From NCBI GenBank assembly GCA_973895155.1, contig OZ316896.1, positions 16,657,752-16,721,751 on the forward strand: a stretch of DNA of 64,000 nt, given 5' to 3'. This DNA is from Marsupella aquatica. Lineage: Eukaryota > Plantae > Marchantiophyta. The notes under the pieces are model-generated. The model did no database searches. It had not been told where the DNA came from and worked only from the letters and a program-made list of their open reading frames with translations. The position numbers and the translations under genes were made by a program. Numbering within the stretch: position 1 is the first letter of the stretch; each line of letters starts with the position of its first letter. Positions 1 through 64,000 of this stretch are shown here, in pieces.

Positions 1-138
1 AGAGATTAAAACGGTGATCACAAGCTCGTAACTCAGCTCTGTGACCACAGCAACCTTAATTAATGTAAACCTTTCCTTGCAAGAGTAAAGAACAGAAAGA
101 AATTTCACATCTCGAAACAGACAAATTTTAATCCTTAC

Positions 139-3100
139 TTGTTCGGGATGTTCTTAATCATTAAAGTCGTTCGAGAATCCTCCCCGCGCATAATTCTGTC
201 CAAGTCAAGCTGGTATTGCTTCTTGTTATCAGCCCGTGCAACACTACTCTCACCCCTGCGACTCCTTCCTCGTTCACTCAAGCCGTCCATAGGGGCAGAC
301 ATCGACCCTGGCAAGCTACCGTTGGGAAACATGCGAGGCCGGTGCTGTGGAGACATAACTCCTAGACTCGGAGATGCAGTCCCATGCTCAAGCCCACCGC
401 TACTCCCCATCCCGGACGCCAGATTCATGAGGCCATGTCCACCAGCAATATTGATTGCATGCGTTCCAGTTGAGCCACCAATACTCAAACCTCCCATATT
501 CATTGATCCAGGCCGGAGAAGAGAAGACGAATCTGGTGATTCTCCTAGATAGCCATGTCGTCTATCTAACACTGACGTCTCTCCAGGCGGAGCAGAGCCC
601 ACGTGATGTCCCCGATGTTGTGCAGGAATCATACTATTAACAAGATGGCCATGGGTCCCCGAGAAAGGATGAGACTGGGATTGAGATTGGCCACCGTGGT
701 TGAATGAGAGTCCAACTGATGAAGCAGACCAGATCAGAGGAGGCGAGCTCTGAGAATGGTGATGGTAAGGTGCTGGATTGCCCCAGAGAAACTGATGCCC
801 TGATAAAATCCACTCCCATTTAAGGTTCAGGTTAGGATTCACAAAATATCCGATGTTAGACACCTCATTCATTCTCACGACAGCGCCAAAAGCACTGCAT
901 GACCCTTCCCAAGAAGGTACTTCATATCGTGAAAAGAGCTGTAGATACAAGTCCGGTAAGATGAGATCAGTTATTAACCAATAACAAGAAGGGCAACAAT
1001 CATACCTCCATTGGCATGATCATAAGTCGGATCAGTCAAAGTCCCACTACTCGATCGCTGGAGTCGACTTCCTTCCACTTCACGAGACCTCAAAGTTGTT
1101 CCACTACTGGCAACTGATCCAGAGCCAGGAGCAGGGCTGTAATTCACCGAGCTCATTACACCGTTGCTGTATTCTGGAAGAGAATGGGGATGTTGTGGGG
1201 GTAGACGATGCACTCCCAGACCCATGTGTCCTAGGGAATGGCCCGCTTCTATCTGATTCGTTCCCACGTGGCTACCAATGGTTCCAACTCTCACTGGAGC
1301 TGACAAATGGGATGAGGATAAATGAGGTGGTAAACTGGCAGCCACTCCACTGAGAGGCTTGCTGACAATTTGGGAAAAGTTCCCGTGGATCGGATGTGAA
1401 CCACGGAGTGAGTTGCCATCAACAGAGCTACCCAAAGAACCCCATTGAGAAGGATGCCCTGAAATTCCAACAGAGTCTAACATTAAAGGAAAAATCCATA
1501 ATCCGAAACCCACTTGAGTAGAAGTTCTCTGGAAATTAGACTGTCCAAGTAGTATCATCCAGCACTAACTCACGACTGACTTCTGAATTTGTGGGACTTA
1601 ATGCAAATCAAGTAAATATGATCTTCTCCACCATCAGCCATAGTCGAGAAAGGCGAAGCATAAGAGCACCTATGCGGCCAGCTATATGGAACTCAGAGAT
1701 GCAGACTTTAGCTGCCCATCTGATGAGCCAATTCCTTTGACAACAAACCTGGAGGAGAGTTCGTAAGTGGTGAAAGCGCTTGCTGCCTGTGTGGACGATT
1801 CTCCTCTTGCTCCAGTTCTTGACTCAGCTGCTGCATCAGACTGTTTATAATCCCACTGCATTTTCAGGATCCACATGATAGCATGAAATGAAGCAAGAGC
1901 AAATGCTTCTCTAAACGTATATATTGTAGCTCACGAGTACACACCAGAGAAAGGAGGACCGCAAAAGAAATGACACCAGTAGTCATAAAGGAGAATTTCT
2001 GTAGGGGCGCGGCTCCACTGAGTCGGAACGTTGATTAATATAAAACTTTGGGCTATGGATATTAAGGGAGAAGACTGTTAGGAAGATCAACAGAAGATGT
2101 TCTATCTTCCACACATGACTGCAGTATATGATAACAATTAACCTCGAGCTATGGGGGCTCAATCTAATATGGCACCACACGATCCCTTAGCAAGGGTCAG
2201 ATGTGAGAATACGCACCTTCGGCGGGCTCCACCAGGTCGGCTAGGCTCAAGCTTGATGCGCTTTCCTGCTATATCACTCCTATTCAGAGCTCTGAGAGCA
2301 GCTTCTGCTGCCCTCACATCGTAGAACTCGATAAACTTATGATGCCGCTTATGTGGTGTTTCTCGAATCTGCTCAATGCGATCATCAGGGGAAGACCTTA
2401 GAATAGCAAACAAGTCGTAAACCATCACTGCAAGGCGCAGAAAAGAAATAGCATATTATACTCTCATGACCTATGTTGACAGAAAAACTTCGAAAATTTT
2501 GAAAATTTGCCCAGTGGCTACCTCTTTGACCTCTCCATAGACCCCGAAGATCTGACGAAGGTCATCATTTGAGACAGAAGCATCAAGATTAAAGACCACC
2601 AGTGTCCCCTGATTCACGTCCTTGTCCGAAGGATTATCCTGGGATATCAAACGGACAGTCAAAAGACGATATCACAGGCCGCGCAGCTTACCTCAGGCTC
2701 TAACCCCTCGGAGTATCTACGAGATTTAAAAAAAACTCATTCCTTGTATTTTCTGTTAAAGCCAGGCCATAGAGAGGTTCTAAAGCTCATGTCTAATAGT
2801 ACAAACAAGCATCCGATGCAGAGAGGCTACCTGGACAGACAACTTATTCCGTATTGTGTACAATAAACTCCCAGCTACGAGGGAATGTCAAAAACCACTG
2901 CTTGCAAGAAGCCTTGAGATCTTTGACCACACACGCTTTGACTCGTAGAAGTACGAGAAGGGAGGAGGATACAATTTAAGAGCTGCTCGTCAACTCTTCT
3001 TGTTGATTTGCAGAAATAACAGGGTGCGTGCGGCTGCTACGCCGGGCCCCTCCTCTCGTTAAGAGGTTCGCAGAAACTATTTCGTATTAGATTGATTAGA

Positions 3101-5222
3101 CTCCATAGTCCACGGACCCCAATAAGGGCAAGAAAGAATGCCCGGCACCTGGGAATGGCACTCTTAAGTCCTACTGCCTTTCCTTCGAGTATTGCCCGGT
3201 GTGAAACAATCACATTACTTTCCCAGTGTGTTCTTATTCATGACGAGACAATTAGTTAAGAGGCACACCTTGGGTATGGAAAAGTGAATATCCAGTTTGC
3301 GGCGACGCAGAGGCTTGTTCTGAAGCGCCCGCATTGCACTGCGTGCCGCCCGGATGTCATAATATGAAATCATGACAAATCCACGATGCTTACAGGCTGT
3401 GTAAAGCGTTCGGATAGCACCATATTGCTGCATCAAAATTCATCAATCAAAGAGAGAGCTGTAAGATTCCAAGCCAGACAGAAATAGTGTGTGACCTGTC
3501 GACAATTCAGCCCCTTCCCGCACTAATCCCGCTCGACAACGCTGATTCTAAGGAGAGCAAGGAATTAGCTACAGAAGCTGTGTAAAGCTTTCGGAACGAC
3601 AACCAAATCTCTCTTCGACCTGATAAGGGAGCAAAAATGACCAATTCTTCAGCAAAACAGCTTTTGTCTGCTCGGAGAAGTAACCTGCAGTTCAGCTCTC
3701 AGGCATGAAGGGCAAATTAAGAACATTGATCAGCTGCCTTCTTAGCGTACTGTTTTATGGAGACCATTGGTCTGATTTGCAACGACCGACTTTGGTGGTC
3801 TTTGCAAATTGTTGTAAGGTTAGTTCTATGTGGCGATAGGACTATCTAATTTATTTATCAGAGGCTGAACGGTTCAAGTACTACTTAAAGAAGTGATGTC
3901 ATGAGTCATCGAGTGACATCACTTCTATAAGTAGTACATCGAGTCCACTACATTGGGTGCACATATAGGAAAATTAATCAGTGGAAGCCTATTCTATCAG
4001 GCTTCTTAGGTTTACAGATGTAAGTTAAGGTCTATCTATTACCTCAAAGAGCGCACGAAGTTCTGTATCCTCCACGTTGCTATTTATATTACGAACAAAA
4101 AGTGTTCTCGAAGGATGCTCGCCATAAGGATGTTCACCAGCAACAGACCCAGCGGCACTTGATCCAGCATGACCTCCAGAGCCTCCCACCAAAACATCCA
4201 GAGTTCGGTGGGTATTCAAGATAGCATTGAGGGCATCCTGAGGATCACTTTCCAGCTCCATGCCACCGCCACTGCTGAAAAGATCGGTATCATCCCCTTC
4301 CTCAATATTTGTAGATGGGTAATCATAATCTCCATTTACACCAGCTAGTAACTCTTCCTCATCATCAGGAAGGAGATTGCCTATTGTATGCGACTCGATA
4401 TCTTCTATTGAGTCAAAAGGCTCCTCTCCTTCAAGGTCCCCATTTAAGTGCGATCCAGTTGTGTCAATTGAGTGGCTAACGCCATCCGGATTGGAGAGCC
4501 TCACTGCAAGACAACAAAACGTAACGACTAGCTCTATGAGAGTAGCACAACTCGAACAACAGCAAATTTTAAGGTTCAAATCGATCCGTGAAGAGAAATA
4601 CACTCCCATTATCACAATTTTGCAACCGTATCAAATTATTTAAGTTACTCAACATCACAGAAGGAAGTCAGAAAGGCTGTCACGTACGAACATTATCAAA
4701 TTCGCACCACAGTAAGAAGCCTTTACTTAAGCAATTTATACTGGCTGGTACTGGCAGCAAGGCCAGATATCAGGCATTAACAGCCAATTGGTTCTTCTGA
4801 GCTAGCATATTGCATTTTCGCAAAAACCTGGTGTGCAAATGGGCCGCTCTACTTACAACTGTTTTGGAAAAGGGCTGGAAAGGAGCTTGAAAATCCCCTT
4901 GTATCGCCATCTCCAAAGCCCGAATCCAGCTTTTCATGTCCCCCATTGACACGCGGGGACGACGACAACGGATTTGAATTTCTCAAGCCTGCAATGTTGT
5001 CGCTGGAACTATTCCAAGTATATGATGACAGGCTGGTTCTCCTCTCGGAACCGACAGCCCATTGATCACCACTGCCCTTCCCTTGGTGATGCCTGGACCA
5101 GTCCTGGGTGCTTGAAGACCAATCACCATGAGATGGATTAGCTTGCTCGGACGGCCCATTGCCATGATTGTGCATTCCTCTACTTGATGACTCCATTGAG
5201 TGCAAGTCCTCTAAACCATACC
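139..5222 (-). CDS. AML: MEI2-like (AML) RNA-binding protein, 3 RRMs; multi-exon, 3' end lies beyond the window start. Exons read: 5222-4857, 4503-4043, 3427-3269, 2638-2522, 2368-2217, 1840-1749, 1458-1006, 799-139
   Basis: Family motifs GEHPYGEHPSRTLFVRNINSNVED (RRM1), YGAIRTLYTACKHRGFVMISYYDIRAA, NQGTLVVFNLD and IRETPHKRHHKFIEFYDVRAAEAAL (RRM2), SLMQQLSQELEQEE, and YQLDLDRIMRGEDSRTTLMIKNIPNK (start of RRM3). The GT-AG boundaries give in-phase joins. Confidence 0.95.
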
Positions 5223-7388
5223 CTGCGAGTACAAACAATTCCGCTCAGCAAGAACTCAAGGAACAACTGTGACATCGAATGAGTATTCATAGGTATTGAA
5301 TCTGCTACTGTAAATGTAAAACCTGGTCTTTGGGATATGCTTGTATCGTGACCGATTTGGACTCTATATCGACCAAATTCCAAAAGAATTGAATATGGTC
5401 GACCTCAGAACTAACTCGTGCAAAAGCATCCACAATTGCAGATCACCACACTGACTATAAAATACAAAACATGTACCAATCACAAAACTCTGCAAGAGTT
5501 TATTGAGAGAAACTCTATGGTCTGACACTTTCACAGTATTGAGAAAGCCAGGAAACACGTTAAAATGGTCAGGATCTGTTCTCAAATTGGACTCTGGAGT
5601 ACTATTTAAAACACTGAAGTCGGCTTGCCCCGGATCCACACAAATACTGCAGGAATGTAAACTAAAGTGCAACAGCTTGGGCAACAGCATCCATTTTTGA
5701 ACCAGAGATCGACCAACATGGCCAGCACTTCTATCCAATGACCATAAGATGTCCTCACCAGAAGACAATGATATGACCAACAACACCACAGGGCCGTCCA
5801 TTCCCAAAGCCAAGAGGGTGGGCAACGTCTTCAAACCAGTAAGTAAAGCATGCATTTGCTCACTCCTCGAGACCTTCGAAGTGCGAACGACACACCAACG
5901 ACAACGAAAATATGCGACCTACCATATGAAGACGATAAAACTTGAGAAGCGGAAGTTGAATATCCGTCAAGATTCCCATTATTGCCCCCTTCACTTTCCC
6001 AAAACCCTACTCGTCTCTGTAATCACAGACCACAACCAGAAAAAATGAAAAACAGCAGCAGGCTAGCAAGTCACTGTGAAAGTAACATTATCACAGTTCT
6101 AGAGTCAATCTGGAGAGTGAGATCAAGCGTTGACCGGCAGCAGAGTCCCTGCAACACAATAAGATTGTGGAAGACTATATTCGATCTCCTTCGCAAGAGG
6201 AACCACAGCAGCTCAAAGCTCGTAAGAAAAGATGACGAATCTACCAATGCGCCTCCTTTTCAGCCTTCGCAAGCCCAGATTCCAATCCAGAAGTGAAACA
6301 GCTGAAGCTTTACTTCTTATCCACAGACTGCAGCGAGTCCCGGTAACGAAAACTTGCGTACAATAGTTGGCCCCACATATCGGGTCAGACTATCTGGCGG
6401 AAATTCCGAAGATATAAAGCTTCCCAATGACAACCTTGCCATGACGGTCCCGTCAAGTTGTGAGCGGAGCTACAACCAAATTTGTTTTCGACCAACCTCA
6501 GACCGCTTCTTTGTCTTCAGTCAGACAATCTTATGCATATCTGCTCGGTATGGGCATCGAGTGAGGCCCACTTCTAGACGAAAAAGCAATTACTAGATAC
6601 GTCAACAGCCAATCCGGACGTCATCCATGTCACGACAACGGACTGCGTTCGATCTCGAAGAAACTACGACGACGTCCGTCGGCCTAATACCAACTTAGTG
6701 CGAAGGAAAATGGTCCTTTGGTCGTGGCTTCGTTGTTCTGTCCAATTGCTGTTTCAATTCAACAAAGCGGTCGAGAAAGTCATCACGAGGAGGCTCCTGA
6801 AGCTTTCTACGGCCATTTGAAGTAAACCAAGCCGCTCGCGCCTTGGACGAAGAGGGACATCTAAGTCCTTTCATGGAAACTGGTTCTGAGATTGTCACAC
6901 ATGGACGCACCGCATACAAACAAGTATCCACCAAAAAGCATCCCAGGCATTGGCTGGTGCTCTGAGAAAACGAGACTCCTTTGGAAACGGAGACCATTTT
7001 CACTTTTAGAAACAAGATCAAGCAAGCATACCCACAAATGCAACGCACGACGCCCCCCTCCTCATACAATGCTGACTTCCTGTGCGAAACAACCATGTCG
7101 GCCGAACGATTGTGCCAGCCAACAGATCGTTCCAGTAAAACTTATGGACCAGATCTGTACAGACTACCCAAACAAGAAGGCCCTACTAAGTCGCAGAACT
7201 TCAAGCAGGTATGTTCGAATCAACAAAAATCCACATCAGCGACGAAATTAAAGCGAACTTTAGGACACTGAGAGACAGAAATTCAGGATCCGACTGATCG
7301 CACCATGACCTAGGAAACCACTCTTCATACAAGATACCGAAAAAGTTGATCTACATGAAAGTGTAAGTGGAGAAGGTGTAGGGAAGAC

Positions 7389-7535
7389 CTCTGCAGGTAA
7401 GTACATGTTGTCGGTAAACAGAGGAGATGAAACAGAGGAACCATAGAACGGGATAGAGGCTGCTTGAGCCTGCATCACTTTCAGCCCCCGTGACGAATCC
7501 ATTATATTGCCACTGTTGTTATGCCCTTCCAACAT
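7389..7535 (-). CDS. Probable first coding exon of the MEI2-like gene; any exons between 5223 and 7388 are not resolved
   Basis: MLEG...SSPLFTDNMYLPAE followed by a GT donor resembles the AML N-terminus (..FPAE|RQIGFW). The linking exon(s) were not identified. Confidence 0.5.
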
Positions 7536-8354
7536 CCTTCTCTGCAGTAAACTAGCCTGCCTTCCACCGCGACCCTAGTATGCACCGGAGTCCTAAGGAG
7601 CGCACAGATGTTGAACAATTGGCAGGGGAGTAAATAAGACAGAATGAACCACACACGTTCCTCCGCACTGCCAGGACCGGAGCCCCGATCTGGAAGCCTC
7701 AGTACGTCACACCGAGAGTGAATCGCCGTCCGGGGGAGCACCTCCCAAATGCTCATGAGGAAGGGGAACAATAGAACACCGTCCGTCCTTTCCTTCTTTC
7801 CTCCTTCCTCCTCCTCCTCCTGCCAAACCCCCTCCACAGCAGCACCACACCCCCCACTCGCTGGGGATGGAGAGTGCTTGCTGCTGCCGCAGAACTCGCC
7901 TGAATGCGTAACTCCACCAAACTCAAACACCACCTTCTGCACACCACCCGTGAAATCGAAATCCAACAATTATCCTACCGCTCGTCCCCAAATCGCCCTC
8001 GCCATCGCTCCAGACATGCCTCGTCTGTCTATCCGCCCGTTCGTCCGTCCGTCCTTCTGCCCCAGTGGCCCCCTGCTTGCCTGCCTCCGCTCGCTCGCAC
8101 GCACGCACTCTCGCCCGTGACTCCTTCCTTCCTTCTCTCCGCTCCCCGCCCCGCAGGAAATGAGCAACTCTCCCTACCAACGCCTGGGAGGAGGAAAAAG
8201 GTGTGTGGCAGACGGGACCGAAAAAGCGGGGAAAAGTTGGAAGGCAACAAAAACGCCCAACAACCAGGCACTGGAATCGGAGGACGCAACCCCAACAAGC
8301 CTTCCCTCCCTCCCTTCCTTCCGCACCCTCGCTACCGCCCTGCAAGCAACCGAG

Positions 8355-9016
8355 AAACGCAACGAAACGCAACGCAACGCAACGCAACGCACACAGACAA
8401 GCACGAATGCAGGCACGCAGGGAGGCAGGGATGAAGGACGAGACGAGGAAGGCGAAGACGACGACGGTAAAGAATCACGGACGATCAACGCATAATCCCG
8501 CAGCACCGAAGTCGAGAGAGAGCCAGGCCGGTCGTCAATTAGCACGTCCACAGACACCACACCATCATCACACCCAGAGAGGTGACAAACAGGGAAACAC
8601 ACGAACAAATGACGAAACAAGATGATGCCACCACCGCCAGCTTTTGGCTTCCTCCAATCAAGCAATCAACCAAGCAATCAATCACTCACTCCCTCACTCA
8701 CTCAATCACTCAACCCAACCCCAACCCCAACCCAACCAAAGCGCTCCGCTGATCCGCTGATCCGCACCCCCTCCTCCTCCTCCTCCTCTCTTTCCGTGCC
8801 ATGCTTCGGTTGGTTGCTTTCCTTGCTCATCCGCTCTGGTCGTCGTCGACGACATTGCATTGTAGTAGTCGTCGCATCCACCACCATAGCAACCCCGCCA
8901 CGCCACGCCACGCCACGCTCAGCCCAGCCCAGCCCAGCCCAGCCCAAGCCAAAGCCGAATCAATAATCAATCCCATCCAAGCGATGAACCCCTCTCTCTC
9001 TCTCTCTCTCTCTCTC
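8355..9016. repeat. Cluster of simple sequence repeats in the AML 5' leader/promoter: (GCAAC)n, (CACT)n, (CCCAAC)n, (CCACG)n, (CCCAG)n, (CT)n
   Basis: Seen directly at ~8356-8392, 8683-8736, 8896-8946 and 8993-9016. Confidence 0.9.
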
Positions 9017-9959
9017 CACCACTCCACCACTGTAGCGCGGAACGAACGAAGGAAGACGGGAGGAGAGAGGCTGGTGGCGTGACCGCACGCACACCCCCCA
9101 ATCCTCGCCTTTCTTCAACTCGCCCCTTCCCCCCGCTTCATTCCCGTGTGCCTAGTATAATAATAGTCGGAACAACAAACAAGTGAACAACAAACAAGTG
9201 AACAACAACAATGGCAGCAACAACACGAAACAAGTCCAGGCTCAGCTCCTCGACCTCGCTTTCCGGCCACATGACGGACGGAAATCCCTCGGACGAATAA
9301 CACGAAATAAGCTCGGCCTCAGCTCGTTTTCCGGCGACATGACGGACAGAAATTACTCCTTCGCGGCCGCGGAATCCCTCGGACGGACCTGCAGACGAGG
9401 ATCAGTCGCCGCAAAGCTGAACGGGCGGCTTCCACTAACTACGGTTACACTAGGGGAATGGATTATTCGCCGCAAAGTCAGGACGGGAGACGCTGCCAAG
9501 GGACGGAGTGACGGGGACGGGCTTGGGGAAGCCGCAAAGTCTCATGGGACGAAGATGTGTCCCACTCCAGTCCCACTCCAGTACCAATTACACGGGAGCA
9601 TTTATTAGCGGTGTCGGGATTATTTTCCATTGGTCTAGCAATGTCCGTGTTTATTTGAAGTTTTGCTTTAGATGCCATAAACTGGAATCAATCCAAACCT
9701 TTGAACTCATATGACTATGAGATCCCAAAGTGCTCCTTGGACCAGGCGGTGACCAAAGCTCTGTGGTGGATATTGTGATAGTCATTATCACAACTTAAAA
9801 AACCCAAGCCTAATGACAGGCTTATCAGGGCAGCCCCCTTGAGTGATTGTTGCCATTTTGGGATGGCCTGTTCAAAGGGTCTGACAGAATACCCATCCCA
9901 AAGCAAACACCAACTATTGTATATTAGTGTTCTCATTAATAAAGGCTAAAGTGCACCCC

Positions 9960-10420
9960 AACAACAACTAATGTTCAGACCCATTAATATATTCTACACC
10001 CTGGAGACATTTCAGGTCTTCAGATTTGTTACTCTGGCCAAGGTTTTTGTTTGGAGCATACTTGCTCAAGGACTTCTTACAGGTTCTCAGGCCCTTAGGA
10101 GTGGAAAGTCTGACAGTTGTTGCCATATCTGCCAGGGAATACTCAAGACCATTCCCCATCTTCTCTGTGATTGTTTCCATGCCAAGTACTGCTGGAGGAC
10201 AGCTTGTGATTGGCGCATTGGGGGCAAGATTGAACCTCATTTCAAGCTAGTTGGTACCGCTCAACCTTTGAAGATCAGGACACAACCAGATATATTTCTA
10301 GTTTACCAAGTACTGTGGAGTATACAGTTGGCACAGAAAGGGCAGGTCTTTGATCTAACCAAGCGCAGTCTCTTTAATCAACGATCAACTTTGTCTGGAA
10401 ATTTTGATCATCTACTTTAG
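9960..10420 (+). pseudogene. LINE (L1-like) ORF2 relic, zf-RVT region
   Basis: AKVFVWSILAQGLLTG...CHICQGILKTIPHLLCDCFHAKYCW fits the C-x2-C...H-x3-C zinc finger found after plant L1 RT. Flanks are degenerate. Confidence 0.7.
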
Positions 10421-11636
10421 CTGTTGTTGAGGCAAGCACCCCTCTCAGGAACAAGCGCACAAGACTTCTATGAACGGGAAAAAATGCTACTATAGCTTCT
10501 GAGAACCCCACTATTATTGTGACAAGGTCCTTGAACACTCCCTTTCTGAATATTGGTTGCCTTATCTTGGAGAGAAACAGACACTACTGAAGTTGCTTTT
10601 GGCCCAATACTCTTAGAAGGATCTAAGAATAAATGTATACTGTCACTTAATGTTTCTATGTTCTTGTTTTGAAAGGTCTCCTGCTTGACTGACCTGATCA
10701 CACACCTTTTCACTACTGTAGATACTATTGGACTCTCTGGATGATGGGACAGCCCCTGTGGAGGACCATGTTGGTTGGTCTGGTCTGAGAGTATGTAATG
10801 GTGGCATGAACACCTTTGATGTTGTTGAAGCGGGTCAAAATGTGTTGGCCTTTTTGCCTTGAAAGGTCCTGATATGCCTCTCTTGGCCTGCTGGTTTCCC
10901 CCATCCCGGTAAGCAGAGTACCATTGCGAGTTGCTTGTTTTGAAAAATTCTAGGGTTTTGTTTGCCATTCCCCAAGTAAATCATTTCTAAGGTGTCAGGA
11001 TTTTTTTGAAGTGCACAAAAAGCCCAAACCATTTGCCAACCATACTTAAACTTATCTAGGCCACCCTAAAGCCTACTTATTCAACTCGATTGCCTTTCAA
11101 AACACATGGATTTGAGAAATAAGAACCTAGTGTGATCCAAAATATTCTTTTGACACTTGTTCAACAAAATATTATTTTTATATATTTTATAAAGTAAAAT
11201 TGGTCATGTAGATGTATTGTAGAATATTCTCAATATAAAATTGAGATGTATTAATTACTTCAGGATCATTTGTACTTGTCTGGAAAAGTCCACCAAATAA
11301 CCTCCAAGTGAACAAAACAAGAAGCCTTAAGGGATGAGTCCAAAGCCTTATTTCTCTTTTCAAAATCTTCATGATATTAAAAAGTGTATACCAAAAAACC
11401 ACCAAAAAATGGTATGTATTTTCCAAACTAGACTCAAGAGAATTTTACCACCAAAATCTAAGCATATCTTATATGATATTCTCACAATTGTATAAACCTT
11501 GAAATATGCACTTTATAAAAGTAATCAAAATCAAACTCATCGATCAGAGTTTAAGTCAAACTCAAAGTTTTACAAAATATAACCCAACTTAAGCCCAAGT
11601 GGTTTCAAATGCTACGAGTCCCTCTATTTATCTAGT

Positions 11637-14600
11637 CTAATCCAAAGGGACCGCTTCCCCTTCCCCGGTTCCGGAAGTCCCTGTCGTCAATTCTGGAACA
11701 ATTGTGGCATCGTCAACCACGCTATCCTCTCCGGCCTGAGGAATGTCTTCCTCACTCTCCTCATCCATCTCCCCCTGTCCGTCTTCCTCTTCAATGTTAT
11801 CTGCAAGGTTAAGAATCCTCCCTTTCAACACACTGCTCTGTCGCTCGTCAATCTCAATGGCAACGCAATGTCTCCCCATGGCCAAGGAGGAGGTTGTCCC
11901 AGTCCCTGATCCTGAACAAATATCCAAAACCCAGTCTCCAACCTGACTAAAATGACTCACTTCCCAATCTAACAATGCACGTGGTTTCTGATAAACATTC
12001 ACTGCCTTGTTATCCCCGTTGTGTTTCAGCTTCTTAGTCACAGCTGCGCATACAACCACATTGTTCCTTGATTCATTTGTGTCAAAATTGAAGTGCTCCA
12101 ATGACCGTTTACCATCCTGGCTGTGAAAGCCAATTGTAAAGCACTCAAAGTTGCTGTTCAATCTTGGTCCACCAGCATTCTTCACATTATCCTTAACCCT
12201 GAAAAGTCACAAAAAGTCAAGGAGTTATTTAAACTGAGAAACATGGTTCATGAAATCATGAATAACTAATAGTTGTTTTTTTCAAAAACAAATATTTCTT
12301 ACCACACACAATTCTGGAACCCTCCATTACACTCCGCTTTCAAAACGGTCTTGATGGCCTCATATTGGTCAAGGCTGTGGTGAATGATAATACGCCACAA
12401 CTTTGCAGTAGTAGCCACCTTGAACGATTGGACCATTTTTGTGATCTCCTCAGTTCCCCATCCAATAGTGTCTTCATGAAGACATCCAGGCAATGCAAAC
12501 CTATAGGGAATATCCACTAAAGCTAATGTGTAAGCCCGACCCAGAACCACCTCATGTAATCGCTGAGCATCATGAGTAAAAATATCATAGTGCACATCAC
12601 CAAACTCTGGATGCTCAAACGAATTTGGATGAAGTTCCCCCTCTTGGGTTTGCCGACTAGAAGTCTTCATGGATAGCCAATTTTGGGCTTGCACAATATG
12701 CGCATTGAATTTGTCCGGGAATGACTTGAGATCTTTGCCTTCCTCATCTCCCTTCTTTTTCCGGGAGGTGGTATCTTTCTACAAAAAGGAACTGTAGAAT
12801 TAGAAACAAGGATTCCAAATATTAAATGAATTCAAACAATCATTCGAAGAAAGGTGACAGAATCTTACCCATGTCTGGAAAACAGGTACGAAATTCTTAA
12901 GCACATTGTCTGTGCAATGCTCAGGGTACTTGGTTTTACAACCTGACCAACTCTCCTCGTGTAGACACGTGAGGAAGGCCTTCTGCACCTGCATCTGAAA
13001 TTTGTGTCGAGTAAATTCGTGACCCATTTCCTGTAAAGAGAGTTCTTTAGTAAGAACTCTCTGTAACACTGGGCAAATCATATCAGGATCTTTCAAGGCC
13101 TGCATGTGTCTCCACTCTGTTAATTTCATGTCCTCATAAGGCAATTTGGCATCTCCAGACTTAGAGACTTTCTTCTTGCCTTTGTCTCCTTTTTGACCTT
13201 TGATCTCACACATCTCCCACTTGTCACAAATCTGCCTCACAAATGACCACACAGGATCTTGTCGGAATGCCAACTGAAATAGGTTATCATTGGCATTAAG
13301 AACCTCAGCATCCTTTCGTACACCCCAATCCTTGAGATTGATTTCAGTAGCACACTCTTTCTTGAAATCCTGGTTGGACGACAATCCATTCTCAACAAAT
13401 CTCATGTGAATATAATTTACTCTCTGGATTGTCGTCATCTGTTGTCGAAATTCAGAATCAATATTGTGACTCCACGCAAGGTTTCTTGCCTCTTGCACAC
13501 TCAATCCCGCAAATATCCAAGATTGCACTCTCCGAAATGCCTTGTTGTTAGGGAACTGAAGAGCAAGGTCTGCTTTGGCACAGGCTGAATGGTTGCCCCC
13601 AATCACATAATAATGGTAATCAGCTTTCCTTGAAAAATCAAAGTCTTGCCTAGTAGCACACTCCTTCGGATCCACCAAGAGGACAAACGGAGCTGCAAGT
13701 GGACTGGCACCTACAGTCTTCATCCGCAAGGTCAATTGGGTCAAGAAATATGGTTGGATGTGTCGGACCTGGTAAATGGGCAAGCCCACAGCCTTCTCTC
13801 TCACTGGAGGGTAAAGTTGACCAATGTCAACGGTCACGGTCTCCTCTTGAACACCACATCTTCCCAGAATCTCCTCCTGGTACAATACCCGTGCATCCAT
13901 TGACATTGATTGAGCCTTTTGCTCCAAATGCGTTGGAATTTTCTCCAAAGTCTTCTTTTTTGACTTTGTAGCACTGGGCTCGGTAGGCTCAGGAGTCATA
14001 GCAGGTCGCTTCTTTGAAGAAATGCGAGTTCCAGTCGTACCTTGTGCCGACCCACCAGTCAAAGCCGTTCCCTGGGATGATCTGCCAACTTGAGATCCCC
14101 CTCCAGATGCTGCTGCTTCCCGGGAGGTTGTAGGCGCTACCACGGTCAAAATATCATTGGGTAAAATGCTAGGCCTCGATCCAGAAGGAACACCGGAAGC
14201 CCCAGATTTGGGTGGACGACTTACTCCCTTCTCTGCCGACCTTCTCCGGAGAATCTCTCTTGATTTTTGGATTGCACTCTTTAAAGTGCTAGCGTGAAAT
14301 TCAAACACAAAACCGGAAATCTTTCCCGCGACGTCGTGGTAACGTTCCTCACTCGAAAGAGACTTGACAGTCTCAATGATGCTATCGATGTCCTCATCGA
14401 GATAGCAGGTGGCAGCCGTTCCAGAAAACCTCTCCACATCCACGACAATCAAAGTTGAAGTTTCCTTCGTTGTGATCAACATGTTCACAACTTCGTCGCC
14501 CCGTCGAAATACATCGATGCGGCCGTAATTTACCCACCCTAATGCCCCCGATGGAAGCCCCTCAAATACACACAGCATTAGGAAGGGCTTCTTCCATGTT

Positions 14601-14692
14601 TCTGTCCCTAAGGAAATCGTCCAGGATGAGTTGTGGAAGTCTGTCAAAGGATGGCGCGAAAAGATGTCATCCACCAGCTCTTCCTGCGACAT
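11637..14692 (-). CDS. ParB/Srx-like domain fused to a beta-class amino (N6-adenine or N4-cytosine) DNA methyltransferase. Exons 14692-12869, 12778-12303, 12198-11637; 953 aa with no stops or frameshifts after splicing
   Basis: Motif IV-like LALVDIPY precedes CVWVK, YQKPRALLDW, motif I GDWVLDICSGSGTG and motif II GRHCVAIEID (beta-class order). Exon 1 has ParB-like PFVLLV...YYVIGGNHSACA...SVQEARNLAWSHN. Both GT-AG introns splice in frame. Confidence 0.85.
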
Positions 14693-15448
14693 TGTTATGT
14701 TTTTGCCTGATCTTCAAACCTGAGAACATACCACAAAATCAGTCCACTTCAACCCCAACCTGCGAGACAAAGTGCCACAGAACCAAGGAATGTGCCAACA
14801 AATGGCTACTAAAACCGTGTCCTTACGGATCTAACAATGCTCTCGGCCACCCCAGGACTCCTATCATGAATTCATGAAGGGAGTCTCCCTCTCGCTCCGA
14901 CCTTCTTTGCTTGTACACCTCGGTGATGCAGAAGGGTATTTAAAATAGGGTTCGGAGGGGGGTGACGTGAAGAAATCACCCAGGGCCTAAATTACTACCT
15001 AAAACAGGGTCGAAATGAAGTGCGACCGCGACAACTCGCGACACGTCGCCGATGAGTGCTGAAAATGGCACGAAATTGGACAACGAGATTGTTTTTCACT
15101 CTTTTACAAAGGAAATCCAAATGACATTGAGTGAAAATGAATGGGCTGCCCCGTGTTCCTTGGTTATACATACTAATCACGGATCAGGCGCGACTTAGTA
15201 AAATTAACCCAGAATCATGATAAATCAATGTTTTTGGGCCAATTATTCATGAATATTTCGGGGTATTAACGGGAAAAAGCTTGCAAATTTCATGAATATT
15301 TGATATTTTTGAAGTTAAAAAGTCCCAACAATCCGTGAAAAACTATAAATAGGCTCGTTTATTCATGACTCTTGGTCATTATTTTGAGAAGATTTGTTAG
15401 ATTTTACTGATTTTCTGAGTTTCTTGTCAATTTGCACTAGTTTTTCCA
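14693..15448. promoter_or_regulatory. Putative bidirectional promoter between methyltransferase and transposase
   Basis: TATA-like CTATAAATA at ~15343 (+) and an AT box at ~14937-14947 (-). Six TCATGA palindromes lie at 14864, 14872, 15215, 15247, 15290 and 15363. Confidence 0.5.
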
Positions 15449-18400
15449 ATGGCGGCGTGTTACGAATCAGATGATTATTCAGATGGAGTTTCTGATGATG
15501 TTTCATTGCCGGATGGCCCCTGCACAGTGGTTGGCCCAGATATCCCTGGAATAACTACTGTTTTAGATATGCCACCCCCACCCCTATGAGCAAGTTAAAA
15601 CGTAGTCCTTTACGACTTGCAATTAGTGGGAAGAAATCATTGGTCGGTGGTAAAGAGAGGTCAAGGAGCTCCTCTGACTCCTTGGAGAGTATTGGTCCAC
15701 CTGGACGTCAAGTTGTATCTCCTTTGTCACCAACAAAGGACAAATTGGGGAGTAATCTGGAAGGTTCAATGCCTATTTGGATGTCTGGGAAACGGTCTCA
15801 TGAATTCATGAAGACTGGATTTGGAAAGACGAAGAAGGCACTAAGTGGGGAAAATGACAGAGATTTTTGCAGTCTCCAAAGTGTTCAGCGGCTGAAGCAA
15901 ATGCCAAAAAGTAAAACCTTTGGTAAGCCACCATCGGAAACATTTCACAGGGGGATGAGGGAAGAAACTAGACGACCAGTGTTATTGAAAAGTATTCCAG
16001 AAAAGAATTCTAATGTGCGTTCCTCAGTTTTACCTAGGAGTCATGGTGTTGGGGCAGGGAGCGGATCAAGTCACGGAAACTCAAACAGGGAAACCAACCT
16101 GGTGGAGAGGGACCCTAGGAAAATATTGAAAGGGTCCCTACACGGTAATGGAGGGATTTCTGAAATACGCCCAGGTATTCCAAGGGTGCATAGAGTGAAG
16201 GAAGAGCCTCCATCTCCGAAGGCTGCAGGTCTGGAATCTAGGCATGTTCAGAAGCAAAAGTTGGTGACCATTTCATCATCGAATGAAAGCGAGTCTTCGG
16301 AGAGTGGGGAGGATGATGATGTTCCGGTGGCATCTAGTCGTTACAAACGTACGAGCAACGCCACTTTGTGTGAAACAAAGTTGAAAGAGGAGGATATCAA
16401 GAAAACAAATAGTAAGTACTGTTGTCAGAGTCATTGTCTCCTAAGTCTATCTCCAAAAGAAATTTGTGAGGCGCGTTCTAAATTTTTGAGGCAGAAATCT
16501 CAGGATCGATCTTTATCTTTGCAGTGGCTTATAAAGCGAGACGGAAATGAAGGAGGGAGGCAGACTATATCTTACACGTTTGGTCAAAAGAGTATTTGTC
16601 GGAAAGCTTTCAAGCTTATATTTTGCGTTGGCAATCATAGATTAAATAGAATTTTGAAATTAGACAACCAAGACTTAGGATATTCTAAACCAGTTGGACG
16701 CCCTCCATCTGTTAAAAGATTAGTCTTGGTCAGTTGGCTTAGGTCATTTTTTGAGACACGCGTGGAAACATTGCCAAATAAAGAAGTTTTACATTTACCG
16801 GATAATTATTCAAAGCTGGAGGTATGGAAGATCTACGACTCCAACTATGCCAAGATTGATGAATCTTCAAAAATATCCTATCGACAATTCTTGAAAGTTT
16901 GGGTTCAAGAATTTGGTCATGTGAAGATTCCTCCAGTCAATCGATTCAGTGCTTGCGCGGATTGCGAGGAGTTCAAATCAATTCGGGACAAAGCTGTCTC
17001 GGAGACCGAAAAGAGTAAGTTACTTACAAGTTTGACAAGTTTTTGTTTCAAGAATATGGCTTAACACATGATTTCTAATTTTTTTTGAAGAAACTAACAA
17101 GTTGTTTTTCCAGGGCGAGGGGAAATTATGTTAAAAAAACATAGAGACCAACAATCCAAAGAACGTGAGAAACTCGCAAAGCATCGTAAGAAATGTTTTT
17201 CAAATTCTGATAAATATTTGGGAGTTGTCATTGATGGGATGGATCAGAAGAAGACAAGGTTGCCTCATTGGCCGCGGCCCCCAAAATCGGTGGACGAAAC
17301 ATGTTTGATCCAAATGCACGTTGTCGGATGCCTGGTTTTCAATGGTGCACTATTTTCAAGAGTGTTTCTTAATTATCCTGTATTGCATAATGATGGAAAC
17401 TTGACAGTCACAATCCTGCAAAGGGTGTTTCACGAATGGGAAGAAAAGCCTAGTGGCTTGCCGCCTGTTCTCTATCTTCAACTTGATAATACCAGTAGAG
17501 AAAATAAAAATAATTTACTCTTTGCCTATCTTCATATGTTGATTCGAAGAAAGGTTTTTCGGAAAATCAAACTAGGATTCTTGTTGGTTGGACACACACA
17601 CGACCAAATAGATCAAATGTTCAGTCGATTTTCTAAACGACTAGCAAGGTTTAAGGCATTCACATACGAAAGCCTATGTGATATTATTTGTGAATCATAT
17701 CAACCCCAACCAAATATCACTCTTTTAAAGGAAACATATGATTTCCGTCAATATGCCTTCTCAGATCCACCTTTAGTCATTGAAAGGATTCGAAATGTTA
17801 CCTTCCACCACCAGTACAAATTTGCATTTGACAAGTTGGAAAATCAAGTTCCAACCCAATGGGGGAAGAAGTTTTCCACGGACTCAACTTGGAAACCTGA
17901 CGGAGGCGTGAAATTTTTGAGGGAAGAGGAGCCAGAAAAGGTGATGGGTTGTGCTCCCGGATTACCCCTTTTCAAAAAGGGGGATAAGAACGTTACAAGG
18001 ACTCAACCAAATATGTCTAGTTCTTCAAGAATGACTTTGAAGGAGATGGATGATTCGTTAAATGAGATTCAAAAGGGAATACTTGCAGTTGAAACTTTAT
18101 TCTCAGAAGAGGAAGTGAACTGGTGGAGAATGTTTTTTGAAGAGCAACGAGAATTGAATAAATCTTTGCTCCTTGATCAAAGACCATTGATTTTCCCTTT
18201 TCAATGGCCACGCTCCCAAAGGGAGATTGCTGTTGCTGCTGAAGTTCCCAGAGTCCTTGTCAATGTAAATTGAAGAGAGAGTATACAGACCTACCAGAGA
18301 TATATACGTGGGTCCTTATCGGAATCAAGGAAAGATAGATGCAGAGAAGGAGAATATGGAAGGAGACTTTTCGGATCTTGAAGTCAACACTTATATTTCT

Positions 18401-18841
18401 GTTGCTGGAGAAGAATCGGAAACATTTTGGGTGGCCAAGGTGGAAAGAATTGACCAGCGCGACGAGTTCAACATTCCAAAAATGATTTATGTTTTATGGC
18501 ATGCTACAAAAACCGGGTCAGATCCTTGGAAAGCCAAGTACTTACCAGAAGTCTTAAACTACGAAAAGAAGAAAAGTGGTCGTGGGAAAGGAACTTTGAA
18601 ACCAATATGGTTTCACCAAGAGCTTGATTTATCTTCAACGACTGTTTTTGCTTACAACTTCATGTTGACAAAATCTGATACATTGTACAAAAAGACAGCA
18701 GATCGAATCAAAATCCAATTGACTGAATTTTTGGCAGAAGAGAAAGAGCAAGAACAAGAGAATGGATCAACTAGAACCCCGCTAGGAGATAAATCTAGGG
18801 ATATTTCGTTTCAAGAATTGAGGACTTCTGGATCTGAGTAA
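15449..18841 (+). CDS. Sola-like (DDD, RNase H fold) transposase with a C-terminal beta-barrel domain. Intron 17015-17113; apparent 1-bp frameshifts near 15580 and 18270
   Basis: Cys motifs CCQSHC and FSACADC, and catalytic-like IDGMDQKK, LYLQLDNTSRENKN and FLLVGHTHDQIDQMFS. The intron joins ORFs 15586 and 17128 in frame (EK-R-RGEIML). The superfamily name rests on recalled motifs only. Confidence 0.72.
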
Positions 18842-20283
18842 TGAAAAGTAGTTATTGTTTGTGACATTACCATTGAAAAACATGGATAACTTGAAAATTT
18901 ACAAATTTTCAAAATGCCTTTACCACTTATTCATGAATTCATGGTTAAAGTTTCTTGAGAAATTTGTAGTTTAATATTATCTTAGTGGGTTGTGTTTCAA
19001 TTCAATTAGATGGTGTCATTTCTATTCTCCTTGTCTTCTTTTCACAATAATGTGTATCAGGTTAAGTTGTAGTAATTTATTTTCTGGTTTTTAAATGACA
19101 ATGGCTTTTGGAGGTGATTTAGTTGTTGTTTCAAAAGACACCTCGTGTAATTGTGAGACCATTGTAGATAATAGTGTTGTATTTGAGATCATTTATTGGT
19201 GGAATGTAACTTCAGATGAATTTGGTCATTTTTAGGTGTCAAAACATAGCTAGTTTATGTCATATTTTGTTCGCTCCATATTTTTGCTCTAAAATAGGTG
19301 CTAATTTTTGCACTTTTTTTGACTTTTTCGTTGTTTTTCTGATTTTTTGGCTAGAGTTCCTAAAGTATGGGCTTGTTACTCATCATTTAAGGCTTCTTGT
19401 TACAAATCTAAAATCACATTGCACCCATTAATTCAACCTGAATACAAGCAAGTTACATCTGGACCCCAGGTTTGGCCTTGACGGGCATATTGGGGTCTCG
19501 ACCCCATCAAACCGGCATCCGTCACCCGGTCGCCAGGTCCACCACCCACCCGGCCAGCCCCAACCCCGACCCCAACCCCGCCCCTACCATTTTCGACCCA
19601 GCCCCAACCTCACCCGGTCCCCCACCCACCTGGCCCGCCCCGACCCCGACCCTGCCCCCACCATTTTTTACCCAGTCCAGCCTCGACCTCACCCGGTCCC
19701 CCCACCCACCCTACCCTGCCCGGCTGCGACCCCAAACCGGGGGACCGGCTCATTAGACCAGGGGAGTCCAGGGGGAGTCATGGGGAAAAATTGGGAATGG
19801 CCCGGGAATCAACGGGAATATGCATCAAATTGTCTGTTTTTGGTCCGTCATTTGACAGTTTATGTGCCCCGCAAGGCGTCAAGTTGCCCGTTAGGTTAAA
19901 TCTGGTCTGGACCAGCATGATTATACAATTTCTTTGGTTGGTACAGGCTGGAAGTAAGATAATGGTGTGTTATTGGGTTTAATAACAGATAATTTTCTAC
20001 ATATAATAGATTTTTAATTCTAGCATCTTACTTATATAGCGCCAACTATGATCTAGAGTTGGGGCCTAGGTTTCTAGAGTGAAGCCTCTACTAGACCATA
20101 ACTACATGGTTCACCATGTAAATGGGAAAACTTATGGCTATGAGATATGTTAAATGATAACTATCATGCATGCTTTTTGTCATTATTTCTACTTACATTC
20201 AAAAATGGACTCTGTAGCCCCACCATAACATATGTGCAGGAAGAGGGATGTGCATAGAAAAGATGGTGGCATGTTATGTATGA

Positions 20284-20520
20284 CTAGCTCAATATCGGTG
20301 TGTTGCACAAAGATTTTGTGAAGAAAATAGATGTTGTATCGTCTAAAAACTTGTTAAGGAAAAAAAATGTTGCTAACAAAAAGATGTTGTGTCGCCCAAG
20401 ATGTTGTTAAGAAAAAAAGATGTTATATCGCCCAAGATGTTGTTAAGTTAAAAGATGTCGTGTCACCTAAGATGTCGTAAAGAAAAAAAGGGGTGGTGTC
20501 GCCCAAGATACAATCTTTAA
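20284..20520 (-). mobile_element. Non-autonomous Helitron-like 3' end with a degenerate ~30-bp minisatellite (copy 1)
   Basis: Plus strand A|CTAG-ctcaatat-CGGTGTGTTGCACA is the reverse complement of a hairpin followed by CTAG. It is followed by repeats of AAGATGTTGTGTCGCCCAAGATG. Confidence 0.55.
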
Positions 20521-20755
20521 AAAAAATGATGATGTGTATGATGGTTTTTTTCATTTCATTAAAATTCAAAGAATATAAGTAGAAGATATACTTTGGTGAC
20601 ACTTTTATTGTCCTAAGTGCTATTTCTTTGGTAGTAGGGGCTAGTTGTGATTAATATTTATAACATTTTATTATTACACATTACATACTATGCCAACTAC
20701 CAGCATTACTTGCTCATGAAGGATCTCCCTTCTCAACTATATACTTGATTCCCTT

Positions 20756-20801
<46 letters not shown>
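20756..20801. repeat. (AT)n microsatellite
   Basis: Seen directly. Confidence 0.95.
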
Positions 20802-20803
<2 letters not shown>

Positions 20804-21917
20804 ATGACAAGGACACACTCTAACAACTTGGATGTATGAAAAAGCATTTGGAGATCCTATCCCATAATATTATATATATTTTAAGGCTATAGATGTGAGC
20901 GTCAAAATTAAGAATATTTGGTGAGTCCCACTAAGGTATCATACGAAACTAGATTCCACATACATTTGAAGTACAGAACTACTGTAGCTAGGGTTACATT
21001 TTTTTAGTTTTAGAACTACTACACAGCCAACGCCAGGTATTACTTTGCTTGCTAGCCCGATGCTGCGTCCTCCCTTTCACTCCTTCTGGACTTTCTCCCT
21101 CCCAACCCGACTCCCTCCCTTCACCCACCACCCTTTTCACCCCTCCAGCATGATTTAAAAAATGTGACCCAAAGGCAGAAGAACAGTTACTCTTCTCACC
21201 TAATAGCGAAAAAGCCTAAAAGGCTCTCATGCTGATGCACTTCTCATGTTGAGTGGGGCTCCAATGTCCCAAAGTATTCGATGTAAAGTACTCTACACTA
21301 GCATTAGGTGTAGTCGGTACCTTTTACCTCCTTACTGTATAAGCAAGTAATAAGGACATCTTCGTCAACCAAGGGTGTCAAAAACCCTGGAAGATATGTC
21401 CTGTAGTGTGGTAACTATTCTCTCATTTTTCAACTTTGTAAACATAGTTCACGGAAGCCTTTTGGTTGGATAGGGTACTCTAGTGTTTGATGATGTACCC
21501 CATCCGTAGAGGAGTATGGTTGTGTGCTTTATCCTCGACTTTATCTTCCGTTGCCCAACCTTTATGCTTTTTGTTCCACTTTGAGCCAATCAGTTGATGA
21601 GATGAAATTGAAAGAACAAAATATTGAAAATTAAACAATCTGAAATAATCTGGTAATTTCATATCCAATATGAGCCACACAGATTATTTAGCACAAGAAT
21701 TACAATATATATGCTTGATGGGACCCTGGCAAAAAAATTTTACCTGATAGTACCTCACCAAAGTAATCTTACCAACTAGGGCCCCTCTGACACATTTGTC
21801 TCTGAAGTTCTTGTAACAATTTCTATAAACAAGTTTCTTCTTGGTATTGTGACCACCAACATCTCCCGCGACAGCTATTGTGACATTTATAGTCAACCGT
21901 GCCTAAACCACAAACAA

Positions 21918-23959
21918 TGTAATGCTGTACATTAGTTAGAAATGATGGAAATTTTATAAGTTTTAAACTTTTTCTAACTCAAGGTACAATCTAGTTACCT
22001 TTTATAGCAATTTAGATCAACTGAACACTTAACCTAATGTTATGCTTCATCGGAGGCTATTGTATTGGACAAGGATTGCGAATATAAATCCTTGCTCTTT
22101 ACATGCTACCAAGAAAGAAGACTGGACATCATTGGAGAAGCAATGCAGACTAGAAGATTCAAGAACCGACCTCCAAAACACTTTTTCAACAAGAATGAGC
22201 TCTGTATACAATTATCACAATCAGCCGATCTCTGCTATTTTAGTTCAATAGCTAAAGTGGTCAGAAAAGTCTCATACTTTTTCAGGAGGTAGTAGTTGCG
22301 TAGTAGAATCATCCCTGCAAGTTTCATCTCAAACCGACATGTGTTTTGAAAGTTAGAATTAATTTAGTTTTGTTGTTTTTTGCATAACCGCGACTTCGCC
22401 GACGCTTTGTGAAGCGTCCCTTGTATTGGTGGACGCTTCAGAAAGCGTCCACCCAAAGACCACGACGCTTTCTGAAGCGTCCACCACCCAACCAGTTGTA
22501 CTCCGACGCTCTGCAATCCACATGAGGAGCGACGCCCACAGAAACGTCTGCTACCCCGAAGGTGACCTCGACACTGTGACGCCCACTGAAGCGTCGCACC
22601 CGAAGACCAGAAGACGGACACTGCGACCAAAACCTCAAAATTCAGCCGACGCTTTCTGAAGCGTCCACAAAAGTCCTTTGTAGTTTTGGACGCTTTCTGA
22701 AGCGTCCACTATGTTCCCGACACTTAGAAAAATTTTCAGTTTTCGCACTTTTATAACACCGCGCCACTTTTACCGATTTATTTGAGGCACTTAGAAGTCT
22801 CAGAAAAGTCTGAAACTTTTCCAGCATATAGACTATATGTAGTAGAGTACCCTAGAAAAGTTTCAACTCATTCCGACTCTTAGTTTAGAAGTCAAAATTA
22901 GATTAAAATCACTGTTTATTAGTTTTACCGCAAACACCGACGCTTTACAAAGCGTCCGCTCAAACCTCGACGCTTTCTGAAGCGTCCCCTGCATTTTTGA
23001 CACTTTCAGCAGTGTCCATTCACTTTTCAAGGATGACCGTCATTAAGTTTATTCAAGACCCTTTAGATATGAAAGGGCATATCCTTTCAGTATCTCAGTC
23101 TCCTTGGGTTCCTGCTAGCCTATATGAAGTAGAATTTGTGTCATTTTCAAGTGTGAAGAAATAAAGTAGTGCCTGTGGCATGTGCTGCAGTACTATAATC
23201 ACCTTTGCAAAGCTTCCGTGTGTTTTCGTATGGTATGGAGCTTGCAAATACAAAGGAATTCTTCTCCCTTCCTTGGTCTGAATGATTGAGAGTTTAGATC
23301 ATTGAAGTAAAATTACTTGTATGAAGTTGAATCTCAGAAGTATGAGGGAATAGATTCCTTAAGTGGTGACAACCCATCTTCTTGAGTTCTTGATGCATAG
23401 TTTTTGGCGTGACATTGCTTGTGTATGGGATGCAAAGATTGTTACTCACCAATTACCTGTGACTTCAATTTGATCATGATGGTGTTTATTATTCGTGACT
23501 CAGAGTACCGACTGGATATCGAAGTGATTGATTACTAGTTTCTTCTGAGTACCTTTGGAAGGAAAAGTTGAGACATGTTGACGGCATTTTAGTAATCATC
23601 CTAGTACAGTAAACCATTCCAGAAATGTTCTTACGGATATACCACCCAAAATCATATCAAATGAAGTATTGATGAGAAGTTACCTTGGTGTTTTCCAGAC
23701 TCCCTCATCATACCTCAAGATTTCATTGTGTTTTGTTACTTGTTTCCATTTTATTAATTGCATTTACAATGTTAAGCAAATATTCAAATCTATGCCTTGC
23801 TGAGCAATCATAGTAAAAGGCTCAAACCTGTGTTTTTGTTACCTTAGTCATTCATAAGTGTTAAACGATAGAAAATCATTCCTTTATTGTTCTTCCATGG
23901 GATCGAATATCGAGTTTTGGATATTAAATGTTGATTTATGTCCTTAGTGCAATACTACA
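21918..23959. mobile_element. Solo LTR (~2.04 kb) with 5-bp TSD
   Basis: Starts TGTA and ends TACA, flanked on both sides by AACAA (21913-21917; 23960-23964). There is no coding capacity, and internal GACGCTTnnnnAAGCGTC repeats are present. Confidence 0.8.
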
Positions 23960-24637
23960 AACAACGTGGTTGGAAATAAGGCCCCAACCTTGGACGGTCG
24001 ATGTAGGGTTGGGAGAACTGAATAATACTGATTGTCTTCGTCCGAACTGCAATGTAACTTAAGTAAAGACAATATGGTTAATGCCTTTCAGTTTAAATTT
24101 TTACCATACCTTAGTTTTTCATTAGGTTTACTTTCACATAAGCTATCTAGGGTCTTTCCACAATGTTCCCGATGTTTTTCTTGATGCAAATATCTGTGCG
24201 TGCATAGCATAGGAGTTTATATCCAGCTACACGAGGGACATGATGCAACTCAGCTAGGTGCAATTGTTGCTGGTGATGTAAAGATAGGTGGAATATATCA
24301 TGACTTCAAATATGATCTGTGGATCAAATGTTCATGACCATTCATTTATCAAGAGATGATCTCAGGCTCACAATGTAACATACTTCTCTTAATTTGTCTT
24401 ACTAATTACTTTGCAACAACCTCAGGATGCAAAGCCATCCTTTAATCACAACTTTTAACTTGCTCAAATTGCTGTCCAATGGTTGGGCGGGTGATCAAGA
24501 AAAAGGGAACGTCCAGATGGCATCCAAGCAAACCTGCTTATGTCAAGAAATCTGAATGGCCCAAGTTTATGGACAGCAAGAGAATGTTTGAATGGTTGAA
24601 GATGATGAAAAGCAAAGAGGAGGAAGAAAGTAGTCCA

Positions 24638-24962
24638 TGTAAGATCAAAATGAACAGCATAACGTCTCACTTTTGTCCAACACAAAGCACACGAGTACAC
24701 CTACACAAAAATATGTGGTTCATCTCGTATGGGCTAAGTCCACGGTCATACCAAGAGCTCCACTATGAACACAAAAAGTACATATCACCTTAACTCCATG
24801 GTTCAAGCTTTTTCTCTCTCACACAGTTTTCAACCAAGTGCTCTCTCTTCATGGGATACAAAGAGGGTTACTTATCCCCTCATGAAGAGTCTAGCTAACT
24901 AATATTAACTTCGATTAATTTAGTCTAGTTAACCTAGCCAAGGTTGAGTCAAAACCTTAACA
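24638..24962. mobile_element. Probable small solo LTR (325 bp)
   Basis: TGTAAG...TTAACA ends with a near-TSD GTCCA/CTCCA (4 of 5). It shares a GGCTAAGTCCAC motif with the LTR at 38846. Confidence 0.45.
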
Positions 24963-25486
24963 CTCCACATGCAGACCAAAGTTAACATTTTTGAAAAGCC
25001 CAACAACCAAGCGCGGTATTTTCCCAGCGTCAAGTAAAGCATGCCATTATTGATAAATCCTGTTCATGAAACAGATCGCAAGAGCCTCTCAAACATCATC
25101 ACCTATCACTAAGCAATAATCAAAAGGCTAAGCCCACAAGAAAACACCATTTCATTGCCTCTGCCATATCTTGAAAATGCCAAAATCCATGACAAAACAA
25201 TTAGTCACTAGCTGCTAAACCTGATGAGATGGAAGCGACACTAACAAACCCTTATTGATCAGAAGACATAAACCATAATGTCGTCACCGAACAACAGCAA
25301 ATGATTAGAAAACTATAGGAAATTGCATAGGGGCAACTTTGACTGCAAACAAAGTGACTTGGTAAACCATAGAACAAAACTGCCCAACAACGCAGGAAGC
25401 AAAGGCCAAAAACTATGTAGGTCCTCCATTTAGAAGAACTTCCTATACTGCTCTATACCAGGGTCCTAGTAGGTAGCAAAACTTCA

Positions 25487-25560
25487 TAGGGTCCCATCAC
25501 GTAAACAAAGTTCTGTTAGGGGTCCCATCACGTAAACAAAGTTCTGTTAGGGGTCCCATC
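25487..25560. repeat. Tandem duplication, 32-bp unit x ~2.3
   Basis: GGGTCCCATCACGTAAACAAAGTTCTGTTAG repeated. Confidence 0.9.
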
Positions 25561-26963
25561 AAGCATATATCTCCAAGAATGACTGGTTGCTTATAGTAGG
25601 CCCAATTTTCAAGGTTGATTCCTTAAATGCAAATTACTAGCACATAGAGGGAAAAAGAGAAGAACATAGGGGTATCCAAATTTCTAAATATAGCTAATTG
25701 CATGGTGATGATAAACAATTATGAAGACCAAACAAAATCTTCTACTAATGGCAACTTAGGGTGGTTTTACAAGAGGTGAGGGCCCATCACTTTTTTTATT
25801 CCCTTTGAAATAAGAATGCTGAATATGATGAGTGGAATCGGTGGTTGGAGTCAGCTCTACAAGAACCCAGGGGTCCATTTTGGTATGGTGTATACCAATT
25901 CTATATTGCAAGGAGTGGGCCCAAGGAAATACTCATGTGGAGTGTTTATTTGGTCTAGAATTATAGGTCACCTCCACATGTTGGGTAAACCAGTGTGAGG
26001 TAGGTATAATAGTGGAGCAAGGTATTGCAATAGAGCCTGGCTTCAGCTCTTCCCATACCTACCTGTACACTTGGCCTCGCAATTATAGATGTTATTATAC
26101 CTAAGTTATCTTACTTATAAAGGGGAACTAGAGTCAAGGTCTAGGCTTCTAAAGTAGCCTCTAGACCATGACTCTAGGGCCCCACCAATGTAAATGTGCA
26201 TGGAACAAAGATGTGCATAGATATGATGGTATATTTTGTATAACATGAATGAGAGTATATGTGCATGTAACGAAGATATGCATAGACATGATGATATATT
26301 ATGTATGATATGAATAATTGTTTTTTATCATTTCATTAATATTTAAAGAAAGAAAATAGCTAGGGAATAGATTTTGTTATATTTTACTGTCCTCTTCTCT
26401 ACTCATGTTCAAAAAATGGGTAGTCCGGGCTAGTACCATACCATTAAGCATAAAGGGAGATATTTGCCATGTAGATAGCCCTATACAAAAAAGACCAAAA
26501 CACTTACTAGGTCTAAAAATGTTGAGAGGCTGTAGGAGAAAGCATATCTCTCTTTGACTTGAAGGGGTTGGTATGTGTGACTCTATGTCCATGGTAGCTT
26601 GCCTCTATTAGACTGGCAGCTCTCACAGCAAATTAATCAATTCTGTTGAAAATTTCACAGTTGTTTACAGTTGCTTAAGAGGATTGGATTTGGGCAATGC
26701 TAAGTTTCTCACTTCTGGATCGCATCTTAGGCCATCAATTTGCAGCATGTTGAGCATTTGAAAGGAGTGGACATAAAATGTGTGCTCTCATCTAGCAGTC
26801 ATGTGATTCTCTTTGATTCTTGTGCTGCCTTCCTCAATCCTCTTCTCTTCACAGCAAGTTTCCTTCCCTTTTGGTTGTTGATGTGATCATATGTGTTGCA
26901 ATTTTCTGTTAGATACATGTTGTTTGATTTTTGCAAAAAATTGCCTCTATAGCCACTATGCTA

Positions 26964-27453
26964 CTCTGTCCACCACAACTAGTGTTATTCGCCTAATTTG
27001 GTAGCCCTTAAAATTTCCCTTCTCATATGAAATAGAGTAAGTCACATTATATCTGGTGTCACTCTAATTATAGTGTTCACATGAAGTCACACTTTTAATC
27101 ACACTAATTGAGGTGCCCCCACACTTTTAGTAGCACTCTTTGAGGTGCTCTTGTTACAATTGACTATTGCACATGAAGAATCTTAGCAGCAATACTCCCA
27201 CACTAATTGAGGTGCTCCCCTTATAGTTGACTATCGCACATAGACAATCACAACAAAGGGCATATAGTGAGACTCATGGGCATGTTTATGCGAGGTTCTT
27301 TTTTCATAATGTTCATTTGCCCGGCCTTAAATAGTGTGATTTTAACATACCTAATTAGCAACCTAATTAGCATAATTCCTGATTGAAAAGTAATATGTGC
27401 ACAAATTAGTGTGAGTCACTCTAATTTTAGTGTCACACTTATGGTGGGCAGTG
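26964..27453. mobile_element. Degenerate TA-flanked MITE (Tc1/mariner-like) with internal CACACTAATTGAGGTGC repeats
   Basis: Imperfect TIRs CTCTGTCCACCA / TGGTGGGCAGTG, each flanked by TA. Confidence 0.4.
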
Positions 27454-27834
27454 TAGCGGAATTGGACAGCATCAATCAAGGATCAAATCTATTAGAAAAA
27501 TTGACTCAAATTCCCAGCTTAGTTAGGTTGGCCTTACCCAGGGTTAGTTAACCCTCGATTGCTTTAGGAGAACTCAGATTCACTTATTTAGGCCCACACA
27601 TCCCATATCCCATAGGGGGGATAGGTTGGAAGAACATCTTTCTCTTCCTCATTTTCATATGTAATCTTTCATGTTATAGATGCTTCATGAGTCTTTTCAT
27701 TGTGGTGTCTTGTTAGTTTTGAGTGAGATTGAGTGCACACTCATGTTTTGCACTGTGTTGTCTAGTAAGTGCGCTTTCATCAACCTAGACAAAATTTCTC
27801 AATCATGTTGTCCAATTTTTGCCAGATAAAGATG

Positions 27835-28187
27835 TGTCATGCCGAGGGACAGTGCCGCTTGTGCACATCGGCATGTCCCTCGCATGCCCGCTAGGTATGG
27901 TTAGGGCTAGTGTACTACTTGAGTTAGTGTCATGTTCTTGTAGCGAGTCTGGGCTGTTCTTGAGGTTTGTTAGTGTGACGCCTGGACCCGGTCCTACTTA
28001 GGGCATGTTTTTCTTTGCTGTTCTTCAGTTCTTCTTGAATCGCTGTGAGACAGAGTTTTTCAGAGGCTGCTCGTCGATTCCGTACACGGAATTCACACAG
28101 TGATTCGTTAGATGCTCCCGGCCGATCTTGGCATCTCGCCGGTTTTCGATTCGATTTCAGTACGTTTGTTTCTATCACGCCTTTTAT
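27835..28187 (+). repeat. Terminal repeat A1 (353 bp)
   Basis: Direct repeat of 36998-37350; begins TGTCATGCCGAGGG. Confidence 0.95.
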
Positions 28188-28200
28188 TCAAGAAGAACTG
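28186..28200 (+). other. Putative self-priming primer-binding site
   Basis: ATTCAAGAAGAACTG sits at the 3' edge of A1 and is the exact reverse complement of CAGTTCTTCTTGAAT at 28026-28040. No tRNA-type TGG... PBS is present. Confidence 0.6.
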
Positions 28201-29442
28201 CCGAGTTAGCGGTGAGGAGAAGAAGTTTGCTCGTGGCAATTTCGACAATTTCTGGTGAAGCCATTGCAATTTCTTCGATGGACATTGGAGTGACGAGTTA
28301 AAAGTTATGGGTTTATTGTGGTGTTATGTGTATACTTAAGTGTATACACATAACAAGGGACCCGGATTTTTATTTTCTGGCCGCAACTTGTTTCGCGACT
28401 TGCTGTTGTCGACTGCTGCATCGACGCCGACTTCAAAGGGCACACCCACGCTCGTGTTTTTAACGACCTCTTTGGGGCCCTTTTTCGTTTACCGGCCACT
28501 ACTGCCTCGGCCACCGCGCGCCCCTTTTCTTTCGCCCTTTTTCGCCTTGCCAATCCTCGAAGTTCCTCCCTCCGTTTGTTTTCCTGCCTTTTCTTCTCTC
28601 GGTATCTCGCAGGCTGTGCGCATAGGGCATCGTGCCCTCCCACTGGCAGCATTTAATTAACGAGAGGAGGGGGAGCGAGTGCAAGCCGGGAGGAGGAGGC
28701 ACAGAGGCTACGAAGCATTAAAGGGGGGGGAGTACATTCGACTCCCTCTCTCGGGACTCCTGCCAAGCACGAGGCCTAACTTACAGGGCATTAAAGGAGG
28801 GGAGGGGAGGGGAGTTCAATTCGAACTCCCTCACACGGTGACACAGGAGTCTTTTTGCAGGGCACGAAGCCCATCCAACAGCATTAAGGAGGGGGACGCA
28901 ACAGGAGGGCACGAGGCCCTATGAGGAATTAAAGAGGGGGGGAGTACTCGCGACTCCTCTCTCGGGAGTCACTCGCTGCCAGGGCACAAGGCCCAAAAGG
29001 GGGATAGGGGGAGCTCATAGTGGGGCACGAAGCCCTATGCAGGGCCCGAGCCATTAAGTTGTCACCTCGCCTCAGCCTCGCCTCGCCTCGCCTCGCCCTG
29101 CAGCATAGGGTACGGTGCCTCCCGAGTGTGCGTACACCTGCTTCTTTCCGGCCTCTTTTTCTTCCAGGGAGCCCGACGATGTATCCACATTGGGCACCGA
29201 CCGGTGCCCTTTATGTGTATACACAGACCCCTGTCTATACACATAACGGAGGCCCCTTTTGACCATTTCCTCTTGTTTTCTTTCCATTCATTTTCTTGTG
29301 AGCATATTTTTGGCAGGGCCGGTCTACACATTTCTGCCTCACAGTGTTGTTTCCTTTGTGGGTTACATTTCATAGCCTTGGGGTTGCCACACCTTTTTCT
29401 TGTCAGTTTCTTTCCTATTGGCACCCCGGGTGAGCATGCAGC

Positions 29443-32120
29443 ATGTCAGCAGAGGAGCCGAGTCGTAGCAGCTCATCGCCACCGACACCCCGGTACCACT
29501 TACGGAGTGATCCACGACCGTTGGTGCCAATTTCATTGGAGTCTCGGCAATTTCGACGACGTCCACAGACAGCAGCAGCACACACACCACGCAATCCTCC
29601 TGCTACATTTGGCGGTCGCTTCACCACTACTCCGAAGCCTGCTATCACTTCATTGCCATTTACCCCTTCTACATCCGTGGTTGTTCCTGCTTCACCGACA
29701 TACAGCATGGATGCCAGCCACTCATCTGGCCGCATTGAACGCTTCAGCGGGCGGCCAGGCACTGTTTCTTTACGTGAGTTCAAATCCACTTTCTACACTG
29801 TTGTTTACGAATTGGAGTTGAAGTACGGCAGCAATTTCACAAATGCTTTTGTATTTAAGCAGCTAGCCAGGTATGTGCACCACGAGGCTTTGGATGTGTA
29901 TGAGCAGCACTCTCAACGGCTGCTTGCTGTCACACAATTGCCTAACCCTGCCTATGCCAGTGCAATTGCGGCTGCCTCACAATTGACATTACAGAATGCC
30001 ATTGCAGCCCATGCTGCTGCTCCTGCCACTTCCCCTCCTACTCCAGTTCCTACCACTGCGCCAGTTACTCCCACTATCTTGGCACAGGCTACATCAGGCA
30101 TTTCTCCCACCATTGATTCCCCTGCCTTTGTTGATCCAGTGGCTGAGTTTTTCCAGGTTCTTGAATTGGGATTCCCAATCAAGAGTGCTGACAAAATCAT
30201 GCAGTTGGCGACCTTTGTGAGGCAGCGTGATGAAACCTTGAAGATGATGTATCGTCGGCTTCTTAAGCTAAAGGAGGACACCCAGAGCATCACTGACTTG
30301 GAAGCTGCTCATCGCTATCTTCGCGCATTGGAGGGCACACCAGCTCTCCATTCACAAGTGTTGCAGCAAGTATTCTCAGAGTTTGGAGAGAGCTACACAT
30401 TGCTCAATGTCTACGACACTGCTGAGAAACTTGAGTTGGCCCATGCACATTATGAGGCCAGTATTGCGCATCCACCGCGATCTAGGTACCAGGCTGCTGC
30501 TCCTACAATGGCCACCCCTTCCCGTGTGCCACAGTATGCTTCCAAGACCAAACCAGCACATGCTGCTTTCATGCTGCCCTCTTGCAACTACTGTGGCAAT
30601 CCTAATCACAAGGCTAATGAATGTGATATTGTTGCTGAGGACCTGTCTTGTGATTTTTGTGGGAAAGTGGGCCACTTGGAGGCAGTTTGTTTTGCCAAAT
30701 TCCCAGAGAGGAAGCAGCTACAACAACAGGCCACTCATCCTACTCCTGTTTCCACTCCCCCACCAGCTAGGAGGGCTCCTACTGCATCAGTTGCTCCTCC
30801 TTCTAGTGGCAAAGCAACTAGTGCCAACAAATTGCCCAAGCAGCCACAGAAGCCCCCAGCTCAGAAGGAGGCTCACAACGCACAGGCAACTCAACTCCAG
30901 TCTCTGACTCATGAGGTTGAGTCCTTACGTGCCCAACTTGCCAACATCAAAGGCAAGTCCACTGCCTCTGCTGGTCCTTCTCAACCGGCTGGTCACGTGC
31001 AACCCATCCCTGGCCCAGGCACCGCTGACAGTTCAGCACCTCTACCCCGCTCTTTCTATGGTTTACCATTTGATGCTCATATGGGTGAGTGTGTGCTGTC
31101 CTCTGCTCCACAGCCTGGCCTTACAACAGAATTTTCAGATTCATTCTGCCCTTCATATTTTGCTTACCAGCAGGCCAGTGTTGCCTCCCGTATTGCTCCC
31201 ACACGCCGCATTGTACAGGCTGATGGTCTTGCTGCCGGTCCTATGACTAGAGCCAGGGGAGCTCGGGCTATCATGCCCCAATCTTTTCAGCCACTCACAC
31301 TTGCTGAAGAGCGCACCTTGTTGGCGAGGGGGGAGGGAGCTGCAGCTACATCCATTCCACCACCAAGTGCTGCTGACATTTCACAGGGAGTTGTTTCTCC
31401 TGAGCTGCTTGAGCATTTCACCTCCGGTATGGCACAAAGGATTCTTACAACTCCACTTTTCAGTTGCCATGATTTACAGCTGGATGCTAGAGCTGTCCTC
31501 AGGGCGCTAGAGGGTTCACTGCATTCTTCATCAGCCCCTGTGACACCGGTTTTGGAGGTCCAATCTCATGTACATACTGGACCTTCTTCTTCTCCTTTAC
31601 ATGTTTCCACTGGTTTGGCTGCCCCAGTACCGATTGCTGCTGATTGTGTGACCAGAGCTACACTTGATTCTGGTCATGCTGCTCCATCTTTCCTGGCTAT
31701 GTTGTTGAGTGGAAAGACCGTGGACACTAACTCCCTTCACAAGGTACCTCATCATTTGCCGAGAGTGGTGCCTAGTGACAGGACTTCAGTTTCCACCACC
31801 ATTGCCATTGTTGACAACAGGAATTCAGTGGTCAAGTTGGAGGGTCACACTCCTCAGGTGGTCATGCTAGACACAGGTGCTCAACCAGTGATATTGGGCA
31901 TTCAGTTTGCCAAGAAGATGGGACTGCTGACTGATCATTTACAGCAATCCAAGTGGCACATTCGGACTGCTAGTGGCACTGTGGAGGATGTGCTGGGTGA
32001 GAGTTTACTTTACTCACTCTCACTTTTAATGGAGGTACAGATCAGGAACTGCATTTCCCAGTCAGATGTCTGGTTACCAATGCCACTACGTATGATGTGC
32101 TCATTGGCCAGGAGGCTTTG
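29443..32120 (+). CDS. Gag (two CCHC zinc knuckles) plus aspartic protease; frameshift near 32010
   Basis: CNYCGNPNHKANEC, CDFCGKVGHLEAVC and VMLDTGAQPVILG. The protease C-terminal YDVLIG continues in the 32097 frame. Confidence 0.9.
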
Positions 32121-32529
32121 TTCCCACCAGGTTTTACCATTGACAACTGGCATGAGCATGCATACTACAGAGTTGATTGGCATACTGATGGCTCACACTT
32201 GGGCTATATTCCACTTGATTTGCATGGTGCCCATACACCTATGGCTCACCACTGTGTGTTGAAAGCAGTGCACACAGCTACCTATGTCAACCACCCATTG
32301 CAAGATTGGATTGTGGAGGATGACGATGAGGTGGCTGCTGCACATGCTGCTGCATGTATAGCAGCACTTTCCAGCAACGTGGATCATCAACCAGAGGTGG
32401 TACAACGGCTCCAAGCAGCCCATGGACCTTTGGTGGCTACATTGCGCAAGTTTGAAGACCTTGGGCAGCACAATGGACAGCCAATAGCCCCAATCTTGAG
32501 CGCACCAGTTACATGGACTCCTGCTCCGG

Positions 32530-33475
32530 ATGGCCTTACATTGCTTGAGCTTTTTGGTGGCATTTCTACAGGCCTGGAAGCTCTCCTACAGTCTGGCATG
32601 GTGATGAAGCAGTACATCTATGTGGATATTGATCCAGGTGCAAGGCAAGTGGCTGAATCCCGTCTGCTGGAATTTTCAGAGCGATTTCCTCAGCAGTTTC
32701 CACACAGTGCAAGGAAGTCTACATTTTCTTTCTTTCCTTCAGATATCCAGCTTGTCCAGCACCGGCACTTAACCCTTCTTGGCTCCCTTGATTTGATCAT
32801 AGCTGGTTGGGAATGCCAAGGGTTTTCAGCTGCTGGTCACGGTGCTGGACTGCATGATTCTCGTTCTGGCCTTTTCACAGCATTGGTTCAGATTCTCACC
32901 TGGGCTCAATCCCTTTATCCTGCTGTTGGTTATATCATTGAGAATACTCCATCTCAGTTTGACCAGCGACCACAGGTCAAAGAGGATTTCAGTGTGGTCC
33001 AGCACTACTTGGGACCACCCCTTCTCATTGATGCAGTGCACTGTGGTTCTTATGCACATCGTCTTCGTAACTTTTGGACTAACCTTGCACCACCTTCCTT
33101 GTTGGAGTTAGCTCTTCACCACACATCCAGGGACACTAACCTCACAGTGGACCAGATTTTGGATCCTGACAGTTCTTGCCAACCAGTTACACGGCAAGAG
33201 CCAGCACCTTGGTATCCAGCCAATACCATTGGACAGCCCCGTGCTGCTTGGCCTACATTGTGTCCTTTCCAGGTGCACATGCTTTTCAGGGTGATGGTCC
33301 TGGCCTGGTTTACCGACATTCTACCGGTACATGGGATGAACCTAGTCCTGAGGAGAGAGAACGGGCTATGGGCTTCCAATCTAGTACTACAGGTCACACC
33401 CAGATCACCAGGCTGGCCAGGAATGCTTTACTTGGCAGGGTAATGGATCTCAATGCTCTCACTTGGCTTCTGGTC
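32530..33475 (+). CDS. DNMT3-like C5-cytosine methyltransferase domain inside pol, between PR and RT; 1-bp frameshift near 33260
   Basis: Motif I LLELFGGI, II YVDID, III DI, IV DLIIAGWECQGFS, VI YIIEN and VIII AHRLRNFWTNL. Motifs IX-X ERERAMGF...ITRLARNALLGRVMDLNALTWL lie in the 33176 frame and resemble the DNMT3A C-terminus. Confidence 0.9.
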
Positions 33476-33589
33476 ACTTGCATCCTTTTTCAGATGTCCA
33501 TTCCTCCAGCATCAGGAGTTCCAGTTCTACCACTCCATGGTGCACTTACCTTTGTCCAACACTCACCACTTCAGTCCCAGTGTTGGGGG

Positions 33590-35147
33590 GGAGGAGGTCC
33601 CTTGTAATGTGGCTGACATTATTTCTGAGTTTCATGGTGTGGATCAGACCAGAGCAACAGATACAGCAGGCCTTGGAGAGGCCTCATCACTTTATCAGCA
33701 GCATGCTAGCAGCTTGGACAGTGGAGAGGCTAGCACTTCTGGCTCTTCAAGCACGAGTACATCAGGTCCTATTCCTAGTGTTGCGAACTACACATTTATC
33801 ATGGGCAACCACTTGAGTAAAAGACAGAAGGACCAGCTGCTGAATTTGCTCCTCAAGCATGAGAACGTGTTTGCTTTCTCTATGAAGGACTTGGGTAAGT
33901 GCAAGACTATGCAGTTCTCCATTGAGTTGGCTGATGAAACACCTATCTTCAGGCGAAGACACCGTTTGAGTAAGCATGAGTGGCAGTTGGTGGATGAGAG
34001 GTGCCAAGAGCTCTATGAAGCTGGTCTTATTCAGCCATCTACATCAGATTTTGCAGCAGCTACAATGATGCCTGCAAAGAAGGATTCCAGTGGATTGTGG
34101 ACAGAGAAGCGCATGTGTGGGGACTACAGGCCACTAAACCTGGTCACACCCCAGGACAGGTACCCCATGCCACGGCCAGAGGAGCTATTTGATAGCATTG
34201 GAGACTCAGACATCTTCACTCTTGTGAATCTAAGGCAAGGCTTTAACCAGATTTTGCTGCTTGCAAAGGTCCGCAAGAAAACAGTTTTCCATGGTAGTAA
34301 CCAACTATGGGAGTGGTTGGTGATGCCATTTGGCTTGAAGAATGCGCCCATATTCTTTCAAAGAGTCATGGACCAGGTTCTTCAAGGTGCTGAGTTTCTG
34401 AAATGCTACATTGATGATGTGTTGGTCCACAGCAAAGGATTTGACCAGCATCTACTTGACCTTGAGGAGCTATTCATGAGGCTTAAGAAGGTGAACCTAA
34501 AGATACACCCCAAGAAGTGTGAATTTGCTGTCAGATCAGTAGTATATCTTGGGCATCGCATTCTTCCAAATGGAACCATGGCTCACTGGGCCAAGGTGGT
34601 ATCCATCTTGGAAATGCCCACTCCTACCGATGTTCACACTTTGAGGAGTTTTATTGGGTTGTGCAATTACTACCGAATCTACATCAAAGATTTCAGTACC
34701 ATTGCACACCCATTGTATGCTTTGTTGAAAAAGAATGTGACTTGGACATGGAGTACAGATGCTGAGGCAGCATTTGCCACTTTGAAGGAGAAGCTCTCAG
34801 AATACCCGGTGTTGAGAAGACCTGATTTCAGCAAGGTCTTTGTGTTACACACAGATTGGAGTGCCCTTGGGATTGGTGCCATTCTGGGCCAGCATGATGA
34901 GGAAGGTAAAGAGTACGTCATTGCCTATGCATCCAGGAGCAACAATCAGGCAGAGAGTCATTATTCTTCTTATGAGGGTGAATGCCTTGCTGTTGTGTGG
35001 GCTGTCATACATTATAGGCCCTACCTCTATGGGACCAGGTTTGTTCTCTACACCGACCACCAGCCCTTGAAGTGGTTGATGACCAACGACAAGCTTACTG
35101 GCAAGCTTGCTCGTTGGGCGCTCATACTCCAGGAGTATGATTTTTAG
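33590..35147 (+). CDS. Reverse transcriptase and RNase H (first RT Asp reads Asn; TAG at 35145 probably from CAG)
   Basis: KRMCGDYRPLN, MPFGLKNAP, YIDD, HPKKCEF, LHTDWS, EGECLAVVWA and YTDHQPL. Confidence 0.95.
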
Positions 35148-36780
35148 GTAATTCATAGGCCTGGTGTGACACATCAGAATGCTGACACTATGTCCCGCAG
35201 CCCTTTGATTACCTCTGATGATTCCTCAGATGCACGGCAAGATTTTGACCAGGCTTCCATCCTGCCTACATTTCATGCATCGACCTATCTTGCTTTGCTG
35301 CCATGCTATGTTGTTGACCAACCTATGGTGGACATATGGGAGGACAGCGACACTCTGAGATTTCTGCTGCATGGGGAGTACCCCTCACATGTTACTGCTG
35401 CCCAGAGAGACCGAATTCAGCAAAGGTCCAAGCGCTACTTGTGGAAGGGAGATCATCTCGTGCGTTGCTTGCCAGACAGGGAAGTGGTGGTTCCACCTAT
35501 TCATGAGAGGGTTGGCCTTATCCGTAAGGTACATTCTGAGCTTGGTCATTTTGGTGTTAAGAGGACTTACAGCCTCTTGGTCCCTCATTATCATTGGAGA
35601 GGCATGCATGGCCAGGTTCGAGATGTTATTGCCCGGTGTGAACAGTGTGATAGGGTGAGGACTTCCTTCACATCTCGACAACCCACACTTCATCCACTCC
35701 CTATTCAGGGCATGTTTTATCGCTGGTCATATGATTTGGCTGGAGAATTACCCCTCACGTCTCGGGGTAATCTCTACATCATGATCATGATAGAGCATTT
35801 CTCCAAGTGGATAGAACTTGTGGCATTGCCGGATAAGACCTCCCATAGCACCAGCCAGGCATTCCTACAACAAGTTCTCAGCCGCTTTGGAGCTTGTGCA
35901 GAATGTCTCACTGACCAGGGCTCAGAGTTTAGAGGAGAGTTCCAGGAGCTGCTTGATCAGGCCCTCATTGATCATCGCCGGACATCACGAGATCACCCAC
36001 AGGCAGATGGCTTGGCAGAGCGCATGGTTCAGACATGCAAGAAGGGCCTTCGGAAGATCTGCCTCACCAAAAACAAGGAGGATTGGGACCTGGCCTTACC
36101 CTACATTGCCATGGGGTATAGGATGTCCAGACATGCATCACTGTCTAACTTTTCTCCCTACTTCTTGTTGTTTGGTCGTCACCCAGTTCCACCTTCTGCT
36201 ATTGCTTCTCACATGTTTCAGGTGGTGGACTTGGATTCAGCTGTGACTTGGTCTGATGTGATCTCTGAGAGGGCTGCCCCTATTCAGGAGGGTTATGCCC
36301 ATGGCCATGGAGAATTTGGCCATTGCACAGCACAGGGACACACTGCGTTATGCACACACACGAGGGGGCACTTTTCAGCCCAAGGTCAGGAAGTTTGAAG
36401 TGGGAGATTTTGTGTACTTGCAGCGGCAAGCTAACGACACCCTGGACACCTCTACCAGTCGCACTATTCTGAGGGTCAAAGCTATTCGACCGTCTGGAGT
36501 GCTAGAGTTACAAGGGGCAGATGGGCGCACAATTGCTGACAATGCCAAGAATTGCGCCCCTTGTCATCTGCCTAACCTGGATCCCACCATTGTGACTTCT
36601 ACTTGGATTCCACCTGTGGACTACCCTTGCAAAGTGTGTTTGCGAATTGATGATGCTGACCAGATGCTGCTGTGTGACAATTGTAATGGAGGGTACCATC
36701 TTTTCTGCCTTCGGCCTGAACTTACCCAGGTGCCAGAAGGGTTATGGTTTTGCCCTTCCTGTGCTCCACGTGCTATCTGA
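35148..36780 (+). CDS. DDE integrase (HHCC plus core) with a C-terminal PHD finger; frameshift near 36280
   Basis: HSELGH...CEQC, WSYDLAG, LTDQGSEF and QADGLAER. The PHD reads CKVC...MLLCDNCNGGYHLFC...VPEGLWFCPSC (C4HC3). Confidence 0.93.
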
Positions 36781-36812
36781 CTTTTCTTTAGCCCTCCTTT
36801 TGGCTGTGGTCT

Positions 36813-36820
36813 GGGGGGGA
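36813..36820 (+). other. Polypurine tract (G7A) immediately before repeat B1
   Basis: CT-GGGGGGG-ATACAGAGG, ~30 bp after the pol stop and abutting the start of B. Confidence 0.7.
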
Positions 36821-37526
36821 TACAGAGGTTTACACCTCCACTACGTACATACCACCTCAGTTGCTTTTTCTTGGCACCTGTGAATGTGATTGGACTTTTT
36901 CTATGCATGTTGGTTGCTAGCAGCTTGCACATATGCATTGCCGGTGACTTGTATGTTTTCGATACACTATGGCTACGATACTATATGTCACGACAGCTGT
37001 CATGCCGAGGGACAGTGCCGCTTGTGCACATCGGCATGTCCCTCGCATGCCCGCTAGGTATGGTTAGGGCTAGTGTACTACTTGAGTTAGTGTCATGTTC
37101 TTGTAACGAGTCTGGGCTATTCTTGAGGTTTGTTAGTGTGACGCCTGGACCCGGTCCTACTTAGGGCATGTTTTTCTTTGCCGTTCTTCAGTTCTTCTTG
37201 AATCGCTGTGAGACAGAGTTTTTCAGAGGCTGCTCGTCGATTCCGTACACGGAATTCACACAGTGATTCGTTAGATGCTCCCGGCCGATCTTGGCATCTC
37301 GCCGGTTTTCGATTCGATTTCAGTACGTTTGTTTCTATCACGCCTTTTATATACAGAGGTTTACACCTCCACTACGTACATACCACCTCAGTTGCTTTTT
37401 CTTGGCACCTGTGAATGTGATTGGACTTTTTCTATGCATGTTGGTTGCTAGCAGCTTGCACATATGCATTGCCGGTGACTTGTATGTTTTCGATACACTA
37501 TGGCTACGATACTATATGTCACGGCA
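36820..37526 (+). repeat. Right-end repeat block B1-gc-A2-B2
   Basis: B1 36820-36995, spacer GC 36996-36997, A2 36998-37350, B2 37351-37526. The B1/A2 junction is the palindrome GACAGCTGTC. Confidence 0.95.
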
Positions 37527-37844
37527 GATGTTGTCCAAGAGTATTTTGATTCCCTTCCATTCCCTATGTCTTTCATGAGGGTTTTTTTTGGGTTAGTTTT
37601 ATTTCAAGTTGATTCTTCTCAATTTTTGGCTCAAAGTGTTGTTGGAGAAGTTTGTGCTTGTTATGTGACTCCAAGCCAGATTCCTAGTGTATTGCATGCT
37701 CGGTTCTTCCTATCTTACTTGGTGTGATTCCTTCCATGAGCTCACTTGCCTCCATCTAGAAATTGTTAGGTGAAGGTATCATGAGCTCATGCCTTCATAC
37801 TGAGGTCACCACATGGGTGGGTATATGCCTTGCATTCTATTCTA

Positions 37845-38100
37845 CGAGCTCAATACCCGTGCGTTGCACAAAAGAAGTCGTGTCGGCCAAGATGTCGTTG
37901 AGAAAAAAAAGAAGTCGTGTAAGCCAAGAGGTCGTGGAGAGAAAAAATGACGTGTCGGCCAAGAGGTGGTTGAGAGAAAAAAAGTCGTTGAGAAAAAAAG
38001 ATGTCATGTTGGCCAAGAGGTCGTTGAAAAAAACTTGTCATGTCGGCCAAGATGTCGTTGAAAAAAAATGTCGTGTCGGCAAAGATATCATTGAGAGAAA
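37845..38100 (-). mobile_element. Non-autonomous Helitron-like 3' end with minisatellite (copy 2, same family as 20284)
   Basis: A-CGAG-CTCAATACCCGTGCGTTGCACA followed by repeats of TGTCGGCCAAGATGTCGTTGAGAAAAAA. Confidence 0.55.
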
Positions 38101-38845
38101 AATAGAATTATTTATATATGAATAGATTTATATAAAATTTGATTAATTTTTTCATTGTGGCAGGTATGGGAAGGTTAAAGGGTAGTTTGGGCATTTTTAA
38201 AAGGGGTGTATGGATAGATCTAACAGTGTGGAAAAAATTATGTTTTAATAAACATTCAAGATTGATTGTCACTTTTTTTAGTTTGTAAAGGGGCTGGATC
38301 AAGATTATAGTGGTACATGGTAAAAGGAGGTCTCCATGATACTCTTGCATTGCTAGAGACCCTCCTTATTTTCTTTGTACTATTAAATTCATTTTGTGCT
38401 TGGAAACATTGCTCTCCATTTTCATTCACAAAAGATATCATTCTTTCATGTTTTTCATTTTTGGGATATTGCAAATTTGAATGACTACTATCATTATTAT
38501 ATTTTTCAATATTATAATACTTGTAATAATATATAGTATCATATATATTATGTACTTTTGTATTTCATGTGTATACCTCCTTGATACTCATGCATGTACA
38601 TTCATTCTCTTGTTTTGTGTGCCCCATTGGTTCTAGCATTGGCTCCCTATTTTTGTGTCTCCCATTTGATTCCCCGTTTGTTTGGAATGTATTTATTATC
38701 TTTCGGTGCACACTAAATTTAATACAACCTTTATTCCTTCTCTTTGACATGATTAATATTTTTTAGACACTCTAAATTTGAATGATGACCACTTCATAGA
38801 AAGGCGCAACCTTGTATTATAATTTAGGATGTTCACTGTTTAGGT

Positions 38846-40125
38846 TGTTGAGAAAAGACGACATTCACAACATTTGGTAAGCCCATGATCATTCAACGCA
38901 CAATTAGTCAACATAGAGAGATATATGCGGTGATATGTGATTCACCTCAGCTGAGGCTAAGTCCACATAAGAACTTTATTGCACTCTCGGCCCGTTGGTA
39001 TACTGATCTCTGCAATATAGGATCTCCTTATCTCTCAACTAGCTCCGTAACAATGAGCTTAAGTAAACACTGCTTGAAATATAGTGTGCAAAATGTCTAA
39101 CCTAACCAAATACCCATTAAACCAAAAATTTGCTAATTTTTTTTTCTCAAGTTACACACCTTATTGATCCTATTTTAAACGGGAACAATGATTGCCAATA
39201 GCAATGTTTCCAAATTTTACCCGATGCCGTCAACAAGTCCAGGAGTGCAAAAACCTCCCGTTCCAACTTGCTCACTCCGCATCAAGTGCCAATCCTAGAC
39301 TCAAAATGATTCTTTTGTCGTGATCTCTTTGTTGAACCGTAGCACAAGTTAGATGCAACAACAAGGAACCCGGTTCAGGCAAACAAACTCCATAGCCTAT
39401 CCAAAAACAATAAATCTTCTTTTGCTCATTATGTCGCACTTCTTACGCAAGTGTCAGCAAACTGAGCTGTAGCATGCAACAGCTTGTTCACTGCAAAGCT
39501 CACACCATAAAAAATGTACTTTGGTCCCTCCTTCCAAAAACACAAAACTTCACTGAAAGTTCAAAAATTACACAAACTTTAATTCCTCCACACCACAAAG
39601 TAACTCAGATCGGTGATTCTAAGCACCGTTAGAAATTCCTCACACCAACCTATCTGCTGAGCCCATAACCTTTGCTTTCCATGCAACAAAACTCCGGAAA
39701 ACCCACTAACACAAAACGCTAGAAAAACCATCACAAAAAAAGAAAAAATCTCTTCACCTCCTAGGCATGCTCTAATACCAATTGTTGAGCAAAGACAATA
39801 TTCACAACGACAAGCCCATGATCATCCAATGCACAAGTAATTGACACTGTAAGAGATACATGGTTCACCTCAGCTAAGGTTACGTTTACAGGAACAAATA
39901 AGAGCTTTATTGCACTCTAGGCCCATTGGTTATACTGAGTCTCCGCAATACAAGATCTCTCTATGTCTCAACTGGCTTTGTAACAATGAACCTGAGTTAC
40001 TCTATCCAAACAAACACCGCTTGGGATATAGTGTACACAATGACTAACGTAACCAAGTCAACAACTAGGGTTAGCCCTATTGCGGTTATAGTCGTAACCC
40101 TAGACGTAAGAGTAAATGCCTCACA
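38846..40125 (-). mobile_element. Internally deleted LTR retrotransposon (~1.28 kb) with tRNA-Met PBS and 5-bp TSD
   Basis: Diverged direct repeats at 38846-~39105 and 39783-40125. The minus strand reads CAACA-AT-TGGTATTAGAGC (39769-39780). TAGGT flanks both ends (38841-38845; 40126-40130). Confidence 0.8.
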
Positions 40126-40984
40126 TAGGTGAGGATGTTTGTTTTTCACAATTTCCCTCACTCGCCATTGTGACCTTAGCTACTTGTTTTCTTGCTTGAT
40201 TATGCTGGAGCTTATGCTAAGTTTTTATGCTCTTTTGTGCTCCAATTCGATGTTGTGATTCATTGCAATTTTATTTTTATGCTCATTCTTGCTACCACGA
40301 CTCAGTTCTTGTTCCAAAATCCAGCTGGGATTGTGCTTAACTCTTGCCACAAAATCTTGGTATGACTTTGAAAACACATATTCTTGATTGCTGGTGTGTT
40401 GATGAACCTTTTGTCGACATAGGAGATTTTAAGCTGTTGGTGATAAACTGCAAGAATTTGCCAGATGATTGTTACGTAATGTGGACACCATTTGGGAGAG
40501 TCTAGTGGAGACTACTAGCACTATGCCTCTTGGCTTCAAAGGTGGTATCATTAATCATGTTGCCAAGGATGCATTGGTGATGTGCAATTGGCAAAGGTGT
40601 GTCCTTGACTAACTTGGCATAGTTATATAATCAATCTTCATAATGGTGTAAGGAGGCTGGACCTAATGTCAAAGCATATATTGTATCACCAAGTTTATTA
40701 AAGGGGTGCTCCAACTTTAGACATCCTTCCCCAAATGGTATGAAAAGCATTTAGTACTAGAATATCTAGATAAATCAGCAAAACAATTGTCTCTAAGTTA
40801 ACTTAAGTGTGAGGATCCCACAAAAGAGAGTTAAGTAGCTTGTCTTGCAGTGTTTTTGGCTCAAAAAGATTATGATATTAGAATGATATTCCTTAATCAT
40901 TCCCTTTTTATAACTCTGATGAACATTCTATGAATCACCCTTGGGTGACTTGGTACCCATGCAGCCATGCTCCTCATGACCTTA

Positions 40985-41321
40985 GAGCATCTCCAACCCA
41001 AGAGTTGACCAAACCCAGTAAAGAAAGCGCAAAGAGTCAGGTCCAACCCACTCACTGGAAAGCTATCAGGTCTTCAGGAACAGGGTTTTTTACTTATTGG
41101 ATTTGTATTTGGAAGAGATATACCTTGGGTTTGTTGCTGGATTGTCAAGATTTCAATTTATAGTTGTCAAATTGGTGATACCTAGTGTTTACGCCATCAA
41201 GGTTGAGGCTAAGTTTCAATTGGCCATGATATGTACACTGAACTATTATAAGAAAAGAACTTTGTCAGACTGAGTATTTAAGGCACCCAACAAGCAAAAC
41301 CCCGTTAGAATGGAGATGCTC
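40985..41321. mobile_element. Tourist-type (PIF/Harbinger) MITE, 337 bp
   Basis: Perfect 11-bp TIR GAGCATCTCCA / TGGAGATGCTC with TTA on both sides. Confidence 0.85.
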
Positions 41322-41709
41322 TTAGGGGGGCCTTACAAGAACTCCACAACAACAATTCTTTTTTCTGTGTGTGACATGCAATGTTAGGCAGTCAACTGTG
41401 GAAACACATTGCACTAAACTTTACATACATGAACTTGGGAGCACAAATAGGGCAGAACCATTACTCGTCCCAATCATCTGATGGAGGTCTCTTTTTTCCT
41501 GATGTGTATATGTTTTTGGTCACAGACTTAGACCTCTTGTGAGGTGGTCCAAGATTAGACCAAGCGGCCATTTCTTTTTAGGGCCTTTGCATTTATTAAC
41601 CCCAGACTTTACACATTTGGCTCAAGCATTCTAACTTTGGTGCGTGCATCTGGCCTTATGCTTTGCTTTGGATTGGAGATACATTGAATGGCCTCCACTA
41701 TATTATAAA

Positions 41710-42075
41710 TGTTTAGTAAAGAACGACTACTTATAAGGGAACATGCACAATCACGTGCAACATTCAACAAATAACACAAGTAGTTGACACAAGAGACATG
41801 TGATTCACTTCACCAGAGGTTACGTCCACAAGAACACATAAGAGAGCTCTTCTGAACTCTAAGCCCATCATCCATACCAAGTCTCCTCATACTAGTTCTC
41901 CCTATCTCTTGACTGTCTTGGTAACAATGAGCCTAAGTTTCATTCACAAACAAAGTCCTGCTAGTGAATTAATTAATGAGACACATCTAACCTTAGCCAA
42001 GCACTTGACTATCAAGGTTAGACTAATTGTGGCTACATTATAATTCTAGACAGGCTAAGAGTACATGCCTAAAAG
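41710..42075 (-). mobile_element. Degenerate solo LTR related to 38846-40125
   Basis: Shares GAGGTTACGTCCACAAGAAC, ACTCTAAGCCC, GTAACAATGAGC and TAAGAGTACATGCCT blocks with that LTR. No TSD was found. Confidence 0.5.
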
Positions 42076-45000
42076 TTGAAAACCCCTTACATAGTGTTGG
42101 CCCCACTTTTAAAGCAATTCTAATTAATTTATGATTACATTTCCACTAAACATGTTCAAACTGACAATATTGTCACTGTTGTTATTATATTTATCAAGAT
42201 GTCACAATTTTACAATGCTCCTAATGACAGATACAAAGGCCTAACCATGCCTGGGTCATAGGTAGTCAGCTATGAGAAGCATGTCAAGGTGAATTGTCTT
42301 TTCTCTACACTGCCCTGAAGTTCCTCTCGAGCAAATGTTGAGAGCAATCCACTTAGCCCTGGTCAAACTACTCAGATCTATGTTCGTCCCAAGACTGCCA
42401 TGAAGCTTCCATTTAAAAAACGTAAAGTTTTGTGAGAAAACAAGAATATTTGTGGGTGACCTTCCACATTGAGGAGGCAGGCCGTTAAAGTTTAAAGCCA
42501 CCTACTGTAGAAGTGGGATGGCGACCTGATCAGGGACTGCTGTGTGGATTATATTTTCCTTCTATATATGTCTTGATGTGGGTATGCAATCGCTTTATAG
42601 GAATTGCGCTCGTGGACAATGTAAATTTGAGCATACATTCTGGACAGAAAATACACAGAATGGCGGAGTGACCTGGGGAAGACAACTTTAGCCAAGTTAA
42701 CTATATACAACAGTCATGACATATTTGTACTACAATAAAATAATCATAGTTTTGTCAATAGGAATATCTTTTTGTGGGAAAGAAGTTGAGAATTGTTTAC
42801 TAGTAGACAAGTCTTGAGCTTCTTAAACATGCCTGTCACTTTCAAAAAAGTGGTGTAGCTTTCTTGTACTTCTCAAATAATGACCTTAATTAGGTTTTTA
42901 TTAGTGTTCTCAGCTTCCTTTGCCTTATTGAGAATACATTTGTTTCAATTTATTTTACAAAATGTGTATCTTTTGTATTTTTGTACTTTGAAATTATTGT
43001 CATCCTCGTAAAGTTTATAATTTTCCTTTTGAGACCCTCCACTCTAGGTTTACATTTTATTTTTCAATCTTACCCATCTTTTGTTAGGATATGTTGTTTT
43101 AATACTTATATTCAAGTTATATTATATATATTTTTCATACACTATTAATGGATACCTAGACCTTAAGCTTTATTTTCTCAAGAGTGTGAAGAATCCAAGG
43201 GATGTGAGAAACAAACACTTCAAATAATGCCACCTCTCCCCTCTTATATAGCTCAGAAAATTAATAAAGTGTACTTTAATAGGTGTCCACTATGGCTTTG
43301 CCCGACTGGTATGGGGAAAACCTTATACCCTCCCAACACTTGTCATAAAGACTTTCAAACTTTGGCTCCTTCATTCAAGAGATTCTCATTTATTCAAGTG
43401 ATCTTGGTCTTTGAGTCTATCTTTAGAACAAGAAGTCGTCATCCAGTTTGCTTTGGTAGGGGCTTTGGTGAAAACAAGTGTCCCATTTCTTGTTAAGCCA
43501 CCCTTACTATACCTCATATAAACCATGGAAATTTAAGCATAGTCCCTTTAAGTTTGTTCTGTTCAATAGACATGTTTATGCAAACAAAAAACAAAGGCTT
43601 AGGAACAAGCCATGTAGCCTTTCTCACTAGTTAGCTAATTAGATTCTGTGTCACTCAGCTAAAAAATAAAATAAAGAAAGTCTGTGTCAGCTTGCCTTGA
43701 CCCTAATCCACACTCCCAATGCCTAATAACATATGGTCAACATGATCGATGGAATTGTAATTTTTTGAGAGAAGAGAAGAGGAATAAAGCAACTTTTAGA
43801 TCACTCGTGTAATCCTGATGGGAGTGTCTTTGAATTGAATGTGAAAGGTGCAAGGGAATATGTTAAGTCAGTTATTCCTCTTAGTTTGGTATTCTTGAAC
43901 GGGTATCCAGTGGTTTTTTTGTGATGATTTATAACTAGAAACCTTTACCTAAAGTCATGGGCAATTTAACACAAAGGAGGAAAACAACAAAATTAAGGCA
44001 AAGTCAAACTTCCCCAAGTTGATGCATATCAATCATCAAAATATAAATTATTGGATAGGGGTCATGAAAAAAGTCATTGGTTGTAATAGGTGAGCAACAA
44101 TGTAAATTGCCAAGATGAGTTTTTCTGTCATTTTAGTGTAGCGACATTGTTAGTGACATGTAGAGTTGCTTTAACAAAATTCCAGTTTATCCTGCGTGAA
44201 CCCAGAGGATGGGGGATACGAGCAGGCTGAGAGCCATGTCAGGAAATAAAACCAAAGAGCCACAAAAAAGAACCTAGCGGCAAGGGCTCAGTTTCCTATG
44301 GAATTCTGAGCAACCCCACCAGCCCCAATCAATTTCAAAAAGTTTTCTTGCGCCTCACCACTCAGCCACGTAGAGGTAGTTTAGAACCTTAATGTGTTAG
44401 CGATATCCACAGCAGGTAGTGGGGCTTGCTAGTGACTTGTGTATATGATGGTGGCCTAGCTTGCCAGTTCCCTTAGTTATCAATGGCAATTGAGGTTAGG
44501 TCCCCACTTTGCAGCATCACTTTAGGATCTTAAATTGCCACATTCCTACACCCTAATCCCTTAATCACAATTTTGACTATGTTATTAAGTAACTTTGGAG
44601 ATGACAAACACGTATTGTGCAAAGCAAGAATTCTGGTAGATAGATCTCACAGTGGCATGGCATTGTATTGCACAGTGAACATCGAGGCAAGATAATAAAA
44701 GAGTCCAGTTGCATGGGTTGCCCTTGTGCAGTTTCTCCTTCTTAATTTTATTTAAATGCTTCAGTATGCAACAGAGAGATATACTTGAGGACATCCAAAA
44801 TCAAAGATGTTACCTTATGGCCTCATGAGTGACCCAGACCCTTGATGTACCTTGAGTCAAGGTACCCAAATTTCATGGGGTCCATCAAGTAATACTTTCC
44901 TATTAAAGGGTCCATCAATTATATCTCTCCTATGCAACAGGATGGTGAAAGGATTAAGCAACTGCATAACTGAAACTGCACTTCATCAGTAAGAGCTGGT

Positions 45001-47104
45001 AGTTTATGAGGATATCCTGAACACCTGCTTTGTCTCCCCCATTTTTCCTAGCGATTTGAGGGTGAGGCATTAATTTGGCATTCTGTCGTATGGATTGGTT
45101 AAATAAAGGGAGTGCTATAAACATGCCAATATCTTCTACAAACTGGCCCCAGGATAGAGCTTTTAGAGCATTGCATTGCCTGCAGTTATTATTCTCACAC
45201 AATAACACCATGTGGTTCTTTCTGGCTGGCTGTTGCTCCATTGCTTCAGTGTATTTTGCTTTGGGAACAAAGGGATAGTTTTTGCTTTGCTTTGGGAACC
45301 AAGGGATAGTTAGGTTTTTGCTGCCGGTTATTTGATTATACTCGCCCTTGCATTATTGCAAAGGTTTCACCCTGCTGAGCCTTTCTCCAGGGCATGCTGC
45401 ATAAAAGTTAGGTCAAGGAAAATGATGCTCAGATGGACCACAATGTATAACCAAGTAACTCGGATGGACCCACAGCTCATGAAACCCAAACGAGTGATCA
45501 TTAATACAAATAATGAGCGATACAATTTAAGTTTGGTAGGACTTTCGCTATTTTTGGCTTGGTCACTTTAAGGGCATCATATTTGCTACAATACTCACCT
45601 TGCTTTGAGGAGTGCCTGATGTAACTCAAAGGCCAACAGTTTTACCGTGTAAAATTGTCTCATCTTTGCTTGGCCGAAAATCCTGGCAATCGGCTTTCCT
45701 CACACAGTGTTGGATTACCTTAATTCCGGGGATTTTTTTTTGTCTGTTTTCACAAACTCACTCAAGTTTCTGCATAAGTTAAGGTTCTGATCACAGCATT
45801 GTGAGCCATATAGCATGCTCATCCTCGAATATATTTGATATTTTGTCTTTTAGTGACATGTAAGTGGATAAAATATGAGAAAGAACTAGAATACATATTA
45901 AGTGCAAGTGGGATAAAATAATATAAATAGAGCACATGCAAAGAAAAGCACATAGTCATGTGACCAATGAAAAGTACCTTCAAGTGCTATGGCACAAAGG
46001 TGCTACAATGTGTGCACTTATTAATTCAATGTGCTGAAACTCAATTCAATAAAAACCATAAACTTAGGAAAGAAAGCCATGAGGGGAACATAATGTGTTC
46101 AGATTATTTGCAATCATTTTTCTCTCGCATGAGAAGACTTGAAAATTTTGTTCAAGTGGTAGAAATTAAAGTCAGTGGTTAATCTAAGAGACACCAAAGA
46201 CAAAATGAGTTCAAAATTGTTAAGATACCAAAACTTAAAGGGGTCCAAAAATTAATTAAAAATGTATATGATACAAAGGATGCCCCTTGATAAGGCACAT
46301 TGAAAATAAAAATCCAAGACACAAACAATATGAATAAGACAAAATCTGAAAGGTGATTCACCATATAGGAGCTTGAAATGCCATAATGTCCTCTCAAATT
46401 TGGGCTGAAGCCTTTATTGGGGGACATTCTATCCAGAATGCCTGTAACCAGGACATTGCCCTGTTAAAAACTTGGGACTTTTGTGGGGCATTATATGTCA
46501 GAATGCCCTCTAACCAGGACAATATACTATCAATACTCTTGGTTAACGATGGCCTCTATGGATTGCAAGAGTCCCACTTGGGGTGTTTGTCAATTGTTAT
46601 AGACTAAAGCGCTTACCTCCACCTTTCCTCCAATAAGAAAAAACACAATGTGGCCAACTCTGGTCACGCCCCCCACCGGTTTCATCATCAAGTTGCGATT
46701 TGGGGGTAAGGAATTGTCAGGTTGTCAGACTCATTGTCCAAAAAGGTGTGTGACTAATGACTCTTTGGGAGAAATGTCTCGAGCTCAGCGTTATTTTTAG
46801 TGTTGAAATTTCCTCAAAGTCCACCTCACTGAAATGTATTGGCCACTTTTGGCCAGGCTTTTTGTCTTCAGTTTTCAAGTTCCTTCCTTGCCTGGGACCC
46901 CTACAGGCAATCTGACTGTTATCCTTAATCTAGGAAGATCTAATGGTCAGGAATTAAGTAAAATTAAATAGAAATATTCTTAGCATCTTCTCTTTGGCCA
47001 GCATTTGAACCACATTTTGGGGGTCAATGGGAGTTTGGGGCCATAACTTGATGATCATGAGTACTAAAACAAGTTTTAGTTTTGCACCTGCAAGGTAACT
47101 AGAG

Positions 47105-47392
47105 AAGGAGGAGACAAAAAAACACAAGCTCAAATATTTAATACCGACACAATGAAAATTAATCTCATGGAATTGACCCACCACTTATGATGAAAAGAGA
47201 AAGAGGAGACCAAACAAAAACACAAGCTCAAATTTTTAATACTGACACAATGAAAATTAATCTCATGGAATTGACCCTCCACTTATGATCAAAAGAGAAG
47301 GCTGAGACAAAAAAAAAAAACACAAGCTCAAATATTTAATACTGACACAATGAAAATTAATCTCATGGAATTGACCCTCCACTTTTATCATG
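47105..47392. repeat. Tandem repeat, ~95-100-bp unit x3
   Basis: ACACAAGCTCAAATATTTAATACTGACACAATGAAAATTAATCTCATGGAATTGACCC occurs three times. Confidence 0.9.
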
Positions 47393-50300
47393 AAAAACTC
47401 AACTAGAATGGTTAGGAACTCACTGTCACTGTGATGGAAGTGTAGTCTACCTACTATTCTAGCATTTAAAATTGAATTTATGAATATCAGGTTATTACAT
47501 TTAGACTCAAATTTTGGGGAAATGTGTTTCATGGGGGTTCCGAAGACCAACCTTGTGGTCCATGGGGGCTTCAAATTAGTGGCATTGCCTCGGCCAACAA
47601 TAGTTTTAATTTTTGTTGTAGCCTGGGCTAGCTTCCACATGCTGATGTCATCAGTGTCATGAGAGGACGCTTTGTGCGGTTACTCCGATGCAAGATCCCG
47701 TTTCCGCATGGAAAAGTGGGTCAGTTTTGCCAGTGCCTTTTGGGAAAGGTTACCTGCTCGTGGAGCAATTGATGAAGGGGAGATCCGAAAGCTCTCTGGT
47801 CGTTTCTTTCTACTCGACAACAAAACAAGCTCTCTAGTGTCTCTTACGCAAGCCTTGCCTTGGCCGTGGCCCCACTCCTGTTCTCTACAGTCCCAACCGA
47901 AATTCGCTCCTTTCTTACGTAATGAATTACGTTTGCCTCTCGATAGTTCCCTCATTATTCAATAGACTAATAGAGGGCTTTACAAGACGACTGGAGTAAG
48001 ATTTCATCCCAGGCAATAGTTTACTGTCATGGCTAGTTCTTGATTTGTAGAAGAAAGAGTGTGATGGCCATTTTATCTCCAGTTTGCCCGAGCCTACATG
48101 AGAGTGGATGGGTCGTATCCACCTGTACAGTGTTTATGTGGCCAATGTTTAGACCACCTCTCCAAATTCACGTCCACTTGTGCTAGTTCAAAGGTTTGGA
48201 TGAAGATCCTGTCCCAACTAATGACTAATATATAAAAAGAAAATTTTATAGTATTCAATTTTTTTTGGGTCAATAGTCTATACTATCCTACTCGCCAAGA
48301 GCACTATTGTGGAGGGGCATGACACATTCAAGAGCATAACCAGAGAGAGGGAGGGGGGGGGGGACTGACCAACTGGCTTTTGTATGGCCAGAAAGGACAT
48401 AAGAACAAGCAAGGGGTGTATCAGAGTGCTTTGGGGAAAGAATCTCTAGAGTCCTGAGTCACGGGTACTCAAGATTGAGGTAGAGATCATTTCTATCAAA
48501 TCTTGATATGGCGGTGTGCTATTTGCTAAAAAATATGACACAAATATTGCATGTTATCTTTGCTCAAACTTACGTTCTGGCATTTTTGGTGGACCCGCTA
48601 TTTGATAAAAAATATGACACCATGTTATTCAAGCTCAAACTTAAGTTATGGCACTTTTAGTGGACCCCAATGAAAAGTTCCTTCCAATCCATGGCAACAC
48701 ATGCAGTCACATCAGCACCATTGATCACAAACAAGAAAGGCTAGTTGTGCAAAAAAACCAAACCTACTGATTTGTGTTGGAGCCAAGGCAAGGAAAGAAA
48801 CCATTAGACCCTCTAACAATAGAAACTATGGAAATAAAAATGCAATAATTCAAATAAACAAACAAAGGGGTATTAGAAAACAACGTTTTGGATTATGTTA
48901 GGACACTTGACGTGGACTATAGATCTTGCCACATTTGTTTCTGATGTGGACGCACTAGTGAGGTGTTGCATACAGTGCTTTGTGCTTTCTCTTCTTCTTT
49001 GGTTTTCTTTTTGCTTGTTTAGTGTTTGTCTATTTGGACCTCTTTTTCTTTCCTTTCATTCTACTTTGTTTTTTCCCTGATTTATAAATTTTGGTGGAAG
49101 TTGGTTTTTTTGGATGGTTGGTGCTTTTAAATTAGTTTTGTTGTGATTTCACATATAAGTGTTTTCCAGTAAAATGTTTGCATTTTCTATTTAATTGAAT
49201 TTTTTTTGAAACGGCCATAGATAGGAATAAACCCTTCTGCTTCAATCTGTAAATGCTTCATAGACTATATGGATAGTCAGAGGACTATCAACTGAATGTA
49301 AGAAACCCTTCGACTATTATAGACAGAGGAAGACAAAAGGAATGTAAGAGACCTTGCATAGCTTTTTGTACGGATTCTATGGACAAAGGGGTACATGGAT
49401 GTACCGTGAATAATATATTCTTTGTCTTTACCTAATTATTGTAAAACCCCATCCATTCAGAATTCTCCATTTAGTCTTTGTCCTCTCATTTCCATATTCA
49501 AATCTATACATGCAACTTTTGATCTCTCCAACTTGTTGAATAACAGCAAGGTTACACAACCAAGGGGTCCTCAAACTAGTTTTGTTTTGGAAGGGAGGGG
49601 GGGGGGGGGGGAGATGAGGGGTGAAGCTTGTTGCATGAGAATAGTGTGATATGGATCGTGTTCATTCAGTTGAAATATCCTGTGGTTCTATCAGTTTTGT
49701 ATTATAGGGACAAAAGAATATTAGCGTCCAAACGGGACATATGGGAAAACTCAGTTTCCTTGGAAAATTTCGGAAAACAGTATAGGAAGATATTGCGTTT
49801 TTCTCTCTAGTGTTACTTTTCCGTTCACAAGATTTCTGCCTGCAGCTCATGAGAAAAGCCTGACAAATTTATAAAAAGCGAAGCGGGATAGGCCAAAGGT
49901 GGATGGTAAATACCATGCAGTGACCCCACTGGTGCTAAGCAGATAACTAGATTTAACACTGAGGTATGTCAGTTTGGACTATACCAAGCAAGACCCAAGT
50001 TGCATATCTCATTGGTTAATGCACGAGATTCTGCTCCAGCCGGTCCCTGATTCAAATTTTCTTGCATGACCTATAGGGGCTCCAATGTTTTATGCACTTT
50101 CTTGAGCTTTTTAACAAGAGTAGCCGCTTTGCATGACTTAGGTTACACAATCATACTACTGAGATTGCCTTGTTCTCCACTTATGCAATGGGGACATGTG
50201 TTGGTTCTCAAGTGGTGGTGGAGTGTTGCCATGATATAGATGCTCCCATGTATATATCATTATGAGCTGCAATTACATCAAGATCGAAATAAGATCGGTA

Positions 50301-51768
50301 GCATTACTTTTTTTTGGAAGATACCTCCCCAAAATTGAGACGAATGTTCAAGTTATTTCCTCTTTCCTCCCCTTTAGTTGACCACTACGAAGTACTTTAA
50401 CACTTTCTCAGAAGTCAGAATTGTTGAACTTTGAAGCCATCCCTCATGAGGTAGTCTATTTTTTGGGGGGCTTGTGGTTGAAAAGAAATGAAAGAAGGTA
50501 ACTTCAGCGAAGGGGGACTACTTGTGTTACCATCTACCATGTACTGTCCCCCCTTACTATGTGCATAACGACCAATCTTGCCCCTGGCCCCATGACTTAA
50601 TTCCATATGTAGTTTCTACCATGGAGGGAGGTGTAGAGGGAATTCTCATTGGATGCATTCATTTAGTGGGCCTTAAATATCATCTCAATTTTGAGGAGAA
50701 AATTGAATTGAAGCACTTGATACAGTTTGTGAAAATGAGTGCTGTTGCAGATATGATATTTAACGATGTTCTGAGAACCAATTTAAATTAAAGAGTGGGG
50801 GAGCCTGGTTGCATCAACCTGGGCCCTTGGTGTGGGGACTAGCATGAAGGGCAAGGGCATCAGACACAGAAGGCAAGGGCAAGAAGAGGACAAGGTGAGA
50901 GAGGGCACATTAGGAAGGGCATCGGGCACAGAGGATGAGGGCAAAGGCAGGGCCAAGTACAGTCCACAAGTTGAAGACAGGGCAGGAAAGATAGGATTAA
51001 GGGAGTGCAAGGGGCCTCTTGGAAGATAATACGGTTTGGAAAAACAGTAACTGTGTCAGTGAACTGTCAGTATTCATTCTTGCCCATTTCACTTTTTGTA
51101 AACAAACAGCAAAGGATTGAATGATGCCATGGGCAGTTTATGAATCACTAAATTCACAAAATTAAAGGTGCATAAGAGATCACCATCCAACTCTAGGGGA
51201 GGGGGGTCATTCAAAATCTTCCAACCCATCAGGTATAATTGTCAGTATGGTGTTTTAAATTAAATTTTAAAAAACATAAAAGATAAAATTTTAAAAACTT
51301 AAAAGACAAAATTTTAAAAAATAATTAAAGAATATTCCAAAAATATAATAAATTTACAGGGGTAAGACATCTCCCCAAAAATCATTATATAATCTCCCCA
51401 GTAATTTAATCCCTATAAACATCGCATGTGGTGCTCCAGGAGGACCAGAATCCAGATAGTGCCCCCAAGCGATCCAACTTCAGACGGATGAACAAACAAG
51501 AAATCATGTTGCCCAGTTAAATTAGAAATTAAATAATGACAACAGGAAAAATAGAAGCAGGTCTTCTGTGATTCGTCTGTATTGTATGGCCACACGCTCA
51601 CTTATCCCCGAATGAAATAAAATAATATGGGAATTTTAAGCAAAGAGACCTGGGAGGTGGTCGGACATATTTCCGTGCATCCTGTGCAAGACACCTGTTT
51701 CTAGCCTGCATTTTGCCAACTTGGCAATTACACTCCGCACTCATGCACCTTCACCAGCGCGGGCATGT

Positions 51769-51776
51769 GCCACGTA
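51769..51776 (-). promoter_or_regulatory. Possible ABRE/G-box upstream of the EGY3-like gene
   Basis: TACGTGGC on the minus strand lies at the start of a CpG-rich block preceding probable 5'-UTR exons. It is a single short motif. Confidence 0.25.
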
Positions 51777-53718
51777 AAAAAGTACTCCGCCGTTTAGGCA
51801 CAAGGCGTTTGCGTCGCATCCACCGGCGATCAAGAGTCGCCTGCTCCTAAACGACCCTGGCGACTGGCAATAGGCAGTAGGGATTATCCTGTTTACAGGC
51901 TACAGCCAGTCCAGTTTGTCTTCGTTTCTGCATGTGAGGACCGGACCACCGGACGACTGGCTGGAGGCGGTCGGACTGCCGAAGTCCGGTAGTGCTGGGG
52001 AACGAGACGAGTGAATGCATGGGTGAAAGAAAAGAAGGTACGAGAAGAAGAGACGAGAGAGCAGATTCAGTCGAAAGCTCGCGAGGAAGAGAGTCACTGG
52101 ATGTCTGAGCTCATTCGAAGTCGTTCTTCTCGAGAATCGTTCGTCGTCGCGGAAATTTCAGGTGAGTCTCGATCGAGCCACTGTACTGTGTTTGATTGCG
52201 AGTCAATTCGTGTTGTTCGTGGAGATGACTGTCTTCGTACCTTTTGTCTGGTCTTTCTCTGGTCTTTCTCTGTTTCTTCGGAGCTGCATTCTCGATTTTT
52301 GGAGAAAGATTGCTGTAATCGATGTTTGGTTTCGTGTTCCTGGGCTCCCTCCCTCCGTCCCTCCGCGCCGAAACTGACCAAACGCGCCACACATTCGAGG
52401 ATTGAGCCAACCTTTGAGCTTTGTGTTCGGTTTTTTTTCTTTCGTTTTTGGTGGCGGGGTAGGTGAGACGCTTGGTTCTGGTCCAAGACGAGAAACTTTG
52501 TGGTGTGGCAATTGCGGAGAGTAAAATTAAGTTGGCTAGTCAGACGAATTCTCTGGTTATTACACTATCGCGAGGTTGGGGGAGCCTCGGTCGGTTTTGT
52601 TTCAGGATGTAATTTGAGGGACTTAAGATTTTCTTGCGCCTTTTGATGGCATTAATGCCGAACTAGACCGCCAGTGTTGTGTGTTACAGTGATTTTTCAC
52701 TAGGAATGCGTCGTGGACGGTTTGGTCTCCTGCATGCAATATCTTGTAGGAGCAAATGCGTTTTACGCACGCTTTACAGTTGTCATACTCCCCTCGCTAT
52801 TCTTCTGAATGCTGTCGGGAGGTTCTAACTTTTATTCGGCTCTCGTTCTAGATTGCCTAATGAGCTGCTTCCAAAAGAGAGATGATGCTTTCACGGATAT
52901 GTTTTGCATGGTGATTCTTTTCTGATTTGGATTGATATTTTCTCCGTAATTAACATCTTCCAAAGCGGGATGATGGTTTGGTGGACATGCTTTTCTTTGT
53001 GATTCATTTTCTGATTTTTGATGTTTGGGTAAGCTATCCTGGTAAGGTTGCTGCTGAGGCTCGCGGTACCTGGCTCGTGATCGACCACTTGTACTACACG
53101 AGATTGTGTCGTTTGCACCCGTTTTGGATTGTACTCGCCTGGATGTGTTGATGTGACTTGATGTCATGGTAACCTGTGTCTTGAGTTAATGTGTATAACT
53201 GCATGTTGGTATTTTCTTGGCTACTGCTGCAATTCTTGGAGATCAGTCGTTTCTACTATGCGCTTCAGCTCACCAAATGTTAAGTCACTTTTTTGAGCTT
53301 TATCATCCTGTAAATAATACTAAAAGGCTTTCCTGACATTTTGGTTTGTGGCTTTCACTAATTCTTGTTACCCGCATGAACAGCTGAGCCGTTTCAGTTG
53401 AAGTAGTGGAGTGCGGTCCTAATTTTCGTTGGAGTTGTGGAGCTCGTCCTAATTCTTGTTTTTTCTTCCTAGAATGAGGACTTGTGACTGTGTTTTTGTC
53501 ATCCTAGCCATGAGTCTCTCAGCAGAGGTAGATCCAATCAATATGGCCTGCGTAACATAAGCCGGAACTCTGTCTTTCGGGTCCCTTCAGTTTCCTATAT
53601 TTGCCAATCAACGTGGTTTCTAGGACAGGTATCTTCTATTATGTTCCATGTCGCGAGTGCTTAGAACCTTGTCTTTGGTCCTAAAATTTGTGCTCTTGTC
53701 ATTTAATCTTTGTGCAGA

Positions 53719-56700
53719 ATGGCATCGTCTGCTCTCCTTGGCAATTTGGGGCAATTGTCCCCCTGTACAACCTTGAACGTCCGAGAGAAACCCAATTTGA
53801 CGACAAAAAGTTCTGGCCATCTAGAAGGCAACCGAGTACTCCATCAACGAAGACAATGCCTCACCTTGGGATCTCAGGTATGTGCAGGCCTCTCATATGG
53901 TTTGCTCTTATCAGAGGGATTATGCATTCCTTGCCAACAAGTTGAAAGTTAGTCGTAAAATTAGATTATCTGCCGCGGTTCCCCTCTAGTCCTTGGTACA
54001 ACTTGTCTTCAAATTATTGTTTTTCATTGTAGAAATCTGAGTTTGATTTGAATTTTGTAGAGTTTACCTCCATTACATTGGGCGGAATTCGACTTATGGA
54101 CTACATGCATGCCAATAACCCATCCGTGCGCCATGCTCCCAGATCTGGGGAAGCACCATGAAGGAGGTGACTCGAGCGAGCTCACGCTTCCGTAAGCTCC
54201 ATTCATGGAAGCTGAGAGCAGAGCTAACAGAGGAGGAAGAGAAGAAAAACCGGTCTTCAAATACGGTGGTCGAGAAGCCAAAGGAGACAAGCGAAGATGG
54301 GCAGCCTCCCGCAGCAGCTGACAAGAAGCAGGAGTTGGACTGGAAGAAAGACGAGGATGTGAAGAGATACCTGTCCAATCCATCCATTGAGACGCTCCTG
54401 AAGGTGGAGGCCAAACGAGCGGAGCAACGGCTGAAAGAACTGGAGACACAGGAGCAAGGAAATTTTTTTAACAAATTGTTCGCAGATTTCAGGAGAAACA
54501 CCTTGAAGAGAGAAAAGGAGAGGCTAGACAAGGCTCAGCAGACCTTTAAGGCCTTGGATTTGAACGAGGTATGCAAATCCTCCTTATTTGTTTGCGTCCC
54601 CTCTTTTGCACGTTGTTCAAATTGCTTGATCGTCGGCAGTCAAAATCAATAAATTGTCATTGCTAGGGTCTCTGTACTTTCACCATTCATGTGAATAGGC
54701 CAATACAGCAGTACATCATCAGAGAACAAAAGCGTGCAAGGATCTTGCTCACGACTTTTTCACCAGGAAAGAAGTAAAACTTCCAAACGAGAGAAATTCA
54801 TGTGTCACAGAACAGCACATAGGATACTGAAACTTTCTGAACCTGAAACAAATACTCATTTGTTTGAACTCCAGAGATAGAGAAAGAGTTGTTTGGAGTC
54901 TCTTTTGGCAAAGTACAAAGGTAGAAAGAGGCAATTACAAAGAGTGAAAGATTGTGTGCATGCCTTGCTTTCTCGATTACAGTACTTCGCGGTTTGGCTG
55001 GGCCATTGATGTGTACATGATTTGTTCAGCTGAAGAAATGCTTCGGTTATGACACATTCTACGCGACGGAAGTCCGTCGGTTTGGGGACGGAGGGATCTT
55101 CATAGGCAACATCCGGAGGCCACTGGAGGAAGTGAAGGGAAAGCTGGAGTCCAAGCTCGCGCAGGCTGCGGGAATGGAGGTGGACGTCTGGTTTCTGGAG
55201 GAGACGTCTCCCGACGGCGAGAAGAAGCAGGTCGGTTGAATTGGGTTGAGTTGACTTTGATTGGGTTGCGAACTGCATGGTTTTTCGTTCAGTGAATTGG
55301 ATCCAGGTGTGCCTTTCGCGGGTTATATTGCTCTGCTTGGTTTGCCCAGGGGTTGTAGATGCGCCAGAAATACTTGGGCAAAGCAGAGGAAAAAAGAACG
55401 CTAATCGATTGCTATAGTGAATGGATGCAATTGAAAGGCTATGGCAAAGGGACATAAAGTACGAAGTCAAATGACGTGAGAATGAAAACATACATTTGGA
55501 ATATAAGTATGACTGGCATTAGGTTGAATAGAATAAGTAACGAACAATTAGAAAAAGATAGTAGGAACGATATGATGTGCGCATTCTAACTAATTTGGAG
55601 TACGGATTAGTCGTTAATAAATGCACGTATTAGCTGATGAATGATGCTGATACAGCTATTCAATGTCTGAGGCAAACTTTACTTAAACTCGAAAGAATTT
55701 GAGTAATATTATGAGCCTGAAAAAACATGGGATTAGTAGACAGTAGATACAAATTATGGATCTTTCAATCCACAGTCTTGTCATTGTGTTCTCAAGTGGG
55801 TCCTGAGCAATAATCCCTCCTACTGCATGGCGCTTATAGCCTTGGTGTGTGATTCCAGGACATTTGGAATTTTTCGTCTATTGTCAACAATTTGACAACT
55901 TATTCGGTGGGAAAGCTTACATTCCCAAACCACTGTCTTGATGATGTATGCAGGTCTGTGTGGTTCAACCAAAAGCAGAAATAGACCTGCAATTCAATGT
56001 TGAGAAGCTCAGCAACGTATACGGATATGTGGTCTCTCTCCTCTTGGGTGTCACCACTGTTGGGACAATTGCTCTTATGAGCGGTTTTTTCTTGGAACCT
56101 GGAGCAACATTCGATGACTATGTTGCACGGGTTTTGCCCCTTTTCGGAGGATTTCTTACTATCCTCGTTACTTCTGAGGTAACTTAAGAGCAGCTCCCAA
56201 ATTAATGTACTCCCCACATTTGCTGCTGCTCTTATTGTTGTACTAGCTACAGGTGATCTGTCAGCTTCAAATTTCTGGCTTTCCTGCATCGATCACGTAA
56301 GTATTTGTGTAATGCTCATGGCAGGTCGCTACAAGGTTGACAGCCGCCAAATATGGAGTGACGCTGAGCCCAACCTTTCTTATCCCCTCAACCTGGACAG
56401 GATGCTTAGGTGCGGTGAACAACATTGAGTCGTTGCTTCCAACGAAGAAAGCACTATTCGACATTGCTGCTGCCAGGGTAACCAGTGCTTACTTGGCGTC
56501 TGGATTGCTGGCCTTGGTGGCCTTCTACATTGATGGAAGCTTCAATGGTGGCGACAATGCATTGTATGCCTTCCCTCTTCTTCTTCCTCTGGTGGGCTGA
56601 TGTTCAACTTCACCGTCACCGAAAATCTGATCAGATGTGTGGTGCAGGACTGCTGTGCATTCTAGTTAAGGTACTCGGCAGGACCTTCTCTAATCTTGTG

Positions 56701-57470
56701 CACTGAATGATGTTACAGGGTCATCCGACCGCAGTTTTTCTACAACAATCCTCTCCTGTCATTCGTGCAGTATTGGATTGGACCCTACAGCGATGAGTTA
56801 GGCAACGTCCTCCCTCAAGCTGTTCCTGGCGTAGGAGTGCCAGTCGATCCTCTCGCCTTTGCCGGGATGCTTGGTGAGGATTTCTTCCAAGCAATTTCTG
56901 TACCTACCCAACTGCATGTCTTTTTCACTTGTGTAGGGCAGTGATCCAGCAAGTTTGTGAACATGTGGTTATTGAATCCATATAACGTGTTTTACAAGAT
57001 GGATATCCGACTGGGCCATAAATTTTGTTCCATTGTCGTTAGATTTTTGTCCTCTGGATATCTACGATTTCGCGTTCTGACCCGAAGAATGTACTTGCGA
57101 AAATGGGGATGCAGGAATAGTGATAACATCCTTGAATATGCTGCCATGTGGGAAGCTGGAGGGTGGACGCCTGACACAGGCACTGTTTGGCAGAAGCCTA
57201 GCGAGTCGTCTATCATTTTTCACTAGTCTGATTCTAGGATTTGGAGGGCTGTCGGGGAGTGTTGTAGCCCTGGTGTGGGCTTTTGTAGCCACATTCTTCC
57301 GACGAGGTGAGGAGCTTCCTGCCCAAGATGAGATCACACCATTAGGCCAAGAACGCTACATCTGGGGCTTTGCTCTGGCCTTCATTTGCGTGTTGAGCCT
57401 ATTTCCCAATAGCGCTGGAACCTTCCCCAGCCCTCTGTACACTCCTCCTTTCTTCCGTGGCGATTTCTGA
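53719..57470 (+). CDS. EGY3: EGY3-like chloroplast M50/S2P family pseudoprotease, 586 aa. Exons 53719-53877, 54143-54568, 55030-55230, 55954-56178, 56325-56563, 56719-56873, 57115-57470
   Basis: NPSIE, LKKCFGYDTFYATEVRRFGDGGIFIGNIRRP, KQVCVVQPKAEIDLQF, IRPQFFYNNPLLSFVQY, VDPLAFAGMLG and SLNMLPCGKLEGGR. HExxH is absent (TSEVAT), and the N-terminus is transit-peptide-like. All splices are GT-AG and in phase. Confidence 0.93.
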
Positions 57471-58611
57471 GAGCCTCCAGGACTGTAATATGTTGTACAA
57501 TGCTCATGTTAAAAATACTTCGCAGCGCTCAAGGGCATGATTTTTTAGAATTGATCAGAGCTTTAGTTGACCGTCTATATTTCATGAAGAGGTTTCCCCA
57601 GTTTGTAATGGCAAACGGAAATTTTTGTACTTGTTTTGAAGAATTGTCTGAAACAATCAATGCTTTCTCTGGGAGGAGAGAAAATGGGAAATGGAAAAAG
57701 GTAATTGGACTGCTTAAGAGCGCAACAGTGACAAACCCAGGGCCATGAAAACTTGGTTTTATTTACCCATTTTCCTAATGGGAAAGCCAGTTTCTCAGAT
57801 CCCATTGAAATCTTTCTTTGGGTTGTAAATCAGACACTCAGGTAGACCAATGACAATTTCCAATGTGAAAAACACAGACTACTTAGAGTACTCTTGTCTC
57901 AGATATCCCCCAAGTCCAAGAATCTTGACTACCATGTAAACATACTCTCTTGCAGCACCATGACTACCTTGTAAACCTACTCTCTGTCAACGGAGTTATA
58001 ACTCTGACTAAAAGCACATAATATAAGGGATCATAATTCTATAATCCTCTCTTGTCTCAAGGTCTCTAACTCATGATTGAGGGCTTTGATTGCTGAACTA
58101 GTTGCAGAACTACTGTCTGTCCAAGCTAGGGATTTAGGGGCCAAGAACAGAGTCTGATCTGGGGATGGCAGATCCTCCATAAGCATACACAACGGGAGTA
58201 AGATTGGGTCACCCTTGCCCATGAGTGACTACACGAACAAATGTTCACTAGGAATAGCTGCAATGCTACTGTCATCAAAAATCAAATGCTGTCTTATGCC
58301 ATAAGTACGACAGTGTAAGGGCGTCTGACTTGAGATGCACCCTGGTGTGGGTGGTCTAGAGTCAGAAGCCAACCTCTGGTGCACGCAACACACACAATGC
58401 CACAAGGGGATGAGGTCCTAATCTATCTCACACCACTTCAAGCATCTCTCATCTCATCTTGGCTTGTGGGAGTGACTGGTAAATTTGATCACTTTGGGAA
58501 TTTCTCCGCTCAACCAGGACCCTTCTGGTTTCTAAGCTACCAATATTCTCGCTAAGATTTGCATCCCCTTCATCATTTGAGGAGCCCTTGGGGTCTGGTC
58601 TTCTTGCTCCT

Positions 58612-58915
58612 GCATTCACATAACCAAAAATAAAAGCACTTCTAATCCACTTTTGACATCACATTTCACCTATAGTTCAAAACTGCTATAGAGTACCCAT
58701 ATGAAACAAAGAATCCTTTAAAATAAAATTTGTTACAAAACCTGAACAGTTAGAGTGCAAATACTTGATAAATATGGGAACATTCCTCTTTCTCCTGCAT
58801 TCACATTATTTACCAAAATTGAAAGTACTTAGAATCCACTTTTGACAACAAAGAGTCCTTTATAATAAACTTTATTACAAAACCCCAACATTTAGAGTAA
58901 AATACTTGGTAGAAA
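58612..58915. repeat. Degenerate ~185-bp tandem duplication
   Basis: CCTGCATTCACAT...AATCCACTTTTGACA...TTACAAAACC...AAATACTTG occurs twice. Confidence 0.7.
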
Positions 58916-61529
58916 TGGAAGTTGACTACTTCCTATTCCTCTCAAGCAACTGACTACACATTACAGATGGCATTGTGGATGGGACTCTGTTGACAGTTCC
59001 TTGAGGAACCCTAGCATCGAAAGTCTCTAAACCCCATCACTTAGTGCTCTGTTGGAAAGCTGTGGATGCTTTTGCTTCTGCCAGAGGGTTCTCCATTGTG
59101 CTTGAATGTGGGTCATCTCGTCAGCTTCCTTTCCTCCATGTTGATTCCACCTGACCAGAACACAATCATGATTCATGAGGTACATTTTTCCTTGACATGC
59201 AATGGGCCCTCTGTCAGTAGACACTCTCATGACTTCCTATCCCAAAACGTGATCCCTACATTATATGTGCAAATTTGACTTTGCTATGAATGACACTTCT
59301 TGATATTTGCTCCTATAGAGGGTCTGCCTTTCTATACTTGTTTTTTGTGCAGCTCTGCCCTCTGCACTTCCAGAAACTGCAAAATGGTCAGAAAAGGGAA
59401 GAACAGGACACCTTGTGATTTATCCAGGGTGTGCATTCATGGAGTGTGCACTTGAGAGAGTGGTCACTGCATTGGTATATGGTACACTGACTCAATATAC
59501 CATCAGTGATAGATTTTATTTAGTAGCAAAAAATAGCTAGATTCCACCTCTCTAAAAACCTTTCGCCACTTTTGGCTAAAATTGGTGTTCTCTATCTTCA
59601 ATTAGCCAGTTTCTGACCTAGTCATAGGCCTCAGTAGCTAACATAAAACCGTCTTTCTTAGATCTACGGATCCGATGGTCAGAAAATTATAGAAATAGTA
59701 TTCCTAGAAAGTCTGCTCTTGCCCTCAAGGTGACGTTGGCCACATAGGTGAAAAAATGCAACAAACTGCTAAATTACATAAAGCGCCCAATGGGGAGACA
59801 TGATCCCACAAGCTAAAGACCCAAAGACCCAATGAAGGGGAGGCATCCAATGAGCCAAAATGCAACAGGTGAAAAACGAAAATCCTTGAAAATTAAGCCA
59901 ACCACTAGATTTGTAAGGAGTATGTATCAGCATCCTATAAAGAGAAGTAGGACCAGGCAATAGTGAGGTCAGCTACAGTAGCAGCGCTTTCTAATAATAA
60001 TAGCCTGATTACCCGTTCTTTCACACTCATGTTCAGTTATGCACAGCATCCTCACTTTAAGTTGTGATCTTATGTAAAGTTATGCTCTAGAGGCTTCACT
60101 CTAGACATTAGGCCCAAGAAGTAACTTTCATTGAACTTATTCACTGACTGGCATGACTACTCACTAGCCCGACTATCCATTCTTTGAACATGAATAGAAA
60201 TGAGTATAAAAAAGTGCCGACCCTCCATGACAGGGACTGACCAAATCTTATTCAAGTTTCTTCAAGTAACTGAAGAAGAGCTGGCCGTTTCACCAGAGCC
60301 CTCGACCCTCAATGACTGCAGCTGACCTCTTCACATGCAGCCTCCCTAATCCATGGAGTCTCTTCATATGCAGCCCCTACTCCACCGACTCTCTTCACAG
60401 GCCCGTTCACAGGCAGCCCAATTTTCAAATGTGATGCACTACTCCTGACATTACTCCACCCCATCCCCAATTTTCACCTTCACCCCTAATTTGATTATTG
60501 CCTTGTAAGTCCTTCAACATAAATAAAGACCAAGACAATAAAGAATAATCCAATAAAAATGATTATATATTATTTCTGGTTAATGTTTTTCCCATCTCTG
60601 TTTTTGTTCACTCAACTTTTTTATTTTGTCTATATTGAGAGTTACCGTCTAGGGGCTTCACTCTACACAATAGTTCTCACAAGTAGCTTTGCATTTTGCT
60701 TTATTAGCAATATTCTTTTGAACACAAATATCAGGTGAATACAAAAAAACCTTGCAAGGAAAAAATCTTTTTTATTCACCCCATACCCTCCACAAAATTA
60801 ACAGACCCAGGTTATGGTCTAGAGATTTCACTCTATACTAGGCCATAAAAGTACACCTTTCACTGTACTTAGTGTTATGCAAAATTTGACATAGTGAGCT
60901 GTCAGGTACATCCCACAACAAATATGTTTAATATACTTTTTTCTATGCAGAGGTTGTAAGGAGAGTTTTAAACAACGTCACCTTCCAAGAGGTTCTCACC
61001 ATAATATATACTTATCTCCGTGTCAACTTCGATGAGGATATCACCTTAACTAGAAATATCTCCTGCAGATTTGTAAGGAGTATTTTAAACAGCTGTCATC
61101 CAAGAGGTTCTCACCAACTTGTGAGATAATAATTACATTATAGTTATAATGATTGTTATGTATGAGTCTAGGAAGTAGCATAGTGCCATCTCGATTTGTG
61201 TAATGAATAAAAACATTATTAGAAATTTTGGGCCCGAAAATTTATTTTATATAGGTTGTAGACGTGGAATGCTTCGGTTGACATTCATTGCATTTAGGTT
61301 GTAGATGTGGAATGCATACAGTAGGTTGCCACGAGATTGTGGGTGAAAAGTGACCAATGTGATGGAAAGAAAAAAAAATCCAAAAGGAAAGACAAAAATA
61401 GTATATTGGAGCAAAAAGGTTCCCATGCAAACAGAAAAATATGCTGGAAGATGGAAGAAAATAAAATGGGAGGTAATTTCAATTAAAACTGGAATCTGGC
61501 CAAGATGGATAGTGGGAGTCCGGAGTGAC

Positions 61530-62340
61530 CCATATGCCCGTGAATATCATGAGCCGCCTGTCAAAAAAGCCCATCAAAGTGAGGATAAAGATGCCCATAT
61601 ATCTCAAGAGCAAGGGGAAGGAAGGTATCAAATGAAGCTCGAGCGACATATATTGCCTCCTTTGTTGTGGGCACTCGAGATGCCGCTGCCCCTGCTGTTG
61701 TCGCTGCTATGTCAATGATGTTCTGGCACAAAGGGTTCACTACCACAACATCGGCCAAAGTACGCCGACCATCATGGACCATGGTCAGATCAACCGGTAA
61801 TCATTGTGGTGGAGGACCAGGTAGCTCGAACACCACCTCTCACCACACGTGTACCAAAGACCTAGAGAGAACCTGAGGAGTAGCATCTCTCCCAACTTCA
61901 TGAATCATTCACTATGGTTTCACCTCCCACATTGCACCAAAGAAGATGAACCCCTATGCCCACCCCTATGACATCACAAGGCTTCCTACATGTGCAGGGA
62001 GTAGGTAAACCTACAATAAGAGAGTGGGGCTGCCCCAGACGAAGCCAAAAAGTGATCGATAACTCCTTTGAATACATCCGCAGATGAGGGGTGGCCGTAT
62101 TGGCCTGAAGCCACCCTCTTGTGCCTTTCCCTCCGAAAGAAAGAATCCAAGCTTGGTACCTTTCAGGTGCTTCGGCGAGGATGCTAGAGAGAATGAAAGT
62201 GTACACAAGGTCAGCCTGAAGACGGGTAGGGTTCAAGGCGGGCAGAGTTCAAGGATAAAAAGTCCTGAAAGGAAGGTAACGAGATGCATACAAGATCTGG
62301 TAGTGAGGACAATGCCTCTCGCAAATGAATCTGAAATGGG
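61530..62340 (-). pseudogene. Non-LTR retrotransposon relic with a restriction-like endonuclease (CRE/NeSL-like C-terminus)
   Basis: CTC...D..G..VHLLWC..GG zinc knuckle, then LADVVVVNP...KEAIY...FLPLALEIYG (PD-(D/E)xK-type RLE pattern). Frameshifted. Confidence 0.65.
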
Positions 62341-62979
62341 AGGGAAACCTCCTCACCTCCAAAAGAGATTAAAGTAAAGACATGAACCCAAAAATCCCAA
62401 GGGTATTATGCTCTCAATGAAAATAAACCCAAAACCACCTTGAGAAACAAGAAGTGTTGGTGAGAGAGTGTTGTTGTTATCTTCTCTTTTTGTCATATGT
62501 GCTTAGTGAGTTTAAAGTTAAGAATTAAACTAAGTGCTTTGATTTTTCTCTTTTGTCATGTAATGTAGGTTTGCACTCATTGCGCTTTCATTCCTTCCCT
62601 ATTCGCTTTTTATAGATTCTTTTCTTCTTGTCAACTAAAAGAATACTTTAGTGAGGATGTAGATTCATTGCCCTTTCATGTGTTTACTATGCACTCTTTA
62701 ATGAAATACTATTTTTCTACTTTTCAACAAAAAAGGTGATGTTTTAGTGCTTTCAGTTTAAGTCCACTTAATTTTCCCTCTCTTTGGCTCCACTCCAAGA
62801 ATAATTAAGATCAAGTTCAATTTTTTGGGTAATTTGTTTATTTGCGCGAAGTCAAATGGCAGTACGGTACTGCCCTTGAGGTCCCCAATACATTTCATCT
62901 CTTTGTACCATATATACTAGTACCTTTTGAGATGTATCAGGGCACCCATTCCGTAGTATATCTTTAGACGAGTATAAAG

Positions 62980-63320
62980 TAGTATCTTTGCACATATATC
63001 ACTCCAATCAATCTCACACTACCATAAACCCTTGAAAACTTTTGATTGTTGAGTTTTGTTCCCTCCATACATATACCTTTGAAAACATGCGTCTGAGTTA
63101 TAGTAGATTTGCACATATACCACTTCAATCAATCTCACACTACCATAAACCTTGAAACATGTCTGAGCTATATAGTCGTATCTTTACACAAATTCCACTT
63201 CAATCAATCTTACACTACCATAAACCCTTGAAAACTTTTAGTAGTAAGTTGAGTTTTGTTCTCGTTATTGAAATTTTTGGTTTAGTTCTGTTCCCTCTAT
63301 CCATAAACCCTTGAAAAGGT
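62980..63320. repeat. Degenerate tandem repeat x3-4
   Basis: CACTTCAATCAATCTCACACTACCATAAACCCTTGAAAA recurs at ~63000, 63121 and 63196, and partly at 63301. Confidence 0.8.
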
Positions 63321-64000
63321 GTGTGTCTGAGATCGTTTCTCCATCCAAGTTTGTAAACAGATCACTGGGAATGCTTTTGAGAGGGTGGGGTACGATGGAG
63401 GCAGTATGCTAGCCCACTGCTGGCGATACCTTTTAAGAGTTTACAAGCAGAAACAATCGCTACTATCTACGCATAGCAATAAGTGTCAATTTCAGATAGC
63501 GCAAAGAATTCACTTGGAATATGGATTGCTCCAAGAGAAAGGAGACATTTATTTCTGCAAGGAACGCATAGAATGTTGGTAAAATGTTTGGACAATTATC
63601 CAACTCCGACCGAAAATGAGCTCAACGATAGAGTGCATCTTAAAGGGTGCCAGGAGGAGGCAGCTGAGTCAAAGAGTATCACTGAAGAACACCTAGCCCC
63701 ACTCAGACAGAATGCCCAACTGGGAGTACTCTAAAAAATTGCTACACAACTCAGCATGCCGAGAGGATCATAGGGATCCAGACTGTAGGACACTAACTGA
63801 ACACCCCACCTTCTGCTGCCGATCAAACTAACAACTCAACAATCTAGGAGAGGACAACGAGTCTCCAGACTCGGATTGCTGACTACATTGCCCTTCTGCT
63901 GCTGCGAACTCCGCCCGGTGAGACGACACCGTCAAGGTCTAGCATAAAAACATTCAACTACCTTGCCCTTCCTTGGCTACTTAGCTAAATCAAAATACTT

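Follow-up and report, generated by a model that had tools for sequence, protein, structure and literature searches.

A locus in Marsupella aquatica (Marchantiophyta) raises the question of whether a plant DNA transposon can carry its own DNA-marking enzyme. We analysed a 64,000-nucleotide stretch of contig OZ316896.1 (the window), for which a first-pass annotation had proposed exactly this: a gene for a ParB-like and amino-methyltransferase fusion, transcribed divergently from a Sola-like transposase within one transposon. The mobile unit stood, as both genes belong to a single Sola1-type element; the marking is a prediction from sequence. Our preferred reading, to which we give about an even chance, is that the ParB-fold/amino-methyltransferase encoded by the second gene likely binds the element's own palindrome and likely methylates its adenines.

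Gene structure of the methyltransferase and the transposase

The methyltransferase gene runs on the minus strand from an ATG at 14692 to a stop at 11637, and removal of two introns leaves 953 amino acids with zero internal stops (Table 1). Many GT/AG pairs other than those chosen also leave this frame open, so an open frame alone is little proof of splicing. The joining of three open reading frames into one spliced protein, as first proposed, is nevertheless predicted from several features: the gene has two GGTAAG donors in total, and these are the two chosen sites; its introns have 26-30% GC as compared to 45-48% in the exons; and at both codons GT-AG introns are also present in two relative loci that are ~65% identical, L001 and L002. 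Exon-1 products of relatives stop at the same donor as intron 1 (between W and V), and an annotated Calypogeia model (P0013) extends across the ParB and methyltransferase parts. The motifs named in the first-pass annotation lie where it placed them: GGNHS at residues 365-369, DIPY at 697-700, YQKP at 836-839 and DICSGSGT at 859-866. An Rfam search of 9000-22000 returned zero matches.

Table 1. Features of the element and its immediate borders, in window coordinates
Feature	Position	Strand	Remarks
Left target-site duplication	11312..11315	+	ACAA; same 4 letters after the right end
Left terminal inverted repeat	11316..11347	+	begins AACAAG; 32 nt, 84% complementary to 19370-19401
Methyltransferase exon 3	11637..12198	-	YQKP, SAM-binding motif I (DICSGSGT), acidic tail, stop
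Methyltransferase intron 2	12199..12302	-	104 nt, GTAAGA…TTCAG; contains one palindrome site
Palindrome site	12248..12261		1 mismatch to TCATGAATTCATGA; in intron 2, where L001 and L002 each carry a site of their own
Methyltransferase exon 2	12303..12778	-	catalytic motif IV DIPY at 12514-12503
Methyltransferase intron 1	12779..12868	-	90 nt, GTAAGA…TGTAG
Methyltransferase exon 1	12869..14692	-	N-terminal domain without assignment ~1-150, low-complexity linker, predicted ParB N-domain ~283-420 (GGNHS), helical region ~420-565 resembling ParB DNA-binding domain
Palindrome site	14864..14877		perfect TCATGAATTCATGA; 172 nt upstream of methyltransferase start, shared divergent promoter region
Transposase exon 1	15449..17015	+	this copy's frame is broken near 15574; cysteine clusters CCQSHC, CADC
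Palindrome site	15798..15811		perfect; 349 nt into transposase reading frame
Transposase intron	17016..17114	+	99 nt, GTAAGT…TTCCAG, 27% GC
Transposase exon 2	17115..18841	+	DDD core: DGMDQ 17233, LDNTSRENKN near 17485, GHTHDQID 17590-17613
Palindrome site	18931..18944		1 mismatch; directly after transposase stop
Right terminal inverted repeat	19370..19401	-	ends CTTGTT
Right target-site duplication	19402..19405	+	repeats 11312..11315

Transposase exon 2 matched DUF7869 (E 1.5e-51), and the three aspartates of its core are kept in 90/95, 115/116 and 107/111 rows with letters (121 aligned). The catalytic triad of Sola is DDD (PMC10741241), and positions 82-94 of the published Sola1 RNase H profile (ilysDncagqNkn; PMC5751038) compare with LYLQLDNTSRENKN in the transposase, in a by-eye comparison limited to Sola1. 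This copy has a second frame break near 18265, in exon 2, which close relatives read through as a single frame; an apparent break at 17064-17098 was rejected as a frameshift, being part of the intron. The transposase start (MAACYE…SDDVSLP) also occurs in L002, the one of two fetched relative loci with a divergent transposase-like start; L001 has only ~640 nt upstream, and none of the divergent transposase start lies within it. The DDD transposase and its linkage to the methyltransferase gene are thus supported, respectively, by the conserved aspartates and by a head-to-head layout that recurs in the diverged relative L002. Two close relatives, P0002 and P0165, are each a single Logan protein whose contig is 8,829 nt long; the two probably share one contig.

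The family is old and has members in Chara, liverworts, a fern, Ginkgo and marine animals. A profile search found a 1825-aa Chara protein; none of 1339 candidates was a longer fused relative (1064-3035 aa), which is weak evidence. Pattern searches, whose reach is close relatives only, gave a relative in 0/16 stretches of viral contigs and in 0/11 from prokaryote genomes. With the relative P0045 as query, the methylase is 23-29% identical to phage enzymes, among 20 of 301 matches listed. Recent transfer from bacteria was rejected on the basis of the introns and the wide eukaryotic spread.

Ends, copies and age of the element

The ends of the element are defined by 32-nt inverted repeats with ACAA on both sides, giving a span of 11316-19401 (8,086 bp) with both genes inside, head to head. 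The duplication is known from one insertion only, with a chance of ~1 in 256. Single-copy flank contigs of runs X1 and X3 end at 11343, which, assuming an assembly word of 31 letters, would place the repeat start at ~11314-11316. Members of the Sola superfamily have a 4-bp duplication, terminal inverted repeats of 11-1124 bp and a size of 2-9 kb, all of which fit the element (PMC10741241).

Other copies, which the first-pass annotation had suggested looking for, were evident from read-contig depth tens of times that of the flank over both genes. In run X1, depth reached 484-621 on single contigs over the two genes, as compared to 19.9 in the flank (~25-30x), and it steps up at the same bins in 4/4 runs; summed depth is not copy number, and the contigs each cover part of an intact copy, none all of it. 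Most copies, including the deepest contigs, are without the two transposase frame breaks, so these represent decay of this copy and not domestication. The contrast drawn earlier between an intact methyltransferase and a transposase with two frameshifts is therefore true of this copy and fails as a general one. Damaged copies such as this one would receive both proteins in trans from intact ones.

An open methylase frame beside a broken transposase is what this copy offers in favour of a domesticated single-copy host gene, or of a chance passenger beside a dead transposase. We regard either as extremely improbable: both genes lie within the inverted ends and duplication, depth is tens of times that of the flank, neither transposase break is present in the deepest contigs, and the layout recurs in L002 and Ectocarpus. 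Domestication was rejected given the multi-copy depth and transposase breaks private to this copy. The element is a young, multi-copy cut-and-paste transposon, probably of Sola1 type, that has recently multiplied. Changes among copies are dominated by A>G, G>A, T>C and C>T, and CpG observed/expected is 0.60 in the element, 0.73 in the host gene region and 0.29 in the neighbouring gypsy; this lowered CpG and the dominance of those changes mean that any 5mC protection is incomplete.

Class and conservation of the methyltransferase domain

Exon 3 matched PF01555, the profile that the first-pass annotation had named as a check (E 1.6e-8; score 35.3, cut-off 26.7), as well as a PHROG DNA methyltransferase (E 1.8e-12) and the CcrM model (E 3.3e-10, with a score far under that model's cut-off). 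Motif IV is followed by QKP and then motif I (CxGxG in the element's protein), an order that is a feature of beta-class (permuted) amino-methyltransferases. Compared with solved structures, the family profile found as its best matches the adenine enzymes DpnA, RsrI, MboIIA and CcrMI (E 1e-13 to 3e-10), with N4C enzymes behind them (E 1.4e-4 for rotifer N4CMT, and 0.067). Among 28 aligned rows, 23 have letters at motif IV, and the first letter is D in 23/23 and S in 0/23. Motif order, profile matches and the invariant D all agree with the proposed beta-class enzyme with a D-type motif IV, and the base written would likely be 6mA.

With the same targeting, the product could instead be 4mC, blocking or mimicking host 5mC directly. 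Some D-type amino-methyltransferases make 4mC, and the beta class includes N4C writers, among them the rotifer enzyme whose structure was matched; we nonetheless consider this product very unlikely, given that S is never the first letter of motif IV here and that the rotifer and Marchantia 4mC enzymes are described as having SPPY or TSPPY.

For an enzyme writing 6mA, the form of motif IV bears on activity. The canonical [DNS]PP[YFW] is absent from the element's protein, which has DIPY, and DPPY occurs among the 23 rows in P0163 and P0164 only. The fourth letter is Y in 14/23 rows and S, H, C or a gap in 9/23, so some relatives may be dead; DIPS, DIPH or DFPC variants are found in 8/23 relatives. 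Together with the non-canonical DIPY, these variants favour a fusion that serves as a DNA-binding anti-silencing or transposition helper, its methyltransferase weak or inactive and acting as a dimer or base-flipping scaffold. We think this unlikely, as three close elements keep the D, P-Y, QKP, motif I and motif II despite synonymous sites near saturation. In L002, the S within motif I is replaced by F, and this copy also carries a stop in its ParB part. Compared with L001 and L002, the methyltransferase domain is under purifying selection (pN 0.24, pS 0.73 from the aligned sequences).

Predicted ParB fold of exon 1

Sequence-profile searches with exon 1 gave zero matches in the PDB, Pfam, PHROGs and NCBIfam. 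The ParB/Srx-like domain proposed at first pass, to which the Pfam search is blind, was borne out by structure comparison. A model of the exon-1 ParB region (pLDDT 90.8) returned ParB or Noc proteins as all of its top ten Foldseek matches (E 1.3e-5 to 4e-4), and its N-domain aligned with Caulobacter ParB over 99 residues (VIA Z 9.6, rmsd 2.7). Alignment with the DNA-binding part of Spo0J covered 97 residues (Z 5.3, rmsd 4.3), and alignment of both domains with KorB covered 200 (Z 9.3, rmsd 4.5); the ParB DNA-binding domain taken alone gave a weak structural match (Z 3.8-5.3). On this modelling, the ParB N-terminal fold is present in exon 1. The label "helical linker" for the adjoining part needs one correction: some of this helical region weakly resembles the ParB DNA-binding domain in the model.

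The GxxRxxA arginine patch of ParB CTPase clamps is absent, and GGNHS stands in its place; we take its serine, placed by motif, to occupy the position of the ParB arginine. Across the family, the letter after GGNH is S in 51, T in 8, G in 6 and C in 4 of 82 rows, and the element has no ParB arginine.

A repeated palindrome as a candidate binding site

The element, L001 and L002 each contain one 12-nt perfect palindrome three times, a number of repeats reached in 0/200 order-3 Markov simulations for each of them; among other slices of the window, 0/7 contain any 12-nt palindrome twice. All three have the same arms, and each element has its own central four letters (AATT, CTAG, ATAT). Intron 2 contains a site in 3/3, as does the region upstream of the start (3/3). 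Two more sites lie within the transposase-like frame of L002, 332 and 395 nt from its start. This per-element TCATG-N4-CATGA palindrome, at matching places in three relatives, appears to be what is new here, and is likely a parS-like site.

Palindromes of this kind could also be transposase sites, with an active methylase working at a short motif or broadly (timing transposition or marking the whole genome). Dam times IS10 transposition and eukaryotic transposases often bind internal repeats; moreover, TCATGA itself is enriched (14 observed, 4.5 expected), and the ParB DNA-binding domain is matched weakly. Such an arrangement strikes us as quite unlikely, since the sites lie in an intron, a promoter and coding sequence and not beside the ends, and since a symmetric 14-16-bp site suits a ParB-type dimer. 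In red algae, inverted repeats are described as adjoining the ParB-like PAG3 gene (bioRxiv 10.1101/2025.02.11.637652), which also argues against it. CATG is not enriched in the element (33 observed, 35.7 expected) and so is without support as a methylation target.

If, as we prefer, the fusion protein itself binds the palindrome, a dimer would read TCATG-N4-CATGA through ParB-type DNA-binding helices, as ParB reads parS. The N-domain would close or oligomerise on DNA, its nucleotide use being uncertain because the ParB arginine is replaced. The tethered enzyme would then write 6mA close to the shared promoter and within the genes. Through this mark or the bound protein, the element would stay open to transcription or movement despite host 5mC silencing. 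A wider reading, possible though we lean against it, is that land-plant Sola1 transposons have an addressing system of the bacterial parS/ParB kind: the 14-bp palindrome of each family, its central four letters serving as a family code, would be read by that family's ParB-methylase, which would then spread along the element and write 6mA that protects it from silencing by 5mC.

Relation to known systems

The architecture is already known from a brown-algal Sola1 element: Sola1-1_Ec32 of Ectocarpus has a 1104-aa ParB-like and N4C/N6A methyltransferase accessory protein, and its best match is the moss element Sola1-1_PPa (PMC12477816). The element here resembles it in domains and layout, with the ParB-methylase gene inside the element on the other strand from the Sola1 transposase, ends of AAC…GTT (AACCG-CGGTT in Sola1-1_Ec32) and a 4-bp duplication (biased to end in A in Sola1-1_Ec32). 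It is 8.1 kb with a ~32 bp repeat, whereas Sola1-1_Ec32 is 21.5 kb with a 282-bp repeat, is listed with 2 intact copies and has a brown alga rather than a land plant as host (PMC12477816). "Palindrom" is absent from the main text of that paper. Self-marking has already been proposed for Sola1-1_Ec32 and for Plavaka PAG3 (PMC12477816; bioRxiv 10.1101/2025.02.11.637652).

Bostrychia Plavaka PAG2/PAG3 likewise pair a transposon-borne PF01555 methylase with a ParB-like domain, and inverted repeats were proposed there as a self-binding site. Unlike here, however, the element is EnSpm/Plavaka, methylase-SET and ParB-2OG oxygenase are on separate genes, and the repeats form tandem arrays rather than dispersed palindromes (bioRxiv 10.1101/2025.02.11.637652). 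Marchantia MpDN4MT1a/b and bdelloid N4CMT are, like the enzyme here, beta-class (permuted) amino-methyltransferases in a eukaryote; unlike it, they are described as 4mC-making host genes with a (T)SPPY motif (bioRxiv 10.1101/2021.02.12.428880; PMC8885841; PMC10406627), and N4CMT has a chromodomain (PMC8885841, PMC10406627). The two texts on these 4mC enzymes that were searched do not contain "ParB". The first-pass idea of the element as a possible vehicle for such systems is speculative as regards the Marchantia and rotifer enzymes, whose motifs are of the SPPY kind. A further comparison is with phage ParB-methylase fusions (PMC4738411), as the methylase here is related to phage enzymes. Bacterial ParB, Noc and KorB share the N-domain fold and, weakly, the DNA-binding domain, but the protein here differs from bacterial ParB in its replaced GxxR arginine, its spliceosomal introns and the lack of ParA. 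In VANDAL elements of eudicots, the accessory protein VANC is proposed to bind own-family motifs and change methylation; VANDAL is a Mutator element, and VANC is an unrelated protein whose effect is loss of 5mC, not gain of an amino-methyl mark.

Our search of the openly available literature found no land-plant description of the element or palindrome, and passages from PMC12695648 contain nothing on this family. The idea of ParB-methylase self-marking so far rests, in the texts available, on domain prediction in algae (PMC12477816; bioRxiv 10.1101/2025.02.11.637652). The element described here is compact, has near-identical copies with open frames in the deepest contigs, conserved catalytic residues and a candidate site that varies between relatives, and is thus fit for testing: its value is that of a young, apparently intact land-plant family as a test case. 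If active, the enzyme would be a possible site-directed 6mA writer and would bear on enzyme-made DNA 6mA in land plants and on transposon escape from silencing. Were the wider reading of family-specific palindromes true, land plants would have in these elements a site-directed, enzymatic origin of genuine DNA 6mA.

An element in tens of copies

Defining the ends of the element, as the first-pass annotation proposed, gave a 32-nt inverted repeat that encloses both genes at its two copies and ACAA on both sides. Depth was followed in four sequencing runs (X1–X4, two studies) of the seven (five studies) containing the stretch, and in 4/4 it rose at the element's left end and fell at the right; single contigs of X1 had a flank depth of 19.9 versus 484–621 inside the element. 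We say only that the element is present in tens of copies, because depth is not copy number and X1 is possibly the window's own sample. The listed X1 contigs within the element differ from the window copy by 0–8 letters per 0.6–1.8 kb; the family is therefore young. A whole intact copy on one contig was found in none of the contigs of X1–X4.

Across 9500–21500, element contigs of X2 and X4 (organism B) lie 1–2 letters in ~375 off the window copy; some of their left-flank contigs are ~4% divergent and right-flank contigs <1%. This flank-versus-element divergence could reflect a recent transfer, a hybrid origin or a mixture of haplotypes.

An intact methylase had been set against a broken transposase. 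The one-base break is missing at full depth in an X1 contig and at partial depth in X2 and X4 (no X3 row); the five-base break is missing from all or nearly all of the depth in X1, X3 and X4 and from about half in X2, and close transposase relatives likewise read across it. The contrast therefore reflects private decay of the window copy. Domestication, which would bear on that intact frame, we consider highly improbable.

Positions of features in the window
Feature	Position	Strand	Remark
Left inverted repeat	11316-11347		ACAA immediately outside
Right inverted repeat	19370-19401		ACAA immediately outside
Methylase, predicted intron 1	12868-12779	-	
Methylase, predicted intron 2	12302-12199	-	
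Methylase, stretch compared by language model	12872-13975	-	
Transposase, one-base break	near 15574	+	
Transposase, five-base break	near 18265	+	
Exon pieces, apparent host gene	~135-5244	-	
LINE remnant	9950-10417	+	zf-RVT, E 2.3e-5, under cut-off
Distinct high-copy repeat	19926-20727; 37870-38122		36-nt unit
Gypsy-type retrotransposon	27835-37297		300-nt end repeats 99% alike; frames interrupted
C5 cytosine methyltransferase domain in gypsy	32001-33440	+	PF00145, E 9.5e-7; between protease and reverse transcriptase

The window thus holds two mobile elements whose DNA methylases are unrelated; C5-methylase retrotransposons occur in charophytes and dinoflagellates. The host-gene exon pieces are presumably MEI2-like RRM, judged from motifs, and Pfam gave no match on those scanned.

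A predicted ParB-methyltransferase protein

Many GT/AG pairs leave the methylase frame open, making an open frame alone weak support, so independent intron support was sought. GGTAAG is present in the gene only at the two chosen donors, the predicted introns are AT-rich, and two metagenome loci, L001 and L002 (protein ~65% identical), have GT-AG introns at identical codons. Relatives from gene calling end just past an identical tryptophan at the exon 1 donor, and the annotated Calypogeia fissa model continues into the methyltransferase part. The earlier reading, three minus-strand frames probably spliced into 953 aa, is thereby supported. In both L001 (near 1030–1120) and L002 (near 2100–2320), the N-terminal region appears to be split at ~residue 124 by one further intron, absent from the window's gene.

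The predicted fold of residues 240–607 was confident (pLDDT 90.8; alignment of 92 rows) and bears out the proposed ParB-like domain: ParB or Noc made up all top ten Foldseek matches in the PDB, and ParB-like viral proteins ranked first in a viral structure library. With a second aligner the N-domain scored Z 9.6 (rmsd 2.7), the two domains together scored Z 9.3 against KorB (rmsd 4.5, 200 residues), and the DNA-binding domain alone gave a weak Z 3.8–5.3. GG-H is retained in 78 of 82–83 rows; the following residue is mostly S or T, which makes CTP hydrolysis doubtful. Language-model look-alikes of residues 20–240 of the stretch translated from 12872–13975 include fungal DUF3723 proteins and sponge and mollusc clusters at 0.96; DUF3723 is a Starship accessory gene.

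The methyltransferase assignment was likewise upheld: the exon 3 match to PF01555 exceeds the Pfam cut-off, and the motifs run IV, QKP, I, an order that places the enzyme in the beta class. PF01555 was found at E <=0.01 in 9 of the 44 long relatives scanned (8 over the cut-off). That the protein is a non-catalytic binder we consider unlikely. The family profile best matched DpnA, RsrI, MboIIA and CcrMI, with the rotifer N4C enzyme weaker, and D starts motif IV in 23/23 rows with letters there (28 aligned), the fourth residue being Y in 14; a 4mC product appears quite improbable.

Linkage and spread

Pairing with a transposase-like frame recurs in L002, where a divergent frame has the start MAACYE…SDDVSLP, as in the window's transposase; the L001 sequence ends too early upstream to show one. 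P0002, a close methylase relative, and P0165, the best transposase match, are single Logan proteins, each from an 8,829-nt contig, which suggests that they belong to one element. Against L001 and L002, both domains diverge at ~0.24 non-synonymous and 0.73–0.84 synonymous, a sign of purifying selection. Among 30 proteins looked up, members of the fusion family came from Chara, Riccia, Calypogeia, Adiantum, Ginkgo, Ptychodera and Actinia. A tree built from 58 of the 92 rows, after omission of 34 short ones, placed the window's protein in a group of 17 rows that includes two Calypogeia proteins. A bryophyte is the likely host. P0022 (Chara braunii, 1825 aa) has two tandem ParB-methylase units or is a merged gene model.

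The Sola1 label appears apt from general Sola features (PMC10741241) and a by-eye comparison at profile positions 57–107. The ParB-methylase design is already in print for Ectocarpus Sola1-1_Ec32 (PMC12477816), whose ends are AACCG-CGGTT, whose 4-bp duplication is biased towards a final A and whose best match is a moss Sola1. Other literature consulted was PMC4738411, PMC8885841, PMC10406627, the Marchantia preprint, PMC4455052, PMC5751038, 10.1101/2021.09.26.461848 and PMC12695648.

Palindromes as candidate sites

Among hexamers, TCATGA shows the strongest over-representation both in the element and in L002. Four TCATG-AATT-CATGA sites (<=1 mismatch) lie in the element; L001 has three with a CTAG centre, two within 32-bp perfect palindromes, and L002 has five centred on or close to ATAT. 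A motif-independent check found one 12-nt perfect palindrome three times in each of the three sequences, a recurrence reached in 0/200 simulations per sequence and approached by 0/7 other window slices. The sites are found at recurring places: within intron 2, ahead of the methylase start and, where visible, 330–400 nt into the transposase frame.

A symmetric palindrome of such size suits a ParB-type dimer as candidate binder; the palindromes could alternatively be transposase sites, and an active enzyme that the palindromes do not guide is unlikely. The best mechanism, to which we give an even chance, is that the ParB-methylase would mark its own element with 6mA, guided by the palindromes. 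Self-targeted marking also has evidence against it: the protein's motifs depart from the canonical form, its match to the DNA-binding domain is weak, and the element shows signs of continuing 5mC-type decay. A preprint on Bostrychia makes the same proposal, with inverted repeats, for the Plavaka accessory genes PAG2 and PAG3 (10.1101/2025.02.11.637652). Because the family is young, belongs to a land plant and has a candidate site, the mechanism is open to direct test.

Follow-up and report, generated by a model that had tools for sequence, protein, structure and literature searches.

A Ty3/Gypsy retroelement in Marsupella aquatica with split direct repeats and an att site inside its long terminal repeat, probably inserted from joined cDNA ends

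A defective Ty3/Gypsy copy spans positions 27835-37526 of a Marsupella aquatica window, the 64-kb stretch of DNA that we analysed, and its repeats are ordered A-internal-B-gc-A-B. The element would have been built by joining both ends of its cDNA, and we think it probable that integration proceeds from an end-joined B-A...B-A ring in which integrase cuts the upstream internal att site. The features of the window copy are as follows.

27831..27834, + strand: left target site duplication (TSD), GATG, from repeat comparison and the empty site
27835..28187, + strand: A1, the 5' terminal repeat, begins TGTCATG; putative 3' part of U3 plus R-U5
28026..28038, + strand: predicted self-primer (RNA 5' end), the reverse complement of the primer binding site
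28188..28200, + strand: primer binding site (PBS), adjoins A1, without TGG
29434..32262, + strand: Gag-like open reading frame, broken toward its end, with a Cys/His knuckle-like motif and an aspartic protease
32001..33443, + strand: C5 cytosine methyltransferase region (PF00145, 9.5e-7), frame broken near 33257
33444..35147, + strand: reverse transcriptase (RT) and RNase H (RVT_1, 6.8e-26; RT_RNaseH, 1.2e-38), in-frame stop at the end
35148..36398, + strand: integrase zinc finger and core with the D,D(34)E triad, frame broken near 36277
36262..36780, + strand: integrase C-terminal region with a PHD finger (PF00628, 1.4e-12)
36813..36819, + strand: polypurine tract (PPT) G7, GGGGGGG, adjoins B1
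36820..36995, + strand: B1, putative 5' part of U3, ends CACGACA
36989..37004, no strand: internal att, CACGACA-GC-TGTCATG, palindromic core GACAGCTGTC, uncut in the integrated copy
36996-36997: GC spacer between B1 and A2
36998..37350, + strand: A2
37345..37356, no strand: A2/B2 junction, TTTTAT/ATACAG, putative join of the ends defined by reverse transcription
37351..37526, + strand: B2, the 3' terminal repeat, ends CA
37527..37530, + strand: right TSD, GATG, from repeat comparison and the empty site

The two A repeats (353 bp each) differ at 3 positions and the two B repeats (176 bp each) at 1, and no further copy of either lies elsewhere within the window. CACGACA and TGTCATG form an inverted pair at 6/7 positions. 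The element has the TG...CA termini and the 4-bp TSD of Ty3/Gypsy elements, whose duplications are 4 to 6 bp, and the split direct repeats A...BAB of PAT and Ngaro elements. Paired like LTRs bounded by PBS and PPT are absent, as the PBS follows A, the PPT precedes B, and the termini lie at the B/A boundary. The original prediction had proposed this order, an LTR of B plus A as defined by reverse transcription, and an internal att with TG/CA ends at the B/A boundary whose terminal gc is lost on integration; the repeat coordinates, with the PPT at B1 and the primer site at A1, bear out all three.

Profile searches and integrase comparison give the domain order gag-PR-RT-RH-IN with a DDE integrase, as in Ty3/Gypsy. 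The aspartic protease match (PF13975, 3.4e-5) falls under the curated cut-off, and the methyltransferase region is 29% identical over 436 amino acids to the Klebsormidium protein P0089. Among structural relatives of the integrase, Ty3-G was the best solved match (9e-21), and the foamy virus integrase PFV IN also matched (8e-17). The C-terminal chromodomain that marks Tcn1 and Tf1 integrases was not found, and a PHD finger stands in its place. The D,D(35)E spacing of Ty3/Gypsy integrases is likewise absent. Spacing was 34 in 61/61 scorable proteins of the element's RT clade (20 others being unscored), whereas the 20 scorable proteins outside it had 35 in 16 cases and 34 in 4 that bear a PHD finger. 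No tyrosine recombinase family matched any of the 19 frames scanned, a set that lay apart from four reverse-strand frames and one forward frame of 100 or more amino acids that overlap pol. As read from its broken frames, the window copy is defective and does not itself encode a full Pol.

The insertion and its assembly are supported by further contigs. In two of them, both from one study of organism A (X1 record 1 and X4 record 15), position 27829 is followed directly by 37526, and the empty site there reads ...GATAAAGATGTTGTCC..., as predicted. The filled left junction occurs in X2 record 9 (organism B), but with just 28 element bases it falls below the 31-base threshold. Contigs from the runs also bridge B/A (X2 record 14) and A/B (X1 record 8 and X2 record 16), which rules out the misassembly at 36820-37526 that would have undone the original reading. 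We note that in the window copy alone a 4-bp GATG and a 5-bp AGATG duplication are indistinguishable, a point first overlooked. In a sister family, however, 7 of the 11 exact TSDs stop short of 5 bp; thus, the TSD is 4 bp with a CA end, and GATG holds as originally called.

Other copies of the element's own family end in the same places. Contigs leave the element at 36995 (14 in X3 and 9 in X2) and enter it at 36998 (13 in X3), and their flanks differ among themselves (agreement, 0.40 to 0.46). The PBS directly follows 37350 in 4/4 runs, and a PPT-to-A joint was found at none of the 12 listed joints. The A1 and A2 of one copy were more alike than same-position copies in 65/66 quartets and B1 and B2 in 262/300, where the quartets are not independent.

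The layout also recurs in the sister family, to which the window A and B gave no blastn alignment. Eighty loci reduced to 69 distinct ones after removal of 11 duplicates; the 3' end was BAB in 27, B in 26, BA in 2, and AB in 1 of 56 scorable loci, and was lacking or at an edge in 13. All 23 scored 5' ends carried a single A. B stood at 0/23 of these ends, and ordinary paired LTRs, which would have spoken against the original prediction, were not found in this family. Both ends were available at 20 loci, of which 11 had an exact TSD (chance of an exact match, 0.75%), 6 differed by one transition, 1 differed by two, and 2 full loci (L081 and L091) had none. Twelve loci are full A...BAB. Among the remaining loci, L084 (a BA end) is rearranged, L122 (the AB end) is a separate solo A-B copy with a CAAT TSD, L147 and L148 stop short of the LTR, and L144 and L146 are collapsed assemblies in which only B-gc-A is visible. 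We do not take A...B copies as proof that 1-LTR circles insert: one site holds both L095 (A...B) and L120 (A...BAB), so A...B can arise by recombination or by collapse during assembly.

Priming departs from the original prediction in part. The primer site does lie next to A1, but tRNA-type priming is excluded because the PBS lacks TGG, and the site is instead predicted to be of the self-priming type. Complementarity between primer and PBS was 9 to 12 of 12 positions in 21/23 sister loci, and two compensatory changes in the pair indicate covariation. Folding of the whole region was unremarkable (z-scores, -1.1 and -1.3), and the primer helix was absent from the predicted fold of L106. Thus, self-priming rests on complementarity and covariation and not on the fold.

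The two internal joints behave differently. The B/A spacer was 2 bp in 27/29 loci by script, and by eye in the other two, which were mis-anchored, whereas the A/B junction was precise in just 13/29 (Fisher p 1.3e-4), although A1 lies outside the contig for most loci and some apparent scars may therefore be A-end variants. The A/B scars resemble end-joining, while CA-gc-TG keeps its spacer. Four loci had a clipped junction despite an intact A1 end. At the L126 junction lie about 135 nt from upstream of the PPT together with the PPT itself; plus-strand priming from an upstream position, followed by joining of the ends, would be expected to leave such an extension. In a junction tree drawn without four loci (insertions or a missing PPT), the six junctions short by 2 nt did not form one clade (AU p 2e-6), and one clade held four junction types. 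Non-precise junctions occurred in 6/7 copies of one clade (support, 96/90), and the sisters L078 and L082 have one odd junction in common; this partial clustering fits inheritance or lineage bias.

How the ring would be made and used can be outlined. RNA would start near 28026 and prime itself at the site after A1, as complementarity and covariation suggest, and the PPT and PBS positions point to a linear B-gc-A...B-gc-A DNA with AT...AT ends lacking CA. The scars suggest that both cDNA ends would then be joined, creating the A/B junction. By the chemistry of retroviral integrases, the enzyme would nick both strands of the upstream att immediately 3' of CA, and the products, CA-3'OH ends with 2-nt GC overhangs, would be the same as those of normal 3' processing. 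Insertion with a 4-bp stagger would yield A...B-gc-A-B with the terminal gc lost, the product observed here, and later recombination would likely give the A...B and solo A-B forms. The contigs yielded no free ring, linear cDNA, RNA, or cleavage event. The original proposal of circle integration stands as the best model, but a plain 2-LTR circle with equal att sites runs against the observed 5' ends. The att site is present twice, in identical form, on a ring, and a symmetric model predicts A-B-A...B about as often as the 12 full A...BAB loci; the mirror form occurred at 0/23 5' ends. Preference for the upstream att is seen as a pattern, and our guess is that integrase is loaded close to the left end of the cDNA, where B is just 8 to 180 bp.

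Other routes to the same structure were weighed. Integrase might cut linear cDNA at the upstream att, with host repair joining the A end to the B start afterward, and such an order would explain structure, TSD, and junction scars with no free ring. We consider it unlikely, as the 8-bp B of the Chlamydomonas families Gypsy-7a and Gypsy-8 would need to be held unjoined, and repair of a chromosomal break would be expected to lose larger pieces more often, yet 13/29 junctions are exact. Indeed, without prior joining a B of 8 bp would be hard to retain, which argues for joining before integration. Somewhat more doubtful is a templated route, as modelled for PAT and Ngaro, or an extra RT jump, in which B2 is copied onto the A end and att is still cut by integrase. 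One-sidedness would be easier to explain in that way, both ends are AT such that a clamp of 2 nt might account for the six shortened junctions, and junction types partly cluster. The commonest junction, however, retains both ATs, a single clade contains four types, the shortened class is polyphyletic, and L126 carries its PPT-upstream extension. The window copy might instead be an ordinary A-B LTR element that was rearranged once, underwent autointegration, or was misassembled. Such an origin is very hard to credit, even though A2-B2 by itself resembles a standard TG...CA LTR and solo copies of A-B, such as L122, exist. It is refuted by the family survey: B is absent from the 5' ends, the listed joints include no PPT-A join, and independent assemblies show the layout again, as do curated Chlamydomonas entries.

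The att site is conserved well beyond the liverwort. The G-run...GACA-GC-TG motif is kept at 40% RT identity, and the att core follows the G-run in 4/4 scorable distant loci; L001 to L004 (35 to 41% identity), among 63 loci of the RT scan, are without the layout. The element's RT clade, of 89 rows, also takes in P0089, a DNMT-RT-IN protein of Klebsormidium nitens (SH-aLRT 99, on a quick tree and with a long branch), chromodomain-bearing matches fall outside it, and scans of viral contigs with integrase queries gave no matches. By eye, the att core is present in 10/12 Chlamydomonas internal library entries with visible ends, which stand outside the tree, and Gypsy-14a shows a full A...B-gc-A...B with a D,D(34)E integrase. 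In Gypsy-7a and Gypsy-8, B is 8 bp, and Gypsy-7a carries the att core.

The layout was thought undescribed, but it had appeared by 2018 in the Fig 4c legend of de Mendoza 2018 (PMC5890265), where KnitGypsy-Dnmt3 of K. nitens has DIRS-like repeats and Gypsy domains. Like our element, it carries a cytosine methyltransferase inside Pol, and P0089 presumably belongs to it. The words "circular" and "target site" are absent from the main text of that paper, which neither maps the PBS and PPT nor reports an att, a TSD, or a mechanism, and a literature search apart from Repbase, theses, and books found no published mechanism for the layout. In Chlamydomonas reinhardtii, library entries for Gypsy-7a_cRei, Gypsy-2, -3, -5, -6, -8, and -14 (Craig 2023, PMC9940879) end in PPT-B-gc before an A+B "LTR" and include a PHD finger; the Fig 6A legend there notes a Gypsy-7a left LTR without its final 8 bp. 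They differ from our element in a B of 8 to 60 bp and a PHD finger listed before integrase, and Gypsy-7 differs in its TGG tRNA-type PBS. As described in the paper's available text, they are filed as ordinary Gypsy without a mechanism, and Gypsy-7a is active, with 86 new insertions in strain CC-4532 (PMC9940879). Chances are slightly better than even that Gypsy elements with a PHD finger and D,D(34)E form an old and widespread lineage, reaching from chlorophytes to liverworts, that has come to use a 2-LTR circle as its obligatory integration substrate, with att moved inside the LTR and a right end that needs end-joining.

Circles as a source of integration are a long-running question. For LTR elements and retroviruses alike, cDNA circles are usually held to be dead ends (PMC1180852). 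If the model is true, a natural lineage whose termini can be built only by joining cDNA ends would offer a clean example of circle integration, and Gypsy-7a would be a ready laboratory model. LTR finders and repeat libraries would, to judge by the library entries, mis-cut such families, and dating by LTR pairs would have to take A/A and B/B pairs.

Compared with canonical Ty3/Gypsy elements, including Tf1 and Tcn1, our element has the same domain order, DDE integrase, TG/CA ends, and 4-bp TSD (PMC6317226) and differs in termini that lie off the PBS/PPT boundaries, a PHD finger for the chromodomain, and D,D(34)E. The Tf1/Tcn1 chromoviruses share its self-priming PBS (REXdb, PMC6317226); "PHD" does not occur in that paper. 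With PAT and Ngaro it shares A...B-A-B, joined termini that are repeated internally, and a proposed circular intermediate (PMC7192593), but it lacks a tyrosine recombinase and has a TSD, PBS, and PPT. The layouts of DDE and tyrosine-recombinase retroelements are thereby linked, and by analogy the same logic may lie behind the split repeats of PAT and Ngaro. Foamy virus integrase cuts palindromic LTR-LTR junctions in vitro (PMC1180852) and so resembles our proposal in a DDE enzyme, abutted ends, and a short palindromic spacer. There, however, the circle junction creates att and cutting restores ordinary ends, whereas here the LTR already contains att at a distance from the junction, and so the integrated product is permuted. 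In IS3 and IS911, a DDE transposase cuts a circle junction of abutted ends that the transposase has made anew. The original analogy with IS3 thus holds for the cutting step but not for the origin of the junction: CA-gc-TG is inherited, copied inside the LTR, and the junction made anew is the variable A/B.

The element at 27835-37526 carries direct repeats split into two parts, A and B. The original prediction ordered them A1-internal-B1-gc-A2-B2, with B+A being the LTR as defined by reverse transcription, and its repeats, spacer, polypurine tract (PPT) and target site duplication (TSD) were exact on re-measurement.

Parts of the element
TSD GATG, flanking the element on both sides
27835-28187, A1
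G7 PPT, between the internal region and B1
36820-36995, B1
GC spacer, between B1 and A2
36998-37350, A2
37351-37526, B2, followed by the TSD

The insertion is young, because the repeat pairs A1/A2 and B1/B2 differ at just 4/529 positions. Its ORFs are interrupted near 32005, 33257, 35147 and 36277, and therefore the copy was probably mobilized in trans. Pfam domains are a protease (weak), C5 methyltransferase, RT, RNase H, integrase and PHD finger, and no recombinase family was found in 13 further frames scanned. The predicted unoccupied target, with one GATG, is present in contigs of two sequencing runs. Part of the 5' leader (28640-29060) is G-rich and repetitive, differs among copies, and has contig cover far below the rest of the element, with several skips.

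Elsewhere in the window, imperfect 32-nt inverted arms at 11316-19401 surround three ORFs. This may be a methylase-bearing DNA transposon; its arms have no clear TSD. A 35-37 bp repeat forms arrays at 20371-20524 and 37862-38101. The second array lies immediately to the right of the element and its repeat is highly abundant in the runs. One MEI2-like exon is 92% identical to Calypogeia fissa, which makes a leafy liverwort the probable host.

Other features of the window
135-4630, exons (minus strand) of a gene for a MEI2-like RNA-binding protein
11637-12206, minus strand, N6/N4 DNA methylase ORF (PF01555, 1.6e-8), inside the inverted arms
within 11316-19401, 637-aa ORF, no family assigned
17098-18273, DUF7869 ORF (1.5e-51), inside the inverted arms

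The layout is a family trait. Many contigs of the window's own family depart from the reference where B ends in CA (14 in run X3, 9 in X2), and 13 X3 contigs enter at the TG of A, in each case with unlike flanks. The primer binding site (PBS) directly follows A in 4/4 runs, and no PPT-to-A joint occurs among the 12 joints listed. One contig each in X2 and X3 joins 37366, just past the end of A, back to 36817 in the final bases of the PPT; this may be a junction keeping PPT letters. A sister family has the same layout with A and B sequences not alignable to the window's by blastn; we took the best 80 of 537 relatives from a metagenome scan (integrase 66-81% identical), of which 69 were distinct. 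At the 3' end they carry BAB (27), B (26), BA (2) or AB (1), or are unscorable (13), and all 23 scored 5' ends carry a single A. For 20 two-ended loci at 19 sites, with some of the ends placed by eye, the 4-bp TSD is exact in 11, shows nothing but transition differences in 7 and is absent in 2; an exact match has a chance of 0.75%. A...BAB with TG/CA ends and 4-bp TSDs recurs across loci. The products expected from recombination are also seen: one locus is a solo A-B flanked by a TSD of its own, and one site holds A...BAB or A...B depending on the assembly.

The two junctions differ in constancy (Fisher p 1.3e-4). At B|A, the internal att site, CA, two bases and TG were found by script in 27/29 loci, and the other two were mis-anchored, with 2 bp by eye. 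Spacers were AC (10), GC (7), GT (6), AT (2), TC (1) and AA (1), a spectrum consistent with decayed GC. At A|B, where the end of A2 meets the start of B2, 13/29 are exact and the rest are clipped or extended. Both A pairs and B pairs are more alike within a locus than between loci, and therefore both are recopied from a single template every cycle.

In the standard LTR model, PBS and PPT positions set the cDNA ends. Because the PBS adjoins A and the PPT adjoins B (29/29 sister loci displayed), the cDNA should be B-gc-A...B-gc-A, with ends lacking CA. The PBS, 13 bases 3' of A1, is the reverse complement of 28026-28038 within A. In the sister family the PBS differs and its partner differs to match, with two compensatory changes and 9-12 of 12 matches in 21/23 loci. 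REXdb, in the portion of PMC6317226 available, gives a self-priming arrangement of this kind for Tf1/Tcn1.

How an A...B-gc-A-B insertion arises is probably best explained by joining of the cDNA ends, after which integrase nicks the upstream internal att just 3' of each CA. The nicked ends would be ordinary ones, with CA-3'OH and 2-nt overhangs, and would insert with a 4-bp stagger. From the insertion product and junction patterns observed, we infer the joining, the cleavage and their order. Foamy virus integrase, in the available text of PMC1180852, cuts palindromic junctions and so offers a precedent from biochemistry. In one locus (L126) the A|B junction is extended by the PPT and ~135 nt of DNA from upstream of it, which is what ring formation from a cDNA whose left end was mis-primed would produce.

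The main gap in the ring model is one-sidedness: no A-B-A...B copies were seen among the 23 sister-family 5' ends scored, though the ring carries two att sites. Clipped A|B junctions also cluster in part on the tree, which counts against end joining; the -2 junction class was rejected as a clade. Perhaps A and B ends are joined after strand transfer, which we consider unlikely, or perhaps a templated route or RT jump makes the tandem repeat, which seems slightly less likely still; both share the internal att with the ring model. A one-off artefact is barely credible, and the arrangement is real, family-wide and deeply conserved.

RT matches place the element in an 89-row clade (SH-aLRT 99 in a quick tree with several long branches) with proteins of Klebsormidium, Closterium, Marchantia and Haematococcus. 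Most of its proteins carry PHD, many also have a methyltransferase, and the integrase triad is D,D(34)E in 61/61 scorable members. Distant loci have a G-run and then GACA-GC-TG 57-115 bp on in 4/4 scorable cases (chance 1.5-3.5% per 2 kb), and B-A-B is seen in one, L145. Loci L144-L149 are clade members inside bacterial genome records, probably on eukaryotic contigs contaminating bacterial bins. Three proteins (P0088, P0091 and P0105) have PHD before an integrase with D,D(34)E spacing, the order given for Gypsy-7a, and the last two have PF05869 in place of the C5 methylase.

In the parts available of the Chlamydomonas library (supplement of PMC9940879; ends and context read by eye), 10/11 matches to GACAGCTGTC lie in LTR-like context, 9 of these near a G-run. 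Gypsy-14a reads A...B-gc-A...B. Among Gypsy-1 to -8b internal entries with visible ends, 10/12 carry B plus gc, reversed in Gypsy-5a, and Gypsy-1 and Gypsy-4 have ordinary ends without it. Gypsy-7a has a B of 8 bp and a tRNA-type PBS, in agreement with the remark in the accessible text of PMC9940879 that the last 8 bp are missing from its left LTR; the same text calls it active in laboratory strains.

The original prediction knew of no description. The layout is in print, in the Fig 4c legend on KnitGypsy-Dnmt3 (de Mendoza 2018, PMC5890265, seen in part), and a text search of the accessible supplement gave nothing further on it. No publication describing the att site or the mechanism was found, with Repbase, theses, book chapters and most subscription papers beyond reach. 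We conclude that this is a new form of LTR retrotransposition, its layout glimpsed in print and its mechanism unexplained there as far as searchable. The protein content matches Gypsy, and the termini fail the ordinary LTR definition. The layout resembles PAT/Ngaro as described in the available part of PMC7192593, but unlike those elements, this one lacks a tyrosine recombinase and generates TSDs.

Follow-up and report, generated by a model that had tools for sequence, protein, structure and literature searches.

A recently inserted, dead Ty3/Gypsy element of Marsupella aquatica encodes a DNMT3-like methylase domain and a PHD finger and carries permuted repeats

The window analyzed here, 64,000 nucleotides of contig OZ316896.1 (positions 16,657,752 to 16,721,751) in the assembly GCA_973895155.1 of the liverwort Marsupella aquatica, contains a Ty3/Gypsy-type element at 27835-37526 that has TG...CA ends and a 4-bp target duplication (Table 1). 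The encoded order is Gag-PR-DNMT3-like-RT-RH-IN-PHD. A first-pass annotation, made from the sequence alone, had described a retrotransposon polyprotein at 32530-36780 bearing both a cytosine methyltransferase and a PHD finger; the two domains were confirmed, but the element extends well beyond that interval and its reading frame is broken by frameshifts and a stop. The Gag region shares 72-73% identity with the N-termini of proteins P0211 and P0002. No tRNA gene lies within the window.

Table 1 Features of the element, in window coordinates.
Feature	Position	Strand	Evidence or remark
Left target-site duplication, GATG, 4 bp	27831..27834	+	Identical to 37527-37530; empty-site contigs in runs X1, X4
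Repeat A1, right part of permuted LTR, starts TG	27835..28187	+	353 bp, 3 differences vs A2
Predicted transcript start and self-primer	28026..28040	+	15-nt perfect complement of 28186-28200
Predicted primer-binding site, self-priming type, without tRNA-type TGG	28186..28200	+	Complement of 28026-28040
Gag region, two CCHC knuckles (30583, 30649)	29707..30693	+	Weak zf-CCHC match, E 0.013
Aspartic protease, LDTGA at 31867, end approximate	31822..32170	+	PF13975 E 3.4e-5, below curated cut-off; frameshift near 32005
DNMT3-like C5 cytosine methyltransferase, motif IV GWECQ at 32805	32505..33496	+	PF00145 E 9.5e-7, above curated cut-off; frameshift near 33257
Reverse transcriptase, YIDD at 34407	33900..34600	+	PF00078 E 6.8e-26; first catalytic Asp lost at 34227
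RNase H, then stop 35145-35147	34824..35144	+	PF17917 E 1.2e-38
DDE integrase: HHCC finger, core with D, D, E present, C-terminal beta-barrel	35493..36560	+	PF17921, PF00665; frameshift near 36277
C4HC3 PHD finger, unmethylated-H3K4-reader class by likeness	36628..36762	+	PF00628 E 1.4e-12
Polypurine tract, G7, directly 5' of B1	36813..36819	+	G-rich purine run also in 15/15 related loci
Repeat B1, left part of permuted LTR, ends CA	36820..36995	+	176 bp, 1 difference vs B2
2-nt spacer of internal head-to-head integrase site CA-GC-TG	36996..36997	+	
Repeat A2	36998..37350	+	Copy of A1
Repeat B2, ends CA; A2/B2 join is the predicted circle junction	37351..37526	+	Copy of B1
Right target-site duplication, GATG	37527..37530	+	Equals left duplication

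The window copy is dead, because it carries four frameshifts (at about 32005, 33257, 33543, and 36277), an in-frame stop, and an Asn in place of the first catalytic Asp of the reverse transcriptase. In the relative P0239, the RNase H region continues past the position of the stop in a single frame. A programmed frameshift after the DNMT was considered and rejected: the frame stays open in P0211, P0214, P0003, and P0004, and beyond 33543 other copies no longer agree with the window. The insertion is also young, since its A and B repeat pairs differ at only 4 of 529 sites and two public runs, X1 and X4, contain contigs of an empty-site allele (joining 27829 to 37526). These data, together with the liverwort host, bear out the earlier description of the element as a young land-plant member. 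All 30 element bins, including those of the DNMT, were covered in 4/4 public runs (as summed contig depth, which is not copy number). A sequencing or assembly artefact is ruled out by the empty-site contigs, by a contig in run X2 that crosses the filled left junction, and by the same layout in other genomes.

The element almost certainly belongs to the KnitGypsy-Dnmt3 lineage (de Mendoza 2018). In a 53-row RT-RH tree, a 38-row clade (support 100/99) holds the window element, three Klebsormidium nitens proteins (P0332, P0267, and P0296), and all 26 DNMT-bearing rows; the tree supports this clade, not the branching inside it. Two chromodomain-bearing rows (which are not from a named chromovirus reference set) and the PHD-before-IN proteins fall outside. 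The characteristic traits of the lineage were all found, namely a Dnmt3-like domain inside Gypsy Pol (in-frame in P0211 and P0214), A-coding-B-A-B repeats accompanying Gypsy domains, and purifying selection on the DNMT. P0332 has the order PR-DNMT-RT-RH-IN, as in the window. As far as the text of PMC5890265 goes, KnitGypsy-Dnmt3 of K. nitens likewise combines a Dnmt3-like domain in Gypsy Pol, DIRS-like repeats, and purifying selection, and our repeat layout agrees with the legend of its Fig. 4c. Compared with that description, the window element has a land-plant host and GWECQ rather than GWPCQ, and the present data add a PHD finger, a polypurine tract, a self-priming site, a target duplication, and an empty site. 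The term "PHD" has 0 occurrences in the main text and three supplements of PMC5890265, whose figures and main supplementary PDF may show such a domain.

Sequence searches extended the lineage to liverworts, Sphagnum, Closterium, and chlorophytes. The pairing of DNMT and PHD is neither particular to this element, as the first-pass reading implied, nor a land-plant novelty: it occurs in 82 of 88 testable relatives, algal ones included, as well as in a close relative of the Klebsormidium element, and judging by this distribution the pairing is family-wide and old. Other elements combine related parts. EpiLTRs (bioRxiv 10.64898/2026.05.21.726589) are likewise LTR retrotransposons with a cytosine methylase and a chromatin reader, but their enzymes are a DNMT4 sister and a DAM adenine methylase and their reader is a chromodomain, whereas the liverwort element has a DNMT3-like domain and a PHD finger without DAM, and so is not an EpiLTR. 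In Chlamydomonas, the Gypsy elements Gypsy-7a_cRei and REM1 encode a PHD finger in Pol, for which a role in guiding insertion has been proposed (PMC9940879); the text of that source, as far as it goes, does not mention a DNMT in Gypsy-7a_cRei, and no PHD-before-IN row of our tree was identified as Gypsy-7a.

The assignment of the segment between protease and RT to the C5 methyltransferases was upheld. Its motifs lie at 32544 (I, LELFGG), 32619 (II, YVDID), 32805 (IV), 32934 (VI, IIEN), 33054 (VIII, AHRLR), 33353 (IX), and 33428 (X). Motif order is unpermuted, and the nearest solved methylases are of the DNMT3 type, in keeping with the DNMT3-like label given before (DNMT3A 96 bits, DNMT3B 82, DRM 49-60, M.HhaI 41). 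The predicted structure of an intact Calypogeia domain (pLDDT 95.7) has a TM score of 0.71 to DNMT3A/B, and an ESM Atlas match indicates a C5-methylase only, with no finer class. IMG/VR scans returned only phage-type methylases (at most 47% identity over short stretches, best E 4e-10), and a GTDB scan, whose query finds close relatives only, gave 0 relatives from 48 candidates; a prokaryotic or viral donor was thus not found by these scans, distant donors being beyond their reach.

Motif IV of the window copy keeps the catalytic Cys and has Glu instead of the Pro of the DNMT3-type Pro-Cys motif, as first noticed. This substitution is no oddity of one copy, since Glu-Cys is the majority state of the family (Glu in 91 of 147 domains and Pro in 33; D, S, A, and C occur as well). 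The frequency of the replacement is one reason to consider that methylase activity is weak or lost and that the domain is retained to bind DNA or flip bases while the element is reverse transcribed or its circle is handled; another is that the K. nitens domain did not methylate DNA in yeast, a result that its authors deem inconclusive (PMC5890265). We consider this reading unlikely. The rest of the catalytic apparatus is nearly invariant among the 147 domains (Cys in 145, motif VI Glu in 147, motif VIII Args in 146 and 144), as is the SAM-binding Gly. The position before the Cys itself appears to be a tolerated site, because Glu and Pro interchange about 12 times by parsimony (on a weakly supported tree with phage-only outgroups). 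Strong CG erosion also argues against an inactive enzyme: CG o/e across codon positions 3|1 is 0.18 in the element coding region versus 0.64 and 0.50 in neighbouring genes, with no accompanying loss of CWG in that region, while repeat A retains its CGs (o/e 1.02). The CG loss could equally stem from host methylases. On these patterns, an active self-methylase in working members of the family is the somewhat favoured reading.

Whatever its activity, the domain is under purifying selection, with dN/dS near 0.1. Of 14 comparisons, 11 were computable and gave values of 0.08-0.12, with dS near saturation (for L001 vs L002, dN/dS 0.09 at dS 1.09). Considering the window alone, the methylase might be a captured host fragment in decay, as the domain is disrupted in this copy and the differences private to it (4 synonymous, 6 non-synonymous) resemble neutral change. 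A one-off capture of this kind is scarcely credible given that a DNMT-blind RT search found the domain in 17/17 layout-I members of the clade with at least 250 residues upstream of RT, and that differences segregating among copies in host-related runs were 19 synonymous versus 9 non-synonymous (expected synonymous, 24%). The domain is thus neither of the two things that would have undone the original proposal, a single capture or a neutrally decaying passenger.

The PHD finger does stand where chromoviruses carry a chromodomain, as had been proposed: it ends the frame after the integrase core and beta-barrel segment, and a chromodomain is absent from the integrase C-terminus. Its nearest solved relatives (WSTF, KDM5 PHD1, ATXR5, and BAZ2A/B) make it resemble readers of unmethylated H3K4, and the cage Trp occurs in 0 of 96 complete PHD fingers of the family. 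The first-pass annotation had suggested that methylase and PHD act jointly as writer and reader on host chromatin at the insertion site. Host DNMT3 is likewise coupled to a reader of H3K4me0, and DNMT and PHD share a single frame in P0283, P0280, and most layout-II proteins. However, the PHD stays integrase-terminal while the DNMT shifts between two positions in Pol, the DNMT-bearing frame stops before RT in P0010-P0015, and Pol is normally cleaved by the protease, all of which makes joint action quite improbable. The PHD probably serves the integrase rather than the methylase, because it is C-terminal to the integrase in both domain orders and because the Gag-PR-DNMT frame ends before RT in several relatives.

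The repeats run A-internal-B-A-B, and the integrase ends meet internally as CA-GC-TG; read from this order, the layout is that of a two-LTR circle opened inside one LTR. B-A-B is found at the 3' end of 16 related loci, representing about 11 distinct insertions, and of five full-length copies, four have an exact 4-bp duplication and one a duplication that agrees at 3 of its 4 letters. The G-rich purine run adjoins B1 in the window and in every one of the 15 related loci examined. As in Tf1, Tj1, and Tcn1 (PMC4600332, PMC6317226), the predicted primer site pairs with LTR sequence lying upstream of it and not with a tRNA, though those elements have ordinary two-LTR layouts and Tcn1 a chromodomain. 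None of 2000 shuffles gave a complement of 14 or more. Over eight sequences, the helix is 92.5% paired with 4/15 pairs changed on both sides; covariation is modest, since 16/500 shuffles reach four such pairs and three of the four rest on the window row alone. A simple longest-match search overlooked the self-priming site in 3 of 10 copies.

These features suggest a route of five steps. The RNA would begin near 28026, fold back onto 28186-28200, and prime itself; given the polypurine tract, LTR biology predicts a linear cDNA with B-GC-A at both ends; joining of these ends would create A|B; and integrase would then cut CA-GC-TG in the LTR that lies upstream, which would produce CA-3' ends and 2-nt overhangs. 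The product, A-internal-B-GC-A-B with TG...CA ends and a 4-bp duplication, is what the genome contains. In active members, CG sites of the element's own cDNA would likely be methylated, and the PHD is predicted to dock integrase on nucleosomes without H3K4 methylation. We assign a probability of about 0.55 to this account as a whole, that is, a dead, recent KnitGypsy-Dnmt3 copy of a family using self-priming, an end-joined circle, cDNA methylation, and PHD docking. The circle route of integration, taken alone and judged from repeat structure, is reasonably probable. A broader claim, that a green-plant-wide lineage obligately transposes via an integrase-opened two-LTR circle, methylated by a Glu-Cys enzyme and landing by an H3K4me0-reading PHD, is doubtful.

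The main alternative to the circle is a DIRS/Ngaro-like mode, in which RNA runs from A1 to B2 and the internal B-A templates both ends, with no end-joined circle. The layout matches that described for SymbioDIRS and KnitGypsy, and the split direct repeats (A-coding-B-A-B) are those of DIRS, Ngaro, and PAT. Such a mode would also account for the near-single opening orientation among copies: no clean A-B-A-internal-B copy was seen, though either internal site of a symmetric circle would be expected to serve for opening, and the window together with about 11 related insertions has the usual form. Only two (L005; L036/L037) stop at B1, a form that is also explained by recombination between B1 and B2. 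We nonetheless regard a DIRS-like mode as improbable. The polypurine tract at B1 and primer site at A1 set standard LTR B-NN-A limits in the window and its relatives, and a DDE integrase is indicated by the TG...CA ends and the 4-bp duplication, whereas DIRS, Ngaro, and PAT integrate by tyrosine recombinase, for which the six scanned frames of the element gave no match. Membership of DIRS/Ngaro itself is rejected, as this entails a tyrosine recombinase and no target duplication. The A2|B2 join differs by about one base among relatives, a further point against a DIRS-like mode, though slippage in an A/T run could also produce this. Two further groups were rejected, Troyka (CG...CG ends, 3-bp duplication, animals only) and Phygy/Selgy, which have a Trp or Ala tRNA primer site and no extra Pol domain (PMC6317226). 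For the circle route, the closest parallel is the foamy-virus integrase, a DDE enzyme that likewise cleaves a palindromic head-to-head LTR junction of a circle; in the text of PMC1180852, that junction consists of the cDNA ends, whereas the liverwort element has its integrase site within the LTR, with the ends of the cDNA placed in the interior.

In most retroviruses, the two-LTR circle is regarded as a dead end. If the circle route is true, the element would be an LTR retrotransposon whose productive intermediate is such a circle, which bears on the old question of whether two-LTR circles can be integration substrates. It would also offer a reason for the methylase, as a long-lived extrachromosomal circle may need host-like marks. 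A liverwort carries abundant copies of the family, polymorphic and recently mobile, so that circles, transcript ends, and the methylation of fresh insertions should be directly observable. The Glu-Cys loop in most of the family provides a test of how far the Pro-Cys motif of C5 methylases can vary. The most striking trait, the permuted repeats, lay outside the original finding, and the first-pass reading contains no mention of them. Tools that seek two flanking LTRs may miss or mis-bound such elements, which may also be among the DNMT3 genes counted in bryophyte and algal surveys.

The retrotransposon spans 9.7 kb of the window (27835-37526) and encloses the stretch flagged in the first-pass annotation, whose placement of methyltransferase motifs between protease and reverse transcriptase (RT), with a GWECQ motif and a PHD finger, was borne out by Pfam matches and motif coordinates (see table). 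The methylase motifs run in unpermuted order, with GWECQ at 32805. The window copy itself is dead: the reading frame is interrupted near 32005, 33257, 33543, and 36277 and by a stop at 35145, and Asn stands in place of the first RT Asp. The frame breaks and the RT change are not common to most copies, since contigs from four public sequencing runs (X1-X4) differ from the window at three breaks and the RT site, and continue differently past 33543; the stop is read through by a relative, P0239.

Features of the retrotransposon in the window (A and B, direct repeats; domains in 5' to 3' order)
Feature	Position	Basis or remark
Repeat A1	27835-28187	Self-comparison
Zinc knuckle	First in domain order	Weak Pfam match in element frames
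Aspartic protease	After zinc knuckle	Pfam match under curated cut-off
C5 DNA methylase	Motifs 32544-33445	Pfam match, E 9.5e-7
RT, then RNase H	Downstream of methylase	Pfam matches
Integrase zinc finger and core	After RNase H	Pfam matches
PHD, C4HC3	36628-36762	Last in order; Pfam match, E 1.4e-12
Repeat B1	36820-36995	Self-comparison
Spacer, 2 nt	Between B1 and A2	
Repeat A2	36998-37350	Self-comparison
Repeat B2	37351-37526	Self-comparison

The element belongs to the KnitGypsy-Dnmt3 lineage. In an IQ-TREE phylogeny of RT and RNase H (RT-RH; 53 rows chosen by hand), 38 rows formed one clade (support 100/99). It takes in every methylase-bearing row (26), the window itself, and three proteins from K. 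nitens, along with nine RT-to-PHD frames and P0345, which lacks a methylase and has a weak PHD. The methylase piece matched 76 longer proteins; at E 0.001 it matched 1898 clusters, of which 184 passed 1e-30. A search with RT-RH, in which the methylase played no part, returned 3112 proteins; named hosts among the matches listed (the best 150 of 1898 clusters and best 120 of 3112 proteins) include Calypogeia, Marchantia, Sphagnum, Closterium, Klebsormidium, Haematococcus, Chromochloris, and Monoraphidium. Calypogeia P0211 is open from Gag to RT in a single frame (methylase identity 78%) and P0283 from protease through PHD, while P0010-P0015 stop after Gag-PR-DNMT.

Two domain orders occur, PR-DNMT-RT-RH-IN-PHD as in the window (layout I) and RT-RH-DNMT-IN-PHD (layout II). 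The 11 layout II rows group together (93/73) within the 38-row clade, and from this nested position the methylase appears to have moved within Pol, though the tree does not settle the deeper branching order. Layout II proteins (P0008, P0021, P0038, P0325, and others, with Haematococcus, Chromochloris, and Monoraphidium among them) carry a tail of 145-324 residues.

A larger FastTree (127 of 158 rows, 31 layout II rows having been thinned out) included 17 layout I clade rows with at least 250 residues upstream of RT, and all 17 carry the methylase, contrary to the one-off capture weighed in the first-pass annotation. Among methylase-bearing proteins whose integrase core is complete and followed by at least 190 residues, 82 of 88 have the PHD, and the PHD-bearing P0314 adjoins Klebsormidium P0332 on very short branches; the pairing of DNMT and PHD is therefore old and family-wide. 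The first-pass interpretation is thus partly supported: the DNMT3-like assignment, the land-plant host, and the young insertion stand, but the pairing is not particular to this element. An exon of the MEI2-like gene in the window (135-4630, minus strand) shares 92% identity with Calypogeia fissa, 77% with Marchantia paleacea, and 57-58% with Sphagnum, so that the host is probably a leafy liverwort. Across RT-RH-IN the window element is 82-85% identical to P0239 and Sphagnum-like P0004 but only 45% to the Marchantia element P0297. This contrast may reflect the coexistence of several old lineages or transfer between mosses and liverworts; dS is saturated.

A profile of 40 family methylase rows scored 96 bits against the solved structure of DNMT3A, 83-82 against DNMT3C/B, 49-60 against DRM, and 41 against M.HhaI, and the modeled intact Calypogeia domain (pLDDT 95.7) aligned to DNMT3A/B with TM 0.71. 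Among 147 domains (10 near-duplicates and layout-unassigned domains dropped), Glu precedes the catalytic Cys in 91 and Pro in 33, the remaining 23 having another residue or being unparsed. The Cys itself is retained in 145, all 147 have the motif VI Glu, and the two Args of motif VIII are found in 146 and 144. Methylase dN/dS (NG86 on codon pairs) was 0.08-0.12 between the window and 11 of 14 related metagenome loci (the other three could not be computed; at 2.2-2.9, dS was close to saturation). Between loci L001 and L002, at dS 1.09, it was 0.09. Values of 0.34-0.48 among old moss-type copies, with RT and IN similar, are what decay would be expected to give. Differences among copies in host-related runs (38 used of 40 shown, two lying outside the domain and 25 more beyond those shown; split by hand) comprised 19 synonymous and 9 non-synonymous segregating changes, and 4 and 6, respectively, private to the window. 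The low ratios and the segregating excess of synonymous changes argue against neutral decay in other copies, the second outcome that would have told against the original reading. Neither the Klebsormidium domain nor the DNMT3B control showed activity in yeast (PMC5890265).

In the element, CG across codon positions 3|1 reaches 0.18 of the expected level, compared to 0.64 in a neighboring transposon-like region and 0.50 in MEI2 exons; CWG shows no depletion in the element, and repeat A is spared from CG loss. This loss is consistent with long CG-specific methylation, though host enzymes could be the cause instead.

The nearest solved relatives of the PHD finger are CHD4, WSTF, KDM5 PHD1, ATXR5, and BAZ2A/B, several solved with unmodified H3. 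Among 117 family fingers, 96 match the full C4HC3 pattern, and in none of the 96 is Trp found two positions ahead of the His ligand (Gly 87, Ala 4, Pro 4, Lys 1), where H3K4me3 readers carry it. The window finger has, by eye, DDAD ahead of the second Cys pair, and a structure model (pLDDT 75) places a beta-barrel segment upstream. An acidic patch and that Trp are described as mutually exclusive in PHD fingers (PMC5415848). Most likely, the finger serves to tether integrase to nucleosomes that lack H3K4 methylation, at a distance from active promoters.

Parts of this architecture are published, as far as the accessible portions of these sources go: DNMT3 in Klebsormidium Gypsy (PMC5890265), PHD in algal Gypsy Pol (PMC9940879, PMC6673714, PMC8557442), and methylase plus reader within one LTR element (EpiLTRs, 2026 preprint). 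A literature search with few subscription papers or theses within reach found no paper on the Glu-Cys motif, the pairing of DNMT3 with a PHD, the occurrence of the family in bryophytes or chlorophytes, or the circle route discussed below; figures or the main supplement of PMC5890265 may already show the PHD or motif IV.

The repeats follow the order A-internal-B-A-B, a permuted LTR, and their copies in the window differ by four transitions in 529 bases. The termini are TG...CA, with GATG on either side. X1 and X4 each yield one contig in which 27829 runs into 37526 and the target is present once, and a contig in X2 spans the filled left junction; the insertion is therefore real, polymorphic among samples, and flanked by a 4-bp duplication. 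The figure legend in PMC5890265 likewise gives the Klebsormidium element DIRS-like repeats with Gypsy domains. Among 38 metagenome loci with the window's layout (many redundant, many 71-88% like Sphagnum P0068), 16 show B-A-B at the 3' end, representing ~11 distinct insertions, and an exact 4-bp duplication surrounds four of five full-length copies, the window's included.

In the window, and in each of the 15 loci examined, B1 is immediately preceded by a G-rich purine run. No tRNA-type primer site directly follows A1 in the window; in that position lies a 15-nt perfect complement of 28026-28040 (0/2000 shuffles), the same self-priming arrangement as in Tf1 and Tj1 (PMC4600332). Seven of 10 copies have the equivalent helix as their best match; over eight aligned sequences it is 92.5% paired (40-54% when slid) with four double changes, a modest covariation signal reached by 16 of 500 shuffles.

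Since the purine tract precedes B and the primer site follows A, linear cDNA would be expected to carry B-NN-A at both ends. The integrase signals TG and CA would then lie mid-LTR, head to head as CA-GC-TG (spacers GC, GT, GA, AT, and TT in relatives); joining of the cDNA ends would form a circle, and if the upstream LTR were then cut after each CA, the product would be exactly A-internal-B-NN-A-B. Foamy virus integrase, which cuts a palindromic circle junction (PMC1180852), offers a precedent for such opening. Integration through a circle is thus predicted. Against this route it counts that related loci gave no clean example of the mirror product, A-B-A-internal-B; L005 and L036/L037 terminate at B1. 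Either opening is biased or the route is different. The internally deleted L037 (700-3760) has only a 28-bp B tail and spacer upstream of A, and its B1 runs straight into unrelated DNA; it is possibly an alternative opening of the circle. With an empty site on record for this permuted LTR, and with the family both young and abundant, circle-based integration is open to direct testing.

A minus-strand frame at 11640-12206 matches N6_N4_Mtase (PF01555, E 1.6e-8) and adjoins a 637-residue frame without Pfam match (12800-14713, minus strand); divergent plus-strand frames follow at 15499-18841, one with DUF7869 (E 1.5e-51). Judged from these frames, 11640-18841 looks like a DNA transposon with an amino-methyltransferase, the second mobile methylase in the window. 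Five RT relatives outside the family (P0335, P0339, P0348, P0349, and P0350) place a PHD between RNase H and integrase and carry PF05869 (Dam), by domain match another methylase-plus-PHD combination. Two arrays of a 33-37 bp repeat occupy 20371-20524 and 37862-38101, one beginning 330 bp right of the element.
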